Shown: one piece after another, positions 1 to 64,000 of the stretch
Position numbering within the stretch: the stretch's first letter is position 1
How the letters are laid out: each line of letters begins with the position of its first letter
From: a virus
Taxonomy: Duplodnaviria; Caudoviricetes
Reading direction: 5' to 3' (one strand)
Virus record (IMG/VR): IMGVR_UViG_3300028886_000082
Coordinates: 1 to 64,000 of that record
DNA: 64,000 bases
Program-made: the position numbers and the translations under genes
The notes under the pieces: generated by a model
Database searches by the model: none
What the model saw: the letters and a program-made list of their open reading frames with translations, nothing else
What the model was told of the DNA's origin: nothing

Positions 1-82
1 TTGCATGAATGGATGTTCCTTCTTTGATCATTTGCATGTACTTCAGACATTCTGCATAACCATGCTTCTTTCTCTTTTGCAT
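1..82 (-). CDS. IS3-family transposase OrfA-like HTH protein, N-terminal fragment (runs off window)
   Basis: Manual translation MQKRKKHGYAECLKYMQMIKEGTSIHA...; starts 21 nt inside an IS3-like terminal repeat. Confidence 0.55.
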   Translation of the reverse strand, partial: MQKRKKHGYAECLKYMQMIKEGTSIHA

Positions 83-127
83 AATAAACCCCGAAAGTTT
101 TTTGTCTAACTTTCGGGGTTCACTTCA
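1..127 (-). mobile_element. Left end of IS3-family (IS150-group-like) insertion sequence
   Basis: Minus strand 127-103 reads TGAAGTGAACCCCGAAAGTTAGACA, resembling IS3-family TG-initiated ends as I recall them; internal palindrome AACCCCGAAAGTT/AACTTTCGGGGTT overlaps the OrfA start region. Confidence 0.6.
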
Positions 128-196
128 CGTCTGACTCTCCCTTTTTTTATGTACCTTTGCAGCAACGTTACTGAAAAGTAACTCATAAAGCATGTT

Positions 197-232
197 TCCC
201 TGCCAGTCCGCGATGGATAGGCAGGGATTTTT
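197..232 (+). terminator. Intrinsic terminator-like hairpin
   Basis: TCCCTGCC(197-204)/GGCAGGGA(220-227) stem followed by a T-run. Confidence 0.55.
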
Positions 233-237
233 GTTGC

Positions 238-312
238 AAGTTCTCTACCTTTCATGTCGAATTCTCTACCTTTCATGTCGAATTCTCTACCTTTGTTTAG
301 GGTAGAGAACTT
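238..312. repeat. 21-bp tandem repeat (2.5 copies) with a flanking inverted copy
   Basis: TTCTCTACCTTTCATGTCGAA at 241 and 262, partial at 283; AAGTTCTCTACC(238-249) is the reverse complement of GGTAGAGAACTT(301-312). Confidence 0.9.
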
Positions 313-316
313 TACG

Positions 317-1468
317 TCATTTCTTTTTCTTCTGATAGTTGGCCATTGTCTCAACTATCGTCCTATCCAGTACCTTGGCATAGGTCTTTTCCGTTTCTCT
401 GATTGATGCGTGACCTAACATGTGCTGCACTATGTGCATTGGTATCTGACCCTCGTTCACCAGCATGGTGGCTCCCGTGTGCCTTGCCCAATGCGTGGTA
501 ATAGGCTTGTCTATCTTTGCGTATTTGGCCGCTGCTTTCAGATAGTCGTTATACTTCTGATTGCTTGCGATCGGCAGCATGTAGTCGTACTTCTTCAAGA
601 TTGCAAGTGCAGGCTTCAACAGTACGATCGTGAATGGCTGTTCGGTCTTTATCCTATTTGCCCTATACACCACCTGTCCGCCCATATCCTCGCATTTGCC
701 GTAGTCAAAATGCTCCAAGTCAGAATAGCTCATCATCGTATAGGTTTGGAATACAAACAAGTCCCTGACCCTTGCCAAGTGTTCGGAGTCAATCTTGCAC
801 GATTCAAACCTATGGAACTCTGCAGGAGTGAGGAATCTAGTCAGTCCGTCCTCGTCACCCCGCTTGATTTTCATCTTGCTATAGGGGTTCTTGGTCAAAA
901 GACCGTCGTCAAAGGCTTGGATAACAAACGACTTCAATATTTTGTGGTAATTATATCGGCTGCTCTCTTTCAGACCTCTACGCTCCAGGTATTCATCCAT
1001 CTTTGCGATATTCTTCTCCGTGACATCGGCAAAGTAAACAATCCCTTTCCATTCATCCAAGAAGTCTAACACCACCTTATACCTCTTCTGTGTGCCGACC
1101 TTCAGACTTTTCATCTTCTGACCTGCACACTCCTTTGCATACTCCAAGAAAGTCTGTGTCTGCATGATTCTCTCTTCGTACAGCTTCGGTATGGCTTTGA
1201 TGTTGATGCAATCACCTCTCATCATCTCTGTGACTATCTCGGAACACTTGCTATAGATGATACTCAGTTGCTCGTTCAGTTCCTTCCAGCCTTGTTTGCC
1301 TACCACTCTGCCATTCACCCACTCCTTCTCGAGTAGCCAGATATTGGTACTCATGTACGTCCTCACCTTGTTATAGGTGATTCTCAACTCGACAACTCCA
1401 GTCTTTTTCTTGTCTTTCTTTGTTACGTGCTTTCTGTCAAACACGAATGTTAATTTTGGTGTACCCAT
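317..1468 (-). CDS. int: Tyrosine recombinase / phage integrase (arm-binding, SAM-like and catalytic domains)
   Basis: 383 aa; RD...F (ARVRDLFVFQTYTMMSYSD), HWARHT, MLGH and terminal Y (TEKTYAKV) motifs; Bacteroidetes arm-domain N-terminus. Confidence 0.93.
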   Translation of the reverse strand: MGTPKLTFVFDRKHVTKKDKKKTGVVELRITYNKVRTYMSTNIWLLEKEWVNGRVVGKQGWKELNEQLSIIYSKCSEIVTEMMRGDCINIKAIPKLYEERIMQTQTFLEYAKECAGQKMKSLKVGTQKRYKVVLDFLDEWKGIVYFADVTEKNIAKMDEYLERRGLKESSRYNYHKILKSFVIQAFDDGLLTKNPYSKMKIKRGDEDGLTRFLTPAEFHRFESCKIDSEHLARVRDLFVFQTYTMMSYSDLEHFDYGKCEDMGGQVVYRANRIKTEQPFTIVLLKPALAILKKYDYMLPIASNQKYNDYLKAAAKYAKIDKPITTHWARHTGATMLVNEGQIPMHIVQHMLGHASIRETEKTYAKVLDRTIVETMANYQKKKK

Positions 1469-1516
1469 GTTAATTTGATGTTAATTTAAAATGTTTGCCT
1501 AAAAATTTTTTTATTG

Positions 1517-1865
1517 GTAACACCCTTTGAAATTTCAGTAACACCTTTGGTAACACTTTTTCTGCAAAAGACTATCAAAAACTTTAGTAGATTATTAATG
1601 ATATATAATGCAGATTCATGCCCAATCGTACCTCAATTGAACGTGAATAATCCGCTTATAGACAAAGACTTATGCTGTTTTTAGTAGTATTTAAAGGGGG
1701 TTTGGAAATTTGTTAGTTAAACAACCGCCCCTCTTTATCTTTGTGATCCGTTTGGGTTTTGAACCTTTCGGAACTTTATCACACGTAAGTGTTTTAATGT
1801 CAGTTATATACGAATCTCACGCACAAGGGTTCAAAATCAACGTGGTAACACTTTTGTAACAACAC
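1517..1865. other. Putative attP: tRNA-3'-like core flanked by GTAACAC arm-type repeats
   Basis: Minus strand 1765-1741 GGTTCAAAACCCAAACGGATCACAA resembles a tRNA T-arm/acceptor 3' end; GTAACAC at 1517, 1538, 1550 and 1845, with GTAACAA at 1856. Confidence 0.6.
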
Positions 1866-1933
1866 GTTTTGATACAACTTTACAAATCCTTTTCTCCATA
1901 CATTCTTCTGTTATTTAATTAAACTTAATAACC

Positions 1934-1965
1934 TTTGCAGGGTCTTGAATTTTTCTCTAACTTTG
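1934..1965 (+). promoter_or_regulatory. Bacteroidetes sigma-A type promoter
   Basis: TTTG (1934-1937), 20-nt spacer, TAACTTTG (1958-1965), matching the -33/-7 consensus. Confidence 0.75.
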
Positions 1966-1969
1966 CACC

Positions 1970-2077
1970 CGTCAAGTTCGAGTTGACGAGTTGTGAATTA
2001 AGAATATCGCTCATACCGATATAGATGTTTGTCATCTCGTCCCCGTCAGTTACTCGAACTATCTGATGGGGACTTTT
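1970..2077 (+). ncRNA. Two-hairpin RNA with complementary loops ending in a terminator-like stem
   Basis: Hairpin CGTCAA-GTTCGAG-TTGACG (1970-1988); hairpin GTCCCCGTCAG-TTACTCGAACTAT-CTGATGGGGAC (2039-2073) followed by TTTT; the loops are complementary. Confidence 0.65.
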
Positions 2078-2530
2078 CTATTCACGAAATCCGAGTCAAC
2101 AACAAGAAACCAGTCTTTGGCTGACGATATTGTGAGACAAGGGCTTTGACCACAGAGTTAATTGTGGTGTTCGTGATGAGTTTCCAAACTACGTGTAGTT
2201 ACGGGAGGGCTTGACGGTAGAAATTGAACGCTCGACCTCTATAACACGAACTGAAATAAACAAACCCTCCGAGGCAGTATCGTAGCCAGTCGATACGGGG
2301 AATAGCACGCAAGAGGGAGGTTGGATGAGATAAGAAGACCTGTGCAGGAGTGGCAAGTTCCGAATGTTCTGAAAGCAAGTTGTAGTGCCACCTACTAACG
2401 AGCCGAGATAGGAAACCTCTGAAAAAGCGGCATGCGAAATCTCGATTATCCCCTCACTCCAATGAAGAGTCTCTTGCTCTGATTTGGGTAAGGGGAAATT
2501 GGACTCACTCGAATCGTTTCCTTTCCCCTA
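2078..2530 (+). ncRNA. Candidate long structured non-coding leader upstream of RNase HI
   Basis: No ORF of 60 aa or more in the track; many stems (ACCACA/TGTGGT, AACTAC/GTAGTT, GGAGGG/CCCTCC, GTATCG/CGATAC, GTGGCA/TGCCAC, CGAGAT/ATCTCG, AGGGGAAA/TTTCCCCT). Confidence 0.5.
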
Positions 2531-2565
2531 TGGCATGGTTTGGTTTTCGTTAATTATTATTGCTT

Positions 2566-2976
2566 ATGGAAAAATATATAGCTTATACGGATGGTAGTTG
2601 TGACAACCTTCACCCAAGAAGACCAGGAGGTGCAGCCTACATAATCTTCAATGAGGATGGATCTCTTTATAAAAAAACCTCGAAAGGCTTTCTGAACACC
2701 ACAAACAACCGCATGGAACTGCTTGCCATCATCAGCGTGGTCAACTCCCTCCCAAAAGGTTCATCCGTCACCATATACACAGACTCCAACTACTGCATCC
2801 TTGCCTGCAAATCCAAGAAGCCGAAGAAGAATAAAGACCTTGTGGAACTTTATCATCGACTGGCAGGTAAGCTCTCGTCCATCGAATTTCATTGGGTCAA
2901 AGGGCACGCAGGCAACATCTACAACGAAGAGTGTGACCGCATGGCCAATGGCGAGTACAGAAAGATGCTCTATTAA
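2566..2976 (+). CDS. rnhA: Ribonuclease HI
   Basis: YTDGS, TNNRMELLA, IYTDSNY, WVKGHAG, NEECDRMA motifs (DEDD active site); ATG at 2566 (TTG at 2560). Confidence 0.93.
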   Translation: MEKYIAYTDGSCDNLHPRRPGGAAYIIFNEDGSLYKKTSKGFLNTTNNRMELLAIISVVNSLPKGSSVTIYTDSNYCILACKSKKPKKNKDLVELYHRLAGKLSSIEFHWVKGHAGNIYNEECDRMANGEYRKMLY

Positions 2977-3042
2977 TCGGTATCAACATTTCAAAGAACA
3001 CTTAATGGGATGTAGCGTTTTGTTACACCCCATTTATTTTAT

Positions 3043-3726
3043 TCATACCCTTACCAAGCCTACAAACTTATAGAACCCAAAAATAATCTCCTTTGGTACT
3101 AAGAAGTCTGGATATTCATCGTGGTTGTAGCTCACACAACGGATATTTGCGCCTTCATCATAGATTTTCTTGAAGATTACACCATCTTCTGTGTCCAGGA
3201 CATAATCCTTTCCCCATTCAATGACAAACTCTGCTTTCTTGATGGCTATCTCGTCGCCACTCTCATACTTCGGCTCCATCGAATTGCCCTTGATGAACAT
3301 CGTGTAGTCGTAGTCAGGGAAATTTCTTATTATAGGCATCTGTTCGCATTGTTCTAGCAATACACCCTGCGAGTACTGAGAAAGGCTTCCTGCGGACGCG
3401 GAAACGGGCAATCTCGGTTTTGTAGGTAGCTTGATCACGTCTTCGGTCTTGACCTCTTGCTTTGGCTTGGCATTGCGAAGAACCTTTAACGCATCTCCAC
3501 GTCTAGCCTCTGTTACCATCTCCATGAAGTTGTCAACATTCCACAACTTTGCCATTCTCTCTGATAGTTCGTCTGACGGTAACAGTACTCCGCGTGTGAT
3601 TTTTGAAAGCGTGCCTTGTGTTGTTCCAAGCTTTTTGGCAACCTCTTTCTGTGAAACTCTAGGCTCCTTTTCCTCCAACAATCGGTTGAAGTACTCGGTA
3701 AATTTAGGAAATCTCACCTCTTCCAT
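3043..3726 (-). CDS. CI-like repressor (Cro/C1 HTH plus S24 autopeptidase)
   Basis: SQKEVAKKLGTTQGTLSKI HTH; IKGNSMEPKYESGD and FKKI S24 motifs. Confidence 0.9.
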   Translation of the reverse strand: MEEVRFPKFTEYFNRLLEEKEPRVSQKEVAKKLGTTQGTLSKITRGVLLPSDELSERMAKLWNVDNFMEMVTEARRGDALKVLRNAKPKQEVKTEDVIKLPTKPRLPVSASAGSLSQYSQGVLLEQCEQMPIIRNFPDYDYTMFIKGNSMEPKYESGDEIAIKKAEFVIEWGKDYVLDTEDGVIFKKIYDEGANIRCVSYNHDEYPDFLVPKEIIFGFYKFVGLVRV

Positions 3727-3803
3727 AATCCTAATAAATGTTTATGAATCTTTATTAATTCTAAAAAATCTCGTACATTCTTGGATTATTCCAGAATATT
3801 CCA

Positions 3804-3888
3804 TACCTTTGCCGTTGGTTAAACAAACAATAGAGTGTGGGACTTGGATTTTAATATCCAGTCAATACGATTAAGCACCGCAAATATA
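3804..3888. promoter_or_regulatory. Face-to-face promoters of the genetic switch
   Basis: TACCTTTG (+, 3804-3811) and TATATTTG (-, 3888-3881); palindrome GACTTGGAT/ATCCAGTC lies between them. Confidence 0.5.
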
Positions 3889-3961
3889 GGAATAATTTCT
3901 GAGTTCTGCACTCTTTTGAAAGGTTATTTAAGAGTATTTAAAATTAAACAACAAAAGAGAA

Positions 3962-4189
3962 ATGAACGTTTCAACTGACGACATTAGGAACATACCGCCT
4001 GGGGCACTCAGATTGTTCCCCTGCGAGGATGGAAAGAAGATGCGATCCGCTTGCTCATTGGTTACCACCGTTAAACGTACTGAAATGCCGGAAGGCGTGG
4101 TTGACTATGAGACGCAGAAATTCTTCGACCTCAACATAGTTGCCATCCGTGCACTCCGAGAGTGTGACACAAAGGTTCTTAACAAATAA
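3962..4189 (+). CDS. Small hypothetical protein at the Cro position
   Basis: 75 aa, first gene divergent from CI. Confidence 0.55.
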   Translation: MNVSTDDIRNIPPGALRLFPCEDGKKMRSACSLVTTVKRTEMPEGVVDYETQKFFDLNIVAIRALRECDTKVLNK

Positions 4190-4199
4190 TAGATAAGGT

Positions 4200-4988
4200 A
4201 TGAGTACAGAAATTATTAGGTTTGACAACCAGAAAGTAAAGGGTATGACCTCTTTACAAATTGCCGAAACTACAGGCAAGAATCATAAAGATGTATTGCG
4301 TGACATACGCAATCTTTTAGAGAGAGGAGCTAGCGAGCGCAACTTTGCGCTGACCTCTTACGACGACAAACAAGGTAAGGAGAGACCTATGTATGAACTT
4401 ACACCCAAAGGTTGTCTGATCCTTGCTTCAGGATATGATGTTGTTCTGCGCGAGAAAATAATCGACAAGTTGGAAGAGTATCAGCAGAACGAGGCCACAT
4501 CTGTCACAACCCTACCCGACTTTACTAATCCTGCAGAGGCAGCAAGGGCATGGGCAGAACAGTTTGAGCTTAAACAGATTGAAGCCAAACGTGCAGACGA
4601 GGCCGAATCACAAGTGTTGTCTCTTACGCAGGAGATTGCAACCATGCAGCCTAAAATATCATACTATGATACCATACTGAATAACACTTCTACAGTACTT
4701 ACCACTCAGATAGCACAAGACTATGGAATGTCTGCTGTTGCTTTTAATAAGGTGCTGAACGAGATCAGCATTCAACGCAAGGTCAATGGTCAATGGATAC
4801 TCTATGCACCTTATCTTTCTATGGGTTATGTACAATCCAAGCCAGTAACAATCACCCACACCAATGGAAACCAATCCGTCAAGTACAACACGGAATGGAC
4901 GCAGAAAGGCAGGCTTTTTCTATATGAGGAACTCAAGAAGCACGACATTCTTCCGCTTATAGAGGTTTCACAACAAGGTCTTTTTTAA
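4200..4988 (+). CDS. Rha-family regulator fused to a KilAC/ANT antirepressor domain
   Basis: [24 protein letters not shown] (Rha N-terminus); [14 protein letters not shown]...[12 protein letters not shown] (KilAC). Confidence 0.88.
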
Positions 4989-5107
4989 ATATAATAAGGT
5001 ATGAGCGAAAAATGGTATGACAACGATTGGCTGACAATTATATGGTGTTGCATCGGCATTATATGTATGTTGATTGGAAACTATTACTACAATGGAGGGC
5101 ATTTGGT

Positions 5108-5293
5108 ATGGTAAAGGATGATAAAGGAGATGTGTGGCTCACCACCAAGGAAGCTGCCACCAAACTGAACCTCTCTGTAGGTAGAATCTATCAGATAAAG
5201 AACTCTCTGACCCATCGTAAGATAGGAGACACAAACCAAGGCAGGGTGTTTTTTTTGGAAAGGACTCTTTTCGATGATTATATGAATATGTGA
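5108..5293 (+). CDS. Helix-turn-helix protein (excisionase/MerR-like)
   Basis: WLTTKEAATKLNLSVGRIYQIK; likely ATG at 5108. Confidence 0.7.
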   Translation: MVKDDKGDVWLTTKEAATKLNLSVGRIYQIKNSLTHRKIGDTNQGRVFFLERTLFDDYMNM

Positions 5294-5419
5294 TTTCATT
5301 GGTTTTAGTAGTAATTACTTGTTTTAAGTTTTTAGTTATTGGGATACCCAAGCGTGGGTAATTCGCTTAACAGACAAAGAACTCTACCTGCCATCCGTGA
5401 GGCTCGCAGGCTTTCAAAA

Positions 5420-5506
5420 GGGAAAGTAGCTCAGTTGGTAGAGCGTCACGATAGGTTGCTGGACATCAGTGCCTGAAGGTCGCAGGTTCGAGTCCTGCCT
5501 TTCTCA
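5420..5506 (+). tRNA. tRNA-like RNA with an expanded (21-nt) anticodon loop; isotype undetermined
   Basis: Acceptor GGGAAAG/CTTTCTC, D arm GCTC-AGTTGGTA-GAGC, variable AGGTC, T arm GCAGG-TTCGAGT-CCTGC; anticodon stem TCACG/CCTGA encloses 21 nt; no encoded CCA. Confidence 0.75.
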
Positions 5507-5640
5507 CAATCAGACACACCAAGTCCCAATAGTGCGAATGGGGATATATCGAATGTTTTCATGGCTGATTACAAGCTTGGCGAGTCTTTATACGTGGTCT
5601 TTGACTTATTGGTTTACATGATGAACGTGGAAAAGGCCAC

Positions 5641-5709
5641 GTATGGAGAACCCCCGATCCACAAACCGCAATAGTGCGTAAGGTGGGTAACAAGTCGGTA
5701 GGCTCCTAC
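5641..5709 (+). ncRNA. Long imperfect hairpin immediately 5' of the twister ribozyme
   Basis: GGAG/CTCC, CCGA/TCGG, TCCAC/GTGGG and CGCA-ATAG-TGCG nested stems; 10-mer CAATAGTGCG repeated at 5527 and 5669. Confidence 0.45.
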
Positions 5710-5716
5710 ATTCGTA

Positions 5717-5785
5717 TGCTGTAATGCAGCCCCTTATATAATAAATAAGGTGAGTGTTCCCAAGCCACTAATGCAGAGGGCAGCA
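5717..5785 (+). ncRNA. Twister self-cleaving ribozyme (type P1, with P3)
   Basis: P1 TGCTG/CAGCA, L1 TAA, P2 TGCA/TGCA, P3 CCTTAT/ATAAGG, P4 AGTG/CACT with loop TTCCCAAGC, 3' GAGGG; matches the twister core with both pseudoknots. Confidence 0.9.
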
Positions 5786-5816
5786 AATTATAGGAAAATT
5801 ACAAGCAAATTAAATC

Positions 5817-6128
5817 ATGATAGAACTCCCAACCCGAAGAAGGCTTGAAAGGAGGCGCGACAGGCTTTATGAACATCTTCATTCTATTCTCCATAATGCG
5901 AGCGTTATCCAGGTGGAGAATATCATGAGACAGATTCATGCCATAAACCTAAAGCTGCGCATTTATTTCAAAGGTGGTATTGACCGCCAGCCTCACGAAT
6001 TATTTATTAATCCTGACGAAGACAATGACATTACAACGCAAGACACCGCTACGGGCGAAATCTCCCCTACAGCGGAAGAGTTATCTCAAATCGAAGCAGA
6101 AATCAAAGAAGGAGAAATCCAAATTTGA
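5817..6128 (+). CDS. Hypothetical protein
   Basis: 103-aa ORF in the operon; overlaps the next gene. Confidence 0.5.
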   Translation: MIELPTRRRLERRRDRLYEHLHSILHNASVIQVENIMRQIHAINLKLRIYFKGGIDRQPHELFINPDEDNDITTQDTATGEISPTAEELSQIEAEIKEGEIQI

Positions 6129-6576
6129 GGCCACTGAGGTGAAGGCCAAGAAGAAACTTCCAAATAAGTTTTCAAAAAAGAAACTAATAGAGAAACTTGA
6201 CCGTATCTTCTCACAATATATTAGGCTGAAGTTTTCTGATAGCAGAGGAATATGTCAGTGTATATCATGTACGAAAAGGCAACCCTGGAATGAGATTCAG
6301 AATGGCCATTATATGAGTAGACGTTATTTCTCAACTAGATGGAGTGAGGATAATTGCAGGCCGCAATGCGTTGCGTGTAATATCTTTAATCAAGGGAATA
6401 TACAAGCTTACAGAGTTTCGCTTATTAAGCAGATTGGCGAACAACGTGTTAATCTTGTAGAGGCAAGGGCGAGACAGGAAACTTTCAAGTATGGAGAGTT
6501 TGAACTAAATGCGATGATCAAACACTACACAAAGGAAGTCGAAAGAATAGCAAAAGATAAAGGAATAGAATTATGA
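6025..6576 (+). CDS. ninG: NinG/Rap-like recombination endonuclease
   Basis: KLDRIFSQYIRL, CISC, NGHYMSRR, NCRPQCVACN motifs; likely ATG at 6025. Confidence 0.85.
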   Translation: MTLQRKTPLRAKSPLQRKSYLKSKQKSKKEKSKFEATEVKAKKKLPNKFSKKKLIEKLDRIFSQYIRLKFSDSRGICQCISCTKRQPWNEIQNGHYMSRRYFSTRWSEDNCRPQCVACNIFNQGNIQAYRVSLIKQIGEQRVNLVEARARQETFKYGEFELNAMIKHYTKEVERIAKDKGIEL

Positions 6577-7217
6577 GAACTTGTAAAGTGTGTGGTAAAA
6601 CCAAAGAAGATACTGAGTTTTATGGTAAAACCAAGAATTATACTTGTAAACGTTGCGTATGTGAAAGAAATTCGCGTATAGTATATGAGCGTAACCTTAT
6701 AAAAGAACCAAGTTTAGAAGGAGAAATCTGGCAAACATACCCAAATAATCGGAATTATTTAATATCTACACTTGGAAGAGTCAGAGGTAGAAGTGGTAGA
6801 ATATTACACCCTGCAAAACATCGGCAAGGTTATTTATGGTTAAAGGTTGGCAAATCCCATTGTTTGGTTCATAGATTGGTTGCAGAAACTTTTATACCAA
6901 ATCCATATAATAAGTCAACTGTCAATCATATTAATGCTATAAAATCCGATAATAGAGTTGAAAATTTAGAATGGGCAACTCAGTCAGAAAATAATTGCCA
7001 TGCACTAGGTTTACATCTGAGATACTTTACAAGAAAGATGTGGGAGAACTGCACAAAAGGGCATAAATTATCCAAAAGACAAGTTGACAAAATAAAAACG
7101 GAATATAAAAGTGGCAAACCGCAATTTAAACTTGCAGAAGAATTTCATGTGTCAAGAGCGCAAATATGCAGAATAATAAACGGTAAATCACGAAATTCAA
7201 AATACCAAATCAAATGA
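6573..7217 (+). CDS. NUMOD4/HNH endonuclease with zinc finger and HTH
   Basis: EIWQ...YLISTLGRVR (NUMOD4); VHRLVAETFI...VNHINAIKSDNRVENLEW (HNH_3). Confidence 0.9.
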   Translation: MRTCKVCGKTKEDTEFYGKTKNYTCKRCVCERNSRIVYERNLIKEPSLEGEIWQTYPNNRNYLISTLGRVRGRSGRILHPAKHRQGYLWLKVGKSHCLVHRLVAETFIPNPYNKSTVNHINAIKSDNRVENLEWATQSENNCHALGLHLRYFTRKMWENCTKGHKLSKRQVDKIKTEYKSGKPQFKLAEEFHVSRAQICRIINGKSRNSKYQIK

Positions 7218-7432
7218 ATATGAAAAGAATTAGAAGGTGTGTAAGGATTGCAGACGCTTATTTATATATGGCGCAGGAGGCTCGCAATAAAGGTAAGTAT
7301 TTTGACAGTATTTGCTTTAGCATTAAAGCTACCAGGTTTTGTAATATTGTTACCGTTTTTAATTGCAAAGTTATACTTATAATTGTAACGTTTACTGCTG
7401 TTTTGCAAATAATTACACTAATAATCAAATAA
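7214..7432 (+). CDS. Hypothetical protein with a C-terminal hydrophobic segment
   Basis: 72 aa, ATGA coupling with the HNH gene. Confidence 0.5.
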   Translation: MNMKRIRRCVRIADAYLYMAQEARNKGKYFDSICFSIKATRFCNIVTVFNCKVILIIVTFTAVLQIITLIIK

Positions 7433-7436
7433 AGGT

Positions 7437-7658
7437 ATGAGTAACAACGAGGTATTATTAGACATCATGATTGATGGTCGTTTCTACACACAATTGCGCT
7501 ACACCAAACGGGGATTCCCGCAGATGATTGACGGTGTTATCACCGAAGTACACAAATCAAAAGACATTGAGGATTTCGTATTTGAAAAACTCCCTTCGCT
7601 TAAAGGAAAGAAGAACGTCAACATCGGATTCGCTCAACAGAAAGTATTTTTAAGATAA
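7437..7658 (+). CDS. Hypothetical protein
   Basis: 73 aa, in operon. Confidence 0.6.
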   Translation: MSNNEVLLDIMIDGRFYTQLRYTKRGFPQMIDGVITEVHKSKDIEDFVFEKLPSLKGKKNVNIGFAQQKVFLR

Positions 7659-7664
7659 AGGTAT

Positions 7665-7997
7665 ATGGCAGATATTTTAGAAGACCAGCGTATTCACAAC
7701 ATTGTGAAAGACTACAAGCGAATGTACGAGCAGCACGATCAATTGGTAGCTATCGGCAAGCAACTGCAACAGGAGTTAATTGCCAAGGACAAAGAACTCC
7801 TTCGCGTACGTACTGAACTCAACAAAATCAAGGCTAAAGGCTTGCCGGACGACAAACCTCTAAAAGCTATCAAGAGCCAGTTGAGCGACTTTGAAACGCA
7901 GCTTGATTCCGTCAAGAGAAACATCTTGAAAGAAACCCAACGGCTAGATTCAGTCAGCCATAAGGTCAAACAGATAAGAGAGTTGCTAAAGTTATGA
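7665..7997 (+). CDS. Coiled-coil hypothetical protein
   Basis: 110 aa, heptad-like pattern. Confidence 0.6.
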   Translation: MADILEDQRIHNIVKDYKRMYEQHDQLVAIGKQLQQELIAKDKELLRVRTELNKIKAKGLPDDKPLKAIKSQLSDFETQLDSVKRNILKETQRLDSVSHKVKQIRELLKL

Positions 7998-8158
7998 AGT
8001 GTAGCGATTGTAGATTCTACTCCCGTAGCAAGTGTTATGGGAATAGCTGCACCTGCAGAGGTGAAAAACCCTGCGAGAGAAAGCATAAAGATGTTGTCAA
8101 GAAGAAACATCGTGAACGCATCAACAAGAAACGAAGCCAACGTTACGGATATGAATGA
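7994..8158 (+). CDS. Small Cys-rich, basic protein (not in ORF track)
   Basis: MKCSDCRFYSRSKCYGNSCTCRGEKPCERKHK..., 54 aa; ATGA overlap upstream. Confidence 0.6.
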   Translation: MKCSDCRFYSRSKCYGNSCTCRGEKPCERKHKDVVKKKHRERINKKRSQRYGYE

Positions 8159-8321
8159 ACAAATGAAAAAAGAGAATGCAGAGATAGATGCTCTGTTTTC
8201 TTCCGTCCAGCAAGATGTGATACGATTCATACGCCATTGTGCCCAGCGTAACGGTGTAACCCAAGATTACGTCAGAGTATCCATGCAATCAGTGTTAGAT
8301 AATCAAATTATTAATCCCTAA
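8151..8321 (+). CDS. Hypothetical protein
   Basis: Likely ATG at 8151 within the 8037..8321 frame. Confidence 0.5.
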   Translation: MNEQMKKENAEIDALFSSVQQDVIRFIRHCAQRNGVTQDYVRVSMQSVLDNQIINP

Positions 8322-8332
8322 AATTCAATCTT

Positions 8333-8710
8333 ATGTTTGGAATCAAAATTATCAAAGAAAGTGAGTACAACGACTTGGTACAATGTGCTCTGCGCCATTA
8401 TGAGTCCCACAAGAAAGAGTGCGTGGCCTACGAGCGGACTAAAAAAGACTGCGCATCTCTTCGCGAACAACTCAATGAGAAAATGACGGAGGTGAACAAA
8501 CTCCATGATGAGAACAAGAAATATGAGCGTGAGGTCAAAAGCCTGCGTGAGTTCAAACGAGATACCTTGGAGGCTATGGGTCAGATAGACCTTTCCGGGT
8601 TTCACCTCTCTATCTGTAACAAAAAGTGCGACCACTGCGACAACGAACAGCACGACTGCCGCAAATACACCTTCGGTTCTCACGAATACTGCGTTATCCC
8701 AAAGCAATGA
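8333..8710 (+). CDS. Coiled-coil protein with a Cys-rich C-terminus
   Basis: 125 aa; CNKKCDHC...C...C. Confidence 0.55.
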   Translation: MFGIKIIKESEYNDLVQCALRHYESHKKECVAYERTKKDCASLREQLNEKMTEVNKLHDENKKYEREVKSLREFKRDTLEAMGQIDLSGFHLSICNKKCDHCDNEQHDCRKYTFGSHEYCVIPKQ

Positions 8711-8729
8711 CACTCAAAAATATAAAGGT

Positions 8730-9962
8730 ATGACACCAGTTGAAATAGCTTACTTCAAACATTTCTTGTACGATAAGGGTATTAGTCGAAGCTTCGTGTA
8801 CTATTATCGCAAGAATCCTATTCTCGGTTCTCATGCTAACCCAGAGTCCATCGAGCAATACTTACTGCAGGCTTCGGTCAAGGACGTTATCATGAAGGCT
8901 TTCATCTTTTATCCTTCTGGAGCCGCTTTAAAAGAAAGCTCCACCTTCGACTATTGGAAGACTATTGATGAACAATGGCAGCAATACATGGCTTCGATGG
9001 CCGACAACTTCTCCAACGACTCCTGGCCGTTACTCCGCAAGACTTTTGCTATACTCCGTCAGAACTGGGATCTGCCTGCTTATTGGCGCAGGGATAACTT
9101 CGAGAGTACCGAAGAGGTCTATGAACGTATGCACATCAACCTCCAATTGCCGGAATTCCGTTGGCAGCATGGATATCTGAACACGAAACCTTTACAGAAT
9201 GGTAATGCAGAGCACATCTTGGACGCTAAGGATGGTGACGTGATTGTTCGCATCCACACCTGCGAGACTCACGTTAGCCGACTGATAATACTTTTCCATG
9301 AGTTACAGCCGTATGAAGTTGATGGTGTTCAGATGTATAAAGCAACGGTTTATGCCTATATCAACTGTCATAATAACAGACTGAAAATTGGTGTGGACGC
9401 AAATTCTATCCTTATCAACCCTGAATCCACAGATGTCCACTTCCGCAAGGCACGCGGTTCGGAGGCTGGCCTGCTGATGCAGAAACTTGAAGAGGCAGGT
9501 CTGAAATGGGACGAGGAACAGAAGAGTATCTTACCTTTGAATGAGAAGCAAGACCAGAAGGACGAACCACAGGAAGATGTCCTTGATATTGATTTCGTTG
9601 AGTTTGATCATAATCGCCGGGTGGTGAATGCTCTCACTAGCGGTATCATATCGGTTAACTCCCGTAGCCATTCATGGCGCGTCACCGTCAACCGCACGGA
9701 CACAAAGGAAATCAGAAAGAAGCAGGTGCGTTACGCTATGGTGGGCAATACCAGCGCAGGCGAAACGATGCTCATGTTCTGTAATAACAGCAAGGGAATA
9801 CCTATCACTTATAATACAGATCACTACTACAATATCAACAGCCGCCAGTTCTGTGAACACCTCAAACGCTTGATTTCCGTATCTGACGATCTAGCTTATC
9901 TCCGTATTAAGAAGGTTTCTGAAAAAATAGATTCAATAACTTATAAAGTAACAAAACAATGA
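8730..9962 (+). CDS. Hypothetical protein
   Basis: 410-aa ORF, codon usage like its neighbours. Confidence 0.7.
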   Translation: MTPVEIAYFKHFLYDKGISRSFVYYYRKNPILGSHANPESIEQYLLQASVKDVIMKAFIFYPSGAALKESSTFDYWKTIDEQWQQYMASMADNFSNDSWPLLRKTFAILRQNWDLPAYWRRDNFESTEEVYERMHINLQLPEFRWQHGYLNTKPLQNGNAEHILDAKDGDVIVRIHTCETHVSRLIILFHELQPYEVDGVQMYKATVYAYINCHNNRLKIGVDANSILINPESTDVHFRKARGSEAGLLMQKLEEAGLKWDEEQKSILPLNEKQDQKDEPQEDVLDIDFVEFDHNRRVVNALTSGIISVNSRSHSWRVTVNRTDTKEIRKKQVRYAMVGNTSAGETMLMFCNNSKGIPITYNTDHYYNINSRQFCEHLKRLISVSDDLAYLRIKKVSEKIDSITYKVTKQ

Positions 9963-11968
9963 ATATCCGAATCACTCGTCTTTCAATGACGAATTTCAAA
10001 TGTTTTCGTGATAAAGAACTGAACCTCAACGAAGACATTGTAACTGTACGTGGACGCAATGGTGCCGGAAAGACCACTATTGCCGATGCTATACTCTTCT
10101 GTCTCTTTGGTAAGAATGTCGAAGGCCAGTCAGACCTTGAACTATTCAAGACACGTGAGAACGGAAAGGTCGTGCCTAATCTTGACCACTCTGTGGAACT
10201 AACGTTAACCACCAACGCCACAACTGGCCCTAATGAGATTTCCCTCAAACGCTCCATTAAGGAGGTATGGGTTAAGAAACGTGGGTCTGAGGAATCGGTA
10301 TTCAAGAACAATACCTGCGAATACTATGTCAATGGTGAGTCATACACCAAGGCCGACTACGAGAAATATATCTCCAACCTTGTTGACGAACGTGTGTTCC
10401 GTGCCATCACCAACCCGAACTACTTCCCGTCTCTCAAATGGCAAGACCAACGTGAATTTCTCACACGGATGGTTGGCAGCATAGAGCCTGAGTGCATCGC
10501 CAATACAGACGAACTTGTTGCCCTGGTTCACGCTCTCGACAATTCAAACGACGATATTGTTTCTTATCTGAAACACCTCAAATATCAAATCAAGCAGATT
10601 AAGGACAAGCTTGATAAGATACCTGTCCGTCTCGAAGAGCAGTTTAAAGCCTTGCCAGAACGTCTTGATTGGGATAATATAAAGGAGAAGGTCGATGAAG
10701 CAAAGTATGAAATAGGTGAACTCGACAAAAAAGTTGGAGGGTTGCTGAACGGTAATGGTGCCGACATCAAGCGTACAGAACTCCGGGTTGCCATTGAGAA
10801 ACTGCGTAAGCAGATGAACGACATCGAGGATAAAGCTCGTGACGCTATCCGCAAGGAAACAAGCGAACATAATCAGCGTGTTTCCGACTTACTTATTAAG
10901 TTCAATAACGAACTGAATAATCAGAAACTCATGGAGCAGACCATCGAGGCCGACAAACGGATGATCGAACGCTGCGAGCAATCCATCAAGGATTTTGATG
11001 ACGAACTGGAGCGTCTGCGTATTGCATGGCCTACTCGCAAGTTCGAGGTTAAAGAGGGTGATAACATCTGCCCAAGATGTGGCCAATACCTCTCTCCCGA
11101 CACGTTTGCAAGCAGGGTCGCTGTAATGAGAATGAGGTTCAATGAGGCACTTGAAGCAGAGAAGCAGTCACTCCGTGACAAGGCGGCAAAGGTAAAGAAG
11201 GATAAGGAAGATGCCGAGAAAGAGCTTGAAACCACTAAGCAGAAACTTGCTACAGATACATCTTCTCTTGGAGTAATCAAGGAGAATATCAACACCATCT
11301 TCTCCGAGAAAGCCAAAGAGGAAAAGAAGCCACTACCAACATTGGATGATTTCTTGCCTTGCAATGAAGAGTATCAGGAAGCACTTCGTGAAAAGACCAA
11401 CCTCGAATGTGAACTTAATTCTGTCACAGACTCTGATGATAACAAGGAAATGCTTGCCGACCTAAGAGAGAAGCGTGAGAAACTGGTACAACTCGCTTCT
11501 GATTGGCAGACACAACTCGCCACACGTCAGCAATACGACAAGATTACTTCGCTTATCAAAGGTATCAACGAAGAGCAGAAAGACCTTGTTAAGCAACTCT
11601 CAGAACTGGAGAAGCAGGAGGATGTCGCCCGTCAGTATCAGTTCCGTCAGAACCAGTTGTTAGAAGAGCGTATCAACAAGCATTTCTCTCTCGTTCAGTG
11701 GCGACTCTTCCGCACGGTCAACAATGGCGGTGACTCCTTTGAGGAACCATTCTGCGAGTGCTACGTCAACGGCATTCCATATCACGCAGGTCTCAACCAG
11801 GCAGCACGACTTAATGCGGGATTAGATATAATCAATGCATTATGCAAGTTCTACAATGTTGCAGCACCGATATGCCTTGACAACTCAGAAAGTTGTATTA
11901 ATATCATGCAGACAGCCGGACAACAAGTGCGCCTGCAAGTGACAGATACAGATTTACAATTAGTATGA
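9959..11968 (+). CDS. SbcC/Rad50-like AAA ATPase
   Basis: Walker A GRNGAGKT, long coiled coil with a CPRC zinc hook, LNQA signature-like motif, ICLDNSE Walker B. Confidence 0.88.
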   Translation: MNIRITRLSMTNFKCFRDKELNLNEDIVTVRGRNGAGKTTIADAILFCLFGKNVEGQSDLELFKTRENGKVVPNLDHSVELTLTTNATTGPNEISLKRSIKEVWVKKRGSEESVFKNNTCEYYVNGESYTKADYEKYISNLVDERVFRAITNPNYFPSLKWQDQREFLTRMVGSIEPECIANTDELVALVHALDNSNDDIVSYLKHLKYQIKQIKDKLDKIPVRLEEQFKALPERLDWDNIKEKVDEAKYEIGELDKKVGGLLNGNGADIKRTELRVAIEKLRKQMNDIEDKARDAIRKETSEHNQRVSDLLIKFNNELNNQKLMEQTIEADKRMIERCEQSIKDFDDELERLRIAWPTRKFEVKEGDNICPRCGQYLSPDTFASRVAVMRMRFNEALEAEKQSLRDKAAKVKKDKEDAEKELETTKQKLATDTSSLGVIKENINTIFSEKAKEEKKPLPTLDDFLPCNEEYQEALREKTNLECELNSVTDSDDNKEMLADLREKREKLVQLASDWQTQLATRQQYDKITSLIKGINEEQKDLVKQLSELEKQEDVARQYQFRQNQLLEERINKHFSLVQWRLFRTVNNGGDSFEEPFCECYVNGIPYHAGLNQAARLNAGLDIINALCKFYNVAAPICLDNSESCINIMQTAGQQVRLQVTDTDLQLV

Positions 11969-12105
11969 TTGAAGTTACACCAGACAAGAAATCATCCTCT
12001 CTGATTATCACACGTACTGACGGTGAAGGTTTTCATCGTCAGTTACAGATAACAAAGGACGAAGCTTACGAACTATATTCAATATTACACAAGAAATTAT
12101 TTTAA
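11965..12105 (+). CDS. Small hypothetical protein (46 aa, not in ORF track)
   Basis: MIEVTPDKKSSSLIITRTDGEG...; fills the gap between the ATPase and RecT. Confidence 0.5.
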   Translation: MIEVTPDKKSSSLIITRTDGEGFHRQLQITKDEAYELYSILHKKLF

Positions 12106-12107
12106 TT

Positions 12108-13079
12108 ATGGCAGAAAATCAATTAGCAACGACTGGCGCAGGGGCTTTAACCCCTGCCCAGAAAAACATCACCGCTTTCAAAAAAATGGTCGATGGCAAC
12201 TACGTGCAGACGCAGTTAAAGCAAGTCCTTAAAGAGAACGCAGGCACTTTTGCCACTTCTCTGATGGAAGTCTATACCAACGACAAGCAGCTACAGACTT
12301 GCGAGCCTAAGTTGGTAGTGCAGGAGGCAATCAAGGCCGCATCCCTCAAACTCCCACTCAACAAGCAGTTAGGTTACGGCTACGTGGTAGTCTACAACAA
12401 TTGGGATAAGACCACCCACACTAAGATTCCAACTCCTACGCTTGTTATCGGCTATAAGGGCTATATCCAGTTGGCTATGCGTACCGGCCAGTACCGCAAT
12501 ATCAATGCCGATGTGGTGTACGAAGGAGAACTCCGTCAGACCGACAAACTTACAGGTGCTATCGACCTTAACGGCACTAAGACCTCAGAGAAGATTATCG
12601 GCTACTTCGCTCACTTCGAACTGATCAATGGCTTCGCCAAGACACTCTACATGACAGTCGAGGAAATGGCCAACTACGCTTTGAAGTTTGCGCCTACCTT
12701 CCGACCCACCAAGGATAAGCCAGCCCCCAAGGTCGACGAACTCATTGATACAGCCCAGGAGCAGGCACAGAACGGCCCCGTTCAAGGTCAGGTAGGATGG
12801 AAAGGCGATTTCAACGCTATGGCACAGAAGACAGTACTTCGCCGCTTGCTCAGTAAGTATGGCTTCCTCTCTATCGAAATGATGAACGCCCTCTCCGACG
12901 ACGAACAGCCTCAGTTCAATGCCGAGGCCATCCGTGACGAAGAGAATCACGAAGCCCGTCCGGTTATCGATGCCTCTCAGATGGTAAACAATCAGCCTGC
13001 CGTTGACGCACAAGCCGAAGAGGTTAAGGATGAAGCGCCAGCAAGTCAACCAGAACAAGAGGACAAACCAGATTTCTAA
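12108..13079 (+). CDS. recT: RecT-family single-strand annealing recombinase
   Basis: AASLKLPLNKQLGYGYVV, GYKGYIQLAMRTGQY, MAQKTVLRRLLSKYG. Confidence 0.92.
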   Translation: MAENQLATTGAGALTPAQKNITAFKKMVDGNYVQTQLKQVLKENAGTFATSLMEVYTNDKQLQTCEPKLVVQEAIKAASLKLPLNKQLGYGYVVVYNNWDKTTHTKIPTPTLVIGYKGYIQLAMRTGQYRNINADVVYEGELRQTDKLTGAIDLNGTKTSEKIIGYFAHFELINGFAKTLYMTVEEMANYALKFAPTFRPTKDKPAPKVDELIDTAQEQAQNGPVQGQVGWKGDFNAMAQKTVLRRLLSKYGFLSIEMMNALSDDEQPQFNAEAIRDEENHEARPVIDASQMVNNQPAVDAQAEEVKDEAPASQPEQEDKPDF

Positions 13080-13091
13080 TTCTCACGTGCG

Positions 13092-13154
13092 AGGGGTGGT
13101 GTGGCTTACGTGATGCCTACCGTCTGCAAACGGTTCATCAACATCACCCCTTTT
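13092..13154 (+). ncRNA. Intergenic three-way-junction RNA / terminator-like element
   Basis: 11-bp AGGGGTGGTGT/ACATCACCCCT stem enclosing GGC/GCC and ACCGT/ACGGT hairpins, followed by a T-run. Confidence 0.45.
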
Positions 13155-13170
13155 ATAAACTATATAGCGT

Positions 13171-13908
13171 ATGAAACTAATAGTAGTAAACAGCAATAGT
13201 GCAGGCAACGCCTACGCTCTTGACTCCGGCAACGAGATATTACTGATCGAAGCTGGCTGCAAGATGGCAGAAGTGAAACGGGCCGTCGACTACCGATTGG
13301 CCGATGTGGTAGGCTGCATAGCGAGCCATCGGCATGGTGATCATTCTAAATATGCTGTTGAATATGCCAAGTTTGGCGTGAAGATGTATTGTAATAAAGA
13401 TACTGCAGATAATAAATCATTCCCATACGACACATGCAAGGTTATAGAAGGTGGTAAAACTTATCGTGTCGGCAAGTATTCCGTTGTACCGTTCAATGTC
13501 GAGCATGATGTTCCGTGCTATGGATTTATCATAAGGCATCCCGAAATGGGGATTATGTTGTTTGCAACAGATACATTCAAAATACCTATAACGATAACTG
13601 GTATTAACCACTTCTTAATCGAAGCCAACTACGAGGATTCCATGTTGAAAGAGAATGTCCGCAACGGCTCAATCTCCAAGGCTCAGTCAGACAGAATCAT
13701 GCTCTCTCACATGAGTCTCAACTACTGCATTGAATATCTCCGTGACTGCGAGGCCGACAAGTCTGCAAAGACTATAACCCTCTGTCACCTCTCCGAACGC
13801 AACAGCAATCCAAAAGTTTTCCGCGATACAGTTGCCGGAGTATTTGGTATTCCCACATACATAGCCCATAAAGGCACAATAGTCGAACTTAATAAAGATG
13901 GTATATAA
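13171..13908 (+). CDS. MBL-fold metallo-hydrolase (phage exonuclease-associated type)
   Basis: SHRHGDHS, HDV, FATDT, IEANY, HLS motifs. Confidence 0.9.
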   Translation: MKLIVVNSNSAGNAYALDSGNEILLIEAGCKMAEVKRAVDYRLADVVGCIASHRHGDHSKYAVEYAKFGVKMYCNKDTADNKSFPYDTCKVIEGGKTYRVGKYSVVPFNVEHDVPCYGFIIRHPEMGIMLFATDTFKIPITITGINHFLIEANYEDSMLKENVRNGSISKAQSDRIMLSHMSLNYCIEYLRDCEADKSAKTITLCHLSERNSNPKVFRDTVAGVFGIPTYIAHKGTIVELNKDGI

Positions 13909-14348
13909 TGGCACGATATAGTCCACAAGATCCCAGAGATTATCTTGAAGCCCTCGACTTCATCAACCAGGCCAAAGAGCAAGGCTTTGAAATTGAGCTT
14001 GGAAAGTACAGACCCAAACGAAGTGGCAAACAGAATCGTTACCTGCACGTTGCACTCGGTTACTTTGCTCACTGCTACGGATGCACGCTAACGGAAGCAA
14101 AGGAAATATATTTCAAGAGATATGCATGTCCTCACATCTTCCGCATCGACATCAACGACAAGGAAGGTAATCACTCTTTTTATTATCGCTCAACTACCGA
14201 CCTCACAACCGTAGAAATGGCATCTGCCATCAAGAATTTCCAGTCGTGGGCAAGTGCAAGAGGAGTTGAGATACCAGACCCGCAAGACGAATTTGCAATT
14301 CGGTATTGTGAACGGCAGATTGAAAAAACGAAAATTTATGGAACTTGA
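13908..14348 (+). CDS. ninB: NinB/Orf-like recombination protein
   Basis: RSGKQNRYLH and STTDLTTVEMASAI motifs. Confidence 0.7.
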   Translation: MARYSPQDPRDYLEALDFINQAKEQGFEIELGKYRPKRSGKQNRYLHVALGYFAHCYGCTLTEAKEIYFKRYACPHIFRIDINDKEGNHSFYYRSTTDLTTVEMASAIKNFQSWASARGVEIPDPQDEFAIRYCERQIEKTKIYGT

Positions 14349-14586
14349 AACATACAAAAAGGCTGAAAGACTTATAAAGGAGCGCGAACAATTAGAAAGC
14401 GCCTCGAAAAGTATACTTGAAGCTATTAGGACGCCTACGTTTAGGCGTATCATTTTTGAATGGGATAGTGATTATTGTTTATTCGTTTTTGCTTCAAACG
14501 AAGTCCAAATCAAGATTTTGGAAAGTATGAAGAATATAGTAGAAACAAGACTGGAAGAAATAAACAAAGAATTTAAAAAGTTATGA
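14338..14586 (+). CDS. Hypothetical protein
   Basis: Likely ATG at 14338 (MELETYKK). Confidence 0.55.
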   Translation: MELETYKKAERLIKEREQLESASKSILEAIRTPTFRRIIFEWDSDYCLFVFASNEVQIKILESMKNIVETRLEEINKEFKKL

Positions 14587-14987
14587 TCATAGCACAGATA
14601 ATAGGAAACCTCGGACGAGACGCAGAGGTTAAGACCATCAACGACAAGCAATATATGTCGTTCTCTGTAGCAAGTACGGAGAAAAGAAACAACGAAGAGT
14701 GTACAACATGGGTGTCAGTCCTATATCCATATCAGGAGGCTTTGCTTCCATACTTAAAGAAAGGTCAGCAGGTGTTTGTTTCTGGACGAATGTCAGCCAA
14801 ACTATTTCAGAATCAGAACAGCTTTGGTATCGACATTTCGGTATTCGCAAATACTCTGCAATTATGTGGAGCGAAACGGGAAGGCGAGCAACAACAGAAC
14901 TTGCAGGCTACACCGACTCCGCAGCCAGTACAGACACCCTTCCCGCCTGAACAGCCAGAAGATGTTGACTCCCAACTTCCCTTCTAA
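14583..14987 (+). CDS. ssb: Single-stranded DNA-binding protein
   Basis: IIGNLGRDAE, YLKKGQQVFVSGR, acidic C-terminus ending LPF. Confidence 0.92.
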   Translation: MIIAQIIGNLGRDAEVKTINDKQYMSFSVASTEKRNNEECTTWVSVLYPYQEALLPYLKKGQQVFVSGRMSAKLFQNQNSFGIDISVFANTLQLCGAKREGEQQQNLQATPTPQPVQTPFPPEQPEDVDSQLPF

Positions 14988-14990
14988 CCT

Positions 14991-15191
14991 ATGGCATACA
15001 AGAAGAAACCAAGAATACTGCATAGGTGTGGAGATTGTGCAAACGTGACTCCAGTCCTCGACAAGCATCACCTTCTTGATCTGCAAGGCAACCCGACGAT
15101 GGGAACCTGCCCATACTGGACTGAAAGCCGTTGCACTCTCCTATCTTGGGAAAGCAATTGCAGTCATTATATACCTAGATTAAGCCCGTGA
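14991..15191 (+). CDS. Small Cys-rich hypothetical protein
   Basis: CGDC...CPYW...C...C. Confidence 0.6.
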   Translation: MAYKKKPRILHRCGDCANVTPVLDKHHLLDLQGNPTMGTCPYWTESRCTLLSWESNCSHYIPRLSP

Positions 15192-15247
15192 GGGTCACTT
15201 TTTTATTCATAGATTAGTAGTTTATCAGCCCACAGCGGTGGGCACAT

Positions 15248-15360
15248 GGGTGGATAGCTCAGTTGGTAGAGCATGCTGGAGGTGGAGCTGAAACCACGTT
15301 AATCATTAGCTTTAATCCAATAATATAGCAAGGTCAGTGGTTCGAGTCCACTTCCACCAA
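15248..15360 (+). tRNA. tRNA-like RNA with a 47-nt anticodon-loop insertion; isotype undetermined
   Basis: Acceptor GGTGGA/TCCACC, D arm GCTC-AGTTGGTA-GAGC, anticodon stem TGCTG/TAGCA, variable AGGTC, T arm AGTGG-TTCGAGT-CCACT. Confidence 0.75.
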
Positions 15361-15383
15361 CTAATTAGTAACAATTAAAACAA

Positions 15384-15632
15384 ATGTGTATGAAATATGA
15401 TATTTGGGCAGAAGGATTCCTTGACCAAGGAATGGAAGGAATACCACAAAAAGCGTCTTATGTAGGCCAAGCAGATGGCAGTACTTTTGCGGAAGCCTGT
15501 GAGAACTGGTATAAAAAGAATGTGCCTGCTGATGAGTTTAGAAGATTCTTCCACATTGATTCTAATGGAAATCCACGATTTTGGGTTAGGTTATTTGACA
15601 ATCCAGAAGATGCAAGAAAAAGTTTTGGATGA
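15384..15632 (+). CDS. Hypothetical protein
   Basis: 82 aa, AT-rich block. Confidence 0.6.
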   Translation: MCMKYDIWAEGFLDQGMEGIPQKASYVGQADGSTFAEACENWYKKNVPADEFRRFFHIDSNGNPRFWVRLFDNPEDARKSFG

Positions 15633-15647
15633 TAAAAAGTAAAGCGT

Positions 15648-15839
15648 ATGAAAAGTATAGAAGATTTTTCAGTAGAGTATGCACAGGATAAGTATCTTCC
15701 TGTACAGACCTCACAAGCAGTAAAGGCAGGTGCAAACTATGTGCTTGAGCAGATAGAGCAGCTGATTTACGAAAAGCATGTTGAAGGTAATCTTCCGCTG
15801 TTTGACTTGACACATCTTATTGATAAATTAAAGAAATAA
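15648..15839 (+). CDS. Hypothetical protein
   Basis: 63 aa; AVKAGANYVLEQIE motif. Confidence 0.55.
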   Translation: MKSIEDFSVEYAQDKYLPVQTSQAVKAGANYVLEQIEQLIYEKHVEGNLPLFDLTHLIDKLKK

Positions 15840-15841
15840 CT

Positions 15842-16099
15842 ATGGCAACAATTACAGAAGATAATGAGGTAATGTGTGAAATGAGACAAAATCTTGCACA
15901 AAAAATACAACATGATATTCTTGCTCTTTTGGAAAAATACAAAGAACCTTGCTTGGCTCTTAAAATGAGTATTGACATTGATGCAAGTGTTAATATTGTA
16001 CATTATAGTGGAAATGGTAGAAGAAGTAAACCTCCTATGACCATTGCAGAGACTAAAGCAAATTATAGTACACATGGTATAATAAATTGGAACGATTAG
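15842..16099 (+). CDS. Hypothetical protein
   Basis: 85 aa, in operon. Confidence 0.5.
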   Translation: MATITEDNEVMCEMRQNLAQKIQHDILALLEKYKEPCLALKMSIDIDASVNIVHYSGNGRRSKPPMTIAETKANYSTHGIINWND

Positions 16100-16101
16100 C
16101 T

Positions 16102-16455
16102 ATGGCAACAATTAGAGCATACACAACCATAGAGCAAAGCCGTAAGTTGTCTGAAATACTTCCGCTTGAAAGTGCGGATATGTATTATATATTAATGCCT
16201 GATGGTGTATACAATCATTTTCCGTTAACTGGAAGGAAAACCGAATTGGCTGAAAATACTGACATCCTTTGTTGGAGTCTTGCCGCATTGCTTGATGTGC
16301 TACCTTATCCTTCATTACATAAAACATTTGCAGGCTGGCGATGTGATTCTTACGACAAAGAAGGAAAGACTTGCAAGTTAGGTGAAAATGCAGACAACCC
16401 TATTGATGCTTGCTACGAAATGACATTAAAGTTAAATGAATTAAATTTATTGTGA
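16102..16455 (+). CDS. Hypothetical protein
   Basis: YTTIEQSRKL...WSLAALLDVLP...DNPIDACYEM; likely ATG at 16102. Confidence 0.65.
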   Translation: MATIRAYTTIEQSRKLSEILPLESADMYYILMPDGVYNHFPLTGRKTELAENTDILCWSLAALLDVLPYPSLHKTFAGWRCDSYDKEGKTCKLGENADNPIDACYEMTLKLNELNLL

Positions 16456-16457
16456 TT

Positions 16458-16595
16458 ATGGAAGTAGTAAAGTATCTATGTGAGTTTTTCTTCGAGGACA
16501 TCTGGCATTTTCTTGAACTTGCTTTCCTTTTATATATAATATTTGGAGATAAACCATCAATTATAATTAGAGATAAAAATGTAAAAAATAAGTGA
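16458..16595 (+). CDS. Small membrane peptide (45 aa, not in ORF track)
   Basis: MEVVKYLCEFFFEDIWHFLELAFLLYIIFG... Confidence 0.55.
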   Translation: MEVVKYLCEFFFEDIWHFLELAFLLYIIFGDKPSIIIRDKNVKNK

Positions 16596-18244
16596 TTATG
16601 AAAGAACTATCGATAGAACAAAAAGCCCGTAGATATGACGAGGCTATTGAAAGAGCAAATAATCTTCATAAAGATGCAGTTGAAATGGAGAATAACATGA
16701 CAACTAAAACTTGTGAAATTATATTCCCCGAACTCAAAGAGAGTGAGGATGAGAGGATAAGAAAAGCATTAATTAAGTATTTTACTCTAAGTGATGATAA
16801 TGCAGACTATCAATATTGTGGTGTTCCTTGTAAAGATATAGTTGCTTGGTTGGAAAAGCAAGGCAAAGAAACAAGTTGGAAACCATCTAAAGAAGAGATG
16901 GATGTTTTATATGGTTTAGCGTATATTACAAACCAATATGATGAACACAAAGAAGAAGTTATTACTCGTCTTTATCAAGACTTAAAACGAGAATTTTTTA
17001 ACGGTTCAAGTTATGAGAATATGTTTCCTAATACAGAAGATGGTGTAAGACGTAGAAGTACAATACAAGTACTTGAATATGCAAGAAGTCTTGATGCCTA
17101 TAATCAATATGGCAAGGCAGACATTGATAAAAATATTGCTTGGCTTGAAAAGCAAGGTAAGCAAAGGTCTGATGATATTGATAATAAATTTATTAGAATG
17201 CGTGAAACCAAACCAGCTAATATCGCAGAGTTCTTAGATAGACTTACAACCGTTGAGCAAGAGTTCCTTTGGGAACATATTGCTAAAATCAGAGAATTGG
17301 ATAAAGAAGAGCAGAAGCCTGCTGATATTAGAACTACAGGATATTGGAATGTTCAGGATATTGAAATTCCATTTGGAGCAAAGGACAGTGAGTTGCAAGA
17401 AGCATCCTATTATATACCAGAAGGATTTCATGCGGAGATTAATGGTAATAGAGTTATCATTAAAAAGGGTGAGCAAAAGCCTACTGAAACAGTAAAATGG
17501 AGTCCACAAGAAGAGAGTTGTATCTGCCAGCTTGAATCACTTGTTAAAGAACAGTGGAGACAAGCAGAGAGAATGCATAATAGTGTAAATATAAAAAAGA
17601 CGTCAGAACTTATGTTCTTCCTAAAAACTCTTAACCCCAACAAGAAACCTGCTGATAAAGTTGAACCAAAATTTAAGGTTGGCCAGATGATTAAGAAAGA
17701 AGGCTTTAATTTGGGATTTATTATTGTAAAGATTGAGGATGGTTTTTACTATAATGATATGGGTGACTATTTTCCTTTTACTGACCAAGATAACTGGGAA
17801 CTTGTAGAGCAGAAGCCTGTTGAGTGGAGCGAAGAGGATGAAAGAATGTATAGAGGATTACATAATTTAATTTATTCTACTCCATATTGTGATTCAAGAA
17901 AAGAACTCTCTGATTGGTTCAAATCCCTCAAAGATAGAGTACAACCGCAGCCAAAGCAAGAGTGGAATTACAATGATGAAATAATTATTGGAACTATTAT
18001 TCAAGAAATCGAAAAAATTCCATCAGAAAAATTTATTGATAATGCCAAATACAGATGTTTAGATTGGCTTAAATATAGAACAAAATCCCTCAAACCTCAG
18101 AACACTTGGAAGCCGAGTAAAAAGCAACTTGAAGCACTTGAGCATTCTTTAGGTGATTACAATATTAAGGTTTTTGAGGATAGGTATGAAATATTAAAAT
18201 CACTCTATAAAAACTTAAAGAAACTAAGGGAGGGTAAGTTATGA
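16592..18244 (+). CDS. Modular repeat protein of unknown function
   Basis: 550 aa; recurring WLEKQG, WKPS, WSEEDE and KFKVG modules. Confidence 0.75.
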   Translation: MIMKELSIEQKARRYDEAIERANNLHKDAVEMENNMTTKTCEIIFPELKESEDERIRKALIKYFTLSDDNADYQYCGVPCKDIVAWLEKQGKETSWKPSKEEMDVLYGLAYITNQYDEHKEEVITRLYQDLKREFFNGSSYENMFPNTEDGVRRRSTIQVLEYARSLDAYNQYGKADIDKNIAWLEKQGKQRSDDIDNKFIRMRETKPANIAEFLDRLTTVEQEFLWEHIAKIRELDKEEQKPADIRTTGYWNVQDIEIPFGAKDSELQEASYYIPEGFHAEINGNRVIIKKGEQKPTETVKWSPQEESCICQLESLVKEQWRQAERMHNSVNIKKTSELMFFLKTLNPNKKPADKVEPKFKVGQMIKKEGFNLGFIIVKIEDGFYYNDMGDYFPFTDQDNWELVEQKPVEWSEEDERMYRGLHNLIYSTPYCDSRKELSDWFKSLKDRVQPQPKQEWNYNDEIIIGTIIQEIEKIPSEKFIDNAKYRCLDWLKYRTKSLKPQNTWKPSKKQLEALEHSLGDYNIKVFEDRYEILKSLYKNLKKLREGKL

Positions 18245-18492
18245 AAGCAAACGAAGCACCAGAGAAGATATATATTCAGCCAAATGCACATGATGGTTGG
18301 TTTGAAACTAACAACCTCACTGAATCACTTACTGAATATATCCGCACTGATGCCTTTATCGAGAAGGCAACGCAGTTTTTGTATGATTACAATCAAAAGC
18401 AAGTTCTAAAGCATGGAGCAAGGGCAACTCTTGGTTGCGGCGAATATACTATCAATGTTGATGAATTTAGAAAATATCTGAAAGGAGAATAA
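18241..18492 (+). CDS. Hypothetical protein
   Basis: MKANEAPEKIYI...EYIRTDAFIEKA. Confidence 0.6.
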   Translation: MKANEAPEKIYIQPNAHDGWFETNNLTESLTEYIRTDAFIEKATQFLYDYNQKQVLKHGARATLGCGEYTINVDEFRKYLKGE

Positions 18493-18496
18493 AGTT

Positions 18497-18655
18497 ATGA
18501 AATGTCCAGAACCAAGCATTAAAGACCCCTGCTATTTCTGCTACAACGGAGTGTGCTATGCCACACACTGGTGGGAGTGTGCCAAAGGGTTTAAAAAGCC
18601 CCATGAAGGAAAGAAAGGTAATAAGAATAATAGATATTGTAAGAAAGGAAAATAG
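18497..18655 (+). CDS. Small Cys-rich protein (52 aa, not in ORF track)
   Basis: MKCPEPSIKDPCYFCYNGVCYATHWWEC... Confidence 0.5.
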   Translation: MKCPEPSIKDPCYFCYNGVCYATHWWECAKGFKKPHEGKKGNKNNRYCKKGK

Positions 18656-18656
18656 T

Positions 18657-19187
18657 ATGTCAGACAAAGAGAAACTAAAAGAGATTAAGAAACTTGCAGA
18701 TGCAATGTACTATGCTGCACAGTATCTTACTACTGATGCTTCAAGGTTGCACAAGGCTATGGATGACTACCATCAATTCATTATTAATGAGTATCACAAA
18801 GAAGAGCCTGTAAGCGAGGATTTAGAAGACTTTGCAAAAAGGCAGGCAAATGTGTTTGCAGAACGTGAATATGAAGTTACTTATGATAAAGCTTACCTTT
18901 TCAAAGGTTACTATTGGGGTTGCAAGGCTGGTGCTGAGTGGCAGAAAAAACATCTTTGGAAGCCTGTCGATGGTGATGAACTACCAGAAATTGACAGAGA
19001 GGTTATTGCATTGCTTGACAATGGCAAGGTAGTGTTTGCACATAGACCTCCAGAGTATTGGGATGGTAAGGATATTGTTACAGGTAAGGTTACAAGAAAC
19101 TATCCTAAGACCTATGACAAAGGTGGATGGAATATCCCGAATGTTAAGTATTGGTTAGATTGTTCGTTACCAAATATGGAGGATTGA
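18657..19187 (+). CDS. Hypothetical protein
   Basis: Likely ATG at 18657 (MSDKEKL). Confidence 0.6.
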   Translation: MSDKEKLKEIKKLADAMYYAAQYLTTDASRLHKAMDDYHQFIINEYHKEEPVSEDLEDFAKRQANVFAEREYEVTYDKAYLFKGYYWGCKAGAEWQKKHLWKPVDGDELPEIDREVIALLDNGKVVFAHRPPEYWDGKDIVTGKVTRNYPKTYDKGGWNIPNVKYWLDCSLPNMED

Positions 19188-19189
19188 TT

Positions 19190-19339
19190 ATGAAATGGGA
19201 ATATAAGAAAACGGGAGGATTAGATGAGGCTGCTATGAATGAACTTGGAAAACTCGGATGGGAACTTGTTGCAGTTATCGGACAGAGTACAGGTTTAACA
19301 GCAACAATGTTTTTTAAAAGACAGATTAAGGAGGATTGA
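19190..19339 (+). CDS. DUF4177-like small protein
   Basis: WEYK...NELGKLGWELVAV. Confidence 0.7.
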   Translation: MKWEYKKTGGLDEAAMNELGKLGWELVAVIGQSTGLTATMFFKRQIKED

Positions 19340-19342
19340 ACT

Positions 19343-19609
19343 ATGAGTAAGGCAGAAAAATTTATCAGCGATTGCACAAGGAATTGTAGCAATTATACGG
19401 GAGTGATTAACAAGAAAACTTACGAGGGTTATTACGTCCATTGGCTAACCCCTGACCAAGCAAGAAGGGCTGTGGAGATTGCAAGAGAAAAAGCTATTGA
19501 GAAAGTAAAAGAACTGCTGCTTTCAGAAGTTTTACCATGCTTCATGCACGGTGGAGAAGCTGATGAAGTGGTTGCAATGTTGGACTATAAAATAATGAAA
19601 GATGAGTAA
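19343..19609 (+). CDS. Hypothetical protein
   Basis: 88 aa; WLTPDQARRAVEIAREK. Confidence 0.6.
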   Translation: MSKAEKFISDCTRNCSNYTGVINKKTYEGYYVHWLTPDQARRAVEIAREKAIEKVKELLLSEVLPCFMHGGEADEVVAMLDYKIMKDE

Positions 19610-19892
19610 GGCGAAAGATTTAGCAAAAGAGTCATATCCAGATTGGGAAATGACTGGTGTTCCTAATTTTGATGGTCAAGAGGAATCAATGGTCAGAGTC
19701 CAAAGAGTAGCTTATGTTGAAGGCTACCACCAAGCAGAGAAAGAACTGATTGATAAAGCTGTCGGGTGGATTAAAGAAATCAACAACCATCACCACATTA
19801 TGAGATATTCAGATTCTTGCGAGCCACCTCTTAGTGAATTGATTGAATGGTTCAAGAATTATATGAAGGAAGAAAGCATTAACTCAAAATAA
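19602..19892 (+). CDS. Hypothetical protein
   Basis: 96 aa; YVEGYHQAEKELIDKA. Confidence 0.6.
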   Translation: MSKAKDLAKESYPDWEMTGVPNFDGQEESMVRVQRVAYVEGYHQAEKELIDKAVGWIKEINNHHHIMRYSDSCEPPLSELIEWFKNYMKEESINSK

Positions 19893-19894
19893 TT

Positions 19895-21568
19895 ATGGGA
19901 ATAGCAATTTTAGTAGTAGCAGTCCTTGCAATAGCAGGAGCAGTAGTGTGGTTCTTCTTGAAGAACAAGAAAGAGCCAAGTGTTAAACCAGAGAAGCCCT
20001 CAGAGCCCGTCTCACAGCCTTCCAACCCACCTGTGGATGAAGTGCCAGCAGAAGAGGAGAAAGAGCCTGAGAAGCCAAAGGATGAGGAGATTAAGCCAGT
20101 GGAGGAAGAGAAGCCAGTAATCTCCAAACCAAAGCCTGATGCGCCAAAGCCTCCTGTTGTAGAGGAAAAGCCAAAGTATGACGAGGAGTTTGAGTCTTAT
20201 ATAGGTAAGTATAGCAAATTTGCCAAAATAGAGAGGGATTCTTCAACGTATAAATGGTTCTATGAGTTGTTCCGTGAGGCAAAGAGCCAATTGAGAATAG
20301 ACACCTGTCATGGTTTGCCTATCCTTTTGAAACAAGAGAATTTCCCCACTCTCTATGAATGGGGAGACGAGGGTGATGCACAAAAGGCACAAGATACTCT
20401 TATTGGTTGGCTGTTCTCACTGCAACTTGCAGAATTGAAGCCCTATTACAGGGCTGACATCTTCAAGGTAGGCTATGAGATGGGTGGCTATGACAGGTAT
20501 TCCAATATCTATGGTTGGAAATTTGAGTATGACCCCAACATCATGCGTATATTGGCAGGTGCTATCTACCCTGCAATGAAAGGCTACTGTAAACCTGTGA
20601 CAGAGACTTTAAGAAGAGAGGTGGAAGGCACTCGATATAACAGCACCTTACAGCAGCTCTATGACAACAATAGCCGTGACAATGTTGCTCCAAATGCTTT
20701 CTTCACTGACTTCAGAGTATTCATGCCCACAGCCCCTGCTCCTTATGCCCCTGCTTACTCAAAGAGACCTGACAGGACATACCCCAATGAAGAGAGGGAT
20801 GAGTATGACAACCTCAAAGTGGATAGGCAGATTCATGAAATGATTGTAGAAGCTTATAACCTCAATCAGCCAGAACATTATCAAGAGACTGTGCAGGCAA
20901 TAGCTGACAAGGAAGTAGAAGCCAAACACATGTTTGGCAAGAATAGACAGACCAAGAACTATCAGTTCCACCCTGTATTTGGTGAAGATACCATTGGTAT
21001 TGAATTGCCAGATGAAGGGGAACTTGCCTCATTTGCCTACCTTGCATTCAGGACTGGCAGCTCTTCAAGAGGAATCATGCAGAGTGCAACAACCAATCCA
21101 GTGCAGTATGGAAGATTAAGACCTGGGTGCAGTTGGAATCAGGAGGGAAAGAAGAACTCAACAACAGATGATAGAAGGAATATCCTCACCAACTTTGAGA
21201 TTGAGGATGGTGACGGCTCTCCAACAGGCTACTACGATGCAAATGGTAATTGGGTCTATATGGACAATATCCACAACCCCGAAGAGTATGAGGAATACCA
21301 GAAGAATGCTCTCTATGCCAACTCATACCCAAGTGGTCATTCAAGTGGTATGTTCTGTGCTGCTATGCTTCTGGTGGAACTCATGCCAGACAAAGCAGAT
21401 TTAATCCTGAGAGCTGCAAACCAGTATGCAGTGAACAGGACTATATGCAGGTATCACTGGACAAGTGATACTATCAATGGAAGGGTGTTGGGTTCTGCTA
21501 CCAATGCAGTCTGTCATGCAGCATCTGATTATTACTCAATGCTTGATAAGATAAAGAAGGAACTATGA
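19895..21568 (+). CDS. Membrane-anchored PAP2-superfamily phosphatase (acid phosphatase/haloperoxidase fold)
   Basis: N-terminal TM helix, Pro/Glu/Lys linker; YGRLRP, SYPSGH, NRTICRYHWTSD motifs. Confidence 0.8.
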   Translation: MGIAILVVAVLAIAGAVVWFFLKNKKEPSVKPEKPSEPVSQPSNPPVDEVPAEEEKEPEKPKDEEIKPVEEEKPVISKPKPDAPKPPVVEEKPKYDEEFESYIGKYSKFAKIERDSSTYKWFYELFREAKSQLRIDTCHGLPILLKQENFPTLYEWGDEGDAQKAQDTLIGWLFSLQLAELKPYYRADIFKVGYEMGGYDRYSNIYGWKFEYDPNIMRILAGAIYPAMKGYCKPVTETLRREVEGTRYNSTLQQLYDNNSRDNVAPNAFFTDFRVFMPTAPAPYAPAYSKRPDRTYPNEERDEYDNLKVDRQIHEMIVEAYNLNQPEHYQETVQAIADKEVEAKHMFGKNRQTKNYQFHPVFGEDTIGIELPDEGELASFAYLAFRTGSSSRGIMQSATTNPVQYGRLRPGCSWNQEGKKNSTTDDRRNILTNFEIEDGDGSPTGYYDANGNWVYMDNIHNPEEYEEYQKNALYANSYPSGHSSGMFCAAMLLVELMPDKADLILRAANQYAVNRTICRYHWTSDTINGRVLGSATNAVCHAASDYYSMLDKIKKEL

Positions 21569-21640
21569 TGTCAAGTGGCTTGTTTAGGGTGTTTTTTGTC
21601 ACCATAGTATTAATTATTATATTTTTTATATTTGATAGAA

Positions 21641-22156
21641 ATGAACCAGACAGACATTGATAAAGCATTCGAAGGAAGATGGCGAATGAAGGGGTATATC
21701 CTCGAAAATATAGACGGAAAAGCTGCAATGGAAATAGCAAGAGATTTCTTTGAGGCAGGAATTTTACTTGCAGGAGAAGAAGAACTTCCAGTCTGGAGAA
21801 AGCCCACTACAATAGTTGAAGCTGATATACCACCGGAATGCCTAGTAAGAGAGTCTGACATACTTACAGTTGAGGACACTTTTAACAAGTGGTGGGATCT
21901 CTACGACCTTAAATGTGGCAAGGAGAACTGCATGAAAAAGTGGAAAAAGCTTACTGCATCGGAACAAATTGATTGTATTAAGGCAACTCCGGCTTACGTT
22001 GCATCTACCCCTGACAAACAATTCAGAAAGCGACCTCTTACATATCTCAATCAGAAAGCATGGAACGACGAAATAATAATTAAAAACAATGGAACAAACA
22101 AACCTACCGCAGACCAGCAGCGCCTTGACCGCCTTGCCGACATCCTCTCTGAGTAG
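21641..22156 (+). CDS. Phage replication initiator-like protein
   Basis: FNKWWDLYDLKCGK...KWKKL...PLTYLNQKAWNDE C-terminal motif; likely ATG at 21641. Confidence 0.65.
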   Translation: MNQTDIDKAFEGRWRMKGYILENIDGKAAMEIARDFFEAGILLAGEEELPVWRKPTTIVEADIPPECLVRESDILTVEDTFNKWWDLYDLKCGKENCMKKWKKLTASEQIDCIKATPAYVASTPDKQFRKRPLTYLNQKAWNDEIIIKNNGTNKPTADQQRLDRLADILSE

Positions 22157-22721
22157 CCCGGATAAGATTGCCCGTGCCATTCAGTCTTTTGGTGACGATT
22201 ACCGCGAAATGGTTTTTTGCAAATACCAGAAGCCGATGGGAATCACCAAGGCTGTAGAGGCTAAGGCCCCTACCTTCCACGATGTATCTGCATTTTGGGG
22301 TGAAAGTAGTACCAGGTTTTGGCTGCGTTTCCATATTGCTGAGACCTTTGCTTTCCTTGGTATTTACGATACCGCTTCAAAGTACCAAGTGCAACATACT
22401 GCCGATCTTATCATGCAGCATGAAATTTACGGTCAGCTTACGCTCTCTGAATTCCTCTGCTTTCTACAGCGCTTCAAAATGGGGGCTTACGGAAAGATTT
22501 ACAATTCGGCTCGCCCTAACCCGCAGGAGTTCTTGATGTGCCTGCAACCTTTCTGGAATGAACTATGTCACGAACGTGCCAAGGCAGCAGAGAAAGCTCG
22601 CCAAGAACGTATATCCCGCGAACTCCATAACCCAGATAATATGACAAGGGAAGAGTACGACGAAATCATGATGCTGCAGCGAATGTACGAAATGGTGATA
22701 CCAGGAAGAAAGAATCCCTAA
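22089..22721 (+). CDS. Putative helicase loader/inhibitor-like replication protein
   Basis: LTLSEFLCFLQRFKMGAYGKIY; follows the initiator-like gene. Confidence 0.55.
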   Translation: MEQTNLPQTSSALTALPTSSLSSPDKIARAIQSFGDDYREMVFCKYQKPMGITKAVEAKAPTFHDVSAFWGESSTRFWLRFHIAETFAFLGIYDTASKYQVQHTADLIMQHEIYGQLTLSEFLCFLQRFKMGAYGKIYNSARPNPQEFLMCLQPFWNELCHERAKAAEKARQERISRELHNPDNMTREEYDEIMMLQRMYEMVIPGRKNP

Positions 22722-22723
22722 AA

Positions 22724-22763
22724 CAAAGCCCAACTACCTTTATTGGTGGCTGGGCTTTTTTTA
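22724..22763. terminator. Bidirectional terminator between convergent operons
   Basis: AAAGCCCA...TGGGCTTT stem with flanking A and T runs. Confidence 0.7.
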
Positions 22764-23177
22764 TTCGTGACACTTCGGACAAACCGCCATAGCTACCGCC
22801 GGAAATAGATTCCTGGCGATTTCCCCTTGTAGATAAGCAGCAGTTTCACTCTTGGGGTTTACGCCATAATAGTCGCTAATATGCTCCACACAATGCTTTA
22901 GTTCGTGCATGATGGTATCAAACATTTCGTCAGCTGATGTGGTCTCGCTGGCGAATAACAACGTAAACTGCCCCTCTGGAGAAGTAAACGCATAGCCGTT
23001 GTTCTTCCTTGAAAGTACCATGCAGGCATGACGTGCTTCATCATCCGGGCAACCACTTGCCATCAATGCATTATAGATATCACCAAGGTTCTTTTCCTTG
23101 ATGTCGAAGCTGGCCATGATCCACCAGTCACGTTCGCCTATATAAAACCCAGTCTGTATCATAGCATTCTTTCCCAC
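22761..23177 (-). CDS. Putative zincin-type metallopeptidase (HExxH)
   Basis: HELKH followed by ETAAYLQGEI. Confidence 0.65.
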   Translation of the reverse strand: MGKNAMIQTGFYIGERDWWIMASFDIKEKNLGDIYNALMASGCPDDEARHACMVLSRKNNGYAFTSPEGQFTLLFASETTSADEMFDTIMHELKHCVEHISDYYGVNPKSETAAYLQGEIARNLFPAVAMAVCPKCHE

Positions 23178-23548
23178 ATAATAGGGATTCCCTTTACGTC
23201 CATTTTTGCCCTAAAACACGCAAAAACAAACTCCGTGGAACCATCCGGATCACAAAGAGTGTCCTTTACGTATAGGGCAACGTGGGTTTTGTCGGATAAA
23301 CTGCTGCCTAAGAAATCGGCTCGCGCCATATTGGCGACATACCAACAATCATAAATACACTCCTCTCCTATCTTGTTTCGGAAAGGTGCAATCATGCTCT
23401 CCACCTCTTCTATTGTATATGGCTCTATTCTCTTTCCATCACGCTCCATCATGGATATGGCCCACTCTGCCATCTTCTTCGAGAAATGGCCTTTATAGTG
23501 ATCCATATACTGAGCCTCTTCTTCTGTAATGATATATCTTACTTCCAT
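23159..23548 (-). CDS. Conserved hypothetical phage protein
   Basis: 129 aa; YVANMARADFLGSS...DPDG. Confidence 0.7.
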   Translation of the reverse strand: MEVRYIITEEEAQYMDHYKGHFSKKMAEWAISMMERDGKRIEPYTIEEVESMIAPFRNKIGEECIYDCWYVANMARADFLGSSLSDKTHVALYVKDTLCDPDGSTEFVFACFRAKMDVKGIPIMWERML

Positions 23549-23602
23549 ATCAAAAACGCATTTATTCCAATTTTAAACCTTGATTTTGTAACTTTTCCGC
23601 AA

Positions 23603-23640
23603 AAAGGGCAGATACAAACCCCGAAAAGTCATATCTGCCC
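23603..23640 (-). terminator. Intrinsic terminator
   Basis: GGGCAGATA/TATCTGCCC stem followed by a T-run on the minus strand. Confidence 0.6.
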
Positions 23641-23649
23641 TCATTTTGT

Positions 23650-23916
23650 CTATCGTCCATAACGGGAATGAGAAGAACCCATTCTCATACCAGACTCACT
23701 GCCCTGCGAAATCTGTTCTTGAGCGTCTTCGAAGCCGTGCTTGTAACCCTCACAGTAACCTTCCTCGTACTTATCGTCCTTGTAGTTACCCATGCGGTAG
23801 TCACCTGCACCTGGGTTGCCATCCATACGACGGAAACCGTTCTGCATCATTTTCTCACGCATTTTCTCACGCATCTCGTCGCTACCGTTTTTGCTGTCTA
23901 CAATGATATAACTCAT
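23650..23916 (-). CDS. Low-complexity Met/Arg/Gly-rich hypothetical protein
   Basis: 88 aa; YEEGYCEGYKHG. Confidence 0.65.
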   Translation of the reverse strand: MSYIIVDSKNGSDEMREKMREKMMQNGFRRMDGNPGAGDYRMGNYKDDKYEEGYCEGYKHGFEDAQEQISQGSESGMRMGSSHSRYGR

Positions 23917-23946
23917 AGTTTTGTCCTTTCTTTACTTTAGTGGATA

Positions 23947-24459
23947 TTAAGGAGCCTTGGGGGCAATCTTCTGCACCAGTGCGTAGATGTCTGATAGCAT
24001 TTTCTCTTGCTTGTCTGCACGTTCCTGCAAGTCTTGAATGGTTTTTGCCTGCTGCTTGTTCTCAGCGTACTGAGGATTCAGGGTTTCCATCATCTTCTCG
24101 CTTTCTGCAATTACATTCTCGTGGTAGGGTATTTGCTCCAAGGCCTTCTTTGAGGTCTGCAGCATGGCATCTACGGCTTGCAGCATAGCCTCACGGCTTC
24201 CGCTGAAGGTGACGTTACCTCTTTGTGCTATTTCTACATTGATAGGAATCTCACCAAAGGTTTCATCCTTGCCGTTGATGGTCGCTACCACGTCAATCAC
24301 TTGCTGCATCTGCATACCTTGCATGAGGTTTGGGGTCTGCGTAGGGAACTTTGCCCTCGGTTGACCCTTTGACTTTACTACACCGACTTCTAGCACCGGC
24401 TTTTCTCCTTGACGGAGAATATAGAACGGACTGCCTTGTCCTAAACTCTGAAAATCCAT
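23947..24459 (-). CDS. Hypothetical protein with a C-terminal coiled coil
   Basis: 170 aa. Confidence 0.7.
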   Translation of the reverse strand: MDFQSLGQGSPFYILRQGEKPVLEVGVVKSKGQPRAKFPTQTPNLMQGMQMQQVIDVVATINGKDETFGEIPINVEIAQRGNVTFSGSREAMLQAVDAMLQTSKKALEQIPYHENVIAESEKMMETLNPQYAENKQQAKTIQDLQERADKQEKMLSDIYALVQKIAPKAP

Positions 24460-24490
24460 AATTCTATACTTTTTGATTGATAACTCTTTT

Positions 24491-24829
24491 TTACGCTGGT
24501 ACGTTCATCAACTGGAGCACCCCATTGAATCTGTCATTGAATATCAGAAGTACACCCGTCCCCGTGATGTCGGCAGCTGTTACGGCTGATCCGTCCATAT
24601 TCGTAAGGTTGCGTGTAGAACCGTTCAATGTGATAGTAATGGGTAGTGTGCCAGTCGTGCCCGTAGGAATGGCATTGGTGATGCGTACCGTAAAGTAGCC
24701 CACAGGGGGCAGGGGGCGACGGATGAAGCCAAGAGCAAAATCAACGGCCTCTGTTCCTACAGTCGTGTTTGTAGTTGAGATATAGGGAATGCCGCCCATA
24801 TTGGTTATGAAGCTATTGTTGCAATTCAT
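24491..24829 (-). CDS. Beta-rich hypothetical protein
   Basis: 112 aa, Thr/Val/Gly-rich strands. Confidence 0.7.
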   Translation of the reverse strand: MNCNNSFITNMGGIPYISTTNTTVGTEAVDFALGFIRRPLPPVGYFTVRITNAIPTGTTGTLPITITLNGSTRNLTNMDGSAVTAADITGTGVLLIFNDRFNGVLQLMNVPA

Positions 24830-24846
24830 AATCCTGCCCTCCTTTC

Positions 24847-25737
24847 TTAGAACGTACCGAATCCGTATCCGTAGGCACCCATATACGGAGTGTTGTTCAC
24901 AGCCGTAAGGTTAGGCCACTGAACAGGTACGGTGTTAGGCTGCTTGTCGGCAATCTCGGTCACCTTAGCTGCAAGTGGAGCAATCAGTGAGTTCACGTAA
25001 CCAGTGATCTGTGCGGTCTGCTGGGCGTTGTCAATCTGTCCGCGAAGCTGGGTGATAATCTCTGCCTGCGTGTCAATCTTGGCCTGCATATCACGCTCAC
25101 GGGCCTGACAGAACTGATCGTTCATGGCTACGGTCTGCGCGTTAATAGCTGCAATCACAGCGTTGTTGTTGCGGTCTGCCTGACTTGACAGCTGGTTCGT
25201 CTGATTCAGAGTTGCAATCTGACTCTCATAACCCTGCTGAGTCACGAGCAGCTTGTTCTCGCAGCAACACTGAGCAAACTTCGAGGCTAGGTCACAGTTG
25301 CCTGCCTGGATAGAGTTGATGACCTGCAGTGTGCTCATGCCCTGCTGTGCGGCAAGTGTAGCGAGCGAACTCTGAACGTTCTGAACTGCGCTGTTCACGG
25401 TTGCATAGTCTTGACCAAGCATGGTTGCAAGGTTCTGGATGGCTGATCGTGAAGCCTCACCATTGCTGTTGATGGCGTTCATGATCAACTCACGGCCAGA
25501 ATCGTTGTTCAACTGGTTGCTGATAAAGCCTGCGCCGCCTGCATTACCTCCCCAGCCGCCACCGAAGCCGCCGTTGTTCCAACCGAAGATGGAGGCAATG
25601 ATTGCCAGTCCGAACAAGTCTACGATACCATTCATGCCGTTGCCGAAGCCGAAGCCTCCGTTACCCATACCGCCAATGGGGATGGTGAATTGTGGCGTAT
25701 TGCCCGAATTTTCGGGAATCTGATAAATATCTGCCAT
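24847..25737 (-). CDS. Gly-rich, Gln/Asn-rich coiled-coil protein with a CC motif
   Basis: 296 aa; GFGFGNG, hydrophobic LFGLAIIASIFGW, AQCCCEN. Confidence 0.75.
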   Translation of the reverse strand: MADIYQIPENSGNTPQFTIPIGGMGNGGFGFGNGMNGIVDLFGLAIIASIFGWNNGGFGGGWGGNAGGAGFISNQLNNDSGRELIMNAINSNGEASRSAIQNLATMLGQDYATVNSAVQNVQSSLATLAAQQGMSTLQVINSIQAGNCDLASKFAQCCCENKLLVTQQGYESQIATLNQTNQLSSQADRNNNAVIAAINAQTVAMNDQFCQARERDMQAKIDTQAEIITQLRGQIDNAQQTAQITGYVNSLIAPLAAKVTEIADKQPNTVPVQWPNLTAVNNTPYMGAYGYGFGTF

Positions 25738-25877
25738 AATGTTTTGTTGTTTTTAATTTTGTAAATTGTTGAAAAACTCTCGTGGTGTCGTTGCGCATTG
25801 ACCCCACAAAGATACCGCTAAACATTATGGTTTCTGTTACCCTTGCAACCCTTTAAGACCTCGTTTGGTGAGGTCAT

Positions 25878-26105
25878 TTAACATTCCGAATCTAACCTTT
25901 TGATAGCCCTTTCAACCGTTTCTCTGCCTATGTGGTAGTCTTCCGCTAACAATCTGACACATTCGCGGTACTTCACACCGTTCCGTCTCATTATCTGGAA
26001 CTCTTCATACATCTTCACGAATCGCCAATCATCCCTGTTGACCTCATTTTCTGACATCAACTTTAACATTTCACCACCGATTTTCAATAATTCTACCACT
26101 TTCAT
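25878..26105 (-). CDS. Small HTH regulator (Mor-like C-terminus)
   Basis: LLAEDYHIGRETVERAIKRL; likely ATG at 26105. Confidence 0.6.
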   Translation of the reverse strand: MKVVELLKIGGEMLKLMSENEVNRDDWRFVKMYEEFQIMRRNGVKYRECVRLLAEDYHIGRETVERAIKRLDSEC

Positions 26106-26115
26106 AGTGCAAAAT

Positions 26116-26283
26116 TTTGGTTGTCTCAATTATTATCTTTAACTTTGCACCTGCTTCACTTTATCTGCAATACATAAATATACCGCTGAGTAGGTCACAG
26201 GGCATACGTCCCCCGGCACCCGCTCAGCGGTTTCATTGTAGGAAAGTGAAGCGTCTTATTATGAAAGCCGGGGGACTTTTTTA
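26116..26283 (+). ncRNA. Promoter-driven small RNA with C4/CI-like internal complementarity
   Basis: TTTG(26116)...TAACTTTG(26140-26147) promoter; GCTTCACTTT/AAAGTGAAGC, CCGCTGAG/CTCAGCGG, GTCCCCCGGC/GCCGGGGGAC followed by a T-run. Confidence 0.65.
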
Positions 26284-26297
26284 TTTCCCCCGATTTC

Positions 26298-26615
26298 TCA
26301 AGTTTGCCCTACTGCATAACCCTTAGTATTGGCAAACTGTATCATTGTTGGCTCTTCCGTCAGATAAATCCTTACGTATCTGTACTTCGTCGAGCCGTAT
26401 ATCCTTATTCTAAACTCTGGGCCGCTCCAAGGGGTTATTTTAGCCTTTGGCCAAGGGCCATCAAGTGTTTCTGCCTTTTTGATAACAAGCCTGCCCTTAT
26501 CAGGCAGAGTAACTTCGAGCCAGCAGTCACCAGTTAGGCACCATATTTCCGACACCCAAGCGTTACTTTCTTCGCTCCAGGCACCGTTGATAGTAGTGAT
26601 TTCTCCGTTCCTCAT
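26298..26615 (-). CDS. Hypothetical (probable virion) protein
   Basis: Likely ATG at 26615; last gene of the capsid operon. Confidence 0.6.
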   Translation of the reverse strand: MRNGEITTINGAWSEESNAWVSEIWCLTGDCWLEVTLPDKGRLVIKKAETLDGPWPKAKITPWSGPEFRIRIYGSTKYRYVRIYLTEEPTMIQFANTKGYAVGQT

Positions 26616-26616
26616 G

Positions 26617-27339
26617 CTATTGTCTCTGTTTATCCTCAGTCCTGCCAAGATTCAGTGTAGCTACATCATACATTCCCTTTGCCCTTGCGTCTCCGTATGC
26701 GGTAAGAAGCAGATAGGCTAGGTAATAGATGAAGCTGGTCTCTACCTGCGTCGGAATCCCAACCTCTGTGGAGTCGTTGTTGAGGTTTCCCAAGTCAGAA
26801 GTGGAGAGTGCCTTGATATAGGTTATGGTAAACGTTCCCGTTCCAGGCCACACCTCCACCTTCTTCGTCTTTGTATTCATCAGCGATGCCTGCGGACGGT
26901 CAACGGTGGCTTCTGCTCCATTTGTATCATGTACCTGCAGATATTCGTCGCTGTCTTCTTTGATAAGCGAGTCACCAAGAATGGCCCTGTGCCAACCCGT
27001 GCCCTTCACGCGCACCACCCTTACAAGCGTTTCCGTAGGTGTAAGTACGTTGTTGGTCGCGGTAAGGCTGTCCTCGTGGATGATGTCTATGACGTTTGAT
27101 GATGATCCTGAGCCGGAACCCGAACCACTAACGCCACTTAGCTGTTCGGCAGGTGCATATAGGCATACCCATCTGAGTGCGGCAGGTATCTTGTTGCGGA
27201 TGATGTTATTCATCAGCCCAAGATCTGTATGTGTACCGCCATCAAAGTCGTATGCTGATACATCTTCGATGTTGGCTGCATTTACAGCTTCCTCGTCGAT
27301 GCACCAGCGCACAGCCTTAATGATTTGTCCTACGGTCAT
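26617..27339 (-). CDS. Probable head-tail adaptor/ring protein
   Basis: 240 aa; C-terminal ETSFIYYLAYLLL helix typical of adaptor folds; located in the capsid operon. Confidence 0.5.
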   Translation of the reverse strand: MTVGQIIKAVRWCIDEEAVNAANIEDVSAYDFDGGTHTDLGLMNNIIRNKIPAALRWVCLYAPAEQLSGVSGSGSGSGSSSNVIDIIHEDSLTATNNVLTPTETLVRVVRVKGTGWHRAILGDSLIKEDSDEYLQVHDTNGAEATVDRPQASLMNTKTKKVEVWPGTGTFTITYIKALSTSDLGNLNNDSTEVGIPTQVETSFIYYLAYLLLTAYGDARAKGMYDVATLNLGRTEDKQRQ

Positions 27340-27342
27340 AGA

Positions 27343-27681
27343 TTACTCGCTCTTTGCTTCGTAACGTCCGTCGGCCCATGTCTCAATAGTGCCACCTTCA
27401 CCAATACCAGCCGTGATAGCCGAACTGATTGCACTTGTGATAGCACCCTCTGAACCAAGGGCTGCAGTGATAGCGCCACTGATAGCGGTTGTAATGGCTC
27501 CATTCTCACCAAGTGCGGAAGTAATCTCTAAGGCCACAAGCTGCGAGAATGTTTTCTTTCCATCCTCGTCAGCAAGCATGGTGAGAATCTCCTTCAAGCT
27601 GTCAAACTTACTATCTGAATTAACGGCATTAAGCAAGGCGTCGTTAGCCTCTTCATGCTTCTTGTCTGAAAACTTTCCCAT
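27343..27681 (-). CDS. Hypothetical protein with AIxxA repeats
   Basis: ALGENGAITTAISGAITAALGSEGAITSAISSAIT. Confidence 0.55.
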   Translation of the reverse strand: MGKFSDKKHEEANDALLNAVNSDSKFDSLKEILTMLADEDGKKTFSQLVALEITSALGENGAITTAISGAITAALGSEGAITSAISSAITAGIGEGGTIETWADGRYEAKSE

Positions 27682-27689
27682 TGTCGTAC

Positions 27690-28112
27690 TTAGTTATCGT
27701 TGGTTTTTTCTTTCATATTTGGAAACTCAACACCCTTCTGATATGCGATCTTAACGGCCTGCTTTGCGGTCTTTACCACGATACCCCATGTGTTAAACAC
27801 ATATTCGATGGCCTGATCTGGCGAAGTAATGTTGTCAATCTGAACCTTGCTTGGCTTTTCTGCGGCCTTTGCAGTCTTTGGTTCGTCATCAATCACGCGC
27901 TCAAGCTGGATAATGCCACGCTTGAACAGGTCGTTATTCTCCAGCAAGTCCTGATAGAATGGGTCTCTAAGAGTGCAACGTGCAGGCATATTCGGCATGA
28001 ACTGATTGCCGTCCTTGAACGTGTAGGTCACCGTCATCTTTCCACCGTTTACGGGAATGTCGAAGATGGCGATGTTTCTCTTCTGATTAAGCTTATAAAT
28101 CTTTGTTGCCAT
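27690..28112 (-). CDS. Hypothetical (capsid-operon) protein
   Basis: 140 aa, directly downstream of the capsid gene. Confidence 0.65.
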   Translation of the reverse strand: MATKIYKLNQKRNIAIFDIPVNGGKMTVTYTFKDGNQFMPNMPARCTLRDPFYQDLLENNDLFKRGIIQLERVIDDEPKTAKAAEKPSKVQIDNITSPDQAIEYVFNTWGIVVKTAKQAVKIAYQKGVEFPNMKEKTNDN

Positions 28113-28174
28113 AACTTATTGTGTTAAAAACAAGGTAGGCCACACCCTTTTGTGTAGCCTACCATTATTAGGAT

Positions 28175-29893
28175 TTATACGGCTGAGGTATAGCCCGTGT
28201 ACTCTACCCAAGCATTGGTCTGGTACTGCCATACCGTACCTGCCTTATAGGTAACGTCTGGATCGCCGCTTACGGTGAAGTCTGCGGTCAGAGCAACGAT
28301 AGTACCGTTTGCTGGGTTAGATGGAAGCTCTGCGCTTGATACAACCTGTGTACGTGAAGCGGTGTCAGGCAGCGAGTAGATGATGCTGCTTGGGCCTACG
28401 ATGATAGAGTTGTAACCGCGAAGTGCGATACAGTCTGCCTCGTAGTGAATCTCGCGTTTTGCATCGCGAATCTCGCCTGCGCCCTTTGTCATGTCGTTGG
28501 TAAACTCCTTCTCGCCAATCTTCACATAACGGGTAGCACCCTCAAGGTCGAGAACTACGCAGACCTTATCCATGCCGATGGCATCTAGACCCTGATCCCA
28601 AGTGAAATCGGTTGTACCGAATGTGGTCTTGAGGCGCTTGAAGTCGATATCCAGCTCCTTAACATCCTCCATCTTGATGATGCGCTTGTTGTCGCCCATG
28701 TCGAGGTTCAACAGCCACTGCATAAAGGTAGAACCGCAGAATGCGTATGAATGAGAGTTCTGAGAGAATGTGGTGTGCTGCAGCTTGGAGATAGCGATCA
28801 GGTCACCCACGGTGATGTGGCCATCCTCTACAGAGTAAGAGTTGGTTACCTGCCACAGAATACCCTTAGAGCCGTATGCATCCTCAACACTCTGGTCACC
28901 GTTGATAACTGGGAATCTGGTCTTTGCACCCATCCAGTAGGTACGCTCTGCACGGAGGTTGTAGTTGCGGATGGCGTTGGCCTTTACGTCTGCAATGTGC
29001 CAAGGCATCTTCTTCTTCACCTTCTCGAAGTCGTTAGTCCAAACGATGTTTAGCAACTTCTTCTGTACGGTGAATTCCTCGTAACGTGGCTGGTAGTTCT
29101 CAGGAGTAATGAGCAACTGGCTCTCACCTGCGATACTTGCACCTGCGCAGAGGTAAGCGTTTGCGGGCAGACCCTTATTTGAGCTTACACCATTTGCGCC
29201 AAACTCACGTACCTCGTAGGTGTCGCCTGCGGTTGCACCACTCTTCAGCGGGCCGTTGATAGGAACAACGAGCACATAGCTTGTGGTAACGTCAACAACA
29301 AACAACTCCAAGCAACCCTCTACGGTTGTACCATCCTCAGCGTAACCATCGATGAACGGACAGAAGATCGTAGTGCCCTTGTAGAATGCCTTGAGAGAAC
29401 CTGTAAAGTTAGAGGTTGTCAGCTTCAAACTTCCGTCAGTCTCTTGTGTGATGGCACTTGAAGTACGACCATCCAGTGTATCACCACCAATGCGTGCATG
29501 CTTTATCGACCAGTTCTGAATCTGGACTTTGCGTGCGACACGACGCGCAATGGATAGTAAGGGCGTACGCCACGGCTGAAACTGTGTAATACCCTTATCC
29601 CACTCGTCGTCGATGTTGTCCTCGCGGCGCTGCTGCGAAGAACTCAGCTGTGTTCCGTTCAAGGTCTCACCTACAGTACCGTCACCGGGAATGTGAAGGT
29701 CATTGTTGGCAGGGTTTGCCGGCTCGTTGGCAGCGACCTCAGAAGCCGTTGCTGGAAGTGCGCCCTCATCGCCAATAGGTGCATCATTCACTACGGTAGC
29801 GGTTGCCATTGCTCCACCACCACTGACTACGGCAAGGACAAACAGCGCAAAGCTGAGGACTTGCCAAATGTTCACGTTCTTAATCTTTTTCAT
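28175..29893 (-). CDS. Major capsid protein (SU10/DUF5309-like HK97 fold) with an N-terminal hydrophobic helix
   Basis: 572 aa after the scaffold gene; TPLLSI, NYNLRAERTYWMG, AFCG, FGTTDF, VVLDL motifs resemble this family. Confidence 0.72.
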   Translation of the reverse strand: MKKIKNVNIWQVLSFALFVLAVVSGGGAMATATVVNDAPIGDEGALPATASEVAANEPANPANNDLHIPGDGTVGETLNGTQLSSSQQRREDNIDDEWDKGITQFQPWRTPLLSIARRVARKVQIQNWSIKHARIGGDTLDGRTSSAITQETDGSLKLTTSNFTGSLKAFYKGTTIFCPFIDGYAEDGTTVEGCLELFVVDVTTSYVLVVPINGPLKSGATAGDTYEVREFGANGVSSNKGLPANAYLCAGASIAGESQLLITPENYQPRYEEFTVQKKLLNIVWTNDFEKVKKKMPWHIADVKANAIRNYNLRAERTYWMGAKTRFPVINGDQSVEDAYGSKGILWQVTNSYSVEDGHITVGDLIAISKLQHTTFSQNSHSYAFCGSTFMQWLLNLDMGDNKRIIKMEDVKELDIDFKRLKTTFGTTDFTWDQGLDAIGMDKVCVVLDLEGATRYVKIGEKEFTNDMTKGAGEIRDAKREIHYEADCIALRGYNSIIVGPSSIIYSLPDTASRTQVVSSAELPSNPANGTIVALTADFTVSGDPDVTYKAGTVWQYQTNAWVEYTGYTSAV

Positions 29894-29923
29894 TTTACTA
29901 GGATTTTTATTTTGTTCTCGGAT

Positions 29924-30706
29924 TTAATATCCCCATTTCTTCATATCACCAAAGTCCATTGACATGCTCTTTTTCTTCTGCTTCGGAGCAACCGACTGAC
30001 CGCCATTCTGCGAGAATGAAGGTGGAACCTGCTGCTCGTCGAAAGTCTTGAGCTTGTTGGTATGCTTCTCGTTACGTGCCTGCATAGCAGCCTCTTCACG
30101 TGCATTGGCCATGTCCTGATTGTAGTTCATGGCGTGCATGATGGCAGTCCATGTATCTTTGCTTACCTCTCCGCTGAATGCAGGAAGCCAAACCTCATCC
30201 CAGAAGTATTCGAACATACGGTTTTTCTGCTCGTCACTCAGACCTACTTCGGCCTGCAGTGCGTCAAGCTCTTCGATACTTCTTGCGATGGCCTCGTCCT
30301 TTGCCTGCTCTGCGGCTTCTCCTTCGGCCTGCTTCTTCGTCCATTCGTCAAAAGCACCCGTGACTTTATCCATCACCTCCGGGTCTTCTAGTGCGGCCTT
30401 GATGTCGATGCCGTTCTTGGCCATCCATACAAGTGGGTTCTCTTCATCATCCATCAGCATAGCGCCAATCCAACGATGCTTGTCTAGGATGCCGGAAAGC
30501 TTCTTGCCCGATTCACGTAGTCCGCGATAACGCTCACGTTCTTCTGCCATGCGTCCGTAGCGTGCCTCCTTATCCTCAAAGTCCACATCGGGATTATCCT
30601 CTGCAAACATCGAAGAATAGCGGTCACGGTTAGGCCTTGCTGGCTGCTCGGTAGGCTGCTGTGCTACAGCGGCTCCCTGCTCCAATGGTTTCTTTTCTTC
30701 TGCCAT
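29924..30706 (-). CDS. Capsid scaffolding protein
   Basis: 260 aa, acidic and helical, immediately upstream of the capsid gene. Confidence 0.65.
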   Translation of the reverse strand: MAEEKKPLEQGAAVAQQPTEQPARPNRDRYSSMFAEDNPDVDFEDKEARYGRMAEERERYRGLRESGKKLSGILDKHRWIGAMLMDDEENPLVWMAKNGIDIKAALEDPEVMDKVTGAFDEWTKKQAEGEAAEQAKDEAIARSIEELDALQAEVGLSDEQKNRMFEYFWDEVWLPAFSGEVSKDTWTAIMHAMNYNQDMANAREEAAMQARNEKHTNKLKTFDEQQVPPSFSQNGGQSVAPKQKKKSMSMDFGDMKKWGY

Positions 30707-30730
30707 ATAATATTGTGAAAATTTTCACGG

Positions 30731-30830
30731 CAAATATATAATATGTCGTGAAAGTCTTTTCCGTTTCCGAACCTCTGATTTGTGCTAACTTCGGACTCGG
30801 AATAAAAAGAGTGTCTTTCGCCTATTTTTG
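30731..30830. promoter_or_regulatory. Bidirectional late promoter with palindromic activator-like site
   Basis: TCCGTTTCCGA-N19-TTCGGACTCGGA with a -7 box (TATTTTTG +, TATATTTG -) 21 nt from each side. Confidence 0.7.
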
Positions 30831-30852
30831 CGGCATAAATCAGAGATAAGAA

Positions 30853-32835
30853 ATGGCTAAGATAAGAGCTTTATCATCGGTAATGCCAAAGGGCGCAATC
30901 CACGATTCGGTACGCAACCGCAAGCGTCAGTCGGTTGTGTCGAATGGCTTGCGTGTCAGAAAGCGCCGCCGCAAGGATTATGACTTCTTTCTACGCTGTC
31001 AGCAGGCTTGGAATAATCTTGAAGATGTCCGCCAGACCCGTGAACGTGTAAAGCAGTATGTCTATGGCGACCAGTGGAGTGACGTGATTCAATATCGTTA
31101 CGGGCAGATAACAGAGCGCAAGTATATACAGCTTAAAGGCAACGTACCACTGCAGAACAACATCATGATTTCGATCCTGAACTCTGTTGTCGGCCTTTAT
31201 GCAAAGCAGGCAGGCGAACCAAACTGTTTCGCAGTAAAGAAAAACGCGCAGTGGCTATCAGATATGATGAGCGCAACGATGCAGATGTGCTGGCAGAAAA
31301 CCTACATGAGCGATGCGCTTAAAACAGCTTTTGAAGATTTCCTTTTAGGAGGTGTTGCCGTATCAAGAGAGACGTATGAAGAAAATTTCGGATACAAGGA
31401 CGCATGGACTGGCTTCATAAACCCAAACAAGGCTTTCTGGGAGGCTGGCTCCGATGTAAGGATGTCTGACTTGCGGCTTGTAGGTGCTCTCTATGATGTT
31501 GCGCCAGGCGAACTATACAGAAAGTTCTGTAACAGCAAGTATGGATGGACGGTAGAAGAGATTAACGATGTCTTTGACATTGACAAAACCGACTATCATA
31601 GATATTACCGTTCTTCCGGCTTGCAGCAGAATGAAGAGGAAAGCCTAGACATGCTGAGTTTTGACAAGCCTTCTAACGACTCAATGTGCCGACTTATAGA
31701 GGTTTGGACGAAGGAGAGCAAGACGCGCTACCAATGCTACGACCCACTGGCCGAGAATGGCGACGAAGTGGAGTATCGCGTAGAGGTAAAGGATATATGG
31801 CATGTGGATCAGGAGAACCAGCTTCGCATACAACAATATAAGGAGGTTGGAGTACCAGAAGAGGAATGGGCACTGATAGAATACGAGCTTATAGAAGATG
31901 AATATTGGTACTACACCTACATGGCTCCAGATGGTACAATCATAGCCGAGGGTGAAAATCCATATGAGACGAAAGACCAGCCGTTCACTATCAAGCTATA
32001 TCCATACGTAAACAGCGAGGTACACCCGTTCATGGGCAATATCATCGACCAGCAGCGTTACATCAACCGCCTTATCATTATGCACGACATGGCGGCACGC
32101 TCTGCTGCAAAGGGACTCACAATCTTCCCGATTGAGTCTATACCAGACGGTATGACAAAAGAGGATATTGCAGACGAAATGACGGAGTACGACGGAATCC
32201 TATTCTTCGAGACAAACAGGATGAACCCGAACCTGCGCCCAGAGATCATTTCTTCTGGTGCAGTGCAACTTGGTACGCAGGAACTCTTGCAGATGCAGCT
32301 TAACCTTGCCAGAGATATTACCAATGTATCTGGAGCACTCCAAGGCAAGACACCTTCTGCGGGAACATCAGCTGCGCGTTACATGCAGGAAACACAGAAC
32401 GCCACTACCTCGCTAGAATCTATCATGCAGGACTTCACTTCATTCTCCGAGCAGATTGCAAGGAAGAAATGTATGTTCATCAAGCAGTTCTACCGCAACG
32501 GGCGACTTGTCACAAACAAGGACAACACGGTACTGTTCGACTATGACCGCATGTCATGCCGTGACGTGGATTTCTCAATCAACATCAAGGATTCTGCCAA
32601 GACTGCAGCCTTCCAGACCTATGCCAACGATACGGCACTACAACTTCTGCAGGGCGGCTTCATAAACATCAAGCAGTATCTCTCTTCTGTCACCATTCCG
32701 TTTGCAGACGATCTCTTGCAGCTTATCGAGCGCGACGAGGCACAGCAGATGGCTATTCAGCAGCAGTTGGCCGCAATGGGTGGAGCCGACCAGCAGCAAG
32801 TCGCTAACGCACAACAAATGTTACAAGCAGCATGA
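30853..32835 (+). CDS. Portal protein (P22-like)
   Basis: 660 aa; YVYGDQW, LQNNI, IIDQQRYINRL, VSGALQG; position next to adaptors and terminase. Confidence 0.82.
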   Translation: MAKIRALSSVMPKGAIHDSVRNRKRQSVVSNGLRVRKRRRKDYDFFLRCQQAWNNLEDVRQTRERVKQYVYGDQWSDVIQYRYGQITERKYIQLKGNVPLQNNIMISILNSVVGLYAKQAGEPNCFAVKKNAQWLSDMMSATMQMCWQKTYMSDALKTAFEDFLLGGVAVSRETYEENFGYKDAWTGFINPNKAFWEAGSDVRMSDLRLVGALYDVAPGELYRKFCNSKYGWTVEEINDVFDIDKTDYHRYYRSSGLQQNEEESLDMLSFDKPSNDSMCRLIEVWTKESKTRYQCYDPLAENGDEVEYRVEVKDIWHVDQENQLRIQQYKEVGVPEEEWALIEYELIEDEYWYYTYMAPDGTIIAEGENPYETKDQPFTIKLYPYVNSEVHPFMGNIIDQQRYINRLIIMHDMAARSAAKGLTIFPIESIPDGMTKEDIADEMTEYDGILFFETNRMNPNLRPEIISSGAVQLGTQELLQMQLNLARDITNVSGALQGKTPSAGTSAARYMQETQNATTSLESIMQDFTSFSEQIARKKCMFIKQFYRNGRLVTNKDNTVLFDYDRMSCRDVDFSINIKDSAKTAAFQTYANDTALQLLQGGFINIKQYLSSVTIPFADDLLQLIERDEAQQMAIQQQLAAMGGADQQQVANAQQMLQAA

Positions 32836-33299
32836 CAATAACAGTAGCAACAGTTATATCGGCAATCAAGCGCCACCTCTCTATCATTGGAAAGCGGCTC
32901 TACTCTAAGGACGGAAAGAACATGTTTTCGGACATCACGCTTTCATCAGCCGAAGAAACGCAGATTCTCACGCAGTACATCAATGCCTCTGCACAAGACG
33001 TAGAGGCCGTGTTGAAGCAGTTTATCACGGCTTCTACCTATTCGGCTTCTACCATTAGCATGACGATTGCAAATACCCGTGGCGATTCTGATTTTGAGGC
33101 TCGCTCGCAATCACTTGGCGAGTCGTACATCACCCTAAATTCCGTTGGCGAATACCTCTCCATGATGCACCCTGACCTTGCAGCAAAGTATCAGCGCGAT
33201 GCTCGTCAACGCATTGAATCTCTGGTAGAATATGTGTTCTACAAAAAACCGCCTACAGCTACGGCTAGCCAAACAAGCGGAACAGCAACAGTATCATAA
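32832..33299 (+). CDS. Head-tail ring/adaptor paralog 1
   Basis: Ends KKPPTATASQTSGTATVS, shared with the next gene. Confidence 0.55.
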   Translation: MTITVATVISAIKRHLSIIGKRLYSKDGKNMFSDITLSSAEETQILTQYINASAQDVEAVLKQFITASTYSASTISMTIANTRGDSDFEARSQSLGESYITLNSVGEYLSMMHPDLAAKYQRDARQRIESLVEYVFYKKPPTATASQTSGTATVS

Positions 33300-33317
33300 T
33301 AAAAACAATATTTCAAT

Positions 33318-33842
33318 ATGGCAACTCTTACTATTACATTGGACAAAGCGGCTGTAATCGAAGCCGTGAAGGGCGATACATACATCACCAGCAGCGTAGA
33401 TCGTGGCGCCGACTCCGTAAAGAACGCTGGCGTAGCATATAACGAGGCTGCAGGTGATGATGCTCACCACGACAAGAAAATTGAACGTTTCATTAAGTCG
33501 GCTGTGTCGAAGTTTGCTGCAGAACTGGCAGAGTTTATTGATACGGCTTCGGGCGGTAGTATTACGACATCTATTCCAACGAGTGCGACTGGAAATATTA
33601 CTATTGCTTTGACTGTTACAAGCCGATATAACTCTGGACTGGCTGATCCACTTTCCGGTATCGCACAGGAGTATATCGTCAATATGACGCTCTATGGATG
33701 GTGGATGTCTATCAAACCGGAACTGGCCAAGAACTTTGCCGCTCTAGCTACCGACGCTCTCGTCTATGTCCGCAAGTGCTTCGCAAAGACCGCACCAACG
33801 GCAACAGCATCTCAAACATCAGCAACTGGTTCAGTAGCATAA
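33318..33842 (+). CDS. Head-tail ring/adaptor paralog 2
   Basis: EYIVNMTLYGWW; ends KTAPTATASQTSATGSVA. Confidence 0.55.
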   Translation: MATLTITLDKAAVIEAVKGDTYITSSVDRGADSVKNAGVAYNEAAGDDAHHDKKIERFIKSAVSKFAAELAEFIDTASGGSITTSIPTSATGNITIALTVTSRYNSGLADPLSGIAQEYIVNMTLYGWWMSIKPELAKNFAALATDALVYVRKCFAKTAPTATASQTSATGSVA

Positions 33843-33845
33843 GGT

Positions 33846-34607
33846 ATGAATAAGACTATCACATTAACATTAGTAAAGTCTGTTATTCTTGCTAACGTCA
33901 AGAATGAGACTTTCTTTCGTGGGCAAGTCGTAAAAGCGGCTGACCAGAAGCTTATCACAGAAGCCTATCACGAACAGGCAGGTGATGAGGCTTATCAGGA
34001 AGCGATTCTCAACCGAGGTCTCTATACGAACCTCGAAGAGTTGAAGACACATTTCTCCGACTATCTCACATCAACGGGACAGTCGTCTGGGGATAACATC
34101 AACTCCGAGGAATCTGACGGAAATATTGTTCTTCAACTCAAAGTAAGCGACCGCTTCAATGGTGGGTATGTAGACTCACTTGCAAAGCTTTCCGCAAAGT
34201 ATATCGAGGAATCTATGCTGATGGATTGGTGGAAACCCATCAACGAAAAGCAGTCTGCCCTTTATGCCCAATTCGTAGAACGTGACTTAGCCGCCATTAA
34301 ACGATGCTTCAACAAGACAGCCCCCGTCGCTCCTACCTACAGATATACTACCTCGCTCAATGTCGTTGGCTCCGCAATAGATATAGGCATTGGCGAAGAG
34401 CATACCGTCACCTACTCAATATCGGATGGCGCTATCGACGATATTGAAGTACGTATTGAGGATACGCACATCTGCCAGGCAGGACGCACACAAGAAGGCT
34501 TTACAGTTATCGGCAAGCAGCTTGGCCATACCTATATCCAGATGTATTCACGTCACGACGAACAGCTCACAAAGACTATTCACGTCTATGTCACTGACCA
34601 GTCTTAA
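33846..34607 (+). CDS. Head-tail ring/adaptor paralog 3 with a C-terminal Ig-like extension
   Basis: KYIEESMLMDWW, FNKTAP; beta-rich tail. Confidence 0.55.
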   Translation: MNKTITLTLVKSVILANVKNETFFRGQVVKAADQKLITEAYHEQAGDEAYQEAILNRGLYTNLEELKTHFSDYLTSTGQSSGDNINSEESDGNIVLQLKVSDRFNGGYVDSLAKLSAKYIEESMLMDWWKPINEKQSALYAQFVERDLAAIKRCFNKTAPVAPTYRYTTSLNVVGSAIDIGIGEEHTVTYSISDGAIDDIEVRIEDTHICQAGRTQEGFTVIGKQLGHTYIQMYSRHDEQLTKTIHVYVTDQS

Positions 34608-34616
34608 TATATAATA

Positions 34617-35264
34617 ATGTATATGGATTTACTTCATAGCAAAGAACAGGGAGGCTACAAGCCTATCGACCTGTATCAAGGCCGACCCAAGCCTAACGAC
34701 AATTGGCCTTATCACAATCACCCAACGACTCCGCACGACCGTGAGTTTGGTGTCAAAGACCCGAAGTTTGAGCGTCATATCTTCATCGGGCGCGACGATT
34801 TGTTTTTTGATATAAACTCACAAGTGCAGATGGTGGCTGAGGCACGTCCAAAGCAGGACGGTTCGATAGACAATACGCTTGTTGAGGGTGTAGAGAAGTT
34901 CCGTTCGATGTTCTACCGCTGGATCGACACGTATATCGGTAAGGCCAAAACCATCATGTCTGCGTTTGTTCTGGAGAAATTCCGTGAGATTGCCATCAAC
35001 TCCATCAAGGATGTGGATGAGGTGGATATCACGATGCTCATGCCCGAATGGTACGACGATACTACGTGGCAGCAACTATGCAATGAGGTCCATAGTTATG
35101 TGGTAAACGCCACGCTTTTCGAGTACTTCAAACTAAAACTTACGTCAAAAGACCCGGTAACGGTCGATAAGAACGAGGCCATGATGTTCGGAGAGTCCGA
35201 AATCCGCAAGCTTTGTAATGCTAACAAGGCAGGAACTATCCATAAAAAGTTTAAGCCATTTTGA
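34617..35264 (+). CDS. Head-tail ring/adaptor paralog 4
   Basis: HSYVVNATLFEYF. Confidence 0.5.
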   Translation: MYMDLLHSKEQGGYKPIDLYQGRPKPNDNWPYHNHPTTPHDREFGVKDPKFERHIFIGRDDLFFDINSQVQMVAEARPKQDGSIDNTLVEGVEKFRSMFYRWIDTYIGKAKTIMSAFVLEKFREIAINSIKDVDEVDITMLMPEWYDDTTWQQLCNEVHSYVVNATLFEYFKLKLTSKDPVTVDKNEAMMFGESEIRKLCNANKAGTIHKKFKPF

Positions 35265-35779
35265 TGAAAGATAAGGTTATAAGGTTAGTAGTTAGTTTGT
35301 TGTTGGTGGGGTCGTATTTCTTTCTTCCGAAGTACGGCTTCACCGCTTTTGATGGTTCTGTAAACGCACATATCATAGCCACCCATCTGCTATACCCGTT
35401 TTCTCATGCCAACATCTGGCATTTGGCTGCAAATATTCTTTGCCTTTGGATGATTCCTTGCCGACTTTATATATTCGCAACATACGTAATAGCGGTTTTG
35501 TGTTCATTCCTTCCGTCATTCTGTATTTACGACAGCATCGTCCAAGGTGGTTTTGCTGCCTTGAAAAGTCCCACCTACGGATTCTCCGGGGTACTATTTG
35601 CAATAGTTGGCATCTCATGGGGTAAGGTTCACAGATTCCGTGATATGATTTGGAAGAACAGGTGGTATCTTGTCGTACCAGCCTTCCTTCCTCACGTCAA
35701 CTTTCTCATACACACCTACTGCCTCCTTGCAGGCTATCTATATGGAACGTTATGCGCAAAGAAATCAAAGAACTCATAG
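35264..35779 (+). CDS. Rhomboid-family intramembrane serine protease
   Basis: YPFSHANIWHLAAN loop motif, catalytic GFSG, His in the last TM (IHTYCLLAG), multiple TM helices. Confidence 0.85.
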   Translation: MKDKVIRLVVSLLLVGSYFFLPKYGFTAFDGSVNAHIIATHLLYPFSHANIWHLAANILCLWMIPCRLYIFATYVIAVLCSFLPSFCIYDSIVQGGFAALKSPTYGFSGVLFAIVGISWGKVHRFRDMIWKNRWYLVVPAFLPHVNFLIHTYCLLAGYLYGTLCAKKSKNS

Positions 35780-37920
35780 ACGAGAATCATAACCGCCGTA
35801 TGAAGATTTACGGCCCCTATGACCAGCTATCGGGCATAGGCTGCTATGGTTTCGCCGAAGGTATGCGCACACACGTCAGCATCCCCGACTTCTTTCTTGG
35901 CGACCAGGAGATAACGGATATGTGGGTGCATAAGGAAACGCTTGAAACGGCCATTTGGTACAATGTCCTGCAGTATGGCTCCATACAGAAGTTCGTAGAG
36001 AATCATCTTCATCGTGACTTCGACGAAGAGTATCATTTCGAGGTGATTACCGCTCTTCTGCAGGCGCGTGCATACGATGATCCTGAATTGGCCTTTATTA
36101 TCTGCGACAAGATTGTACACAAGCTGACTGGTAGCCTTACGCCTTTCACGCCTCGATATGCCCAGCGTGTGCTCATTGCTCTGCTTGAAGGCCTGCGCCG
36201 CAGTGGAGTGCCTATCCTTGTAGTGCTTCTGAAAGCCCGTCAGTGGGGAGGCTCCACCCTTGTTCAGATGTACATCAAGTGGATGCAGGAGTATCGCCAC
36301 CCGAGCGGATGGAATGCAGCTATCGTTGCGCAGGCAGATTCCACCGCCAAGAAGATCAAGGCTATGTACCGCAAGGCCGTTGAGTCTCAGCCGGGATGGA
36401 CGATAGGCATGCCAGGCACTAAGCTTGAAATGTCTCCTTATGAGCGTTCCGATTCAGACTTCCAGATATCCGACGGTAAGTTCCTCGCCCGTACCTCACT
36501 GCTTTCAATCGCTTCGTTCAACTCGTTTGAAAAGTGCCGTGGCGATAACTACAAGCTGGTACACTATTCAGAGGTGGCCTCATGGAAGAAGACACCCGAA
36601 CACGACCCAGAGGAAGTGATCTCCAACCTTGAAGGTGGATTCCTTGGTCTGCCCGACGAATTGGCGGTCTTCGAATCTACTGGCAAGGGTAATTCGGGCT
36701 TCTTCTATGACTTGTGTCAAGATGCAATGCGAGAGGATTCCACCTCTGCTTATAAGTTCCTGTTCATTCCTTGCTACATGATTGAGAATGACATGGAGCC
36801 AAAAGGCCCGAACGGGTTCAACCCTGAGCAGGAAGAGAGTTTCGCAATCTGGCTCTTCGATAATCGCAATAAGGATACGTGCCCACCAGGATGGAGAGAG
36901 AGCGGAAAGTTCTTTTGGAAGATGTGGAAGATGGGCGCTTGCTTTGAGGCTATCAACTGGTATCGCATCAATCGTAACAAGCACCGTGATCACGGCCACT
37001 TCGCTTCCGAGGCTCCTATCGACCCCGTTGAGGCTTTCCGTAATTCGGGTAACGCAGTCTTCGATCCCTATGCCATTGATGAACTTAAGGAGGATTGCGA
37101 TGCACCAAAGAAACCGCTCTATTACGCCGACATTATCTTGAAGCCGTTTGAGCAACGCTCACGCTCCGTCTATCGTGAGGCTACCATCCGTCAGCGTGAA
37201 GATAACCAAGGCGAATTGAAGGTGTGGGCAGCACCAAACAATCGGATCTTCAAGGTCAAGAACCGTTACGTGGTGTCAGTGGATATAGGCGGCGCTTCCG
37301 ACAAGGCCGACTATACCGTTATGACTGTTATCGACCAGATGGGATTGTGCCGTGAGGTCAAAGGACGCCCGCGTGTCGTAGCCAGGTGGAGAGGCCATGT
37401 CCGTCACGACATTCTCGCATGGAAGGCTGCTGCCTTGGCACACTTCTACGACGATGCCTTGCTGATTATCGAATCCAATACCGCCGACAGAGAGAAAGAT
37501 ACCAATACCGAAGGCGACCACTTTGGAACCATCATCAATGAGATAGCAAAGTTCTATCCTAATCTCTATCAGCGCAACAAGACGCCCGAATCCGTGCAGG
37601 AAGGTATCGAACCTATCTACGGATTTCAGACCAATGTCAAAACCAAACAGTGGATCATCGACAACCTCATTGCCTGCGTGGATGATAAGCTTTGGGAAGA
37701 GCCCGACGAGCAGATGTATGCGGAATTAGGCTGGTACGAGCGTGACCCAGATACGGGAAAGATGGGCAACCAGCCTGGCTCAAACCGCCATGATGACGTA
37801 CTCATGTCAACCGCTATCGGCCTCTATGTCTGCTACAATAACGACATCTACCGCCCATCATGGAACAACGAGCGTCCACGTCAGCGCGACCACACTCTCC
37901 CCATCGAGTCCACTTTCTAA
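35752..37920 (+). CDS. terL: Terminase large subunit
   Basis: KARQWGGST Walker A, HYSEVA Walker B, FESTGKG, VSVDIGG and HDDVLMS nuclease motifs; likely ATG at 35752. Confidence 0.9.
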   Translation: MRKEIKELIDENHNRRMKIYGPYDQLSGIGCYGFAEGMRTHVSIPDFFLGDQEITDMWVHKETLETAIWYNVLQYGSIQKFVENHLHRDFDEEYHFEVITALLQARAYDDPELAFIICDKIVHKLTGSLTPFTPRYAQRVLIALLEGLRRSGVPILVVLLKARQWGGSTLVQMYIKWMQEYRHPSGWNAAIVAQADSTAKKIKAMYRKAVESQPGWTIGMPGTKLEMSPYERSDSDFQISDGKFLARTSLLSIASFNSFEKCRGDNYKLVHYSEVASWKKTPEHDPEEVISNLEGGFLGLPDELAVFESTGKGNSGFFYDLCQDAMREDSTSAYKFLFIPCYMIENDMEPKGPNGFNPEQEESFAIWLFDNRNKDTCPPGWRESGKFFWKMWKMGACFEAINWYRINRNKHRDHGHFASEAPIDPVEAFRNSGNAVFDPYAIDELKEDCDAPKKPLYYADIILKPFEQRSRSVYREATIRQREDNQGELKVWAAPNNRIFKVKNRYVVSVDIGGASDKADYTVMTVIDQMGLCREVKGRPRVVARWRGHVRHDILAWKAAALAHFYDDALLIIESNTADREKDTNTEGDHFGTIINEIAKFYPNLYQRNKTPESVQEGIEPIYGFQTNVKTKQWIIDNLIACVDDKLWEEPDEQMYAELGWYERDPDTGKMGNQPGSNRHDDVLMSTAIGLYVCYNNDIYRPSWNNERPRQRDHTLPIESTF

Positions 37921-37955
37921 TGAATATCTTCGGTTCAATTAAATACAAATAAGCT

Positions 37956-40655
37956 ATGAACGAGAAACAACAACAGCTCACATTCGACAAGGGAATCACC
38001 AATGTCCCTTCCGATATCCTATGCTCAGACAATGCGCTTGAAGAGTCCGTCGGTATGATTTATGACGATGGAGAGCATCGGGTGATACAAAAGCCAGTGG
38101 TGAAGATTACGGGGACTCCCAATATAGTTCTGTATATTCATAAGTTTGGCAACGAGCCTGATAGATATATCTGTACGGCTGGAGAAGGACAGAGTATTGT
38201 TTACGGCACAGTTTCTTCAGGAGCATATTCAACTCTTAATAATCTCGGAAATGAAGTATATAGCGCCGCAAATACTAAAATAACTTCTATTGGCAAGACT
38301 CTGATTGTTACAAGTGCAAGTGGCATGCATTATTTCCTATGGCAACCAGGCAACGGGCAAAATCCGCCATCATACAAATATTTGGGCGACCACATTCCGG
38401 AACCATATATAAGATTTTGGCTATATGGCGATGATAAGGTCTTAACTCCGACGGAATACAACAACTGGAAATATACACAGCGGTTCGGTTTGTGGGAAAT
38501 TGAAAAATTCGTATCGAGTACGGGATCGTCGTATGAGATATTGTCAAATGAAAACTACCACCCAAAGATAGATTCGTCAGATGTTTATAACGATCTCGTT
38601 GTTGGTCTTTATGCTAAAAATAAAAAGCAGATTGCTCATAAGAAGTGTTTTTGCAATCCTTTCTTTGTGCGGTATGCACTTGAAATGTACGATGGCACAT
38701 ACACTTATATATCCAACCCCGTACTTCTAATGCCAAGCTGCAAGCGCAACTCTTATGCGTATTGGGATTTTGAAGATAACAATCTTTCAGTTTTCACATG
38801 CTATAAGAAGCTGTTTTATCAGATGACTTTTTTGGAGGGTACTCAACTTGCGGAGTTCAGTGATATTGTGAAAGATGTGGTGGTGTTCATAAGCGATGGC
38901 ATAGAACTATACGACACTGTTTGTGACCAACCTTGCGGACATATCACATCCATTACCGATACCGAAGATCAACCAATTATGGCCGTTGATGGCATATATC
39001 GAGAGCTTATATCACTGAATAATCTTAGCTTATACCGTGATAAAAATTTTAGCGCAGTTTACACTGGTGGAACTTCACCGTACACCGTGTCTGTACTAAA
39101 AGAAAAGAGTGAGGATGATATCTTGAACGATATCAAGTCGGCTTCTGTATTCTATAAGATATGTAGTTTGGGCTTGAAGCAGGCTGGTAATGATTATGGA
39201 GACCTTACATCTAGGATTCCGCTTAATGTGCTTGACAATCTTACGACGCAGGAAATTCTTCCTAACGATGATTATTTCTCTCGTAGCAAGCTATACCCAA
39301 GTTTTATCTACGCCTACAATTCAAGACTTAATCTTGCCAATGTTGCTCGTTCATTTTTTGAGGGATTTGAGTTTTTCATAGCCTTTGATAAGTCAAACGG
39401 TGATAACTATCAATACACATTTGACGTCACGATACAGACTGACACGGGCAATGTGCATGTATGGCACAATCTTTCGCAAAGTACAAATCATGGCATAACA
39501 GTCCAAGGGGTTTATTTTTATTACCCTGATTCAAGAGCAAAACATGTCGTTATATACAATACGACCACCGAAAAAAAAATCCTAGATGCGGATTTGGAGA
39601 CGCATTCAGGGTTGAACGGAGCATTCTATATAGCAGGACTGCCAGGCTATCGAGTTAAAGATGAACCTACGGGAACACCCGTAGCCCCAGAATCTTATTC
39701 ATCTCCTTCATCTCCAGCACCTGAGAAACTGCCAAACTACATCATAACGTCAGAGGTAAACAATCCTTGGGTGTTTCAGGCAGAAGGATATAACAGAGTG
39801 GGGGTTGGAGAGATCATCGGCATGTCAACTACCACAATGGCATTATCACAAGACCAGTTCGGAGGTACAGACCTCATTGTGTTCACCGATAACGGCATCT
39901 GGGGTATGAAGGTAGATGGCACAGGTCTCTATCAAAGCATCCACCCGTTCAGCCGTGAGGTGTGCAACAATCCAAAGTCCATCACGCAGACCGACGGAGC
40001 CGTGTTCTTCTCATCCGAAAAAGGGCTGATGATAGCATGGGACGGTGGAGTGAAGTGTGTCAGCGAACAACTTAACGGAAAGGAGTCGCTGTTTTCGGGA
40101 GAAGTAGGGATGGGCAACTTCCGCAACTACATGGAAGATTGCTTTATCGCATACGACTATAGGGATTCGTTATTGTGGATATTCAACAAAAACCGTTTGT
40201 TCAATAGCAACTACTGTTATGTCTATTCCATTAAGACGGGGACATTTGGAAAATACAAGTTCGATACCAGCATTACAAATATAGTAAACGACTATCCAGA
40301 CTTCCTTCTGCAGACGGGAGGAACTTTGCTTTCATTGACGGGAAGAACAAATATCAATCTGGATGAAAATGATGATTACTTGGGGCTTATGATTACCCGT
40401 CCTATGAAGCTGGAAAACGGACTTGCCTTGAAGAGCATCATGCAGATTAGGAATATCAGCTATATGGAAGGTTCAATGACGCTCCGCATCTTTGCCAGCA
40501 ACAACCTCAACGATTGGGTGGAACTCCATTCGCTGAGAGGCATGCCTTGGAAATACTACCGCTTCCGATACGACCTGTCTGACATGAAGGCCACAGACAG
40601 ATTCGGAGGCTCCGTGCTTATCACTCAGGAACGTAGAACAAATAAACTCAGATAG
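37956..40655 (+). CDS. Tail hub/stabilization protein (P22 gp10 / T7 gp12-like)
   Basis: 899 aa beta-propeller-like; DQFGGTDLIVFTDNGIWGM, VFFSSEKGL. Confidence 0.65.
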   Translation: MNEKQQQLTFDKGITNVPSDILCSDNALEESVGMIYDDGEHRVIQKPVVKITGTPNIVLYIHKFGNEPDRYICTAGEGQSIVYGTVSSGAYSTLNNLGNEVYSAANTKITSIGKTLIVTSASGMHYFLWQPGNGQNPPSYKYLGDHIPEPYIRFWLYGDDKVLTPTEYNNWKYTQRFGLWEIEKFVSSTGSSYEILSNENYHPKIDSSDVYNDLVVGLYAKNKKQIAHKKCFCNPFFVRYALEMYDGTYTYISNPVLLMPSCKRNSYAYWDFEDNNLSVFTCYKKLFYQMTFLEGTQLAEFSDIVKDVVVFISDGIELYDTVCDQPCGHITSITDTEDQPIMAVDGIYRELISLNNLSLYRDKNFSAVYTGGTSPYTVSVLKEKSEDDILNDIKSASVFYKICSLGLKQAGNDYGDLTSRIPLNVLDNLTTQEILPNDDYFSRSKLYPSFIYAYNSRLNLANVARSFFEGFEFFIAFDKSNGDNYQYTFDVTIQTDTGNVHVWHNLSQSTNHGITVQGVYFYYPDSRAKHVVIYNTTTEKKILDADLETHSGLNGAFYIAGLPGYRVKDEPTGTPVAPESYSSPSSPAPEKLPNYIITSEVNNPWVFQAEGYNRVGVGEIIGMSTTTMALSQDQFGGTDLIVFTDNGIWGMKVDGTGLYQSIHPFSREVCNNPKSITQTDGAVFFSSEKGLMIAWDGGVKCVSEQLNGKESLFSGEVGMGNFRNYMEDCFIAYDYRDSLLWIFNKNRLFNSNYCYVYSIKTGTFGKYKFDTSITNIVNDYPDFLLQTGGTLLSLTGRTNINLDENDDYLGLMITRPMKLENGLALKSIMQIRNISYMEGSMTLRIFASNNLNDWVELHSLRGMPWKYYRFRYDLSDMKATDRFGGSVLITQERRTNKLR

Positions 40656-40659
40656 GATT

Positions 40660-41376
40660 ATGACATACAATTGGACAACTTTCAATTTGCAGGATGCGCT
40701 TTCGGGGACTCTTGTAGGATTTCGTCAGACAAATGAATACGACCTTTCAAAGACTGGCGTGTTTGAGCGCAACATGAATAAAGTACCCAATTACAAGGTG
40801 GTAATTGGTGGTGTGGTACTTGGTGTGAATAAAAATGGTGTTATAGAAACGTCGCAACCGACATCAGCATATATAGGTCAAACCCTCCAAATGGTCACAG
40901 CCGAAATGGGTGACTATGGAGCCGTTGGCCGAAGTCTGACACGTTCCTCCGGGTCATCGGGCGAAGGATTTAACGATGTAGCTGTTTTGGCTAACATCGA
41001 ACCACGAGACCAGTTTGCCGTACAAGTACTGAATGCCATACTTATCCACACAGACCATCCGGAATCATTCGACGATGCCAAGTGCTTGATGTATAGCCGT
41101 GCTGCATACCGTTGGGCACAGGCCATGATGATTGCCGCAGCTGACTCACGCGATGGCGAGAGCACTACACAAAGCACTGCTGTTGATGTGAATTCAGGCG
41201 ACTTACAGAGTAACACCGAAAAGCTGCTCTATAACATCGGACAGTATCTAAAGGAAGGTGTTTCAATCAAAGGTTCTACGGAGTTTGGCGCGTCTCCCGT
41301 TCAAACGAGAATATTGGAAATGCCAACCGTGACGCTTGAAGACGCTCCCTCTGAACCGGGTGGGGAAAATACATAA
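40660..41376 (+). CDS. Hypothetical protein
   Basis: 238 aa, in operon. Confidence 0.6.
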   Translation: MTYNWTTFNLQDALSGTLVGFRQTNEYDLSKTGVFERNMNKVPNYKVVIGGVVLGVNKNGVIETSQPTSAYIGQTLQMVTAEMGDYGAVGRSLTRSSGSSGEGFNDVAVLANIEPRDQFAVQVLNAILIHTDHPESFDDAKCLMYSRAAYRWAQAMMIAAADSRDGESTTQSTAVDVNSGDLQSNTEKLLYNIGQYLKEGVSIKGSTEFGASPVQTRILEMPTVTLEDAPSEPGGENT

Positions 41377-41391
41377 AAGAAGAGGAAGAAA

Positions 41392-41751
41392 CTAATCTTC
41401 CTCTTCTCTCTTCAATGGTAAAGGTTCCGGCTTCACTTCCTCATATGGCGTGTAGGCTCCCTTGTCTTGCAAAGGTATTCTGCTTCTTACCAATGCCTGC
41501 AGGTCGTCACGGTCTTTCTGTCTGCTGATGTTGATGTTGATCTCGCTCTGCTTCACGATACCCATCTTTACCGACTCCAGGTATAGCTTTGCCCACTGAA
41601 CGGGCGCATTCTCGCGTATCAATTCCATCGTCTCGCTAAACAATGAAAAGTTCTCTTCCGTCCAATTGGCCATCATCCCCTGAACAGTGTCCGACAACTT
41701 GGCTACTGCTCTCGAACCTCGGTTCCTTCTGACATCTTTTCCAACATCCAT
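41392..41751 (-). CDS. Hypothetical protein (possibly terminase small subunit-like)
   Basis: 119 aa helical; start uncertain. Confidence 0.4.
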   Translation of the reverse strand: MDVGKDVRRNRGSRAVAKLSDTVQGMMANWTEENFSLFSETMELIRENAPVQWAKLYLESVKMGIVKQSEININISRQKDRDDLQALVRSRIPLQDKGAYTPYEEVKPEPLPLKREEED

Positions 41752-42239
41752 TTCTTTCTCTCCTTACTCTTTTTGCGATTTTTCTCACGGGTGTTAACGT
41801 ATGATGGCAGCTTAGCATCTATCACCTTTCCGTTTTCATCGAACACGCCATTCTTGATAAAACCCCTGATGATGCTCCCTCTTATCGGACTGATAAAGAA
41901 CTTGGGCGCAGGCTGTATCACTGCAAACTTCATGATGTAGCTTAGGCTCTTGCCTATAAACTCACGCTTCTCCGACAACTCCTGCACCACCTTGAACAGA
42001 GAGTAGTACATTTCCCGTCTCAGGGGAAGCATCATATCCACCCTGCTAAAATCACCCTTCACCATCAATGCAATGTTCTGACTGGCTTGCCGGGGCGAGA
42101 TGTAGTAGCGTGGGGCTGGTTCATTGACCATGCGCTCGTAGGCCTGATGTTGCGACCAGCAATTGCCGCATACGCGCTTGTAAGCGGCTATGAGGTCTTG
42201 CTGCATCTGCTTCGATATGTCGTAATTCACTTTGCCCAT
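41703..42239 (-). CDS. Basic hypothetical protein, candidate late-gene regulator
   Basis: 178 aa; PAPRYYISP / PAPKFFISP internal repeat; promoter carries an ACGGAA/TTCCGT palindrome. Confidence 0.55.
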   Translation of the reverse strand: MGKVNYDISKQMQQDLIAAYKRVCGNCWSQHQAYERMVNEPAPRYYISPRQASQNIALMVKGDFSRVDMMLPLRREMYYSLFKVVQELSEKREFIGKSLSYIMKFAVIQPAPKFFISPIRGSIIRGFIKNGVFDENGKVIDAKLPSYVNTREKNRKKSKERKKWMLEKMSEGTEVREQ

Positions 42240-42326
42240 GATGCAAAATTACGGAAAATGTTCCGTTTATGAGCATTTCACGACTTTACACTATTAAAGA
42301 CTAACAAAGATTGGTAATGATTATAG

Positions 42327-42397
42327 TCCGTTTCCGATTATCGGCCGCCGCAGGATTTCGGAATCGGAATAACCAATAGACCAATATGATATATTTG
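42327..42397 (+). promoter_or_regulatory. Late promoter with the same palindrome as 30760
   Basis: TCCGTTTCCGA-N19-TTCGGAATCGGA-N21-TATATTTG. Confidence 0.7.
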
Positions 42398-42419
42398 CGT
42401 GCAATAAAACGTTTTATTT

Positions 42420-43607
42420 ATGCCTACATTTAGAGAAGATTTACACTTAGGTCATGAGGTTGCCCTTTGGGAAACTGATGACATAAGGGATAGGGCGATA
42501 ACCTCACAGAAGATTGCGCTAAAGGCCATCATAACCGAGCTTATTGCCGACCTTGCCGTGACTACAGAGAAGTTGGCCAACTTATCGGTAACTACCCCGA
42601 AGATAGCAGAACTTGCCGTAGTAACATCAAAGCTTGCCGAACTAGCAGTAACCACCGAGAAGGTTGCTGAGCAGGCTATTACCACAGAGAAGATTCACGA
42701 CCTTGCGGTTGTCACCGAGAAAATCGCTGAACTCGCTGTTACTACGGGAAAGATTGCTGATTTGGCGGTGACTACAGAGAAACTGGCAGACGGGGCCGTG
42801 ACCAATGAGAAAATTCATGATCTTACTATTAGTTGGCTAAAGCTTGACGCTGACCTTCAAAACATTATTGCTTCGAGAGAAGAAGGTGGCGTAGCCCTCA
42901 GTAATGAGTGGGGAAACAGCACTTTGATTGGCCTTACCCAGAAGATGCTATCAGAGGCTTTAGGCAATGTGCATAAGGATGGAAACAACTTCATTTCACT
43001 ACAGCAGCAGATAGACCAGATAGTATCTGGTGGCGCAACAGTTAATCTTACTGCAAGCCCGACTACAGTATTCGTAGGAGTACATCGCAATATTACTTTG
43101 AATGCTACTACCAATGCTCAGGCTTCAAGTATCAAGATATTCAAGAATGGCGTCGCCTCTCCTATTGCTACAGGAAGTGGCACAAGCAAGTCATATACAG
43201 ATGCTATTACACCAGCAGCAAGAGGCAATTCCCAGTATTATGCGGAGTTCGTGATAAGCGGTATTGCAAAGAGATACCCCACAAGCGGTTTTGTCAATGT
43301 ACAGGCTGTGGATAAGATATACACAGGTGCTGGTGCTACTTATGGTGATACTACAATGGTTGAAGAGACCAGCCCGCATGCAGCAGGAACATTCAACAAG
43401 CAGATTTCCACTGCTGATGGTGACTATCTGTTTATTGAGGTACCCGACAATTTCAACCTTACAAGTATTAAACTTGTAAGCACTTATGAGACAAGCCTTG
43501 CATTCACTCAGATTGAATCTACAAGGACCGGCTATAAGGCTTATAAGAATGATGAGCCAAGAGGTGCTGGTACATACACATATAAATTCACTATTGCTAA
43601 CGCTTAA
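42420..43607 (+). CDS. Tail fibre-like protein with 10-aa AVTTEKIAEL repeats
   Basis: About 9 decapeptide repeats near the N-terminus; beta-rich C-terminus. Confidence 0.65.
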   Translation: MPTFREDLHLGHEVALWETDDIRDRAITSQKIALKAIITELIADLAVTTEKLANLSVTTPKIAELAVVTSKLAELAVTTEKVAEQAITTEKIHDLAVVTEKIAELAVTTGKIADLAVTTEKLADGAVTNEKIHDLTISWLKLDADLQNIIASREEGGVALSNEWGNSTLIGLTQKMLSEALGNVHKDGNNFISLQQQIDQIVSGGATVNLTASPTTVFVGVHRNITLNATTNAQASSIKIFKNGVASPIATGSGTSKSYTDAITPAARGNSQYYAEFVISGIAKRYPTSGFVNVQAVDKIYTGAGATYGDTTMVEETSPHAAGTFNKQISTADGDYLFIEVPDNFNLTSIKLVSTYETSLAFTQIESTRTGYKAYKNDEPRGAGTYTYKFTIANA

Positions 43608-43619
43608 AGAATAGAAGAT

Positions 43620-46600
43620 ATGGCAGATATATTTGAAATAGCAGGTAGAATACATTCTACAAGTCAGGAAGAAGTTACTACTGTAGCTGGTGAGATACTT
43701 GACGAAAACAAGGGCATGAAGCAGAGTCAGATAAACACTGAAACTGATGCTGCACTTGATGATAGATATACAAAGGAACAAACTTACAGCAAATCTGAGC
43801 TTAATAACTTAATTACTACTCCGAATCAGCAGTATGTAAACGTTACAGCAAATTCTCAGACTACTGCTGTTACAGATGTGCTACCTGCTACTGGCGAGGC
43901 TGATACTACTTACCGTGTTGGTAACTGGGATGGAACGCAATATAATGATTCTGTATTTAGCGAGTATGCTTGGAATGGCAGTGCTTATATAAAGCTTAGT
44001 ACGAAATCACAGGTAGGAGAGGTTTACGATATTTCAGCAAATCATGCTGATACTAAGTATGCCGATCTTGCTGCAGCTCTTAATGGCGGTGCTAATATTC
44101 CTCAGTCACTTCAGAAGGGTGGAATGTCAGTTAAATATGTATGTAGTTATGACAATAAGTATGTGCAGTATAGGTTGACAAAAGATACATGGTCAACTAC
44201 TGTTAGCGATTGGCAGGGTATAGACGATATTGTAGATAACCTGAACTACATTAATAATATAGTCAGATTTAAGGTAGGTAGTCTTAATTCAGAAACAGGT
44301 GCTGAGGTTGTTGTAAATACAAGAGCAAGGACGGCATTTATCAAATCACCGTTTATTTTAGAATTGAATGAGGGATATAAGATTCAAATGATATGCAAGT
44401 ATCAACAGAATCCTGATGGTACTACTACATTTATTGATTTATCTGGTGTCAGAAGCAATCTTACTAAATACTTTGGTACTTCTGATGATGGTTATGTATA
44501 TCGCCTGACAGTTTCCAAGGATGTTGCGACAGATACTATTTCAGAAAGTGACCTTAATGATATTATCAAGACATTCAAGTCATGTGTTGTGTTTGAAGAC
44601 ACCAATAATCTGTTGGGTCTTGCAGGCAAGAAAGTGTCTGTATGCGGTGCATCCAATGAATGCTTTGAAGGAGTGTCTGTTGGAAGAAGTTTAAGATATT
44701 ATCCTGGAAGCAATATAGTCGGTGATATGGATAACACCTATTGGGGCATGCTGATTAAAACCTGTGGTGCTGTTTTAGAAGAGAATATTAGTGTTGGCAG
44801 TTCTGGTGTTACGGATAATGAATACTATCATCAGAATTGTTTCAGAAAGAGAGTTGCAAACGGTGGTCTTGGTAGTCCTGATGTCGTGCTTCTTGGCGGT
44901 GGTCAGAATGAGCCTCCTATCGGTGATGAAGAAGGACAGATGCAAGTTGGCACTTTTGACCCCACGAAGCCAACCGAGGAACTTAACCTCTATGAGTTCT
45001 GTGATGCCTATGATAATCTTATCAGACTTATCAATAGTGAGTGCAGTAATCCTCGTATTATTATCTACATTCATCCTAAAACTGATTACAGGCTTGCCTC
45101 TGTAATGACAGGTATCGGCCGTTATTATGGTGCTGATATTATCAATGCAGTTTCTCAACTTGATAAGTTTGAGTTATTGCAAGAAGTGGGTATTTCACCT
45201 AGTCATTATACTCAGCATGATATGACGCTTGTGTACAATCTTATTGTCAACACTCTGCTTGAAAAAGGCAAGCATATACAGAGTGTGTATGGTACTAATG
45301 GTAAGGTGAGTGAACTGTATTTTGAAGGCATTGATACAACAAAACACTATAGTTTCCAACAGTTGAGATATGTCAGTGGTACGGGTGTACGTATATTTAT
45401 CAAAGATGAGTATGGAGAGACTTTGAGCAACACAACAATTGCACAACTTAATCATAATGTGAATGCTCTCAATATGCCAGAAGGTATGAAGGGTTATATT
45501 ACCCTGAATATGACGGAGGATGACACTATTGATATTCAGGCTACCATCAATAATGACATTGCAACCTCACTTGACGAGAATCCTTCCATCCATGCTTTTC
45601 TGATTGAGAACGGTATTATCCCTGTCATACAAGACAATAAAGCTGACAAAGGTGGTATAACATGGATTAACAGAGTCATCATTAGAAGTAACGGCCTTCT
45701 TGGAAATTATAATTCTGATACTATATTCACAAGTGGTCTTTTACTCATAGACAAAAGTGAGGATATTAAAGTTAAGAATGGCTGGTATAACAAAGATAAT
45801 GCTATTGTGCCACTTTATTTTTATGACGAGAATGGTATTGCTATTTCTGGCTATCTGGATGACCTTAGTGACCCGACAACTGGTAGAAAGAGTTTCACTA
45901 TTCAGAAAGATAACATTCCTGCTAATGCCAAGTACATTAGGATTTGCTCTAATTACGGCTCTACTGTTGGATATGCTGATGTATTAAGTGGTATTAGTCT
46001 CTACTCTGTTGCTAATGAAGTTTTTAAAATCAGTAGAAAGAATACAAAACGGGAGAGCACTAATGAGTATGAATTGTATGGTGAGGAAACGTTCAATGAG
46101 CATTATTATATCAACTCTACGTCAGGGGCAATTACAGGTAGCAACAATTATATTGCCACACCGTTCTTAAACATCAAAGGTGCTGCGAGTCTTGAGGTTG
46201 CACTGTTTTTCAATAGTGTCACCTCTAACAATAACGGTCTTGGATTTTATGATAAGGACAAGAATTTTATCAGCGGAGTAGCTAACCACGATACAGTGCC
46301 TTATGCTGTCTTAACGATTAATGTCCCGCAGAACGCTGAGTATATCGCAGTATGTATGCCTACAGAAAATAATAGTTTCTACAGTTATAATACATCTGTG
46401 AATGGTGTTCCATGCTATATCAAAGTGAATTACAGATATGTAGAAAAGAGAGGTTTTACAGAAGGGAACTTTGACACTCAGGGTTCATATACAACTCCGT
46501 CATCTACTTATAATAATAATACAGGGCAGATAAATATATCTGAAGGAGAGGTTCTGGAATACAGAGCATTTTCTAATCTTAATGACGTAATTGCTGTAAT

Positions 46601-48338
46601 ATATGACGATAACAATAACATACTGTTGCAAGGAACTAATCTTGTAAGTAGAGGTATTATACATGAAACGCTTGTTGCTCCAGCAGGCGCATCCTATGCC
46701 ATTGTATATACAAGAAATACATCTTGGTCATTTACTCCAGCGAATTTCATTCCTCTTGCAAAGATATACAGGAAAAGATATGGCAGGAATATTGATATAG
46801 ATGCCTTTGATGAAGCTATCGCGGAAATGAGAAAAGGAACTCTTTCTGAGGCTCAGGAGAAGAAGATTGAAGATATGGTATTTGGTAATAACGCTGATTT
46901 TGAGAATGCGAGTGTTATTGACTATAATCCTCCTGTTGTTGCTTCTGTTAGCAGCGATGATGCTCTTGAAGGGTATATTCAGCATACTCCAAATAGCGTT
47001 GTCAGTCAAGGCGGCTTCTTCTCTCGTCTCTATCCTGTATGTGAGACTGCTGGTCAGATTCCTTCTTGTGAGGCTGTAGAGTACCAAAGAGTCGTAGATG
47101 ATGTGGAGTCAGGAATGATTAACAATGCAGGCAAGGCTATGAGGGCTTTGTGTGTCGCAAAGGGTTGGGAGGCAATGAACCACTCAATGACAGCAAGGTT
47201 TACTGCTGCTTATGCTTTTGATACTTTTGCTGATGCTATGACTGCTGTAAGTAATCATACCATCAATCCTGTCGGAGAGGGTGTTAAGAGTAATGGAACA
47301 ACTCATATTTATATCAGAGATAGGAAAGCCAATTATTACTACACAAAGGCTGCTGGTACTTATAGTACTGACGCTTCTGACTGGCTGATTGTTCCTTATC
47401 AGTATATTAAGCCTAAGTTGTGGAATACATCTGGCACCTATATCTCCCTTAATCCTACATATCCTTATGACTATCAGACAAGGGTTGCACAAAAGAGAAT
47501 AAGTGAGGTTCTTGATACTTCCGTAGAAACTTATGTAGCTGCAAGTGATTCCAATTCTTATAAATTGAGAAAATATGCTTTAACAACACATAAGCAGTCT
47601 GTATTCAGTGCAACTCGTTCAGACATAGACTTCACTTACAAAAACGGTATTGTAAAAATGCCTCTTGTATCAAATATTGCTCGTATAGGTGGCTATGACT
47701 TAGGGGAGGATTCAAGGATTGTAGTTGCAAGTAATACTGAATACAATACATGGAAAGACAAGTTTGATGAGCTTGTAAGACGTGGGACAAAGGCTTTTAT
47801 AAACGCTTTCCACATCTACAGATATTGCTGGGAGAATAGGGTTCCTGATGATGCAGATGTTCCTACTGCTGCAAAGGTTGATACTGTCAGCGGTGGTACT
47901 TATCCTGAGTCTTGGATTCTTCCTGTCAGAAAGCCACAAGACTTTCCTGATGATTTCCTTCCACCACATCCTAATACAGGTCTTGATAGATGGGGTTCTT
48001 TCACCATGCAAGATGATGGAAGTATTGTTGACGAAGCAGGTGTTAAGGTGATGGATGAGAACGGTGACTTTGTTCAGTATTCCACTACTTGTTGGATGCC
48101 GTGCTATGGCACAAGATTGTTCCAGTTCTGGAGATTCCTCTTGTATATTCATTCAACAGGTGTTGAGTTTATGACTATAAGGGATAATGTGGCAAGGCTT
48201 TATAACAGGCTTTCTGTTGGAAGCTTCCCTTATGCCTACAATAACGCAGCATTCAAAGTTTCTGATGAGCCTGCTGATATGTCATACTACTTTATAGGTG
48301 CTGATGGCAGTAAGTTGTACCATAAGGCAACTTTATAA
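43620..48338 (+). CDS. Tail spike/fibre with SGNH-like and polysaccharide-deacetylase-like domains
   Basis: 1572 aa; VSVCGAS...PDVVLLGGGQNE (SGNH-like), MNHS (NodB-like); AT-richer than its neighbours. Confidence 0.6.
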   Translation: MADIFEIAGRIHSTSQEEVTTVAGEILDENKGMKQSQINTETDAALDDRYTKEQTYSKSELNNLITTPNQQYVNVTANSQTTAVTDVLPATGEADTTYRVGNWDGTQYNDSVFSEYAWNGSAYIKLSTKSQVGEVYDISANHADTKYADLAAALNGGANIPQSLQKGGMSVKYVCSYDNKYVQYRLTKDTWSTTVSDWQGIDDIVDNLNYINNIVRFKVGSLNSETGAEVVVNTRARTAFIKSPFILELNEGYKIQMICKYQQNPDGTTTFIDLSGVRSNLTKYFGTSDDGYVYRLTVSKDVATDTISESDLNDIIKTFKSCVVFEDTNNLLGLAGKKVSVCGASNECFEGVSVGRSLRYYPGSNIVGDMDNTYWGMLIKTCGAVLEENISVGSSGVTDNEYYHQNCFRKRVANGGLGSPDVVLLGGGQNEPPIGDEEGQMQVGTFDPTKPTEELNLYEFCDAYDNLIRLINSECSNPRIIIYIHPKTDYRLASVMTGIGRYYGADIINAVSQLDKFELLQEVGISPSHYTQHDMTLVYNLIVNTLLEKGKHIQSVYGTNGKVSELYFEGIDTTKHYSFQQLRYVSGTGVRIFIKDEYGETLSNTTIAQLNHNVNALNMPEGMKGYITLNMTEDDTIDIQATINNDIATSLDENPSIHAFLIENGIIPVIQDNKADKGGITWINRVIIRSNGLLGNYNSDTIFTSGLLLIDKSEDIKVKNGWYNKDNAIVPLYFYDENGIAISGYLDDLSDPTTGRKSFTIQKDNIPANAKYIRICSNYGSTVGYADVLSGISLYSVANEVFKISRKNTKRESTNEYELYGEETFNEHYYINSTSGAITGSNNYIATPFLNIKGAASLEVALFFNSVTSNNNGLGFYDKDKNFISGVANHDTVPYAVLTINVPQNAEYIAVCMPTENNSFYSYNTSVNGVPCYIKVNYRYVEKRGFTEGNFDTQGSYTTPSSTYNNNTGQINISEGEVLEYRAFSNLNDVIAVIYDDNNNILLQGTNLVSRGIIHETLVAPAGASYAIVYTRNTSWSFTPANFIPLAKIYRKRYGRNIDIDAFDEAIAEMRKGTLSEAQEKKIEDMVFGNNADFENASVIDYNPPVVASVSSDDALEGYIQHTPNSVVSQGGFFSRLYPVCETAGQIPSCEAVEYQRVVDDVESGMINNAGKAMRALCVAKGWEAMNHSMTARFTAAYAFDTFADAMTAVSNHTINPVGEGVKSNGTTHIYIRDRKANYYYTKAAGTYSTDASDWLIVPYQYIKPKLWNTSGTYISLNPTYPYDYQTRVAQKRISEVLDTSVETYVAASDSNSYKLRKYALTTHKQSVFSATRSDIDFTYKNGIVKMPLVSNIARIGGYDLGEDSRIVVASNTEYNTWKDKFDELVRRGTKAFINAFHIYRYCWENRVPDDADVPTAAKVDTVSGGTYPESWILPVRKPQDFPDDFLPPHPNTGLDRWGSFTMQDDGSIVDEAGVKVMDENGDFVQYSTTCWMPCYGTRLFQFWRFLLYIHSTGVEFMTIRDNVARLYNRLSVGSFPYAYNNAAFKVSDEPADMSYYFIGADGSKLYHKATL

Positions 48339-48437
48339 ATACTTCTTGTAATAAGTAGGTACAAAAAGACAACAGGTTTTTTCATAAAGTAATATTGTTT
48401 TAGGTTAGTTAGTTATTTAAGTATTTGTTTAGTGAGG

Positions 48438-48472
48438 GCAGTCTGCATGAGAATGTAGGCTGCTTTTATTTT
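48438..48472 (+). terminator. Intrinsic terminator with a GAGA tetraloop
   Basis: GCAGTCTGCAT-GAGA-ATGTAGGCTGC followed by TTTTATTTT. Confidence 0.75.
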
Positions 48473-48480
48473 AACCATAC

Positions 48481-48578
48481 AAAAAGGGGAGACCTCAGCC
48501 TCCCCACTACAAATACTAATCTATAGAGAGCTGCTGCCCTCGTATATATGATAGCACCAGAATGCAGATGCAAAGGTA
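48481..48578 (-). ncRNA. Candidate ~85-nt small RNA (promoter to terminator)
   Basis: TACCTTTG (48578-48571) then GGGGAGGC-TGAG-GTCTCCCC-TTTTT (48505-48481); no ORF between. Confidence 0.45.
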
Positions 48579-48642
48579 AAGAAAATCGGGACAAGTTGTA
48601 TCAACTGCCCCGAAATCTTAGGATTATTTAAGGATTACTTTT

Positions 48643-51600
48643 CTACTCAATTTGGCCTATCTTGTCAAGCTCTTCAACGACCAATTGCATCTGACTGTTA
48701 TAGAGCGCACGAAGATTCTTGCGGTCTCTTCCAGTAGATTGGTTGGCTGCTGTATTAATTTGCTTGAGTACCTTATCTGCTCTCTTCACAAACTCCATAC
48801 GGACAGCATCATTGGTACTTGCCATCTCCATAGCCTTCATATAGTGGTCTGGGTTGGTGTCAGCGTCTCTCATGTATCCTTTGAAGTCGTGGGCAAACTT
48901 GTTAGCTTCTTGCTGGTACTTATGATACTTTGCCTTTGTGCGGTAAATCTCGGTACGCTCGTCGCCCTGCTGCCAGAACGCTCTTGCAAACTCTATCTTA
49001 CGGATATTAAAGTCAGGTTCTTCGTCCGTGAAGATTACGTTGTATGCATCTCTTATGGCGGAGCCTGTATTCATAAAGAACTTGCCAGGGCCTCCTGCAT
49101 ACTGTTCGAAGATGTACTGCATTGCGCCTGGGTTTATTTGAGCCCATCCTGCATGAACATCATCGCCACCGCTGACATCGTTCAACCACTTTGAAAGAGA
49201 TATATAGGCAGAGTTGGTATTACCGTATGTCATTTGATACTCTGGTGTGTATTCGTCACCGTTGTATTTGTCCTGACGGAAAATCTGTCTACCCGTCCAA
49301 GAAAGGTTTTCTCCTACGGCTACTAATGGAGCCAGAGGCGAGCAGACTCTTCCTACCACTTCATGCACTGGGTCGTAGTTTGATGTAACCTTTGTCTCAA
49401 AGTCTACAGGTGAGAACACATTGAAGAATCCTATCATCTCGTCCATGAAGTCTTTGTCTACTGGCTTCAAGTTGGGATAGAGCGTGTTTCCTGCTATCAT
49501 GTCTCCAAGTGTATAGAAGGCTGCAAGTTCCTGACCCATCGGTATCACCAAGAAGTCATTCTTCTTACCAGTTGCCCACCCAGTATAGATACATAGGTTC
49601 TTTCTGCGCACCCATTCAGGGAGGTTTGCGTATGGATCATCGTCATCACCGCCTCCAGCAAGACCGTAAAGCAAGTCGTTGATAACAGGCATCAGCATAC
49701 CTAATGCAAATGGTGGTATTGCGTAGTAACCTACGAGTTTACCGACATACGACTTGTTGATGCTGCCGTCTGAATTCCTGATGTTGCGGAAGATGTTGCA
49801 AATGCCTTGTACGGTGGCATTGAAAAACATCTTATTAGCCAAAAGAATCTGTGATACGTTTCCTGCTAACTTCGCAGTACGTGCCACCCATTTCTGTTCG
49901 GTCTTGAATCCAGCCGTATTCTTTCCTGCGCCACGCTTGTTGAAGTTTACCGTCACTTCCTTTGCATCGTAGGCAGAACGTGCCTTCGTGCGGCCTGCCA
50001 CATGTCTTGATGCCCTATAGGTGGCAAAGCGGGCATTGTTCTCTATTGCTTCGTTGGCTGCTTCAAGTGCGCCAAGCGTCTTATCCCAGAAAGCGCTGCC
50101 CACCTTCTTGACTTTGCCTGGCGTGCTTATCATCTTCTGGATATCCCTCTGCAGCTCTTCTACCTTTTTCATGTGAACGAATCCCGTGATACCTCCACTA
50201 TCCATGAAGTCCTTGAAGTCACGTTCCATTTCGTTCCTCATGTCAAGCTTACCCTCACGATACTTCTTGAAGAGTGATATCATCTTTGGAAGCTGTTCAA
50301 AGTAATAGCCTTGTGCTGCCTTTTCGTAGTTTCCACCTTCACGGGCCATGAGAATAGCGCCGAAGTGAGTCCAGTCGCGAGCCATGTTTCGCCCCAAGAA
50401 TGTAACGTTATAGGATGTACTTACAGACTGCATATAATACTTTGCATCGGCAATGAAAGAATCAAGTGGGCCATCGCCATGCTTGTATCTGAGCTGACCG
50501 TTAAGCGCCTGAGCCATTCTCGGATTGCCCATCACGACCATAGTCTTGCGGTTGCCGTTCATCATCACCTCAACGATGTGTTCTCGTTTATGCTCCTTAT
50601 CCACCTTGTAATCGAATTTGGCATCACTCTTAACCTTCTTGGCCTTGCCTTCAAGTTCTAATTTGTTCATGCGTTCATAGAACTCTTTCGTCCTAGCCTC
50701 AACCTCCTGCGGCTTCATATCCTCATTAATCTGTGGATAGTCTGTTACCCATTCATCGGTAGTCGGGTCAAGAACTGCCCAAGTGTCGTTTATTTCCACA
50801 AGGTCATTTGGATTGGCCTGGCAGAGACGGTAGAACTTCTGCTTTACCATGTTCTGCTCTCCGTCCGAAATTGCTTTATAGGTCATGGCAAACAGCGTAG
50901 CGAGCGGATATCCTGCCTCGCTCTTACGGCCAGCGGCATTTTTCAGCAGACCACCTAATCTGCTTGCTCCGTCTTTGACGGTCATATATTGCCAATGGTC
51001 TTCAGATGATGTGTCATTAGAATAGCCTCTCATCGGAACGTAGAAGTGGAACATATTCGTGACACGTTTGTAGGTCGAGTCGCTTATCATGCCCGACTCA
51101 CGATACTTGTCAAGGCCAAGCTGAGAGCAGAGGTTTATCTTGCTCCACATCTTATCCATGAGTTCCTTGCCCATCTTCTGCTCGTCATTCATAAGTTTAT
51201 CAAGGATATCCTTCTCCTTGAAATCCTCACCGAACATTTCTGTGAAACCTGATGCGTCGTGTTCTTCGGCATCAAACTCTTCATCTATATTGTCGTGAAT
51301 GAAATTATCGATGGCATCCAGATATTCGGGGAAGGTTTTCTTGCCTTCCATCAAGTCTTGGTAGGCTTGCTCCTTGGCTTCTACATAACTGTTCTCCAAC
51401 TTGTCAAGCTGCTCCTGCCATAGCTTATCCAGAGCCTGATCGAGTTTCTTGTTCTTCTGTTCTTCGGTGATGTCACCATCCTCGAACTGCTCTTCAAGCC
51501 GTTCGGCAATCTTGTCGTAGGCTTCTTGCTGTTCATCGTCCAGATCGTCATAAGTGACATTCTTTCTTCGCTGACCCTTTAGCCAGTCTCTTACGAACAA

Positions 51601-54600
51601 CTCACGATTGCGCTCAAATCCATGCTTGGTGAATAGGTATCGGTCAACATCGCCAGTCTGCCAGCCCATTTTTCGGCACACCTCATAAACGGTTTCCTCT
51701 AATGGTCGCTTGTAGATGTCCGTGAATTGCTCTTGCTGATTGTAAATCCTACCATACGAAAGATTCATTGCTTGGTAGGCATTCTGCGAATCGGGTATAT
51801 CCTTATCTTTGGCAATGGCATTCTGACCATGCTTAAAGGTTACCATATCATCCTGAGCGGCCTCTTGCATCATCGTGCTCGCCCTGTTGATACGGTCATG
51901 ATATACCGCCTTTGCGGAATTCTTGTCTATCTCCTTGACACCTTCCTTCTGTTCTTTACGGAACTTGATCCAGCGTTTAGCGGATTGCTCTATTGCTTGG
52001 ATGGGGTCTTCCGGTAGTTCGGATTCCTCTTCAGGGCGTATGACGTTATCTCCCCGTCCTTGTCCCTGTTGACTACTTCCACGAACCTCGGTTGCTGATG
52101 TCTGTTCTCCTTCGCCAATTCGTCGAAGTTGATTGTTTCCTGCGTTTGTACTTTCTTGTCTGCCATTTTTAATATGATTTCTTAGTTCGTTTGCAAAGTT
52201 ACAAATTTCTGGATTACCAACAAAGTTTCCATTCAAAAACTTTTCAGTTCCATAGCTATCAATGGCTACGTTACCTATTAGGAATGCACATGATTCATTG
52301 AACCAGTCGTATCTCTCGTAGTTGCCAGGCTTTGTGATATGATTGAATATATCAGGACGGTTTACCCTCAACCATTCATAGCAAGCCTCTCCAAACTTAC
52401 GGCGTACATCTTCGGGCATTTTCTGCCAGAAGCTATGCGTCTGCTCATGCCACCATGCAGCCTCTGCCTCCTTTGCATCCTCCAGATGTTCTCCGAATAC
52501 GACTACTATACCCGCTCTTGGTATGTAAGCCGCTCCGTTGTCTGGGTCGCTGTAAAGCCTCTCTATCTCTCTATACACACGTCTGCTGACCTTATCTTTG
52601 AGAGCTTCAAGGTCTTGTGGGCTATTGATAGTATATGTCGGTGCGCTACCCTTCAAATCCTCACGGCTTGCAAGGCTATTCACCATATCAGATATTTCCT
52701 GCAATTTGCTATTGGTGGGAGTTTTGCCATTAGACTGCCGCCAACTCTCTGCTGCTTGATTGATAGCTTCTATCGGATCAGAGGTTGTTATCATGCGCTT
52801 GGGAGCGTCGCTGTCTTCCTTGGCACTCTCAACGGTCACGCCTAGCTCGTCGAGACGCTTTAAGATGGCATCGAGGTTCCTTGCAGGGAAGTCTGCGCTC
52901 ATCTTTGTGCTTCCCTCAAACTGACCATCAACGAAGCTAAGGAGCGTTTCGTCATTAAAATACTTCTCACCTTTTTTCTTTGATTTAGGAACTTGAAGCG
53001 TATATCCATACGCATCATTGCGCCAATCGTATCTACCTCGTTTGACTGTTACGTCACCATCGGCAGAAACAATCTTGTTGTCCTTTTCAAAATCGTCTAG
53101 GTCATTCTTAGCAGAAGATATAGGATTCTTGCTCGTCAGCGCCTTCGGGTCGAACTGATCTGACATCAGGATACCTTGACGGATCTCGCCCGTATCTGTA
53201 GTATATGAAATCAGTTTACCGCCTTTTCCTTGACTACGGAGTGAGGTAAGTGCTTTCAGCAGATTACCCGTGATAATGTGTCCTTTCTTTCTGGTTGCCG
53301 TTGAAGTAAGTTTATCCCAGTTATCTACGTTCTGCTCCAATACCTTTTGCATGTTGGCAAGGTTAGAGCCAAACATTCCGTTTCTAGTCTGTGCTGTCTG
53401 CTGAACAATGATAGGCTTGATGTCACGCTTCTCTCCATTATTCTGCTTAACCATGCCGCTAATAGGAATGGTAATCTTTCTGCGCCCGTCGAGCGTAGCA
53501 AACGTAATTGTACTAGCAGTGGTAGAATAGTTATCTTCCTTTATATTGATGTCTATCACCTTACCAAAACTTGGTTCAAAGGTCAACTGTGAAAGGTCGT
53601 AGATGTCAGTAGGCAATGCATACACACCATCGGTAGAGAAAGTTTCAAGTGCATCTACGAATGCTTGCTTCTGTTTATCAACAGCTTCAAGAGCATTCTG
53701 CAGTTTCTCCATCTCTTGCTTATAGAAGGTGTCATACTGATACTGAGAGTTCTTCTCTATCTCAGCATCTGTCATGCCATTCTTCTCCTGAGCTTTCTTA
53801 GCACCCTTTGCATACTTTTCTTTCTCGGCCTCGGCTTTCTTTTCGGCTCTCTCGGAAATTGTCTGTGTAGCCTCGGCTTTCTTTTTCTCAGCCCACTTAT
53901 CTACCTTATCAAGTACACCCTGCTTGTATTCATCCCATGTCTTACCTCCAAGGAGTCTAGTCTGAGACTTCTTCACCTCTTCTGCCTTCATCGGCTTGCG
54001 AAGTACATCCATCTCCACTTCCTCAACGTATGAATTGTCGGCAAATGGATTCTTGCCTCCTGGCTCTACACCTGCTTCCCATACGTCCTTCTTTAAGGTC
54101 TTGGCACGGAGTGGCATTTCTGTAATCTCCAAGTCGTTCTCGCCCATCTCGTTCAGACGGTCTATCTCGGCTTGGTATAGGTCGCCGATTTCTTTCAGCA
54201 TCTTCTCCTGCTCTTTAACGGTCAATAGTGCCATACGGCCAAGAACCTTGCTTGCGGTTGCTCCATCACCTTGTGCTTTCTGCGCCTGACTAACGAGCGT
54301 TTCTGCAGGAAGTGTCTCTGCTCCCTCTCCCCATTTCAGCGGGTCACACATCTTCATTGCCAAGTCAACGTGCTCTGAAAGATACTGGATAACGATGTCG
54401 TCACCATACTTATTAATAATGTCCTGCACCTGCATCTCGTTAAACTTCGACTTCTGCGAGGATGTGGTATTAGCATCTAGCGAGCGGAGTTTTGCTTTCA
54501 ACATCATCAACAAGCGCTGCTCTGATGGAATCTGAGAGACTACATATTCGTACATACCTCTCAGCACCTGTCCGGTTCTGTCGATACGTCCACGAATCTG

Positions 54601-57600
54601 AACCTCATCGTTCACGTCACCTTGCGCCTGCGCCACAATCATGATTCGCTGGCGCTGATCCTTGAACGTAGATGATGCATGGAGTGAGATGCCAGTTCCT
54701 GCACTACGGTTGAGTATCAATGCATCAAGCTTGCCGTTATTGAAGTCTGCTGCAATCTTCTTCTTGTCGGTGTCCTGACGCTTTACACGCTTAACGGTTC
54801 CGTCATCATTGTAGACAAATTCGGCTTTGCGCCCCGTCAACTCGCCCACCTTATAGCCAGCTTTCTTCAACTCATTCTTGATGACGTCAATCGGTGACAA
54901 ACTCAGACCACTTGAAGCATTCTCGATGGCATCCATGATTTCGGCATAACGTTTCTGGCCTTCCTCACTGAGTCTGTCGAAAGGTATCATCTCATTCACG
55001 GTATTGCCGAAGGCATCTTTCTTCGTGATACGCATCGTACCCTGCAATCCCTTCTTCAAGTTCACGCTCAGGTCTGGCATCTCCATAGACTCTCCGTCTG
55101 CGCCCGCTACCTCATCAGCTGCACCCTCGTTGGTGTTAGCCACGGTTATCACTGGTTTACGGCCAAGCTTCAGGTGTTCAATGGCACGTTTGGCTGCTTC
55201 CTCGGCTTTTAGCGAAAGAAGTACTTGCTGCACCATGTTATATGTACGTGAGGCAAACGGGGTGTTGTTAATACCCATATCACGGGTTCCTGGTGTGTGG
55301 TCTACTTCGCCCTGCTCCTCAGCTGCAGCATCGTTCAAGCCATTCACAATAGGGTCAACATAAGTACGTTGGAACTGAATGATGTCGTTGAACAATCCGA
55401 TAATGGTATCATACTGCTCGCGCTGCTTCTGAATGATGTCCTCATCCTCAATACCCTTCCAGTCGATGGTTACACCAGTCATGTCGCGCTCACGGCGAAT
55501 CATCTGTCCTGCCTCGGTAAGAGCCTTAGACATAATCTCTTGGAAAGTAGCACCGCCACGCTTTACGGCATCAATCAGTTCTCCCACCTTTACACCAGCC
55601 TTACTGATGGCGGTCTTGAGCGAATAGATAGGCATGTTGCCCGGACGCTTGGCAAAGGTGGCCGAAAGGAATGTTAATCCCTTGGCCTTGGTTGTAATAT
55701 ACTGCAGATAGTTGCTTACGTTACTGCCTTCACCGCCTGCATTATGGCTCTCGTCCATAATAACATAGCTATTGCCAGCAAGTGTCTCTAACGCATCGCG
55801 CTTAGCCTGCCCGTTTATATGAACTGGACCTGCTTTCTTCTTACCAAAGTTTCGTGCTTTTTTGTTTCCGTCATCGTAGTCCATCGTACCACTCTTGAAC
55901 GAGTCGTATGTGGTCAGCACATAGTCGTACTCTGGTGGGAGTTTCCCATTTTTATTGATGTAATCAACTACACGCTTTTGCTCTTTTGCATTAGGGGTCT
56001 GATAGATAACGTTGCCGTTCTTGTCGGTCACGTTGCCTGAGTGCTCGGTATCGTCTGCGCTCCAAATAAACGGCCTCAACTTGGGACTGCCAATATCGCA
56101 GAGGTCGCGGTACATATCAGAGAACAATGCTTTCTTGACGGTAATGAACACGGGGAAGCCTCCCTTCTTCACGCCATAGCGGATAAGGGCTGCTGCCTGT
56201 CTGCCTTTACCGATACCAGTCTGGTCGCCGATGATAAAGGCATTACCTTGGTTCATCTGATGGATGGCAAGTGCTACGGAGTCAATCTGCTCTGCTGCAA
56301 GTGCCTGATGCAGTTCTTCCTTACTTGAATAACCAAGCTCGTCAACAAGGAACTGGTCTACATCGCCCAGCTCTTCGAGCGCACTCTTTACCACGTCGGC
56401 CTGCTCTGCGGGCATCAACGACTGAAGGGTAAAGGGGTTGCCGCTCTGCTTTCTGTAGGGTACTTTCTCGGTGCCTAAGCCTCGCTTGACTGCGGGCTGC
56501 TCAGGTTGCTGTGCAGGTTCGGCCCCTCGCTGTCCCACTCGCTGGCTATTGTCAGTTGTGGCAGCAGGTCGCTCAGTGTCATTTCCTCCAGGTTCATTTC
56601 GTTTTTCCCCTGCTTGCTCAGTGGTGCTCCTACCTGGTTGAGAAGCCTCTGTCCTGCTTCCGACTCCAGTAGGTCTTGTATCCACAGCTGGCTGGCTTGT
56701 GGTGTCAGTTCCTCTGGTGGCGTTACTACTTCCCGAAACACTTGATCCGTTTGAAGTACGTCCTGCAGGTTGCTTTTGGCTTCCTGCGGGCTGTACGTTT
56801 CGTACTCCCGTTTCAGTAGAAGCTCCAGCATTGCTGGTATCATCCACTCTTCCACTCTTTCCGCTTTCTGTGTCGTGAACACTAGTGGGTTTGTTGCTGT
56901 CAGATAATATGTCATCGTTTACTCGTTTAAATAATTCGTCATAACTGTTAACTCGCTCGGCTCTTGCCTTCTGTATGGTCGGCGCAAAGCTTCTTGGGTT
57001 GAACTCCTTGCGTCCGTTGATGAGTATCATTCTCACGGGGAAGCCTGTTCCCTGACGTGAATACAGCTCATGGCCGTTCATGTTGATCACGTCTACCACA
57101 TTATAGTGTGCATAGAGGTAGTTCAAGAAGGCTCTGTCTTTGCCCTTGATGCTGCCGTTCTGATTGTACTCGGTGTTGCCTCCGATGATAATGGCGGCAC
57201 GGCCATCATCCTTCATCGACTCCAGGGCATTGAGAGCCATCTGATGCTCCAAGCCAGAAATCTCATAGATGCCGTCGTACACCTTCGGGGTGACATTGCC
57301 AAACGGCGGGTTGGTGACTACCACATCAAACTTCTTCTCGCCGAACGACTGCAATCCATCTTGGCTCGTCACTTCACCGAATCCCTGCTTCTGAAGGTTG
57401 GAGAGCCGCATTTCGTCAATGTCGTTGACGTGCATCTTCTCCTTGGGCAGATTGATAGTCAGCATTCCGTTTCCTGCTGATGGCTCCAGTCCGCTCTCTA
57501 CCTTCTTGCCTGCTGACAGGAACTGCCCCATCAGGAATGCCATCGGTGCAGGCGTAGAGTACTGCTGCTTGTTGATGCGGTCATTATCTCTTGCGTTGAG

Positions 57601-60600
57601 GCTGGGCTGACCTTCATACAGCTTCACTATCTTCTGAAACTTCTTTTCGTCCGTCAATCCTTCCTTGTTGGCTATCTCTCTGGCAAGGCTTACAACCTCT
57701 GTCTCAATCAGCTCCTGTAGGTCTGTATCTGAAAGGTTCTCAATCCCAAGTTCCTTTGCAATCTGCTTATAGACACTAAGTGGCTTTGGCTGGTCGCCCC
57801 AATTCATAATGCCCTGCAACTTGGCGCGTATCTTCTTGCTCAGTTGTTCAATCTTATACTGCCTATCTGCAAACTCTGCCGAGTCGCCTTCCAGCTCACT
57901 CGCTGGTTTCTGCTGCAAAGATAAGTCTTTTTCCGGCTCGTTGTCCTCCTTTTTGTTATCGTTCACAGTCTGGTCGGCAGGCTTAGTATTATTTAACCTT
58001 TCAGCATGCTCGCTGAGCCTCATGCGCTGTCCGTCAACGGTGTATTTCTGATTCCATACCTCATTGACAAACTCACCGATGATTGCATCATCCCAACCAA
58101 GAACCTCTCTCAGTTTTGCACCGATGGATTCAGACATCTTCTTACTCCATGCCTGCACGTCATGCACGCCACTCTTGATATAGGCATAGCCTACCTTTGA
58201 AGCCAGTCGGAGCAAGTCTTTCAGGAACATACGCTGCGCATCGTTTGTAAGCGTAAAGGCATCGAGCAAGCTGGCCTGCGCCTTGTCGTTACCCTCCAAG
58301 CCCTTGCGCATGAACTTGTCAAGCACATTGGATCCCTTGGCATTATCTAAGAAGTCGTTGAACTCCTTCAAGGCATCGTCAATGTCCTTCTGGTCTTTGG
58401 ATTTCTGCTGCTCTCTGCGGAAATCTCCTGCTGCACGCTCGATTGCCTCCATTGGGTCACTCTCACCACGCAACCGAGATGATGTTACCTCATAAAATGT
58501 TTTTGTGTATGAACCTTTTGCACGGGAACTAATATATTCTTCTGATAGATCAAGAAACTGCTTTGCGAGAATCTTATCTGCTTCTGGAACATTGCTTGAC
58601 TCAATTTCTTCAACCGTAAGAGGATGCTCTTTTATATATTGTTCTCGCCAATTTAAAATTGAAGCGTTTGAAGAAGCCTCTGCTGGCTTCGCCTTCTGCG
58701 CTCTCTCATAAATCTGGTCGTAGTAGAAACGGGAGATAACGCTATCCTCGCCATTGAGGAAGTCGATGGCATTCAGCTTCTCGTCCTCATTGGCTTCTGT
58801 GTCAGCCATAATCTGCTCTTCCGTCAGAGGATGGCTTGCAAGATAATCTTCACGGCTCTGCGTCTTAGGCTGCTCTTCGGTATCAATCTTAGTCTGCCTG
58901 CGATAGTTATCCAAGGCACCACGGATGCGACTATTGCGCTCTTCAATGGATTGCAGTCGGTTAAGCTTGTTGGTGGCTTCCTGCAGTTTCTCACGCTGTG
59001 CAGCGGTTCTGTGCTCTACTCCCTCTGCAGAGGTATCAAGTCCCATTTCCTCTTGTGAGAAGATGGCATCAGGTTCTGCAAAGGTCTCGTCGTTGGCAAA
59101 CAGGTCTGTTGCACGCTCGCTTTCCTTTGCCCGTGCCTTTTCAAGTTCTGTACGCGCTTTATTGGCATCTTCTACTGCATCACCAATCTCTTGCTGCAAC
59201 TGCGCAAGTACATTGGCAATGATCTGTTCCTCCTCTGCATTTCGAGGCTGGAGATACGGGTCTTCTACTGATTCAGGACTTCTTTGGCCTTCTGGCTCAT
59301 TTGTTCCTTCTGCTGCTGGAGTCTCTGCGCTTTCTCCATCCTGCATTTCGTCACGAAGTCCTTCATTGTCGGTATCGGATAATTCTTCTGTTTCATTATA
59401 TGCATGTTTAAATTGTTCAAGATTCTCTCTCAATGATTCTGGTGTAACTGCACCAGAGAATACGATAAGCGTGTCTGTTGCGTCATTATATACGATGCCC
59501 ATTTCAAATGCATTGCTTCGAACTGTATTGACATCCTCTTCGCTAACAAATGCACCATCAAATACCTCAGATGCAAAGTCTATCCAATCGCCGTCGGTCA
59601 TCTGGTCTGTGTCAACCATTCTGACTGCAGGCATACCGCCATCCTGCGATACTTCCCTTATAACTGCCCAAAGAGCATTAATCGGGTTTTCTGGTATATC
59701 AACTCCATCTTCAGGTCTTGCGAACGGAAGGCTAGCTTCTATCTGTGCCTGCTCTTCATCTGTGATTGGCGCAACCTCTTCCGTTGGATTTTGTGCCTCT
59801 TCTTCAGCTCTCTGCCTTTGTTCCTGCAAAGCGGCCTCTGCTTTGGCAATTCGACTATTGAGGGCATAATCCACGACATCACTCTTGCTCTGTGCTGATT
59901 TGATAAGATCAAGCAAGGCCTCCTTGATTTCCTCGGTAGTGAATCTTGGATTGCCATCAGCTCCCATATTTTCCTCACTCTGCCAGACCATGTGAACGAA
60001 CTCGTCAATACCGATACCTTCGCCATTCTTGGCAAGTAGGGTCTCAATGTACTTGGTGTCGCCACCAATCCTACGAGTCCAACCCAGCTCCTTCTGCAGT
60101 CCACGTTTACCATTGACATCTTCCCATGCAAGGTTACGCTTACGGCCTACCCACATGGAAGCAAGTTCGAATGCGTCTTCTGCTTTCGTGAAGTCATCAT
60201 CAAACAACTCACCATACTTTGCCTTGGCCTCCGCAATCCGCTGCTGCTTCTGTTCCTCGACGGTGAGATTCGACTGCGAAGATACGGGTTTTTCCTTAAC
60301 AATAGGCGCTTCTGGCTGAACATTTACGGTTTCTTCACTTTTGGCAGGTGCTTCCGGCTGATTCATCTCTGCCCAGCGTGCCTTTACATTATTATAATAG
60401 TCTATGGTTGCCTGGGCCTTCTTTCGCTTCTCAATATCTAAGCGGGTTTTAACCTGCTTATTATTTATCTTGTCGATAACCTCTTGAGCCTCAGCGATTG
60501 ACGCATTAGATATTTCGTTCACATCATCGCCATCGTTCTGAATGTCGGCAATGGCATCATCTACCGCAATGCCATTCTCATAGCGTTTGATTCCGTCCTT

Positions 60601-63600
60601 GTCTATCACGCTCTCGATGGTCACGGCTGGCTGCTGAGGCTGTGCAGCATCTTCTTGTGCAGCCTCAACAGAAGGGGCTGGCTGTGCTTCGTTTGCTCCA
60701 GTGACACTATTTGCACCTGCCTCTGCACTAGCCTGTCCCTCTGATGGCTGTTCTTGTAATGGTTGGTTTGTGGCTATAATCGGGCTCCATGCTTCCTGTA
60801 ATCTTGTGCGTTCCGCTTCTTCAAACTGGGCAGCAGGGATTACGTTTGGCATAAGGCTATAACCATCTGTCTCGTTCAGCTGAACAAAGCTACCATCTAA
60901 ATCCATTCCGATGATAAGTCCAGAGTTGGAGCCCGTGATACGCCCAGTTGCGGGATCTGTAGTTATATTACCCGAAACAAGATAATATTCATTCGTTCCG
61001 TCGGAAATCGTGTAGATATTACCAAGGTCTGCATTTCCGTTAATGGTTCCCTTCATTGTGTGGCGCTGGGTAGAGTCTGCGGCTTCTTCGTCTATCTTGT
61101 TTCCCATCTGATTGACAAACGCCTCATACTGGGCCTTCTGATTGTAGTAGTCAATCATCGCCTGCTGTTCAATTGGTAGGAAAGTTTCCAGACGAGAAAG
61201 TATTTCCTGATGAGACAGACCTTCCCATTCCATACGAGTAACTTCCTGCTTCAGTTCTTCGTTGGAATCAAATGCAATGCGGCGTTTGCCTTGCGCCTCC
61301 ATCCACTTCGCCTTTATTTCTGATCCTGCTTCAGGGTTTGGATTCTCAATTTCTAGGGATGCATTATCCGCTTCCTTCTGTCCGTCCTCCGCACTTTGTT
61401 CCTCATGGAGCATAGTGTTGTCATAGACGGTATTATGAACTGCCTTTGCAAAGCCAGTGACTAGTTGTTGCTCTACGTCCGTCCGCTCCATTGATGGTTT
61501 AGAGAGAGCTTCTTCCATTACCGATGGTTCCACTCCAACCTCAACACTATAGTCAATAAGCATCTTGTCGTAATCAAAGCCACCGTTTGGTCTGGACTTC
61601 ATCACGCTTATGTCTGCGTTCAGGTCGTTGTCGAAGCGTGTCTGCTGTGCCTCATAAAGACCAGCTTCCATATCATCCCTATTTTCGTAGTCATGATGGG
61701 CTATCACGTTTCCGTTCTCGTCAAGCTCATCAAATGAATTACCGCTAACACGATAGCTAGCCACTCTTGGAGTGATGTCTGCCACACGGGATGCCGAAAG
61801 CACGGTTCCTATATTATATCCACGCAGGTTGATAAGGTCTTGCGCATAAAACATCACGGCCTCTTTTTCCTGGTCTGACAGTTGGCCTTGGCGCACAAGC
61901 TGATTGATGACGTTGCCTATGTTGGCGTTGGTAGAACCATCAAGCATAGATTTGATGGTGTTGTACCTATCTATATCGGCCAACGTTTCTTCCAGTCTGT
62001 TGTCGCTCTGGTTAAGGTTGTATTTATATCCATAGTAGTGAGCCCGACCATATCCACTTGCAACCATCTGAGGCGCACGGAGCAATGCACCTGTCAGTCC
62101 TACGGTTGCCCATGTGTTAAGCTGAGTATCAAGGTCGGTGATACTCTCTGCGTTTGGATCGAACTCGCCACCAGTGATTGAGTTAAGTATAGATGTGCGG
62201 AGCATACCGTACTCTTCTTCCATACCTTCACCGAATACACTCTGAATACCCATGAAGTCAAGTGCTTTCTCACCGCCTCTCCAGAACTTGTTGCTTGTAA
62301 TCTTCTTCAAAAGTTCACCACCAACCTTGTTTCTGATAACACGTCCAAGCATACCTGGTATGATGTCAAATGCAGGGCCTACAAGTTCGGAAGCATTCTC
62401 GCCTGGATTTTTCAACTCACCATAAAGGATTGCTTTGCCCAAGTCCTCGCTGTCACGCATTGAAAGTTTTCCTTCTTTGTCAACTGACAACGTTCCGATG
62501 CTCCGGTTTGCTATATCAGAGAAAGTCTTTGCCACACCGACAGTATTGGCTTGCATGGCTCCACCTATTTCAGCACCTGCAGCCAGACCTCCGAACTTAG
62601 TACCATACTGCATAGTCTTTGTGAGAGCTTTGCCTGCAAGTCCGAGGTTTTTGGTAAGATACTTAGCCATTCCACTTTCGGCAATCTTCAAACCTCCCTT
62701 AGTTCCCAGACGATAACCCGCCTTTGCTACATTAGCAAAACCACCTCCAGTAACGGCAAAGTCCTTCATGAAGTCAAGCGTCTGTCCGAATCCTTGTCCG
62801 GTTGTGTATAGCCATCCACGGTTATTGTTAAGCGTCTGCGCTTCTTGGTTCATCAGATAGTTGCGCACAAACAACTTTTCGTTGTTGGTAAGGTTAGGCA
62901 CTCCGCCATTGGCAGCATCTATCTTCTTGGATATGGAATCAAGAAGTTTCATGTCGGCTGCATCGCTCAACCCGAAACTCAGGCTTGAATCGTCTGTAAG
63001 AACATCTGCAGTACCCTGCCAGAATCCTGCATTGTCTCTTTCTGCCTCCAAAGCCTTGATGCGACGTTCGAGCATTCTCCTTGCAGATAGTATGTAGTCT
63101 TGCTGTTGGGCATTATCCATGTCGCCGCTTGCAAGTCCAGAACCACCGGCAAGCCCCATTCCTCTAGCAAGACGTGCAGCCTGTCCCAGTCTTCCCTTAT
63201 CTATTTCTACATCCAAGGCTTCAAGTTCTGCGTATGCATTCTTGATCCTTTCGTTGATGTCTTTGTCACTCTCACCAGTTATATCACCAATGCCAAGCTT
63301 TTCCATGTTTTCCTTGAACTGAGCCATCTCGCCCTGATAGTCCATGAAGTCCTGCATATTGCTTGCTTCTCCAGGGTTGGTATAGCTTTTTCCGTCGGTG
63401 GTCATGTAGGTGTCTTCGAATTGGCCAGTCTCTGCATTGAAGGATTTCTGTCCCTTTCTGAGATTCTTGTTGAACACTAACCCGGTCTGACCGTCTCCAA
63501 CAGGAGAAGCGTTCTTTCTGTTTTTCTCCTGCTCATCTATGCCTTTTGTGACATTCTTTGCTGTGTTCTGTGCGGAATTCATTGTCATGCCAAACCCCAT

Positions 63601-63912
63601 AAGCTCCTGCTCCGTAGGCTTGTAGGGCCCAGACTGGTTTTTTTGAGGTTGAGGAGTTGGCTCTTGGGCAGTTACCGTTGGTTGTTCCACCTGCGGTTGT
63701 GTCGGCTGAGGTGCGGGCTGCTTGGGTTGTTGTCCTTCAAGAACTGCATCAGGGTATTTCTTTAGAAATCCATCACGCTTACTTAATGGGATGCCATAGG
63801 TCTTCCCGTTAGCTTGATAGTTTACCGTTGCATTAGGATTATCTTTCTCAAAGTTTGATGCTACATTGTCGGGAATATTATAGGTTTTCCCATTAAGTTT
63901 GTATATCGGCAT
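48643..63912 (-). CDS. Giant polyvalent protein (DarB-like): N6-adenine MTase, Strawberry-notch-type SF2 helicase, zincin HExxH, LPD38-like C-terminus
   Basis: 5089 aa; LEPSAGNG and TNPPF (~aa 2140-2200), GDQTGIGKGR (~2560), MDESH (~2720), LNRSAGTGISLHA (~3070), WHEQTH (~3820). Confidence 0.85.
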   Translation of the reverse strand: MPIYKLNGKTYNIPDNVASNFEKDNPNATVNYQANGKTYGIPLSKRDGFLKKYPDAVLEGQQPKQPAPQPTQPQVEQPTVTAQEPTPQPQKNQSGPYKPTEQELMGFGMTMNSAQNTAKNVTKGIDEQEKNRKNASPVGDGQTGLVFNKNLRKGQKSFNAETGQFEDTYMTTDGKSYTNPGEASNMQDFMDYQGEMAQFKENMEKLGIGDITGESDKDINERIKNAYAELEALDVEIDKGRLGQAARLARGMGLAGGSGLASGDMDNAQQQDYILSARRMLERRIKALEAERDNAGFWQGTADVLTDDSSLSFGLSDAADMKLLDSISKKIDAANGGVPNLTNNEKLFVRNYLMNQEAQTLNNNRGWLYTTGQGFGQTLDFMKDFAVTGGGFANVAKAGYRLGTKGGLKIAESGMAKYLTKNLGLAGKALTKTMQYGTKFGGLAAGAEIGGAMQANTVGVAKTFSDIANRSIGTLSVDKEGKLSMRDSEDLGKAILYGELKNPGENASELVGPAFDIIPGMLGRVIRNKVGGELLKKITSNKFWRGGEKALDFMGIQSVFGEGMEEEYGMLRTSILNSITGGEFDPNAESITDLDTQLNTWATVGLTGALLRAPQMVASGYGRAHYYGYKYNLNQSDNRLEETLADIDRYNTIKSMLDGSTNANIGNVINQLVRQGQLSDQEKEAVMFYAQDLINLRGYNIGTVLSASRVADITPRVASYRVSGNSFDELDENGNVIAHHDYENRDDMEAGLYEAQQTRFDNDLNADISVMKSRPNGGFDYDKMLIDYSVEVGVEPSVMEEALSKPSMERTDVEQQLVTGFAKAVHNTVYDNTMLHEEQSAEDGQKEADNASLEIENPNPEAGSEIKAKWMEAQGKRRIAFDSNEELKQEVTRMEWEGLSHQEILSRLETFLPIEQQAMIDYYNQKAQYEAFVNQMGNKIDEEAADSTQRHTMKGTINGNADLGNIYTISDGTNEYYLVSGNITTDPATGRITGSNSGLIIGMDLDGSFVQLNETDGYSLMPNVIPAAQFEEAERTRLQEAWSPIIATNQPLQEQPSEGQASAEAGANSVTGANEAQPAPSVEAAQEDAAQPQQPAVTIESVIDKDGIKRYENGIAVDDAIADIQNDGDDVNEISNASIAEAQEVIDKINNKQVKTRLDIEKRKKAQATIDYYNNVKARWAEMNQPEAPAKSEETVNVQPEAPIVKEKPVSSQSNLTVEEQKQQRIAEAKAKYGELFDDDFTKAEDAFELASMWVGRKRNLAWEDVNGKRGLQKELGWTRRIGGDTKYIETLLAKNGEGIGIDEFVHMVWQSEENMGADGNPRFTTEEIKEALLDLIKSAQSKSDVVDYALNSRIAKAEAALQEQRQRAEEEAQNPTEEVAPITDEEQAQIEASLPFARPEDGVDIPENPINALWAVIREVSQDGGMPAVRMVDTDQMTDGDWIDFASEVFDGAFVSEEDVNTVRSNAFEMGIVYNDATDTLIVFSGAVTPESLRENLEQFKHAYNETEELSDTDNEGLRDEMQDGESAETPAAEGTNEPEGQRSPESVEDPYLQPRNAEEEQIIANVLAQLQQEIGDAVEDANKARTELEKARAKESERATDLFANDETFAEPDAIFSQEEMGLDTSAEGVEHRTAAQREKLQEATNKLNRLQSIEERNSRIRGALDNYRRQTKIDTEEQPKTQSREDYLASHPLTEEQIMADTEANEDEKLNAIDFLNGEDSVISRFYYDQIYERAQKAKPAEASSNASILNWREQYIKEHPLTVEEIESSNVPEADKILAKQFLDLSEEYISSRAKGSYTKTFYEVTSSRLRGESDPMEAIERAAGDFRREQQKSKDQKDIDDALKEFNDFLDNAKGSNVLDKFMRKGLEGNDKAQASLLDAFTLTNDAQRMFLKDLLRLASKVGYAYIKSGVHDVQAWSKKMSESIGAKLREVLGWDDAIIGEFVNEVWNQKYTVDGQRMRLSEHAERLNNTKPADQTVNDNKKEDNEPEKDLSLQQKPASELEGDSAEFADRQYKIEQLSKKIRAKLQGIMNWGDQPKPLSVYKQIAKELGIENLSDTDLQELIETEVVSLAREIANKEGLTDEKKFQKIVKLYEGQPSLNARDNDRINKQQYSTPAPMAFLMGQFLSAGKKVESGLEPSAGNGMLTINLPKEKMHVNDIDEMRLSNLQKQGFGEVTSQDGLQSFGEKKFDVVVTNPPFGNVTPKVYDGIYEISGLEHQMALNALESMKDDGRAAIIIGGNTEYNQNGSIKGKDRAFLNYLYAHYNVVDVINMNGHELYSRQGTGFPVRMILINGRKEFNPRSFAPTIQKARAERVNSYDELFKRVNDDILSDSNKPTSVHDTESGKSGRVDDTSNAGASTETGVRNVQPAGSQKQPAGRTSNGSSVSGSSNATRGTDTTSQPAVDTRPTGVGSRTEASQPGRSTTEQAGEKRNEPGGNDTERPAATTDNSQRVGQRGAEPAQQPEQPAVKRGLGTEKVPYRKQSGNPFTLQSLMPAEQADVVKSALEELGDVDQFLVDELGYSSKEELHQALAAEQIDSVALAIHQMNQGNAFIIGDQTGIGKGRQAAALIRYGVKKGGFPVFITVKKALFSDMYRDLCDIGSPKLRPFIWSADDTEHSGNVTDKNGNVIYQTPNAKEQKRVVDYINKNGKLPPEYDYVLTTYDSFKSGTMDYDDGNKKARNFGKKKAGPVHINGQAKRDALETLAGNSYVIMDESHNAGGEGSNVSNYLQYITTKAKGLTFLSATFAKRPGNMPIYSLKTAISKAGVKVGELIDAVKRGGATFQEIMSKALTEAGQMIRRERDMTGVTIDWKGIEDEDIIQKQREQYDTIIGLFNDIIQFQRTYVDPIVNGLNDAAAEEQGEVDHTPGTRDMGINNTPFASRTYNMVQQVLLSLKAEEAAKRAIEHLKLGRKPVITVANTNEGAADEVAGADGESMEMPDLSVNLKKGLQGTMRITKKDAFGNTVNEMIPFDRLSEEGQKRYAEIMDAIENASSGLSLSPIDVIKNELKKAGYKVGELTGRKAEFVYNDDGTVKRVKRQDTDKKKIAADFNNGKLDALILNRSAGTGISLHASSTFKDQRQRIMIVAQAQGDVNDEVQIRGRIDRTGQVLRGMYEYVVSQIPSEQRLLMMLKAKLRSLDANTTSSQKSKFNEMQVQDIINKYGDDIVIQYLSEHVDLAMKMCDPLKWGEGAETLPAETLVSQAQKAQGDGATASKVLGRMALLTVKEQEKMLKEIGDLYQAEIDRLNEMGENDLEITEMPLRAKTLKKDVWEAGVEPGGKNPFADNSYVEEVEMDVLRKPMKAEEVKKSQTRLLGGKTWDEYKQGVLDKVDKWAEKKKAEATQTISERAEKKAEAEKEKYAKGAKKAQEKNGMTDAEIEKNSQYQYDTFYKQEMEKLQNALEAVDKQKQAFVDALETFSTDGVYALPTDIYDLSQLTFEPSFGKVIDINIKEDNYSTTASTITFATLDGRRKITIPISGMVKQNNGEKRDIKPIIVQQTAQTRNGMFGSNLANMQKVLEQNVDNWDKLTSTATRKKGHIITGNLLKALTSLRSQGKGGKLISYTTDTGEIRQGILMSDQFDPKALTSKNPISSAKNDLDDFEKDNKIVSADGDVTVKRGRYDWRNDAYGYTLQVPKSKKKGEKYFNDETLLSFVDGQFEGSTKMSADFPARNLDAILKRLDELGVTVESAKEDSDAPKRMITTSDPIEAINQAAESWRQSNGKTPTNSKLQEISDMVNSLASREDLKGSAPTYTINSPQDLEALKDKVSRRVYREIERLYSDPDNGAAYIPRAGIVVVFGEHLEDAKEAEAAWWHEQTHSFWQKMPEDVRRKFGEACYEWLRVNRPDIFNHITKPGNYERYDWFNESCAFLIGNVAIDSYGTEKFLNGNFVGNPEICNFANELRNHIKNGRQESTNAGNNQLRRIGEGEQTSATEVRGSSQQGQGRGDNVIRPEEESELPEDPIQAIEQSAKRWIKFRKEQKEGVKEIDKNSAKAVYHDRINRASTMMQEAAQDDMVTFKHGQNAIAKDKDIPDSQNAYQAMNLSYGRIYNQQEQFTDIYKRPLEETVYEVCRKMGWQTGDVDRYLFTKHGFERNRELFVRDWLKGQRRKNVTYDDLDDEQQEAYDKIAERLEEQFEDGDITEEQKNKKLDQALDKLWQEQLDKLENSYVEAKEQAYQDLMEGKKTFPEYLDAIDNFIHDNIDEEFDAEEHDASGFTEMFGEDFKEKDILDKLMNDEQKMGKELMDKMWSKINLCSQLGLDKYRESGMISDSTYKRVTNMFHFYVPMRGYSNDTSSEDHWQYMTVKDGASRLGGLLKNAAGRKSEAGYPLATLFAMTYKAISDGEQNMVKQKFYRLCQANPNDLVEINDTWAVLDPTTDEWVTDYPQINEDMKPQEVEARTKEFYERMNKLELEGKAKKVKSDAKFDYKVDKEHKREHIVEVMMNGNRKTMVVMGNPRMAQALNGQLRYKHGDGPLDSFIADAKYYMQSVSTSYNVTFLGRNMARDWTHFGAILMAREGGNYEKAAQGYYFEQLPKMISLFKKYREGKLDMRNEMERDFKDFMDSGGITGFVHMKKVEELQRDIQKMISTPGKVKKVGSAFWDKTLGALEAANEAIENNARFATYRASRHVAGRTKARSAYDAKEVTVNFNKRGAGKNTAGFKTEQKWVARTAKLAGNVSQILLANKMFFNATVQGICNIFRNIRNSDGSINKSYVGKLVGYYAIPPFALGMLMPVINDLLYGLAGGGDDDDPYANLPEWVRRKNLCIYTGWATGKKNDFLVIPMGQELAAFYTLGDMIAGNTLYPNLKPVDKDFMDEMIGFFNVFSPVDFETKVTSNYDPVHEVVGRVCSPLAPLVAVGENLSWTGRQIFRQDKYNGDEYTPEYQMTYGNTNSAYISLSKWLNDVSGGDDVHAGWAQINPGAMQYIFEQYAGGPGKFFMNTGSAIRDAYNVIFTDEEPDFNIRKIEFARAFWQQGDERTEIYRTKAKYHKYQQEANKFAHDFKGYMRDADTNPDHYMKAMEMASTNDAVRMEFVKRADKVLKQINTAANQSTGRDRKNLRALYNSQMQLVVEELDKIGQIE

Positions 63913-63916
63913 ATCT

Positions 63917-64000
63917 TTAGTCTATTATGTATGATTCGTAATCGTCCTCTTCTTCATCATCATCTGCACTGTTCGGATTGACGACATATTTAGCATAAGC
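63917..64000 (-). CDS. C-terminal fragment of the upstream gene (acidic tail)
   Basis: ...AYAKYVVNPNSADDDEEEDDYESYIID*, stop 4 nt before the giant ORF. Confidence 0.55.
   Translation of the reverse strand, partial: AYAKYVVNPNSADDDEEEDDYESYIID

What the first reader, a model, noticed from the sequence alone, without database searches (positions are those of the whole stretch)
1958..2976. Promoter, ~560-590-nt structured RNA and RNase HI next to attP
Seen: a consensus promoter starts a transcript at ~1970 with hairpin loop GTTCGAG. Its complement ACTCGAA occurs in the loop of a terminator-like hairpin (2052) and again in the loop of the last hairpin before rnhA (2507). The span between has many stems, purine/G-rich tracts and no ORF. 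Established: ColE1 replication uses a ~555-nt structured RNA II cleaved by RNase H and controlled by kissing loops. Inference: either an RNA-primed origin for an episomal state, or an RNA switch controlling a phage RNase H (for example against R-loops or RNA:DNA-based defence).
Basis: partly seen in the sequence, partly recalled or inferred. Interest (0 to 1): 0.72.

Follow-up and report, generated by a model that had tools for sequence, protein, structure and literature searches.

The report
New structured phage RNA beside RNase H
A rumen Bacteroidales-type temperate phage carries, between its integrase and repressor genes, a roughly 570-base gene-free RNA with an intricate conserved fold that matches no Rfam family; it usually travels with a small RNase H gene but does not need it, and its job is unknown.

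Summary
A Bacteroides-type promoter (TTTG-N20-TAACTTTG, 1934-1965) is followed by about 600 ORF-free bases and an intact RNase HI gene (2566-2976).

**Leader.** The loop of the first hairpin (AGUUCGAGU, 1975-1983) is complementary to the loop of a terminator-like hairpin (2052-2060). This complementarity is kept in 12 related leaders in seven sequence versions. The third copy at 2507 does not covary and is probably chance.

**RNA.** The rest is a real structured RNA. For the 2262-2530 core, six homologues give 99% pairing. Thirteen pairs change on both sides, against 4.8±1.5 in shuffles (0 of 500), and these include a pseudoknot and a kissing-loop pair. The 2086-2261 domain covaries too. Divergent phages keep the same ten helices with different sequence. 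No Rfam family matches.

**Link to RNase H.** It is frequent but not obligatory. One complete relative has the leader and RNA but no RNase H anywhere. Another has the RNA straight after a promoter. Other RNase H relatives lack the RNA.

**Origin idea.** The phage has its own DnaD-like replication initiator, so the ColE1-like reading has no support.

**Best reading.** This is an autonomous ncRNA family of unknown function, gated by a two-state leader, with RNase HI as frequent co-cargo.

The parts
1934..1965 (+). Bacteroidetes-type promoter: -33 TTTG (1934-1937), 20-nt spacer, -7 TAACTTTG (1958-1965). The predicted transcript start is about 1969-1972.
   Evidence: Sequence. The pattern TTTG-N18-22-TAnnTTTG occurs 4 times in 64 kb against 1.6 expected. 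A TAnnTTTG box sits at the same place in all 12 related leaders. The consensus itself is from my own knowledge (Bayley et al. 2000).
1969..2086 (+). Leader domain. It holds the 5' hairpin (stem 1970-1975/1983-1988, loop GUUCGAG 1976-1982), two small middle hairpins, and a GC-rich terminator-like hairpin (2039-2049/2063-2073, loop 2050-2062) followed by CUUUUCU. The 5' loop (1975-1983) pairs with the terminator loop (2052-2060). A predicted enclosing helix runs UUGUGAAU 1991-1998 with 2079-2086.
   Evidence: A 9-nt perfect complement is kept in 12 leaders in 7 sequence versions. The separate-hairpin state and the extended-duplex state are near iso-energetic. L003, L004 and L025 show further versions by reading.
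2086..2261 (+). Accessory 5' domain of the RNA. It is shared with L166, L169 and L190, partly with L204, and replaced by 60-80 nt in L198 and L215.
   Evidence: RNAalifold on 4 sequences: 35 pairs, 14 with changes on both sides. Presence and absence from blastn.
2262..2530 (+). Conserved RNA core.
- PK1: 2265-2269/2313-2317
- H1: 2277-2282/2291-2296
- Long-range helix: 2297-2302/2523-2528
- H2: 2305-2308/2342-2345
- H3: 2318-2322/2337-2341
- Hairpin A: 2347-2350/2358-2361
- Hairpin B: 2382-2385/2392-2395
- A-B loop kiss: 2351-2355/2386-2390
- Pc: 2404-2409/2439-2444
- 3' domain: outer 2449-2453/2492-2496, inner 2458-2462/2484-2488, with the GGGUAAGGGG motif
   Evidence: 65 pairs are 99% paired in 6 homologues. 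13 pairs change on both sides against 4.8±1.5 in shuffles (0/500) and 0-3 in slid controls. The same helices occur with other sequences in L204 and L083. CM R1 hits.
2507..2513 (+). Third ACTCGAA copy, in the linker or loop between the 3' domain and the closing strands.
   Evidence: Present. It is kept almost unchanged in L166 and changed independently in L169, although their 5' loops are unrelated. It is probably a chance match to the leader loop.
2566..2976 (+). rnhA: a 136-aa type 1 RNase HI, co-oriented, with no terminator between it and the RNA.
   Evidence: PF00075 at 1.4e-27 and phrog_531. The residues matching E. coli D10, E48, D70, H124 and D134 are all present, and the basic protrusion is shortened.
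3007..3040 (.). Terminator-like hairpin (GGGATGTAGC...GTTACACCCC) plus a T-run, between the convergent rnhA and repressor genes. It is the likely end of the unit.
   Evidence: Read by eye. The tool's terminator scan did not list it.

Best explanation
Positions 1934-3040 form one transcription unit in the accessory slot between the integrase (317-1468, minus strand) and the S24/HTH repressor (3043-3726, minus strand). The host is a rumen Bacteroidales (Prevotella-type) temperate phage.

A Bacteroides-type promoter makes a non-coding RNA of about 570 nt with three parts:
1. A ~115-nt leader in which the loop of the first hairpin base-pairs with the loop of a GC-rich terminator-like hairpin.
2. 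A ~175-nt accessory domain.
3. A ~270-nt core of at least ten helices, with one pseudoknot, one hairpin-hairpin kissing contact and a long-range closing helix.

The core belongs to an RNA family with no match in Rfam and none found in the papers searched. The family is carried by related phages with RNase HI, with RNase HI bearing an extra N-terminal domain, or alone. Two further relatives carry an ORF-free RNA after the same leader with only that extra domain downstream, but their RNAs were not shown to belong to the family.

I therefore read the RNA as an autonomous functional ncRNA. RNase HI is a frequent, exchangeable co-cargo transcribed by read-through.

**Shown:** the promoter consensus, the lack of coding capacity, covariation in the leader, accessory domain and core, family membership across divergent phages, an intact RNase HI, and independence from a phage RNase H.

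**Inferred:**
- The leader is a two-state gate. In one state the hairpins with kissing loops favour stopping at the U-tract. In the other the 5' strand invades the terminator loop and 3' arm, allowing read-through. This would set how much full-length RNA and rnhA mRNA is made.
- The folded RNA acts in trans on a protein or nucleic acid of the host or of a competing element.

The target is unknown.
For: **Structure**
- Core: 99% of cells paired. 13 pairs change on both sides against 4.8±1.5 in shuffles (0/500) and 0-3 in slid controls. These include PK1 and the A-B kiss.
- Accessory domain: 14 of 35 pairs change on both sides.
- Many G-U pairs fit only the + strand.

**Family**
- Ten helices lie in the same order, fully paired but with different sequence, in the window, L204 and L083.
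- R1, built from this RNA's class, hits the L204 RNA (7e-5) and the L083 RNA (2e-3).
- R2, built from the RNA upstream of the N-extended rnhA of a second phage group, hits the L083 RNA full length at 5e-8.

**Autonomy**
- L083 and L255 have the leader and RNA followed by convergent ORFs.
- L084 has a promoter directly followed by the RNA.
- The complete L083 record has no PF00075 match.

**Leader**
- Complementarity is kept in seven versions.
- The two states are near iso-energetic, and in the extended state the 5' strand also pairs with the terminator's 3' arm.

**Not coding:**

**Not a known family:** no Rfam hit at the gathering threshold or at E<=10, here or in 10 relatives.
Against: - There are no expression data, so transcription, the RNA ends and termination at the leader hairpin are all predicted.
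- Only six close homologues support the formal covariation test, and they are related, which inflates shuffle-based significance.
- The cross-class helix table was built by eye. CM E-values are rough because calibration was short.
- The recurrent pairing of two very divergent RNA versions with two divergent RNase H clades suggests a functional tie that 'exchangeable co-cargo' may understate.
- Trans action is inferred only from RNA-only members. No target was found inside the phage genome.
- In the L166, L204 and L169 leaders the U-tract after the hairpin is weak, so it may be a structural helix rather than a terminator.
Confidence: 0.6

Rival explanations
1. Cis-regulatory leader. The whole RNA is a long 5' UTR (riboswitch-like or protein-binding) whose only job is to control transcription or translation of rnhA.
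For: The RNA is co-oriented and contiguous with rnhA, with no terminator between them. ORF-free structured RNAs recur upstream of rnhA in at least two divergent RNase H clades. The leader has a terminator-like hairpin with an alternative pairing.
Against: - Family members occur with no downstream same-strand gene (L083, L255, L084), and the complete L083 record has no RNase H at all.
- The spacer to the start codon varies in length (about 28-65 nt) and is unconserved.
- The terminator-like hairpin lies upstream of the large RNA, so the core cannot be its sensor during transcription.
Confidence: 0.13
2. ColE1-like RNA-primed origin. The transcript forms a persistent R-loop that RNase HI cuts to prime DNA synthesis, and the kissing loops act as copy control.
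For: The RNA resembles RNA II in size and is linked to RNase HI. It has a few G-runs facing C-runs (GGGG/CCCC). It is followed by an AT-rich stretch even in RNA-only relatives.
Against: - Both complementary loops are in the same sense RNA. No antisense promoter consensus lies in the region.
- The phage encodes a DnaD-like replication initiation protein (phrog_270, 2e-13) along with RecT, SSB and NinB/NinG.
- RNase H relatives sit in SNF2-helicase replication modules without the RNA.
- Conservation is of tertiary-type pairings (pseudoknot, kiss) rather than of a hybrid-forming tract.
- G over C excess is small (147 against 123).
- GC skew only tracks gene orientation.
Confidence: 0.08
3. P4 CI / P1 c4-style RNA immunity. 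The short leader RNA, terminated at the hairpin, is the active product. Its exposed loop pairs in trans with the matching loop on nascent transcripts of the same or a superinfecting phage and sets termination. The seven loop versions would be immunity specificities.
For: - Loop complementarity covaries as discrete 'specificities' between otherwise similar leaders: GUUCGAG, GUCGAAG, GUUCGGAU and others.
- The location is in the lysogeny region.
- The same leader type precedes different cargo: an RNA, a 267-aa protein, rnhA, or whole rightward operons.
Against: - No Rfam C4 or c4-a1b1 match.
- Both partners sit about 75 nt apart in one RNA, so cis pairing should outcompete trans pairing.
- This reading explains the leader but not the conserved 450-nt RNA behind it.
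- L084 has the RNA without any leader.
Confidence: 0.12
4. Ribozyme or self-processing RNA. The pseudoknotted core catalyses a cleavage or ligation, for example to release itself from the rnhA mRNA.
For: The fold is complex, with a pseudoknot plus a loop-loop contact. The strand order PK1-H2-PK1'-H3-H2' recalls the P3-P7-P3'-P8-P7' order of group I cores (my own comparison).
Against: There is no match to any Rfam ribozyme or intron model. There is no P4-P6 equivalent, and L204 lacks even H1. No conserved cleavage-site motif was identified.
Confidence: 0.05

Closest known systems
ColE1 RNA II / RNA I / RNase H replication priming
   Same: A structured RNA of about 550 nt starts at a strong promoter, loop-loop kissing occurs near its 5' end, and RNase HI is involved.
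   Different: Here the kissing partners are two hairpins of the same sense transcript, not an antisense RNA. The RNA family exists in a complete phage without RNase H. The phage has a protein replication initiator. No origin activity is shown.
Phage P4 CI RNA (seqA/B/C) and P1/P7 c4 RNA (Rfam C4, RF01695)
   Same: Short complementary sequences are exposed in hairpin loops of one transcript in the immunity region of a temperate phage, and they are linked to premature termination.
   Different: There is no CM match. The partner sequence lies in the loop of the terminator-like hairpin itself. A large conserved RNA follows. Trans action is not shown.
Large prophage-associated ncRNAs of unknown function: GOLLD (RF01998) and ROOL (RF03087)
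   Same: These are large, ornate, multi-pseudoknot RNAs carried by prophages or phages, with no coding capacity and unknown function. ROOL is also rumen-derived.
   Different: There is no sequence or structure match in Rfam 15. The core here is smaller (about 270 nt, or about 570 nt with add-ons). The host phylum and the helix layout differ. This RNA has its own gated leader and a recurrent RNase HI neighbour.
HEARO / omega RNA of IscB (RF02033)
   Same: A large structured RNA is encoded directly upstream of a small nuclease gene with an RNase H-like fold in a mobile element.
   Different: The protein here is a genuine type 1 RNase HI (PF00075) with no HNH, bridge helix or PLMP domains. RNase HI cuts the RNA strand of hybrids, so a guide-RNA mechanism makes no obvious sense. 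There is no CM match.
Antisense-driven transcription attenuation of pT181 / pIP501 rep leaders
   Same: Loop-loop contact decides between terminator and read-through folds of a leader.
   Different: Those use a counter-transcript. Here both loops are in cis, and no counter-transcript promoter is seen.

Membership tests
ColE1-type RNA-primed origin | Antisense RNA I transcribed from the opposite strand of the 5' part of the preprimer | tested here: not met
   No Bacteroides promoter consensus lies on the minus strand in 1969-2565, and no sigma-70-like site either. The complementary loops are both on the + strand.
ColE1-type RNA-primed origin | RNase H is needed to process the RNA. Here that would predict that the element always comes with, or depends on, RNase H. 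| tested here: inconclusive
   The complete L083 phage has the RNA but no PF00075 gene. Host RNase HI could substitute, since the family is found in B. thetaiotaomicron in the control.
ColE1-type RNA-primed origin | The fragment supports autonomous replication, and an RNA-DNA junction lies at the origin | not testable with these tools
   This needs plasmid replication assays and junction mapping.
ColE1-type RNA-primed origin | The replicon has no other dedicated initiator | tested here: not met
   Window 21632-22156 matches replication initiation protein families phrog_270 (2e-13) and phrog_9474.
Known Rfam RNA families (C4, c4-a1b1, GOLLD, ROOL, HEARO, RNase P, group I/II introns, riboswitches and others) | Covariance-model score at or near the gathering threshold | tested here: not met
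   No hit in 1958-2565 at the gathering threshold or at E<=10. None in the RNA regions of 25 related loci.
Type 1 RNase HI (PF00075) | Pfam match above cut-off and the catalytic D-E-D-(H)-D residues | tested here: met
   97.1 bits against a cut-off of 25.8. In the alignment to E. coli RNase HI structures, TDGSC, NNRMEL, TDS, KGHAG and CDRMA are all conserved.
Bacteroidetes sigma-ABfr promoter | -33 TTTG and -7 TAnnTTTG separated by 19-21 nt | tested here: met
   TTTG at 1934-1937, a 20-nt spacer, and TAACTTTG at 1958-1965. The -7 box is conserved in 12 relatives. Activity was not tested.
Intrinsic (Rho-independent) terminator / attenuator | GC-rich hairpin directly followed by a U-tract, with a mutually exclusive alternative pairing | tested here: inconclusive
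   An 11-bp stem is followed by CUUUUCU, and an alternative extended duplex is at equal energy. The 13-nt loop fails the tool's terminator rule. The U-tracts are weak in the L166, L204 and L169 leaders.
P4 CI / P1 c4 immunity RNA | A processed small RNA whose loop pairs in trans with two target sites on the early transcript | not testable with these tools
   Only cis complementarity can be seen. The putative second target at 2507 does not covary.

The most novel reading that the evidence does not exclude
The RNA and RNase HI are a functional pair of a new kind. The folded RNA would position one of its segments on phage or foreign DNA as an R-loop, and the co-encoded (or host) RNase HI would cut it. 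This could prime DNA synthesis or trigger or block a process on the bound DNA. The covarying leader loops would act as phage-specific copy or immunity determinants. On this reading it is an RNA-programmed, RNase-H-dependent device in a temperate phage.
Probability: 0.1. Interest if true: 0.9.

Novelty: new variant of a known kind. Interest (0 to 1): 0.66.

Why it matters
Large, intricately folded bacterial and phage RNAs of unknown function are few (OLE, GOLLD, ROOL, raiA, HEARO). Where one has been solved, as with HEARO and the IscB omega RNA, it revealed new biology.

This is a candidate new family with several useful properties:
- It has strong covariation from few sequences.
- It has a defined promoter.
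- It has a built-in two-state leader whose pairing specificity has diversified into at least seven versions.
- It has natural variants with and without RNase HI, which are ready-made controls for experiments.

It also shows that the slot between integrase and repressor in rumen and gut Bacteroidales phages can carry RNA cargo, not only protein 'morons'. If the RNase H link proves mechanistic, it would be an unprecedented RNA and RNase HI partnership in a phage.

Tried and rejected
- **Rfam.** Gathering and E<=10 searches on the window and on 25 related loci found nothing in the RNA regions.
- **Single-sequence folding.** z = -1.34, uninformative.
- **GenBank phages.** blastn of the region, and of the group-B RNA plus rnhA, gave no match.
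- **Genome contigs with RNase H.** Only cellular RNase HI at 45% identity or less.
- **Exact-pattern scans.** Mostly chance hits: GAAACCTCTGAAAAAGCGGCA gave 0 viral hits. GTTTCCTTTCCCCTATGG gave 5 unrelated hits. TTTAATTAAACTTAATR gave 115 hits of which only 5 loci (L243, L253, L255, L273, L326) were relevant by blastn. AACTCCGAAATACCCGAT gave only known loci plus chance hits.
- **R1 against 151 Bacteroidales genomes.** Not found in those searched.
- **R1 and R2 cross-searches.** R1 does not reach the group-B, L165, L205, L273 or L326 RNAs. R2 was run against the window, L165, L205, L273 and L326 only with default filters and gave no hit there. With filters off it gave only a chance-level full-length hit on L255 (E 0.75) and none on the L084 RNA. 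Whether the L165, L205, L273 and L326 RNAs belong to the family is open.
- **Coding under an alternative genetic code, or a minus-strand gene.** Rejected.
- **Trans targets.** A search for complementarity inside the 74-kb phage genome gave nothing below E = 0.5.
- **Operators.** No shared operator-like repeats between this promoter and the repressor region.
- **GC skew as an origin indicator.** It only follows gene orientation.
- **N-terminal domain of the relatives' RNase H, and its stand-alone form.** No Pfam or PHROG family. The ESM Atlas gave only unnamed clusters, with DnaT and DUF7833 at chance level.
- **Literature.** Three full-text searches and one paper checked found no description of this RNA.
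- **Tool failure.** One call failed internally and was rerun with fewer sources.
Full report
**Setting**

The window is the first 64 kb of a 74,242-bp IMG/VR virus record that CheckV rates complete. The homologues I found come from bovine and other gut or rumen-type metagenomes.

The left end reads as follows:
- A tyrosine integrase at 317-1468 on the minus strand (PF00589, PF13102, PF17293).
- An ORF-free stretch at 1469-2565.
- A 136-aa RNase HI at 2566-2976 on the plus strand (PF00075, 1.4e-27).
- An HTH/S24 CI-like repressor at 3043-3726 on the minus strand.
- A Rha/KilAC antirepressor at 4200-4988.

**Checking the observation**

The promoter is a textbook Bacteroides -33/-7 promoter: TTTG at 1934, a 20-nt spacer, and TAACTTTG at 1958-1965. 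That is why the sigma-70 scan saw nothing. The full bipartite pattern occurs four times in 64 kb, and none lies on the minus strand of the RNA.

The first hairpin presents GUUCGAG in its loop. An 11-bp GC-rich hairpin at 2039-2073, followed by CUUUUCU, presents the complement. The match is 9 nt long: 1975-1983 with 2052-2060. ACTCGAA recurs at 2507.

No frame is open on either strand, even with one stop codon reassigned. The longest open stretches fall in different frames in different homologues. The single-sequence folding energy is unremarkable, z = -1.34, so the case has to rest on comparative evidence.

**Finding relatives**

Nucleotide searches of GenBank phages found nothing. I therefore used the RNase H protein as a handle.

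In IMG/VR the nearest RNase H genes are 52-61% identical. Many of them also have several hundred ORF-free bases upstream. One group of about 20 contigs ('group B', with L045 and L003 as divergent members) carries a conserved RNA of about 450 nt ahead of an RNase H with a ~95-aa N-terminal extension. Another group ('group A') has a 267-aa protein in that place.

The 5.8-billion-protein search gave RNase H relatives at 63-99% identity. Their contigs, and one exact-pattern scan of metagenomes, yielded true homologues of the window's RNA:
- L166/L168
- L169/L170
- L190
- L198/L192
- L215/L216

These are 73-89% identical over window positions ~2180/2263 to 2545.

**The leader**

Twelve leaders were anchored on the TAnnTTTG box. 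In every one, the loop of the first hairpin is perfectly complementary (7-9 nt) to the loop of the terminator-like hairpin. There are seven sequence versions:

| 5' loop | Terminator loop |
|---|---|
| AGUUCGAGU | ACUCGAACU |
| AGUCGAAGU | ACUUCGACU |
| AGUUCGGAU | AUCCGAACU |
| CUGGCCG | CGGCCAG |
| CUGGAAG | CUUCCAG |
| UAGGGAGA | UCUCCCUA |
| AGUUCCAGU | ACUGGAACU |

Shuffling the 5' segment matches the observed length in 0.4-10% of trials per leader. By reading, L003 (GUUACGG/CCGUAAC), L004 (GUUGCAG/CUGCAAC) and L025 add further versions.

When the loop complement is forced into a nested helix, the 5'-most bases also pair with the 3' arm of the terminator hairpin. This extended duplex lies within a few kcal/mol of the two-hairpin state in most leaders. 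That is the layout of a two-state attenuator whose switch is nucleated by a loop-loop contact.

Two cautions apply. The U-tract is weak in some leaders. In the window-type leaders the U-tract can also be absorbed into a predicted enclosing helix (GUGAA/UUCAC). Termination is therefore inferred, not shown.

The third ACTCGAA at 2507 fails the same test. L166 keeps ACUCGAAUCG with a CUGGCCG 5' loop, and L169 has CACGAAUCACG with UAGGGAGA. Only within the GUUCGxx leaders is a partial 5-7-nt match kept.

**The RNA behind the leader**

I took six homologues (alignment A3) and a structure from RNAalifold. To it I added a pseudoknot (PK1) and a loop-loop contact between hairpins A and B that I saw by eye. 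The results were:
- 65 pairs are 99% paired.
- 13 pairs change on both sides, against 4.8±1.5 in column shuffles (0 of 500).
- Sliding the partners by 1-3 columns leaves 0-3 such pairs.

Compensated pairs occur in PK1, H1, H2, H3, the A-B kiss, hairpin B and the GAAAAAG hairpin. The Pc hairpin also covaries (CGAGAU/AUCUCG against CGAUGAU/AUCAUCG and CGAU/AUCG), but it is misaligned in A3, so I read it directly. Frequent G-U pairs fit only the plus strand.

The 2086-2261 domain covaries as well, with 14 of 35 pairs in four sequences. It is dispensable: L198 and L215 replace it with 60-80 nt.

**A wider family**

The covariance model of this class (R1) weakly hits two further RNAs at the homologous place: L204 (7e-5) and L083 (2e-3).

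A coordinate-based check shows that the window, L204 and L083 have the same ten helices in the same order, fully paired but with largely different sequences. For example:

| Helix | Window | L204 | L083 |
|---|---|---|---|
| PK1 | CCCUC/GAGGG | CCGCC/GGCGG | GCCCA/UGGGC |
| A-B kiss | UGGCA/UGCCA | GUUGCU/AGCAAC | CCAA/UUGG |
| 3' domain, inner | UCCAA/UUGGG | ACCCA/UGGGU | AUGGG/CCCAU |

The group-B/L003 RNA is itself supported by covariation (12 of 59 pairs). Its model R2 hits the L083 RNA over its full length at 5e-8. The L083 class therefore bridges the window's RNA and the RNA that precedes the N-extended RNase H of the second phage group.

None of these RNAs matches any Rfam 15 family, even at E<=10. 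Three full-text searches and a check of the 2023 catalogue of viral structured RNAs found no description.

**Relation to RNase H**

The enzyme looks active. All five catalytic residues align with E. coli RNase HI, and the basic protrusion is shortened. The link between RNA and enzyme is loose, though.

- **RNA without rnhA.**
  - L083 is a near relative whose integrase, leader and repressor align with the window. In it, positions 2085-3039 are replaced by 610 nt: a ~280-nt RNA and a convergent membrane ORF.
  - L255 has the same arrangement.
  - L084 has a promoter directly followed by the RNA, with no leader.
  - The L083 record is complete and has no PF00075 match anywhere.
- **An ORF-free RNA with only the small N-terminal-type domain protein.** L273 and L326. 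Neither CM reaches their RNAs, so membership of the family is open.
- **rnhA without the RNA.** L002, the group-A contigs, and L207-L209, where rnhA sits behind an SNF2-type helicase in a replication module.

Ascertainment is biased, because most RNA-plus-rnhA loci were found through RNase H. I therefore give no frequencies.

**Against an origin**

- The phage encodes a DnaD-like replication initiation protein at 21632-22156 (phrog_270, 2e-13).
- It also encodes NinG, an SbcC-like ATPase, RecT, an MBL-fold protein, NinB and SSB.
- There is no antisense promoter.
- G over C excess is small.
- GC skew only mirrors gene orientation.
- I found no complementary target elsewhere in the phage genome, and no operator-like repeats shared with the repressor region.

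**Conclusion**

The finding is a real and, as far as Rfam 15 and the searched literature show, undescribed structured RNA family of Bacteroidales temperate phages. In this window it takes a long form: leader, accessory domain and core, about 570 nt in all, co-transcribed with an intact RNase HI.

The kissing pair is real, but the third site is not supported. The two mechanisms offered, a ColE1-type origin and an rnhA switch, are not supported.

My best reading is an autonomous ncRNA gated by a two-state leader, with RNase HI as frequent co-cargo. Its biochemical function is unknown. Two divergent RNA versions are repeatedly coupled to two divergent RNase H clades, and this keeps a functional partnership alive as a minority reading.

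Noticed in passing
window 1927-1950: A small hairpin (ACCTTTGCAGGGT) overlaps the -33 box and is followed by a T-rich run. In relatives the arms change in step (GACCTTTGGAAGGTC, GGCCGATTGCAGGCC, GAGGCTTGCAGCCTC). It may be an insulating terminator or a protein-binding palindrome just upstream of the promoter.
   Followed up: no
window 1514-1561 and 1844-1862: Repeated GGTAACAC / GTAACA motifs lie between the integrase start and the RNA promoter, and they are conserved at the same place in L165, L198, L215 and L255. They are possibly integrase arm-type sites or operator sites.
   Followed up: no
window 240-300: There are two exact 21-nt tandem copies (TTCTCTACCTTTCATGTCGAA) plus a third partial copy. 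Each contains a TAnnTTT(G/C) box like the -7 promoter element, and they lie at the extreme left end next to the integrase 3' end.
   Followed up: no
window 21632-22156: A 174-aa ORF matches phage replication initiation and primosomal protein families (phrog_270, phrog_9474, phrog_9327). It is the likely replication module of the phage.
   Followed up: partly
L004:1570-2373 (group A relatives): A 267-aa protein with a weak MarR-like winged-helix hit occupies, behind the same kind of kissing-loop leader, the place the structured RNA has in group B, just upstream of the N-extended RNase H. A protein and an RNA look interchangeable in this slot.
   Followed up: partly
L025:2713-3000, L273:5588-5986 (minus strand), L326 ~6261-6470: A domain of about 60-90 aa with no family assignment carries the motif ...W..K.G.P...W... 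It is fused to the N-terminus of RNase H in groups A and B and stands alone downstream of the RNA in L273 and L326. It is a candidate partner of the RNA.
   Followed up: partly
window 5420-5506 and 15248-15360: Two tRNA-like genes have long insertions in the anticodon region (Rfam tRNA at 55 and 41 bits; ARAGORN calls only the first). Other findings of this scan already note them.
   Followed up: no
window 2157-2172 vs 2694-2709: A strand of a hairpin in the accessory RNA domain is 88% complementary over 16 nt to the rnhA codons for the conserved TTNN motif. The hairpin sequence differs in relatives, so this is probably chance.
   Followed up: partly
L165:491-820, L205:2130-2500: These loci have the same leader type and a close RNase H (83% and 68% identity), but the intervening ~330-370-nt ORF-free RNA is not recognised by either covariance model. 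It is either a very divergent member or a different RNA cargo.
   Followed up: partly

Follow-up and report, generated by a model that had tools for sequence, protein, structure and literature searches.

A twister ribozyme joined to a conserved structured RNA and a tRNA-like element in rumen phages: a candidate maturation unit for a non-coding RNA

The window analysed here, a stretch of 64,000 nucleotides, covers positions 1–64,000 of an IMG/VR virus record that is 74,242 bp long, and its source is a rumen Prevotella-type phage. Between two ORFs near its left end lies a gap (5296–5790) that an earlier note on this DNA had described as about 500 nt without an ORF, and that description holds: there is no credible ORF in the gap, the plus strand being overlapped only by ORFs of 32–50 aa, the indels that separate homologs are not multiples of three, and the substitutions found in stems are compensatory. 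Coding by a small ORF was rejected for these reasons, the frames not being conserved and the changes being compensatory. The genes on either side are all rightward, and the cassette sits in an early, rightward polycistronic transcript. From left to right the gap holds two hairpins, a tRNA-like element, a structured RNA (5507–5716) and a twister ribozyme (Table 1). The arginine-rich ORF behind it is conserved in five relatives and matched no Pfam or PHROG family; it provides context and is not part of the RNA.

Table 1. Genes and RNA features at the cassette locus, in window coordinates
Feature	Position	Strand or direction	Description and basis
Rha/Ant antirepressor	4200–4988	rightward	upstream of the cassette
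Small hydrophobic ORF		rightward	upstream of the cassette
Weak helix-turn-helix ORF	ends 5293	rightward	upstream of the cassette
Conserved box	5321–5342	+	GTTTTAAG-TTTTTAG-TTATTGG (tandem GTTTT(T)AG), upstream of hairpin 1
Hairpin 1	5346–5359	+	stem ACCCA/UGGGU, loop AGCG; read from sequence
Hairpin 2	5387–5410	+	outer stem CCUGC/GCAGG, internal loop, short inner stem, GUGA (GNRA) loop
tRNA-like element	5420–5506	+	87 nt; Rfam tRNA, 55.1 bits
Variable 5′ domain of predicted released RNA	5507–5591	+	RNAalifold, five type-A homologs
5′ domain, outer helix	5512–5515/5584–5587		AGAC/GUCU
5′ domain, closing stem	5519–5523/5576–5580		CCAAG/CUUGG
5′ domain, hairpin	5524–5527/5541–5544		UCCC/GGGA, carrying CAAUAGUGCG
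Conserved 3′ domain	5592–5716	+	new RNA motif, from a covarying alignment of 16 distinct sequences
3′ domain, leader	5598–5612		UCUUUGAC..UGG, single-stranded
3′ domain, helix 1	5621–5624/5712–5715		AUGA/UCGU
3′ domain, hairpin	5625–5630/5637–5642		ACGUGG/CCACGU
3′ domain, long arm	5645–5648/5703–5706		GGAG/CUCC, ending in the CAAUAGUG loop region (5669–5676)
Type-P1 twister ribozyme	5717–5785	+	Rfam RF03160 and structure-guided homolog parse
Twister P1	5717–5721/5781–5785		UGCUG/CAGCA
Twister P2	5725–5728/5772–5775		UGCA/UGCA
Twister P3	5732–5737/5745–5750		CCUUAU/AUAAGG
Twister P4	5753–5756/5766–5769		AGUG/CACU
Twister L4	5757–5765		UUCCCAAGC
Twister pseudoknot T1	5759–5761/5778–5780		CCC/GGG
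Twister pseudoknot T2	5729–5730/5764–5765		GC/GC
Twister U-A dinucleotide	5722–5724		U5722-A5723-A5724
Twister GAGGG	5776–5780		
103-aa ORF	5817–6128	+	arginine-rich N-terminus (MIELPTRRRLERRRD...), downstream
NinG homolog, then HNH endonuclease		rightward	downstream of the 103-aa ORF

In the search for homologs of the cassette, the antirepressor and the downstream ORF served as protein anchors, metagenome and genome collections were scanned with a DNA pattern made of two conserved blocks, and a twister-based pattern was also used; the candidates were filtered by BLAST and by covariance model. The first two DNA patterns were too loose, returning mostly chance loci, and their output was BLAST-filtered. 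About 20 homologous cassettes were recovered, 17 of them distinct in the 3′ domain, mostly from rumen-type or gut metagenome and viral contigs, with one on a contig of an uncultured Prevotella MAG (L347), a genome with genes for RNase Z (308 bits) and for RNase P RNA (188 bits). The family is narrow, comprising six or seven IMG/VR contigs, about 15 metagenome contigs and one of 151 sampled Prevotella genomes. The INPHARED phage collection gave no blastn match; a wider three-block pattern in IMG/VR yielded 12 new loci, none of which was confirmed by the covariance model; and the model of the 3′ domain (R1) found nothing in 86 of 87 other loci searched or in 150 further Prevotella genomes.

At the 3′ end of the cassette stands the twister. 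A permissive Rfam scan placed RF03160 at 5718–5784 with 40.5 bits (E 1.9e-7; E 5.5e-9 for the match in the whole record), below the gathering score of 67.2, and the best relative reached 46.7 bits; cmscan left P4 unaligned, which lowered the score. The twister class is characterised by a double pseudoknot, helices P1, P2 and P4, and a U-A cleavage site (PMC6154101). The window element follows the canonical order, P1-L1(UAA)-P2-L2(GC)-P3-P4-L4(UCCCAAGC)-P2′-GAGGG-P1′, with both T1 and T2 and a U-A site, and cleavage is predicted between U5722 and A5723. Not every member of the phage family has the optional P3; it is AU-rich, CCCACA/UGUGGG or missing according to the homolog, and a P5-like hairpin occurs in the L002-type twister.

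Comparison among relatives bears out the class assignment. A structure-guided parse of 14 distinct homologs, which picks the best-pairing register and so leans towards the model, found 97.8% of cells paired and compensatory changes in 12 of 16 core pairs; P1, P2 and P4 are paired in all 14, with 10 of 11 stem pairs compensatory. P1 takes forms such as GCUG/CAGC, GAUG/CAUC, UCUG/CAGA, ACCUU/AAGGU and GACUA/UAGUC, P2 those of UGCA/UGCA, UGUA/UACA, AGCU/AGCU and AGCA/UGCU, and P4 those of AGUG/CACU, CACG/CGUG, CGCG/CGCG, UCCG/CGGG and AACG/CGUU. Both pseudoknots covary, T1 as CCC/GGG, GUC/GAC or UCC/GGA and T2 as GC/GC or AC/GU; in L354, T1 is unpaired as parsed. Since the defining features are present and covary, the element is treated as a real twister missed by the Rfam threshold, in agreement with the earlier note. 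It departs from canonical twisters in its score below the gathering threshold, in the non-canonical covarying T1 (GUC/GAC, UCC/GGA) and T2 (AC/GU) of some phage members, and in being fused 0–2 nt downstream of a conserved structured RNA. The earlier note had also called it a twister rather than a theta ribozyme; no HDV-like family of Rfam matched at E≤10 in 5250–5850, and the predicted cut falls 216 nt past the tRNA-like discriminator.

That structured RNA consists of a variable 5′ domain and a conserved 3′ domain, the latter, of about 95 nt, being on comparative grounds a new RNA motif from rumen phages. In the RNAalifold structure, a long arm extends from a three-way junction. Sixteen distinct sequences make up alignment A4 (about 125 nt, 5592–5716), which holds 27 pairs, 15 of them with compensatory change, and has 97% of cells standard-paired; none of 500 shuffles reached the observed covariation, which was 0.479 in the true register as against at most 0.106 when partner columns were slid by 1–3. 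The earlier note had let its reading hang on structural covariation among homologs, which is clear here (15 of 27 pairs), and had proposed a covariance model from homologous loci, which was built as R1 and scores 132 bits at the 3′ domain of the window. The CGTGG/CCACG pairing that it picked out is a real hairpin (5625–5642) with three compensatory pairs, whereas its long rod hairpin is seen in the single-sequence fold only, the comparative data favouring the three-way junction. The rod corresponds to an alternative pairing of 5592–5599 with 5635–5642, which about half of the homologs could form and which is not conserved. An all-against-all column scan of the 3′ domain for extra covarying pairs or pseudoknots gave no contiguous helix, only scattered covarying pairs consistent with shared ancestry.

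Among the recovered homologs, the unpaired segments GUAUGG, AAAC, CAAUAGUG, AAGG and CCUACAUUCGUA, together with the leader, are almost unchanged. As the search pattern included CAAUAGUG and CCUACAUUCGUA, and most homologs were recovered with these two blocks, the constancy of both is circular in part, although the five homologs that BLAST alone had found already showed no variation in them. Rfam at E≤10 on 5250–5850 offered no family for the middle RNA beyond a weak DUF2693 match (12.9 bits, E 6.2), which was treated as chance despite a common UCUUUGACAUA string. A sigma-70 promoter at TTGACA in the conserved leader was likewise rejected, as neither the spacing nor the -10 box is conserved and the constraint lies at the RNA level.

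The 5′ domain, a closed multi-hairpin structure of about 85 nt, exists in at least three unrelated versions: a type-B form takes the place of the window type in L002, L187, L324, L328, L347 and L354, and a third type is found in L146, L339 and L343. In the window type, the bases directly after the 3′ end of the tRNA-like element pair with the end of the domain, which fits an RNA starting there. The sharing of CAATAGTGCG by two hairpins, to which the earlier note drew attention, is correct for the window (5527–5536 and 5669–5678), but only the 3′ copy (CAAUAGUG) is family-wide, the 5′ copy belonging to one version of the 5′ domain.

The cloverleaf claimed upstream of this RNA is likewise present, though its anticodon arm is wrecked. 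In the window element, the acceptor stem is of 7 bp (GGGAAAG/CUUUCUC), the D arm is normal (GCUC..GAGC), the T arm reads GCAGG-UUCGAGU-CCUGC and the discriminator is A5506; CCA is not encoded. Its anticodon region spans 31 nt as against the normal 17 and folds without a proper 5-bp stem and 7-nt loop, and the Rfam tRNA alignment places 25 nt there as against 11 in the model. Set beside a canonical decoding tRNA, the element has the acceptor stem, D arm and UUCGA-type T arm, and lacks the 5-bp anticodon stem with 7-nt loop (U33, purine 37) and a conserved anticodon. ARAGORN reads it as Pro(AGG) without the intron option and as Leu(CAG) with a 14-nt “intron” when the option is on, and gives Lys for L330, the cassette of which is 88% identical to that of the window overall; the amino-acid identities assigned across homologs are inconsistent. 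When the window element is aligned with the tRNA-Met of L146 and with L330, the flanks, the T arm and a CAAUCAG trailer are common to all, and the anticodon arms are unrelated. Judged by this alignment, the window element shares its ancestry with the canonical tRNA-Met of L146; it is a degenerate tRNA, and is probably non-decoding.

A survey of the tRNA slot in 15 distinct homologs with sufficient upstream sequence points the same way. In each of them, 6–7 of the 7 pairs of the acceptor are formed, and a T stem of 5 bp with its UUCGANU loop is kept; 13 have A as the discriminator, the following base is C, and the element ends 179–278 nt before the end of the 3′ domain. The core between acceptor and T arm ranges from 8 nt (L347) to 119 nt. 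L146 and L340 carry a canonical tRNA-Met(CAU) of 67.9 bits; L330 has a different arm and a weakened acceptor despite the close similarity of its cassette to that of the window; L002 has a 106-nt form ending in CCA, which is encoded in two relative types; L343 has a type-II-like form; L003, L337, L339 and L331 have forms of about 103 nt with an unrelated core; L187, L324 and L328 have AU-rich inserts of 80–120 nt; and L347 retains a bare 40-nt acceptor/T-arm minihelix. This minihelix is the part of a tRNA recognised by RNase P, RNase Z and the CCA-adding enzyme. As the acceptor, T arm and discriminator are kept while the core varies, selection would therefore seem to have kept the processing determinants and dropped decoding. 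A tmRNA was rejected, since ARAGORN finds none and in L354 only the tRNA-like ends match, and so was an attP fragment of a host tRNA, as the acceptor stem has both of its strands and they pair.

One further tRNA-like element, whose core is different, lies at 15248–15360 in another intergenic gap of the window; an AGCG-type hairpin stands before it and an ORF directly after it, without a folded RNA or ribozyme.

Both hairpins reported ahead of the tRNA-like element, one with an AGCG loop and one with a GTGA tetraloop, are where the earlier note had them. Two copies of the motif underlying hairpin 1 (CCCA..RGYG..TGGG) lie in the window, at 5347 and 15229, where 0.13 are expected by chance; both stand upstream of tRNA-like elements, and the hairpin is kept in relatives with altered stems and with AGCG, AGUG or GGCG loops. 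Hairpin 2, which is followed by CUUUCAAAA and ends 9 nt before the tRNA-like element, is found in every homolog 7–14 nt upstream of that element, with compensatory changes in the outer stem (CAUUC/GAAUG, CCAUGC/GCAUGG and GCCAGC/GCUGGC among them) and in the inner one (including CAU/AUG, CUC/GAG and CUU/AAG). The box preceding hairpin 1 is nearly identical in L002, L003, L146, L324, L331 and L337; a search for sigma-70-type promoters called none at this box, which may be a promoter or operator.

The boundaries of the module are set by what varies around it. In all 14 distinct versions, twister P1 starts 0–2 nt after the CCUACAUUCGUA block. Behind the twister, most homologs have the arginine-rich ORF; the sequence there is unrelated in L324, L328 and L343, and L354 carries a further tRNA-like element at this place. 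With its spacing to the RNA fixed and the sequence behind it changing, the twister belongs to the RNA and not to the gene downstream. In L320, hairpins 1 and 2 are followed directly by the arginine-rich ORF, without tRNA-like element, RNA or twister; the flanks thus exist without the unit, so tRNA-like element, RNA and twister form an accessory module. The same locus marks the two 5′ hairpins as a separate operon element, as they are kept there without the cassette; the earlier note had listed them among the parts of its cassette, and they do not belong to the unit proposed to be excised. Comparison of sequences thus establishes the folds and shows that they are conserved and that the twister is coupled to the RNA in a fixed way.

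We propose, with a probability of roughly 0.55, that the cassette serves, as a unit complete in itself, to mature a phage non-coding RNA that would act in trans. Host RNase P is predicted to cleave at 5419/5420, so that hairpin 2 would be left to protect the 3′ end of the upstream mRNA; RNase Z would act directly after A5506 (5506/5507), and the twister would cut itself between U5722 and A5723. As the type-P1 topology places the cut at the 5′ edge of the ribozyme, only 6 nt of it would remain on the upstream RNA. Together these cuts would release an RNA of about 216 nt (5507–5722), predicted to bear a 5′ phosphate and a 2′,3′-cyclic phosphate and to consist of the variable 5′ domain and the covarying three-way-junction domain, while the downstream mRNA would begin at A5723 with a 5′-OH and the compact folded body of the twister as a cap. 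Excision by RNase P/Z and twister, as first suggested from the single sequence, gains partial support, strong on the comparative side, from the covarying RNA, the real twister, the retained tRNA-end determinants and the coupling of twister to RNA, which are consistent with it.

The released RNA would most likely act in trans on a conserved protein or RNA partner, because its loop and junction bases are invariant while the flanking proteins of the recovered phages share only about 60% identity. In the host MAG, the complement of the leader showed no excess over control, and the only host DNA resembling the RNA was the cassette copy itself. A more ambitious version, which we hold only tentatively, is that the cassette is the prototype of an undescribed phage route to trans-acting RNAs, in which a tRNA minihelix would define the 5′ end by drawing on tRNA-end enzymes of the host, a twister would supply a 2′,3′-cyclic-phosphate 3′ end, and the RNA of about 216 nt would target a conserved host factor, e.g. 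a defence or RNA-metabolism protein.

Among the alternatives, the one that survives best, though we consider it unlikely, is that the cuts themselves matter in cis, the RNA between them being a by-product or folding aid: RNase P/Z and the twister would split the early transcript, uncoupling the stability or translation of its halves. The element at 15248–15360, with its AGCG-type hairpin before, an ORF directly after and neither folded RNA nor ribozyme, suggests that tRNA-like punctuation is used on its own in this phage, and the constant position of hairpin 2, always 7–14 nt before the tRNA-like element, would fit as well. A mere spacer, however, would not be expected to keep a 95-nt three-way junction with unvarying loops and 15 covarying pairs; the twister, moreover, is tied at 0–2 nt to the 3′ domain and not to a particular downstream gene, and L320 has the same arginine-rich ORF without the module.

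Less probable still is a regulated ribozyme, a natural allosteric twister in which the 3′ domain, as an aptamer or protein-binding site abutting P1 through helix 1, would act as a sensor gating cleavage and thereby control the downstream early gene. The anatomy is riboswitch-like, with a multi-helix junction, unvarying unpaired bases and a helix 1 (AUGA/UCGU) that ends 1–3 nt from P1, and the ability of 5592–5599 to pair with the 3′ strand of the 5625–5642 hairpin in about half of the homologs could provide a switch. That pairing is not conserved across the family, however, no known aptamer family of Rfam was matched at E≤10, and the gene to be controlled varies or is replaced; P1 is, in addition, reported to be dispensable for twister cleavage (PMC6154101), so gating through it would be weak.

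Very improbable is a working, if odd, decoding tRNA (e.g. with a short intron) of which the RNA and twister would form a long 3′ trailer trimmed by the ribozyme: an Rfam score well above threshold, the canonical tRNA-Met(CAU) of one relative (67.9 bits), the CCA encoded in two relative types and the precedent of theta ribozymes trimming phage tRNA trailers (PMC10879173) speak for it, but the anticodon region lacks the stem and loop, the sole “spliced” reading leaves a C-C mismatch and U at position 37, the cores are unrelated in close relatives and absent in one (L347), and the twister stands 216 nt from the tRNA end, behind a “trailer” that is the best-conserved part of the locus.

The proposed maturation unit has partial counterparts among known systems. 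Theta ribozymes, which are minimal HDV-like ribozymes, adjoin phage tRNAs and process their trailers (Kienbeck et al. 2024, PMC10879173), and twister is not mentioned in that work. The two arrangements are alike in employing a small ribozyme of gut or rumen phages, in a tRNA context and in place of a protein nuclease, the 5′-edge cut of which makes, or here would make, the 3′ end of an upstream small RNA. They differ in that the class here is twister and not the HDV fold, that the cut would fall 216 nt downstream of the tRNA-like element and not adjacent to a tRNA, and that the finished product would be a non-tRNA structured RNA, the tRNA partner being degenerate and probably non-decoding.

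Use of tRNA-like elements as processing signals is familiar from MALAT1/mascRNA and from mitochondrial tRNA punctuation. In the TMERs of MHV68, a tRNA-like element is joined to pre-miRNA hairpins that are processed by tRNase Z (PMC4838037). Common to all of these and to the proposed unit is a non-decoding tRNA look-alike that recruits, or here would recruit, host tRNA-end enzymes to free a neighbouring functional RNA; those systems are eukaryotic or of animal viruses, whereas the host here is bacterial, and in none of them does a self-cleaving ribozyme stand at the opposite end from the tRNA-like signal.

Large structured RNAs encoded by phages near tRNAs provide a further parallel, GOLLD env-38 lying downstream of a Met-tRNA and ROOL being of rumen origin (PMC12286853). 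In GOLLD, as in the cassette RNA, the 3′ part is conserved and the 5′ part varies (PMC12286853). The cassette RNA is, however, of about 216 nt as against roughly 580 to over 800 nt, and ends in a twister, and the Rfam models of GOLLD and ROOL gave no match at E≤10 in 5250–5850. In the papers searched, no account was found in which a twister is linked to both a structured RNA and a tRNA-like element.

To our knowledge, the natural roles of twister ribozymes are largely open, though the fold has been well studied. The association of a twister with the 3′ end of a conserved RNA and with a tRNA mimic, the latter reduced in one relative to a minimal RNase P/Z substrate, suggests a testable job, namely making the 3′ end of a non-coding RNA, and if the more ambitious reading is true, it would give twister ribozymes a concrete natural role. 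The arrangement would be a natural counterpart of the engineered RNA expression cassettes that are flanked by tRNA and ribozyme, and would carry the idea put forward for theta, that phages let small ribozymes do the work of protein nucleases, over to a second class of ribozyme and to a product that is not a tRNA.

Shortly upstream of the arginine-rich ORF that follows the cassette lie two conserved hairpins (5346-5410), one of them GNRA-looped, and both are also retained where the cassette is absent, as in the relative L320 (L320:2390-2520). The arginine-rich motif MIELPTRRRLERRRD is kept in six relatives, and searches of the ORF against Pfam and PHROG returned no family. This arrangement of ORF and hairpins may resemble lambda N with its nut/boxB hairpins, or the put-type antitermination RNAs. 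The box upstream of hairpin 1 is near-identical across most relatives and may be a promoter or operator. On the other side, ~800 bp 3' of the cassette and directly after a NinG homologue, is a free-standing homing-type endonuclease gene.

Selected features in the window
Feature	Position	Strand	Details
Conserved box (~22 nt)	5321-5342		Tandem GTTTT(T)AG repeat, then TTATTGG; upstream of hairpin 1
ORF downstream of cassette	5817-6128	+	Arginine-rich motif MIELPTRRRLERRRD at N-terminal start
Free-standing homing-type endonuclease gene	6573-7217		NUMOD4 + HNH_3
Second tRNA-like element	15248-15360		Scores 41.5 bits in Rfam

Within the structured RNA between the tRNA-like element and the twister, ACGUGGUC (5592-5599) is able to pair with GGCCACGU (5635-5642), a pairing mutually exclusive with the conserved local hairpin at 5625-5642. 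The same pairing is possible in the L002, L003, L337 and L331 types of relative and is shifted in L146, while being absent from the remaining types; it could constitute a conformational switch, or merely reflect local duplication.

The tRNA slot of the cassette is itself variable. In the copy from an uncultured Prevotella MAG (L347:3210-3260, minus strand), it holds only a 40-nt acceptor/T-arm minihelix, GGAGGAA..AAGGG-UUCGAUC-CCCUU-AUCCUCC-A, which is a minimal substrate for tRNA enzymes. Four other relatives (L187:1790-1890, L324, L325 and L328) carry tRNA-like elements with a long, stem-closed AU-rich insertion, together with a small covarying GNRA-capped hairpin (CCU-GUGA-AGG, CCC-GAGA-GGG, CCC-GCGA-GGG and UCC-GUGA-GGA), and this class may represent a separate structured RNA family. 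The more divergent relative L354 (4100-4380, minus strand) has a twister followed by further tRNA-like sequence. As the T1 pseudoknot of this twister is unpaired as parsed, the copy may be inactive or re-wired. The first tRNA-like element of L354 has G3:U70, and its match to the tmRNA model is confined to the ends of that model (27 bits).

The window also contains a second tRNA-like element, with an anticodon region of 51 nt versus the 11 nt expected, and a D arm and T loop identical to those of the first (5420-5506). Directly 5' of it is a CCCA..AGCG..UGGG hairpin (from 15229), the sole other copy of the AGCG-looped hairpin within the window, and directly 3' is an ORF. This recurrence suggests that tRNA-like elements serve as transcript punctuation at more than one site in the phage.

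Follow-up and report, generated by a model that had tools for sequence, protein, structure and literature searches.

A type-P1 twister ribozyme that probably ends a conserved RNA cassette in the early operon of a temperate rumen phage of Prevotella type

A functional twister ribozyme probably lies in the early operon of a temperate rumen phage of Prevotella type; its predicted cut would end the RNA of a conserved upstream non-coding cassette and free the mRNA that follows. The window analysed, a stretch of 64,000 nucleotides, covers positions 1 to 64,000 of an IMG/VR virus record 74,242 nt long, which CheckV rates as complete. Judged on its nucleotides and those of its relatives, the element at 5717-5785 is a real type-P1 twister of the known class, for which a setting among phage genes has already been noted. 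The locus would offer a concrete and testable role for a phage twister, that of a fixed 3' end-piece to a conserved cassette composed of a tRNA or tRNA-like RNA and a structured RNA. The features are collected in Table 1.

Table 1. Features of the twister locus in the window, and the divergent twister versions found in the same context in related loci
Feature	Position	Strand	Remarks
Tyrosine integrase, Bacteroidota type	317-1468	minus	
HTH and S24 peptidase repressor	3043-3726	minus	
Small ORF	3962-4189	plus	
Rha/KilAC antirepressor	4200-4988	plus	
HTH_17-like ORF	5027-5293	plus	
Hairpin	5346-5359	plus	in the cassette
GUGA-tetraloop hairpin	5387-5410	plus	sequence reading; 5' part of cassette
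tRNA-like RNA with enlarged anticodon region	5420-5506	plus	RF00005, 55.1 bits
Conserved structured RNA	5591-5716	plus	11-bp hairpin and multi-stem domain; directly adjoins P1
Type-P1 twister ribozyme, with P3, without P5	5717-5785	plus	RF03160, MFE fold, covariation in homologues
P1	5717-5721 / 5781-5785	plus	UGCUG/CAGCA
L1	5722-5724	plus	U5722 A5723 A5724
Predicted scissile bond	5722-5723	plus	U5722/A5723; position-for-position mapping on Osa-1-4
P2	5725-5728 / 5772-5775	plus	UGCA/UGCA
Nucleotides after P2	5729-5731	plus	G5729 C5730 C5731
P3	5732-5737 / 5745-5750	plus	CCUUAU/AUAAGG; 7-nt loop
P4	5753-5756 / 5766-5769	plus	AGUG/CACU
Loop L4	5757-5765	plus	UUCCCAAGC; CCC to T1, GC to T2
Nucleotides before 3' strand of P2	5770-5771	plus	A5770 A5771
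GAGGG	5776-5780	plus	5778-5780 form the 3' strand of T1
Pseudoknot T1	C5759-C5761 / G5778-G5780	plus	
Pseudoknot T2	G5729 C5730 / G5764 C5765	plus	
ORF 5817	5817-6128	plus	103 aa, arginine-rich N-terminus; first gene after the twister; followed by a NinG homologue, an HNH endonuclease and an SMC-like ATPase
Twister version, window			P1 UGCUG/CAGCA; T1 CCC/GGG; P4 AGUG/CACU; P3 CCUUAU/AUAAGG; surplus U 5757
Twister version, L171 type			P1 GAUG/CAUC; T1 CCC/GGG; P4 AGUG/CACU; P5 hairpin at the site of the window's surplus U
Twister version, L179			P1 as window; T1 GCC/GGC; P4 AACG/CGUU; without P3
Twister version, L193			P1 UCUG/CAGA; T1 GUC/GAC; P4 CACG/CGUG; without P3
Twister version, L183			P1 GGUUG/CAACC; T1 GUC/GAC; P4 CACG/CGU (third strand imperfect)
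Twister version, L194			P1 CAUUG/CGAUG; T1 CCC/GGG; P4 AGUG/CACU; P2 UGCG/CGCA; P3 CCGC/GCGG

In its gene content the left end of the window resembles the control region of a temperate phage. An ORF-free gap of about 520 nt separates the HTH_17-like ORF from ORF 5817. A scan with sigma-70 promoter and intrinsic-terminator consensus patterns, which fit Bacteroidota poorly, predicted no plus-strand intrinsic terminator between 3700 and 6300, so that a single rightward early transcript is plausible. Gene order and the absence of a predicted terminator together make it plausible that the operon is an early one. Inspection of 5294-5345 by eye revealed no TAnnTTTG promoter motif of the Bacteroidota type where the cassette begins. 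The stretch, like its relatives, is present as contigs in public sequencing runs from bovine gut (parts left uncovered by such contigs carry no meaning, and contigs cannot show RNA ends). Together with a related cassette that lies in the MAG of a Prevotella sp. (L194), this occurrence suggests that the phage group has its host range in rumen Prevotella. A free-standing HNH/NUMOD4 endonuclease gene (6573-7217) lies immediately after NinG; among NinG relatives the insertion points of genes of this type vary.

The first-pass annotation had described a twister with all its elements complete and in order, and a reading of the sequence located each of them. The stem order that defines the class (P1, P2 and P4, with P3 optional) is present, as are all of the core nucleotides (5722-5724, 5729-5731, 5759-5765 with the motif CCCAAGC, 5770-5771 and 5776-5780). 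We take G5776 to correspond to the conserved catalytic guanine, G45 of Osa-1-4. Relative to the usual UCCCAAGC, loop L4 contains one surplus U (5757), at the P5 junction. The related L171 lineage carries a P5 hairpin at exactly this site, and the surplus U is therefore probably tolerated. The minimum free energy (MFE) structure of the 69 nt consists of exactly P1 to P4, both alone and within 245 nt of context. Since the fold energy is ordinary compared with shuffled sequences (z = -0.28), this agreement denotes consistency and is no proof by thermodynamics alone.

A helix enclosing the twister, formed by the 5' flank AUUCGUA and the 3' flank, was considered and rejected, as 16 to 190 of 300 shuffles reach the duplex energies. 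The conserved AUUCGUA lies directly 5' of P1, and the 3' flanks of L171 (ACGAAU) and L193 (CGAAU) are complementary to it. The corresponding flanks in L194 are AUUGUUA opposite UAACAAU, and in the window (5700-5716 and 5786-5800) UCCUA pairs with UAGGA instead.

The first-pass annotation had also proposed a search with covariance models, and this produced a match to the twister-P1 family (RF03160) of 40.5 bits, spanning model positions 1-68 of 68. The E-value is 1.3e-7 on 401 nt, 5.5e-9 when the 74-kb record is searched with this one family, and 2e-5 when both strands of the full window are searched with all 4227 families. The last of these searches gave no other ribozyme in the window at E <= 1, and the RF03160 search of the 74-kb record gave a single twister. 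The score is below the Rfam gathering score for RF03160 (67.2), and is lowered here because the model does not correctly align P3, which is long and A/U-rich, or the short P4. The gathering score is the curators' cut-off and no biological feature; it is conservative for phage twisters. Among 16 other phage matches to RF03160 (24.8-73 bits), 15 also fall below it. The Rfam cut-off for twister-P1 thus misses most phage copies, and routine annotation under-counts them.

Related loci were sought by using an alignment of ORF 5817 with its homologue in L171 as a query on metagenome contigs, which gave ten loci. A search with the pattern of the upstream RNA added two more, L193 and the Prevotella MAG L194. 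When viral contigs were searched with ORF 5817 alone, no related loci appeared, and a distant-mode search of the GenBank phage collection with 5300-6200 gave no match. The collection includes six divergent versions of the twister in a common context (the window, L171, L179, L183, L193 and L194): in all six lineages the same upstream RNA is followed by the twister and by a homologue of ORF 5817. The version in L183 has one mismatch in P2 and one in T2 and gives no RF03160 match at E <= 1; this copy is possibly decaying. Among 63 phages with NinG relatives, a pattern scan found the twister only in L171, and a lineage-trained model agrees. As it occurs in only one of these 63, synteny with NinG is uninformative. 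The rare P5 hairpin GGAC/GUCC, which lies between the 5' strand of P4 and the L4 motif CCCAAGC in the L171 type, was seen in the twister of L171 (2725-2811) and also in L180, L182 and L185-L188.

Covariation was analysed in an alignment of nine sequences, comprising the six same-context versions and three other phage twisters, with both pseudoknots included in the structure. Paired cells account for 96.7%, and 12 of the 17 pairs show two-sided changes, a level reached in none of 500 shuffles. As a control, the pairing partners were slid by 1-3 columns, and pairing fell to 30-47%. Among the homologues, compensatory changes are seen in P1, P2, P4 and pseudoknot T1. The first-pass annotation had considered both pseudoknots (CCC/GGG and GC/GC) to be possible; their strands are present, and T1 also covaries. 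T1 is 100% paired, with changes on both sides in two of its three pairs (CCC/GGG, GCC/GGC and GUC/GAC). T2 is 94% paired and shows no compensatory change, one of its pairs being invariant and the other having a single unpaired cell. Across all nine aligned sequences there is no variation in the UAA, in the AA of L4 or in the GA of GAGGG. Covariation in a tertiary pseudoknot would be hard to explain unless the twister fold itself has been selected.

In the solved structure of the Osa-1-4 twister the scissile bond lies between U6 and A7, in the UAA that follows P1, and L4 forms T1 and T2 with L1 and L2 (PMC6154101). The cut that the first-pass annotation had predicted at 5722/5723 agrees with a mapping onto this bond (PMC6154101). 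Its figure of 94 nt from A5723 to the A of the ATG at 5817 is also the distance obtained by counting. Once the polymerase has passed about position 5785, T1 and T2 would lock the P1-P2-P3-P4 fold, and self-cleavage would follow at the U5722/A5723 bond. Cleavage would be independent of protein, constitutive and co-transcriptional. The exact ends predicted are a 2',3'-cyclic phosphate at U5722 on the upstream product and a 5'-OH at A5723 on the downstream one. Because the cut of a twister falls at the 5' edge of the ribozyme, almost none of it would be left on the upstream product; the same reasoning has been put forward for HDV-like theta ribozymes downstream of phage tRNAs (PMC10879173). No gene for an RtcB ligase was found in the phage.

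The sequence upstream of the twister (5296-5716, about 430 nt) forms a non-coding cassette that is conserved and contains hairpins, a tRNA-like RNA and a covarying structured RNA. Its conserved elements are, in order, a GNRA hairpin, a tRNA or tRNA-like RNA, the structured RNA and, always last, the twister. The GUGA hairpin is kept in L171, L179 and L193, with CC/GG changed to UC/GA in L193; in L194 it is duplicated, both copies lying upstream of the tRNA. The tRNA-like RNA, for which ARAGORN gives an odd call, is located 210 nt upstream of the twister, and two further hairpins lie between it and the 126-nt domain at 5591-5716. The equivalent position in L194 (7361-7434) is occupied by a canonical tRNA-Arg(CCU). 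The insert in the anticodon region differs in each lineage (for example, L171 2413-2518), and a CCA is encoded after the acceptor stem in L171 and L179 and is absent from the window. A second tRNA-like RNA lies elsewhere in the window (15248-15360; RF00005, 41.5 bits), with about 51 nt replacing the anticodon loop; the window-wide search with all families gave no ribozyme match near it.

For the structured RNA at 5591-5716, RNAalifold applied to the six lineages predicts 32 pairs, 10 of which show compensatory changes. The 11-bp hairpin is almost invariant (ACGUGGUCUUU/AAAGGCCACGU), and the ten compensatory pairs are in the second domain. A comparison of 5591-5716 with the Rfam families gave no match. 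The DUF2693 RNA (RF02956) was rejected as an identity for the upstream RNA: at 5596-5711 it scores 12.9 bits (cut-off 81.3) and is similarly weak in related records, and it matches 12 of 14 control genomes, which is chance level.

In each of the six lineages the cassette has the twister as its 3'-terminal element. In L181, residues 1-69 of ORF 5817 are 99% identical, yet the DNA ahead of it is unrelated and includes neither cassette nor twister. L184 also has neither, but with just 33 nt of upstream sequence it says little. Joint absence in L181 and joint presence elsewhere indicate that the ribozyme travels with the cassette and that the ORF can do without it; in Prevotella phages the cassette is acquired and lost as one piece. 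The proposal in the first-pass annotation that the twister would cut the cassette from the mRNA fits both its terminal position and the joint absence in L181.

Since the twister is the last element of the cassette, its cut would make the 3' end of the cassette RNA, which would finish in ...GUAUGCUGU with a 2',3'-cyclic phosphate. The canonical tRNA-Arg in the cassette of L194 implies that a normal tRNA-processing site bounds the RNA on its other side. If the 3'-processing activity of the host also cuts after the tRNA-like part, the result would be an RNA of about 215 nt with both ends defined. The mRNA that encodes ORF 5817, NinG and the genes after them would have a 5'-OH end; the folded ribozyme (63 nt) would cap this end, with an A/U-rich leader of 31 nt between the ribozyme and the ATG. 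Translation and decay of the mRNA would in this way be uncoupled from the structured RNA upstream. What the locus adds is a well-defined partner RNA with exact ends that can be tested.

It is very improbable that the element only resembles a twister, having lost the ability to cleave or having arisen by chance as a look-alike without function. The sub-threshold Rfam score, the surplus U in L4, a fold energy no better than that of shuffles and the apparent decay of the L183 copy would all agree with this, but the window-wide E-value of 2e-5 and the complete set of conserved core nucleotides argue against it, as do the compensatory changes in P1, P2, P4 and T1, which indicate purifying selection on a fold that includes the tertiary pseudoknot. 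A more serious alternative, although we consider it rather unlikely, accepts an active twister and places its purpose on the downstream side. The ribozyme would then be an insulator that gives the ORF 5817-NinG message a structure-protected 5'-OH end and frees the start-codon region from the structured RNA upstream, and the upstream fragment would be a by-product. The 31 nt between the end of the twister and the ATG of ORF 5817 and the A/U-rich nature of this leader are consistent with such a role. So is the arrangement in all six lineages, where cassette, twister and ORF 5817 homologue are always adjacent: it agrees as well with a twister that serves the ORF wherever a cassette lies upstream as with one that serves the cassette. 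Phage twister sites more generally are consistent with it too. Among the matches listed, 81 sites have a downstream ORF call, and at 30 of these an ATG-started ORF begins within 60 nt; in L174, L175, L177 and L178 an ATG lies 30-60 nt downstream. However, the L181 ORF has no ribozyme and evidently manages without it, the spacing varies (the ORF in L194 starts about 105 nt after the twister), and the compensatory changes in the upstream RNA would not be expected of a by-product.

We also considered whether ORF 5817 might act on the cassette. In an RNA-protein module, tRNA processing and the twister would cut out the RNA, and ORF 5817 would bind its GNRA hairpins as lambda N binds boxB; we regard this as improbable. 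In phage lambda, nutL lies upstream of N, and RNase III processes the N leader. An N-like circuit, with the GNRA hairpins as nut/boxB-like sites bound by ORF 5817 and the twister in the role of RNase III, parting the bound leader RNA from the start region of the ORF, is in our estimation highly improbable. Some features do resemble such a circuit: the N-terminus of ORF 5817 contains the motif TRRRLERRR (its C-terminus is acidic), its sole Pfam hint is the arginine-rich Cas9 bridge helix (E 0.028), the GUGA hairpin has been kept with a compensatory change and occurs twice in L194, and the cassette and ORF are adjacent in each lineage that has the cassette. On the other hand, BLASTP of ORF 5817 against lambda N gives an E-value of 2.6 with the match outside the arginine motif, and so reveals no homology; no family or named look-alike for the ORF was found in Pfam, PHROGs or the ESM Atlas; the arginine run is weaker in L194; and the scan of 3700-6300 identified no terminators that would need read-through. 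The likeness to the lambda N leader is in outline only, consisting of a cut between a protein-binding leader RNA and a small arginine-rich early gene, and differs in that host RNase III makes the cut in lambda whereas here the RNA itself would do so. We know of no antitermination system in Bacteroidota phages. If the RNA-protein module were real, the ribozyme would be a phage-encoded substitute for leader processing of the host RNase III type in an early circuit of Bacteroidota phages.

The reading that we prefer, in which the predicted cut ends the cassette RNA and frees the mRNA, can be compared with several known systems. With the type-P1 twisters (RF03160; Osa-1-4, 4OJI; env22, 4RGE; PMC6154101) the element shares the order of its parts, both pseudoknots and the predicted U/A scissile bond. 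It has a P3, as do 78% of known twisters (PMC6154101), and differs from known type-P1 examples in its A/U-rich P3, its 4-bp P4, the surplus U at the P5 junction and its context in a temperate rumen Prevotella phage. The sister lineage L171 has a P5 stem, which is found in 1% of known twisters. The chemistry of twisters is well understood. Bacterial twisters are known to occur near phage genes, where their role has been left open and the processing of polycistronic transcripts has been proposed (PMC6765202); the vicinity of bacterial ribozymes to phage genes, again with unproven function, is also described in PMC8782182. The bacterial twister, hammerhead and pistol ribozymes of these studies share with the present element an intergenic position on the coding strand, whereas here there is a defined partner, a cassette that comes and goes as a unit.

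The HDV-like theta ribozymes adjoin tRNA genes of gut phages and have been proposed to make RNA 3' ends without host nucleases (PMC10879173). They belong to another ribozyme class, and have in common with the present twister a self-cut at the 5' edge, a site downstream of a tRNA gene and an origin in gut Caudoviricetes (PMC10879173). In contrast to theta ribozymes, here 137-210 nt of structured RNA separate the tRNA or tRNA-like RNA from the twister, and the end made would therefore be that of the structured RNA and not that of the tRNA. Also in contrast, no link to suppressor tRNAs or recoding was seen at the twister locus.

Viral contigs commonly contain twisters: a degenerate pattern of the core nucleotides matched more than 109 IMG/VR contigs. 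Among the matches listed, 105 of the 120 outside the window have perfect four-position pairing after UAA and before GAGGG, compared with about 2% expected by chance, and P1, P3 and P4 are also present in most. A crude ORF analysis distinguished 86 distinct sites among the matches listed; 73 of them have an upstream ORF call, and at 35 of these 73 the stop lies within 60 nt. These stops, together with the nearby downstream ATGs given above, indicate that many of the listed phage twister sites are intercistronic.

Two or three same-strand twisters, 220-2800 nt apart, are present in some contigs (L034, L039, L040, L043, L054, L066, L071, L078, L088, L095 and L099). The segments between such twisters would bear a 5'-OH at one end and a cyclic phosphate at the other, the kind of ends on which RtcB-type ligases act.

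In three further phage lineages, a number too small for statistics, a twister is preceded at a distance of 225-294 nt by a tRNA on the same strand. These tRNAs are a tRNA-Met (about a dozen loci of the L074 type), a tRNA-Ser (L017/L048) and a tRNA-Leu (L070), and they fit the cassette reading. The module of tRNA-Met(CAU), a spacer of 236-243 nt and a twister, all on a single strand, was seen in L074, L098, L102, L108, L110 and L018, and further in L030, L036, L041, L042, L064 and L086. In L017 (10755-10902) and L048 (6118-6265), where the tRNA-Ser is on the same strand 294 nt upstream of the twister, the twister is followed after 5 nt by an 80-nt tRNA-like RNA to which ARAGORN assigns a 4-base anticodon.

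What the first reader, a model, noticed from the sequence alone, without database searches (positions are those of the whole stretch)
28175..35779. Phage rhomboid protease in the head-assembly cluster beside a major capsid protein with a membrane-like N-terminal helix
Seen: a rhomboid with intact HxxxxHxxxN, GxSG and His motifs lies between the ring proteins and terL and overlaps the terL start. The capsid protein begins MKKIKNVNIWQVLSFALFVLAVVSGGGAMATA, a ~15-residue hydrophobic helix followed by a helix-breaking GGGA and small residues. I recognised no prohead protease in the window. Established: rhomboids (AarA/TatA, Rho-1/Spitz) cut in or next to TM helices at small residues near helix breakers. 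Inference: capsid subunits may be membrane-tethered and released or matured by the phage's own intramembrane protease, a route I do not know to be described. Caveat: the N-terminal lysines predict N-in topology and AMA also fits a signal-peptidase motif; the PAP2 protein's anchor is an alternative substrate.
Basis: partly seen in the sequence, partly recalled or inferred. Interest (0 to 1): 0.85.

Follow-up and report, generated by a model that had tools for sequence, protein, structure and literature searches.

The report
Phage rhomboid paired with capsid-protein leader
A large group of gut Bacteroidales phages makes its main capsid protein with a secretion-signal-like membrane leader, and the phages that have this leader almost always carry their own rhomboid membrane protease while those that lost the leader lack it, which points to an undescribed membrane-linked step in building a tailed-phage head.

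Summary
The window is part of a complete 74-kb temperate Bacteroidales phage. It encodes an HK97-fold major capsid protein (MCP, 28175-29893, minus strand) with a conserved N-terminal leader: a basic start, a hydrophobic helix, then a Gly-rich small-x-small junction. It also encodes a 172-aa six-helix rhomboid (35261-35779) with all catalytic residues, whose end overlaps the terL start.

- Leader-bearing phages from five clades: 75 of 78 records carry a rhomboid. Two of the three without it are incomplete records.
- Leaderless relatives on the same host order: 0 of 32 carry one.
- Three independent leader losses each coincide with absence of the rhomboid. No phage has a rhomboid without a leader.
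- One complete genome keeps the leader without a rhomboid.
- In a five-genome comparison, the rhomboid is the only gene family that follows this pattern.

A functional link is therefore well supported. The mechanism is not shown. Charge distribution predicts the leader's N-terminus inside the cell and the rhomboid's active site on the periplasmic side. That is the reverse of canonical rhomboid substrate geometry, and the junction also fits host signal peptidase I.

I found no published description.

The parts
28175..29893 (-). Major capsid protein gene (572 aa), HK97 fold, distant member of the SU10_MCP family
   Evidence: BLASTP E 2e-10 and 8e-15 to PF17236 proteins of Bacteroides phages BKO1-TP3 and BF1-TP2. 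Homologues at 48-50% identity carry PF17236. The best Foldseek hits of the AF2 model are phage capsids: VP1, crAss001, SU10.
29804..29893 (-). Codons 1-30 of the MCP: the leader (basic n-region, hydrophobic helix, GGGAMA junction)
   Evidence: Conserved as protein in homologues down to about 20% identity. AF2 predicts a helix at residues 2-25. N-flank mean charge +3.4 and C-flank -2.5 over 97 leaders. The sequence before the first ATG is A-rich and that before the internal ATG is GC-rich.
29600..29803 (-). Codons about 31-98 of the MCP: acidic, Pro/Gly/Ala-rich linker between the leader and the conserved capsid body
   Evidence: pLDDT below 50 and no secondary structure. Homology to relatives starts at residue about 99. 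Leaderless relatives have a similar disordered N-terminus.
29924..30706 (-). Scaffold-like protein (260 aa) directly upstream of the MCP in the same operon; no membrane segment
   Evidence: phrog_22323. Present in all five compared genomes next to the MCP. No hydrophobic segment.
30853..32835 (+). Portal protein
   Evidence: PF16510 P22_portal, E 2e-25; phrog_156.
32832..35264 (+).
   Evidence: This family is present in all five compared genomes.
35261..35779 (+). Rhomboid intramembrane serine protease (172 aa). Ser109 at 35585-35587, His151 at 35711-35713, His54 and Asn58 at 35420-35434
   Evidence: PF01694 at 35.1 bits. Invariant H49, H54, N58, G107, S109, G117, H151 in 30 phage homologues. 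AF2 pLDDT 92.6 with a GlpG-like fold. K+R-rich N-terminus, L2, L4 and C-terminus.
35752..37920 (+). Large terminase subunit (722 aa); its start overlaps the rhomboid's 3' end by 28 nt
   Evidence: tblastn to annotated terL genes of phages. 642 homologues, many 717-724 aa long and covering 100% of this reading.
41703..42239 (-). Small conserved protein (178 aa), probable small terminase. In most relatives it lies directly upstream of rhomboid-terL, or directly upstream of terL where the rhomboid is missing
   Evidence: Universal family in the five-genome comparison. Synteny small ORF - rhomboid - terL in L001, L002, L276, L281, L538. Synteny small ORF - terL in G037, L433, L437, L527. The terS role is inferred from position only.

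Best explanation
The capsid-protein leader and the phage rhomboid are a functionally coupled pair. The MCP is made as a precursor whose first 30 or so residues look like a Sec-type membrane-targeting leader. The phage brings its own rhomboid, expressed from the head/packaging genes, and the membrane-embedded leader is its substrate. The rhomboid would act in one of two ways. Either it is the enzyme that separates leader from capsid body, or it removes or regulates the leader after a host enzyme cuts at the small-x-small junction. Head assembly in this phage group would then include a membrane-linked processing step that is not known for tailed phages.

Shown: both parts are real, both are conserved, the catalytic residues are intact, and the two parts are gained and lost together.

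Inferred: the rhomboid acts on the leader, the leader is inserted in the membrane, and the leader is removed from the virion protein.

My split within this explanation: the rhomboid is the maturation protease, about 0.3; it acts after or beside host signal peptidase, about 0.2; some other form of coupling, about 0.1.
For: 1. Co-occurrence in whole IMG/VR or GenBank records.
- Leader-bearing clades with a rhomboid: window clade 34/36 (25/25 of records at least 90% complete), TP isolates 3/3, A5 clade 18/18, P0305 group 13/13, P0398-like group 7/7.
- Leaderless records with a rhomboid: 0/25, 0/5, 0/2.
- Fisher p is about 1e-24, ignoring phylogeny.

2. Three independent leader losses coincide with absence of the rhomboid.
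- The large A4 clade.
- Locus L433, which sits inside the A5 clade. There the small ORF abuts terL and the rhomboid slot is empty.
- The P0373-like phages G099 and G100.

3. No record has a rhomboid without a leader.

4. Hosts of the leaderless clade are also Bacteroidales, so host is not a confound.

5. In a five-genome comparison, the rhomboid is the only gene family present in all three rhomboid-plus genomes and absent from both leaderless genomes. The MCP is the only universal family that differs in membrane segments.

6. The catalytic Ser/His and the TM2 His/Asn are invariant across 30 phage rhomboids at 20-70% identity, which indicates an active enzyme under selection.

7. The junction after the helix is conserved. 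It has helix-breaking Gly and a hydrophobic residue (Met in 84 of 97 leaders, otherwise Ile or Leu) followed by a small residue.

8. The rhomboid lies in the head/packaging gene cluster in every clade.
Against: - Topology. The leader is predicted N-in in 97/97 cases, and the rhomboid's active site faces the periplasm. The conserved junction is then at the C-terminal, periplasmic end of the helix. Known rhomboid substrates (TatA, Spitz, GlyGly-CTERM proteins) are N-out and are cut at the N-terminal end of the helix (established knowledge).
- An N-in leader would also put the capsid body outside the cytoplasm, where DNA packaging cannot occur.
- The junction fits host signal peptidase I as well.
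- One complete genome (G090, locus L527) and one 13-kb contig (L437) keep a leader without a rhomboid. The leader therefore does not strictly need the phage enzyme.
- All evidence is comparative. No cleavage, localisation or virion N-terminus has been measured.
- The number of independent evolutionary events is small: three co-losses.
Confidence: 0.58

Rival explanations
1. The leader is an ordinary Sec signal peptide or membrane anchor handled only by host enzymes (signal peptidase I, host rhomboid). The phage rhomboid works on something else, most likely a host membrane protein (envelope remodelling, lysis timing, exclusion). The association with the leader would reflect shared descent or an indirect need.
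For: The junction obeys the small-x-small rule, and the n/h/c layout is classical. G090 and L437 keep the leader without a phage rhomboid. Bacteroides has its own rhomboid (control genomes). The geometry argues against direct cleavage (plus established rhomboid rules). Another phage, DLP5, lists a rhomboid among its 'moron' genes (PMC5834331).
Against: Three independent co-losses and no rhomboid-only genome are hard to explain by descent alone. A host-directed enzyme should sometimes survive loss of the leader. The gene sits between terS and terL, not among accessory genes.
Confidence: 0.25
2. The capsid building block starts at the conserved internal Met (the ancestral start). The long leader form is a minor, membrane-directed isoform with a separate role, and the rhomboid acts on this isoform or not at all.
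For: Leaderless family members begin exactly at the position of the conserved Met-Ala. Met is kept in 84 of 97 leaders, and its replacements are Leu (TTG) or Ile (ATT, ATC), which are near-cognate start codons. Gene callers sometimes pick the internal Met (P0299, P0102).
Against: Shine-Dalgarno-like words before the internal ATG are depleted: 5 of 68 against 18.6 expected from synonymous shuffles. The sequence before the internal ATG is GC-rich, whereas the first ATG has the A-rich context usual in Bacteroidetes (the role of A-rich context is my own knowledge). The leader is under clear protein-level constraint over very long distances.
Confidence: 0.12
3. Annotation artefact: the leader is untranslated upstream sequence, or the rhomboid is a decayed remnant.
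For: None beyond the existence of an in-frame downstream Met.
Against: The open frame, hydrophobic pattern and charge pattern are conserved in hundreds of genes down to about 20% identity. The intergenic gap to the scaffold gene is only 30 nt. The rhomboid's catalytic residues are invariant and its AF2 model is confident.
Confidence: 0.02

Closest known systems
Rhombosortase with GlyGly-CTERM sorting signals (PMC3237569; PMC6219818)
   Same: A small dedicated rhomboid is paired with a tripartite signal: a Gly-rich motif, a hydrophobic helix and a basic cluster. That pair was also first recognised through co-occurrence. Rhombosortase is the only NCBIfam model the phage enzymes touch.
   Different: The score is 16-17 bits against a cut-off of 84, so the phage enzyme is not a member. 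The phage signal is N-terminal and runs the opposite way (basic cluster, helix, Gly-rich). The pairing is one-to-one with a capsid protein rather than many-to-one with secreted enzymes. It is encoded by a virus.
GlpG and AarA-type bacterial rhomboids (AarA removes the N-terminal extension of TatA in Providencia; my own knowledge)
   Same: Six-helix core, Ser/His dyad, TM2 HxxxN, predicted N-in/C-in topology, GlpG-like fold. AarA shows that a bacterial rhomboid can mature a protein by trimming its N-terminus.
   Different: The phage enzyme has no cytoplasmic domain and a short L1 loop without the WR motif (direct reading of residues 23-48). The candidate site lies on the C-terminal side of an N-in helix, which is the reverse of TatA geometry.
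T4 prohead assembly on the inner membrane (portal gp20 with gp40) and release after cleavage by the gp21 prohead protease (my own knowledge)
   Same: It is a precedent for membrane-attached head assembly followed by proteolysis.
   Different: T4 uses a soluble internal prohead protease. The membrane link goes through the portal, not through the capsid protein.
N-terminal processing of HK97-fold capsid proteins: the HK97 delta domain cut by the prohead protease, and 80alpha capsid and scaffold cut by the host protease Prp (my own knowledge)
   Same: An N-terminal extension of the MCP is removed during maturation. 80alpha shows that the protease need not be a classical prohead protease.
   Different: Those extensions are soluble scaffolding-like or short peptides, and the proteases are cytoplasmic. 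Here the extension looks like a membrane signal, and the linked enzyme is intramembrane.
Filamentous-phage procoat (M13 pVIII) cut by host leader peptidase (my own knowledge)
   Same: A capsid protein is made with a cleavable membrane leader.
   Different: M13 assembles by extrusion through the membrane. This is a tailed dsDNA phage with a terminase and an HK97-fold shell, which must be filled in the cytoplasm.
Rhomboid listed among 'moron' genes of Stenotrophomonas phage DLP5 (PMC5834331)
   Same: A rhomboid gene in a phage genome.
   Different: It is annotated only as an accessory gene, with no link to head genes or to a capsid leader. I did not compare the sequences.

Membership tests
Rhomboid intramembrane serine proteases (Pfam PF01694, MEROPS S54) | Match to the family profile above the curated threshold | tested here: met
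   35.1 bits against a cut-off of 22.6; 33.9 bits in the six-frame genome search.
Rhomboid intramembrane serine proteases (Pfam PF01694, MEROPS S54) | Catalytic Ser in a GxSx motif (TM4), His in TM6, and HxxxN in TM2 | tested here: met
   S109, H151, H54 and N58 are invariant in 30 phage homologues.
Rhomboid intramembrane serine proteases (Pfam PF01694, MEROPS S54) | Six-helix rhomboid core fold | tested here: met
   AF2 pLDDT 92.6, pTM 0.88. The 34 best Foldseek PDB hits are GlpG structures, probability 1.00, TM 0.47-0.61.
Rhomboid intramembrane serine proteases (Pfam PF01694, MEROPS S54) | WR motif in the L1 loop (widely conserved, not universal) | tested here: not met
   Direct reading: residues 23-48 have no Trp-Arg, and L1 is short.
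Rhomboid intramembrane serine proteases (Pfam PF01694, MEROPS S54) | Proteolytic activity on a membrane substrate | not testable with these tools
Rhombosortase (NCBIfam TIGR03902) | Profile score above 84 bits and GlyGly-CTERM partner proteins | tested here: not met
   16.2-17.0 bits for three phage enzymes. The partner signal is N-terminal and reversed in order.
HK97-fold major capsid proteins, SU10_MCP family (PF17236) | Profile match | tested here: inconclusive
   The window protein has no Pfam hit at E 0.1 or better. Homologues at 48-50% identity carry PF17236, and BLASTP links it to PF17236 proteins at E 8e-15.
HK97-fold major capsid proteins, SU10_MCP family (PF17236) | HK97-like fold and position beside scaffold and portal genes | tested here: met
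   Foldseek: VP1 capsid E 4.5e-10, crAss001 MCP E 1.5e-6, SU10 capsid, encapsulins. The model is of moderate quality, mean pLDDT 62. Synteny.
Sec-type signal peptide cut by signal peptidase I | Positive n-region, hydrophobic h-region, c-region with a helix breaker and small residues at -3 and -1 | tested here: met
   N-flank net positive in 96 of 97 leaders. Uncharged stretch with a median length of 18 residues. Gly-rich c-region ending in small-x-small in most. No trained predictor (SignalP) was available.
Sec-type signal peptide cut by signal peptidase I | Export and cleavage by the host enzyme | not testable with these tools
   Needs virion N-terminal sequencing and localisation.
Classical prohead-protease maturation (S78/U35, S49/ClpP-like, S77, U9) | A prohead protease gene in the head module | tested here: not met
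   No such Pfam or PHROG family in about 45 window ORFs; only an S24 repressor. Record bases 64001-74242 were not scanned against Pfam.

The most novel reading that the evidence does not exclude
Capsid subunits of a tailed dsDNA phage are first inserted into the cytoplasmic membrane through an N-terminal leader. The phage's own rhomboid then frees them for head assembly. This would be the first intramembrane-protease-dependent capsid maturation pathway. It would also be a rhomboid that recognises a 'reversed GlyGly' signal at the C-terminal end of an N-in helix.
Probability: 0.3. Interest if true: 0.92.

Novelty: categorically new. Interest (0 to 1): 0.82.

Why it matters
Tailed-phage heads are thought to assemble from soluble cytoplasmic subunits and, where proteolysis occurs, to mature through soluble prohead or host proteases. 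Here hundreds of gut phage genomes (515 related loci for one query alone) give their HK97-fold capsid protein a secretion-type leader and keep a private rhomboid whose presence tracks that leader.

If the link is mechanistic, it has three consequences:
- It defines a new route of capsid protein handling.
- It provides a natural substrate for a bacterial-type rhomboid, which are scarce.
- It provides a possible new substrate geometry for this protease family.

It also matters for annotation. Gene callers sometimes start these capsid genes at the internal Met and hide the leader. The Pfam model also missed divergent phage rhomboids: two of 18 records in one clade.

Three cultured phages with cultured Bacteroides hosts (PQ571263, PQ571269, PQ571277; PMC12694917) make the idea directly testable.

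Tried and rejected
- Internal Shine-Dalgarno-driven start at the conserved Met. SD-like words are depleted, 5 of 68 against 18.6 expected. I keep this only as a low-probability rival.
- Host phylum as a confound. Rejected, because the leaderless clade also lives in Bacteroidales.
- Another phage protein as the rhomboid's partner (PAP2 anchor, spanin- or holin-like proteins). None shares the rhomboid's distribution.
- Pfam alone for rhomboid detection. It missed G067 and G068. A profile of phage rhomboids (A7) found them at E 3e-23 and 2e-29. I therefore searched the leaderless clade again with A7, and it remained empty.
- The leaderless subclade closest to the window (P0039, P0041-43, P0047, P0052). 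Its contigs are incomplete and show neither terL nor a rhomboid, so its status is unknown. It has no members in IMG/VR or in the species genomes.
- Quimbyviridae as the phage family. Not supported; that paper mentions no rhomboid.
- Literature searches for a phage rhomboid linked to capsids, or for capsid proteins with signal peptides, found nothing relevant. The paper describing the TP isolates does not mention the rhomboid.
- Alignment A6 had no stretch conserved enough for a locus scan.
- A profile search of PDB sequences with the MCP gave no capsid hit. The fold search was needed instead.


Full report
**What is in the window.** The window is bases 1-64000 of a 74,242-bp IMG/VR virus record that CheckV rates as complete. 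It is a temperate phage, with:
- an integrase, an S24 repressor, an antirepressor, RecT and an SMC-like ATPase;
- a head and packaging block;
- a 5,089-aa polyvalent protein.

The finding's span holds, in order:
- on the minus strand, a scaffold-like gene (29924-30706) and the MCP gene (28175-29893);
- on the plus strand, the portal (30853-32835), four small genes of which three are paralogues of phrog_19255 (32832-35264), a rhomboid (35261-35779) and terL (35752-37920).

**The rhomboid is real and looks active.**
- It passes the Pfam threshold.
- Its AF2 model is confident (pLDDT 92.6).
- The model's 34 best PDB matches are all GlpG structures.
- In an alignment of 30 phage homologues at 20-71% identity to the window protein, the invariant residues include H49, H54, N58, S109 and H151. 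These are the oxyanion/TM2 residues and the Ser/His dyad.
- Lys and Arg are concentrated in the N-terminus, loops 2 and 4 and the C-terminus. This predicts the canonical N-in/C-in topology with the active site open to the periplasm.
- It is not a rhombosortase: 16.5 bits against a cut-off of 84.

**The 572-aa protein is the capsid protein.**
- It has no direct Pfam hit.
- It aligns from residue about 99 onward with SU10_MCP proteins of three cultured Bacteroides phages.
- Homologues at about 50% identity carry PF17236.
- Its AF2 model (moderate quality, mean pLDDT 62) matches phage capsids of the HK97 fold best.
- Residues 2-25 are modelled as a helix, and residues 25-110 are mostly low-confidence with little secondary structure.

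**The leader is translated and conserved.**
- The gap to the scaffold gene is 30 nt. The first ATG has an A-rich context; the internal ATG follows GC-rich Gly codons.
- Nearly all of the 120 closest homologues have the same layout: two to five Lys/Arg, a hydrophobic stretch, a Gly-rich break, then a hydrophobic residue and a small residue.
- The three cultured relatives share the layout although their capsid bodies are only 21-24% identical to the window's.
- An exhaustive profile search found 390 family members at the 50% cluster level. Of 121 full-length representatives, 97 have the leader.
- Over those 97 leaders, the N-flank has mean net charge +3.4 and the 15 residues after the uncharged stretch have -2.5. 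The N-flank is the more positive side in all 97. This is the signature of an N-in signal peptide or signal anchor.
- The residue before the small residue is Met in 84 of 97 and Ile or Leu in the rest.
- Leaderless family members begin at exactly that Met. The leader therefore looks like an extension added upstream of the ancestral start.

**Co-occurrence.** I searched whole virus records for a rhomboid with Pfam PF01694. Because Pfam missed divergent copies, I also used a profile of phage rhomboids (A7).

| Group | Leader | Records with a rhomboid |
|---|---|---|
| Window clade | yes | 34/36; 25/25 of those at least 90% complete |
| Cultured TP phages | yes | 3/3 |
| A5 clade | yes | 18/18 |
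| P0305 group | yes | 13/13 |
| P0398-like group | yes | 7/7; two copies carry in-frame stops |
| A4 clade | no | 0/25 with both models |
| Five further A4-type records | no | 0/5 |
| G099 and G100 (G100 has terminal repeats) | no | 0/2 |

- Locus L433 is a leaderless member nested inside the A5 clade. Its small upstream ORF runs straight into terL, where its relatives have the rhomboid.
- In the MCP tree these are three separate leader losses.
- The leaderless clade infects Bacteroidales such as Prevotella, Muribaculaceae and Duncaniella. The leader-bearing phages have hosts in the same order.
- A five-genome all-against-all comparison found exactly one family present in all three rhomboid-plus genomes and absent from both leaderless genomes: the rhomboid. 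Among the eight universal families, only the MCP differs in membrane segments.
- Ignoring phylogeny, Fisher's p is about 1e-24. The honest count is three co-losses and no rhomboid-only genome.

**Exceptions.**
- G090 is a complete genome with terminal repeats. It keeps a leader but has no rhomboid, and its small ORF abuts terL.
- L437, a 13-kb contig, looks the same.

The dependence is therefore asymmetric. The rhomboid is never kept without the leader, but the leader can persist without the phage's own rhomboid. That fits the leader being the rhomboid's substrate, with host enzymes able to substitute. Bacteroides has its own rhomboid (control list).

**Mechanism: what is shown and what is not.** Nothing here shows cleavage. 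There are three difficulties.
- *Geometry.* Rhomboids cut N-out helices near their N-terminal, outer end (established for TatA, Spitz and GlyGly-CTERM proteins). The conserved junction here lies at the C-terminal, outer end of an N-in helix.
- *Location.* An N-in leader would send the capsid body across the membrane, away from terminase and DNA.
- *Competing enzyme.* The junction fits host signal peptidase I.

Possible ways out, all inferred:
- cleavage of the flexible juxtamembrane segment as a tethered, loop-like substrate;
- action on the leader after signal peptidase has cut;
- an unusual insertion mode.

An internal start at the conserved Met could supply cytoplasmic subunits. However, Shine-Dalgarno-like words before it are depleted rather than enriched.

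I therefore commit to functional coupling, with the leader as the rhomboid's substrate, at about 0.58.

**Comparison with known systems.** The nearest analogue in logic is rhombosortase with GlyGly-CTERM: a dedicated small rhomboid plus a Gly-rich/helix/basic signal, itself discovered by co-occurrence (PMC3237569; PMC6219818). The phage signal has the same three parts in the reverse order, at the other end of the protein, and the enzyme fails the family threshold. Partial precedents, from my own knowledge:
- T4's membrane-bound proheads;
- HK97 delta-domain cleavage;
- 80alpha's use of the host protease Prp;
- M13 procoat.

None combines an HK97-fold capsid protein, a membrane leader and an intramembrane protease. 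Full-text searches found no description of this pairing.

**Verdict.** The feature is far from any described capsid maturation system, and three cultured phages make it directly testable.

Noticed in passing
L211, L213, L220, L221, L224, L226, L228, L232, L235, L254, L260, L264, L271 (leaderless-clade MCP genes, near locus position 10001): In many leaderless-clade phages the MCP reading frame stops after about 50 codons, while the protein match continues over a span about 150-250 nt longer than in relatives. This suggests an intron, a frameshift site or a small insert inside the capsid gene.
   Followed up: no
L005:17878-20748 (same contig as L093): A diversity-generating retroelement (Lcl_C-type target, bAvd, reverse transcriptase) lies downstream of the tail genes in a close leaderless relative of the window phage.
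   Followed up: no
window 48643-63912 (-): A 5,089-aa polyvalent protein with LPD38, a Strawberry-notch-type helicase C-terminal domain and an N6-methyltransferase-like domain. Relatives reach 5,779-6,929 aa. In the closest leaderless relatives it follows the portal and ring genes in the same orientation instead of converging on them.
   Followed up: partly
window 19895-21568 (+): A 557-aa protein with an N-terminal helix followed by Lys-rich residues (N-out type), a long Pro/Glu/Lys-rich linker and a C-terminal PAP2 phosphatase domain. Its geometry would suit a rhomboid, but no family like it shares the rhomboid's distribution in the five-genome comparison.
   Followed up: partly
G105:C1:22010-22489 and G103:C1:41228-41716 (records behind L539 and L537): The rhomboid reading frames carry four and one in-frame stops respectively, while the MCP still has its leader. 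G105 is flagged as a provirus, so this may be decay or sequencing error.
   Followed up: no
L434:1547-1645 and proteins P0299, P0102, P0307: Public gene calls start some of these capsid genes at the internal Met or inside the leader, so the leader is hidden in protein databases.
   Followed up: yes
G000 bases 65653-66635 (outside the window): A probable lysis cassette: a four-helix holin-like protein and a protein with a membrane helix followed by a lipobox-like Cys (spanin-like).
   Followed up: no
L001, L002, L004 (GenBank PQ571269, PQ571263, PQ571277): In the deposited annotations terL is labelled 'tail spike protein', and one rhomboid is labelled 'glycoside hydrolase'. These are likely misannotations.
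   Followed up: partly
window 5420-5507 (+): A tRNA-Pro (anticodon AGG) called by ARAGORN, inside a region that earlier notes describe as a non-coding RNA cassette.
   Followed up: no
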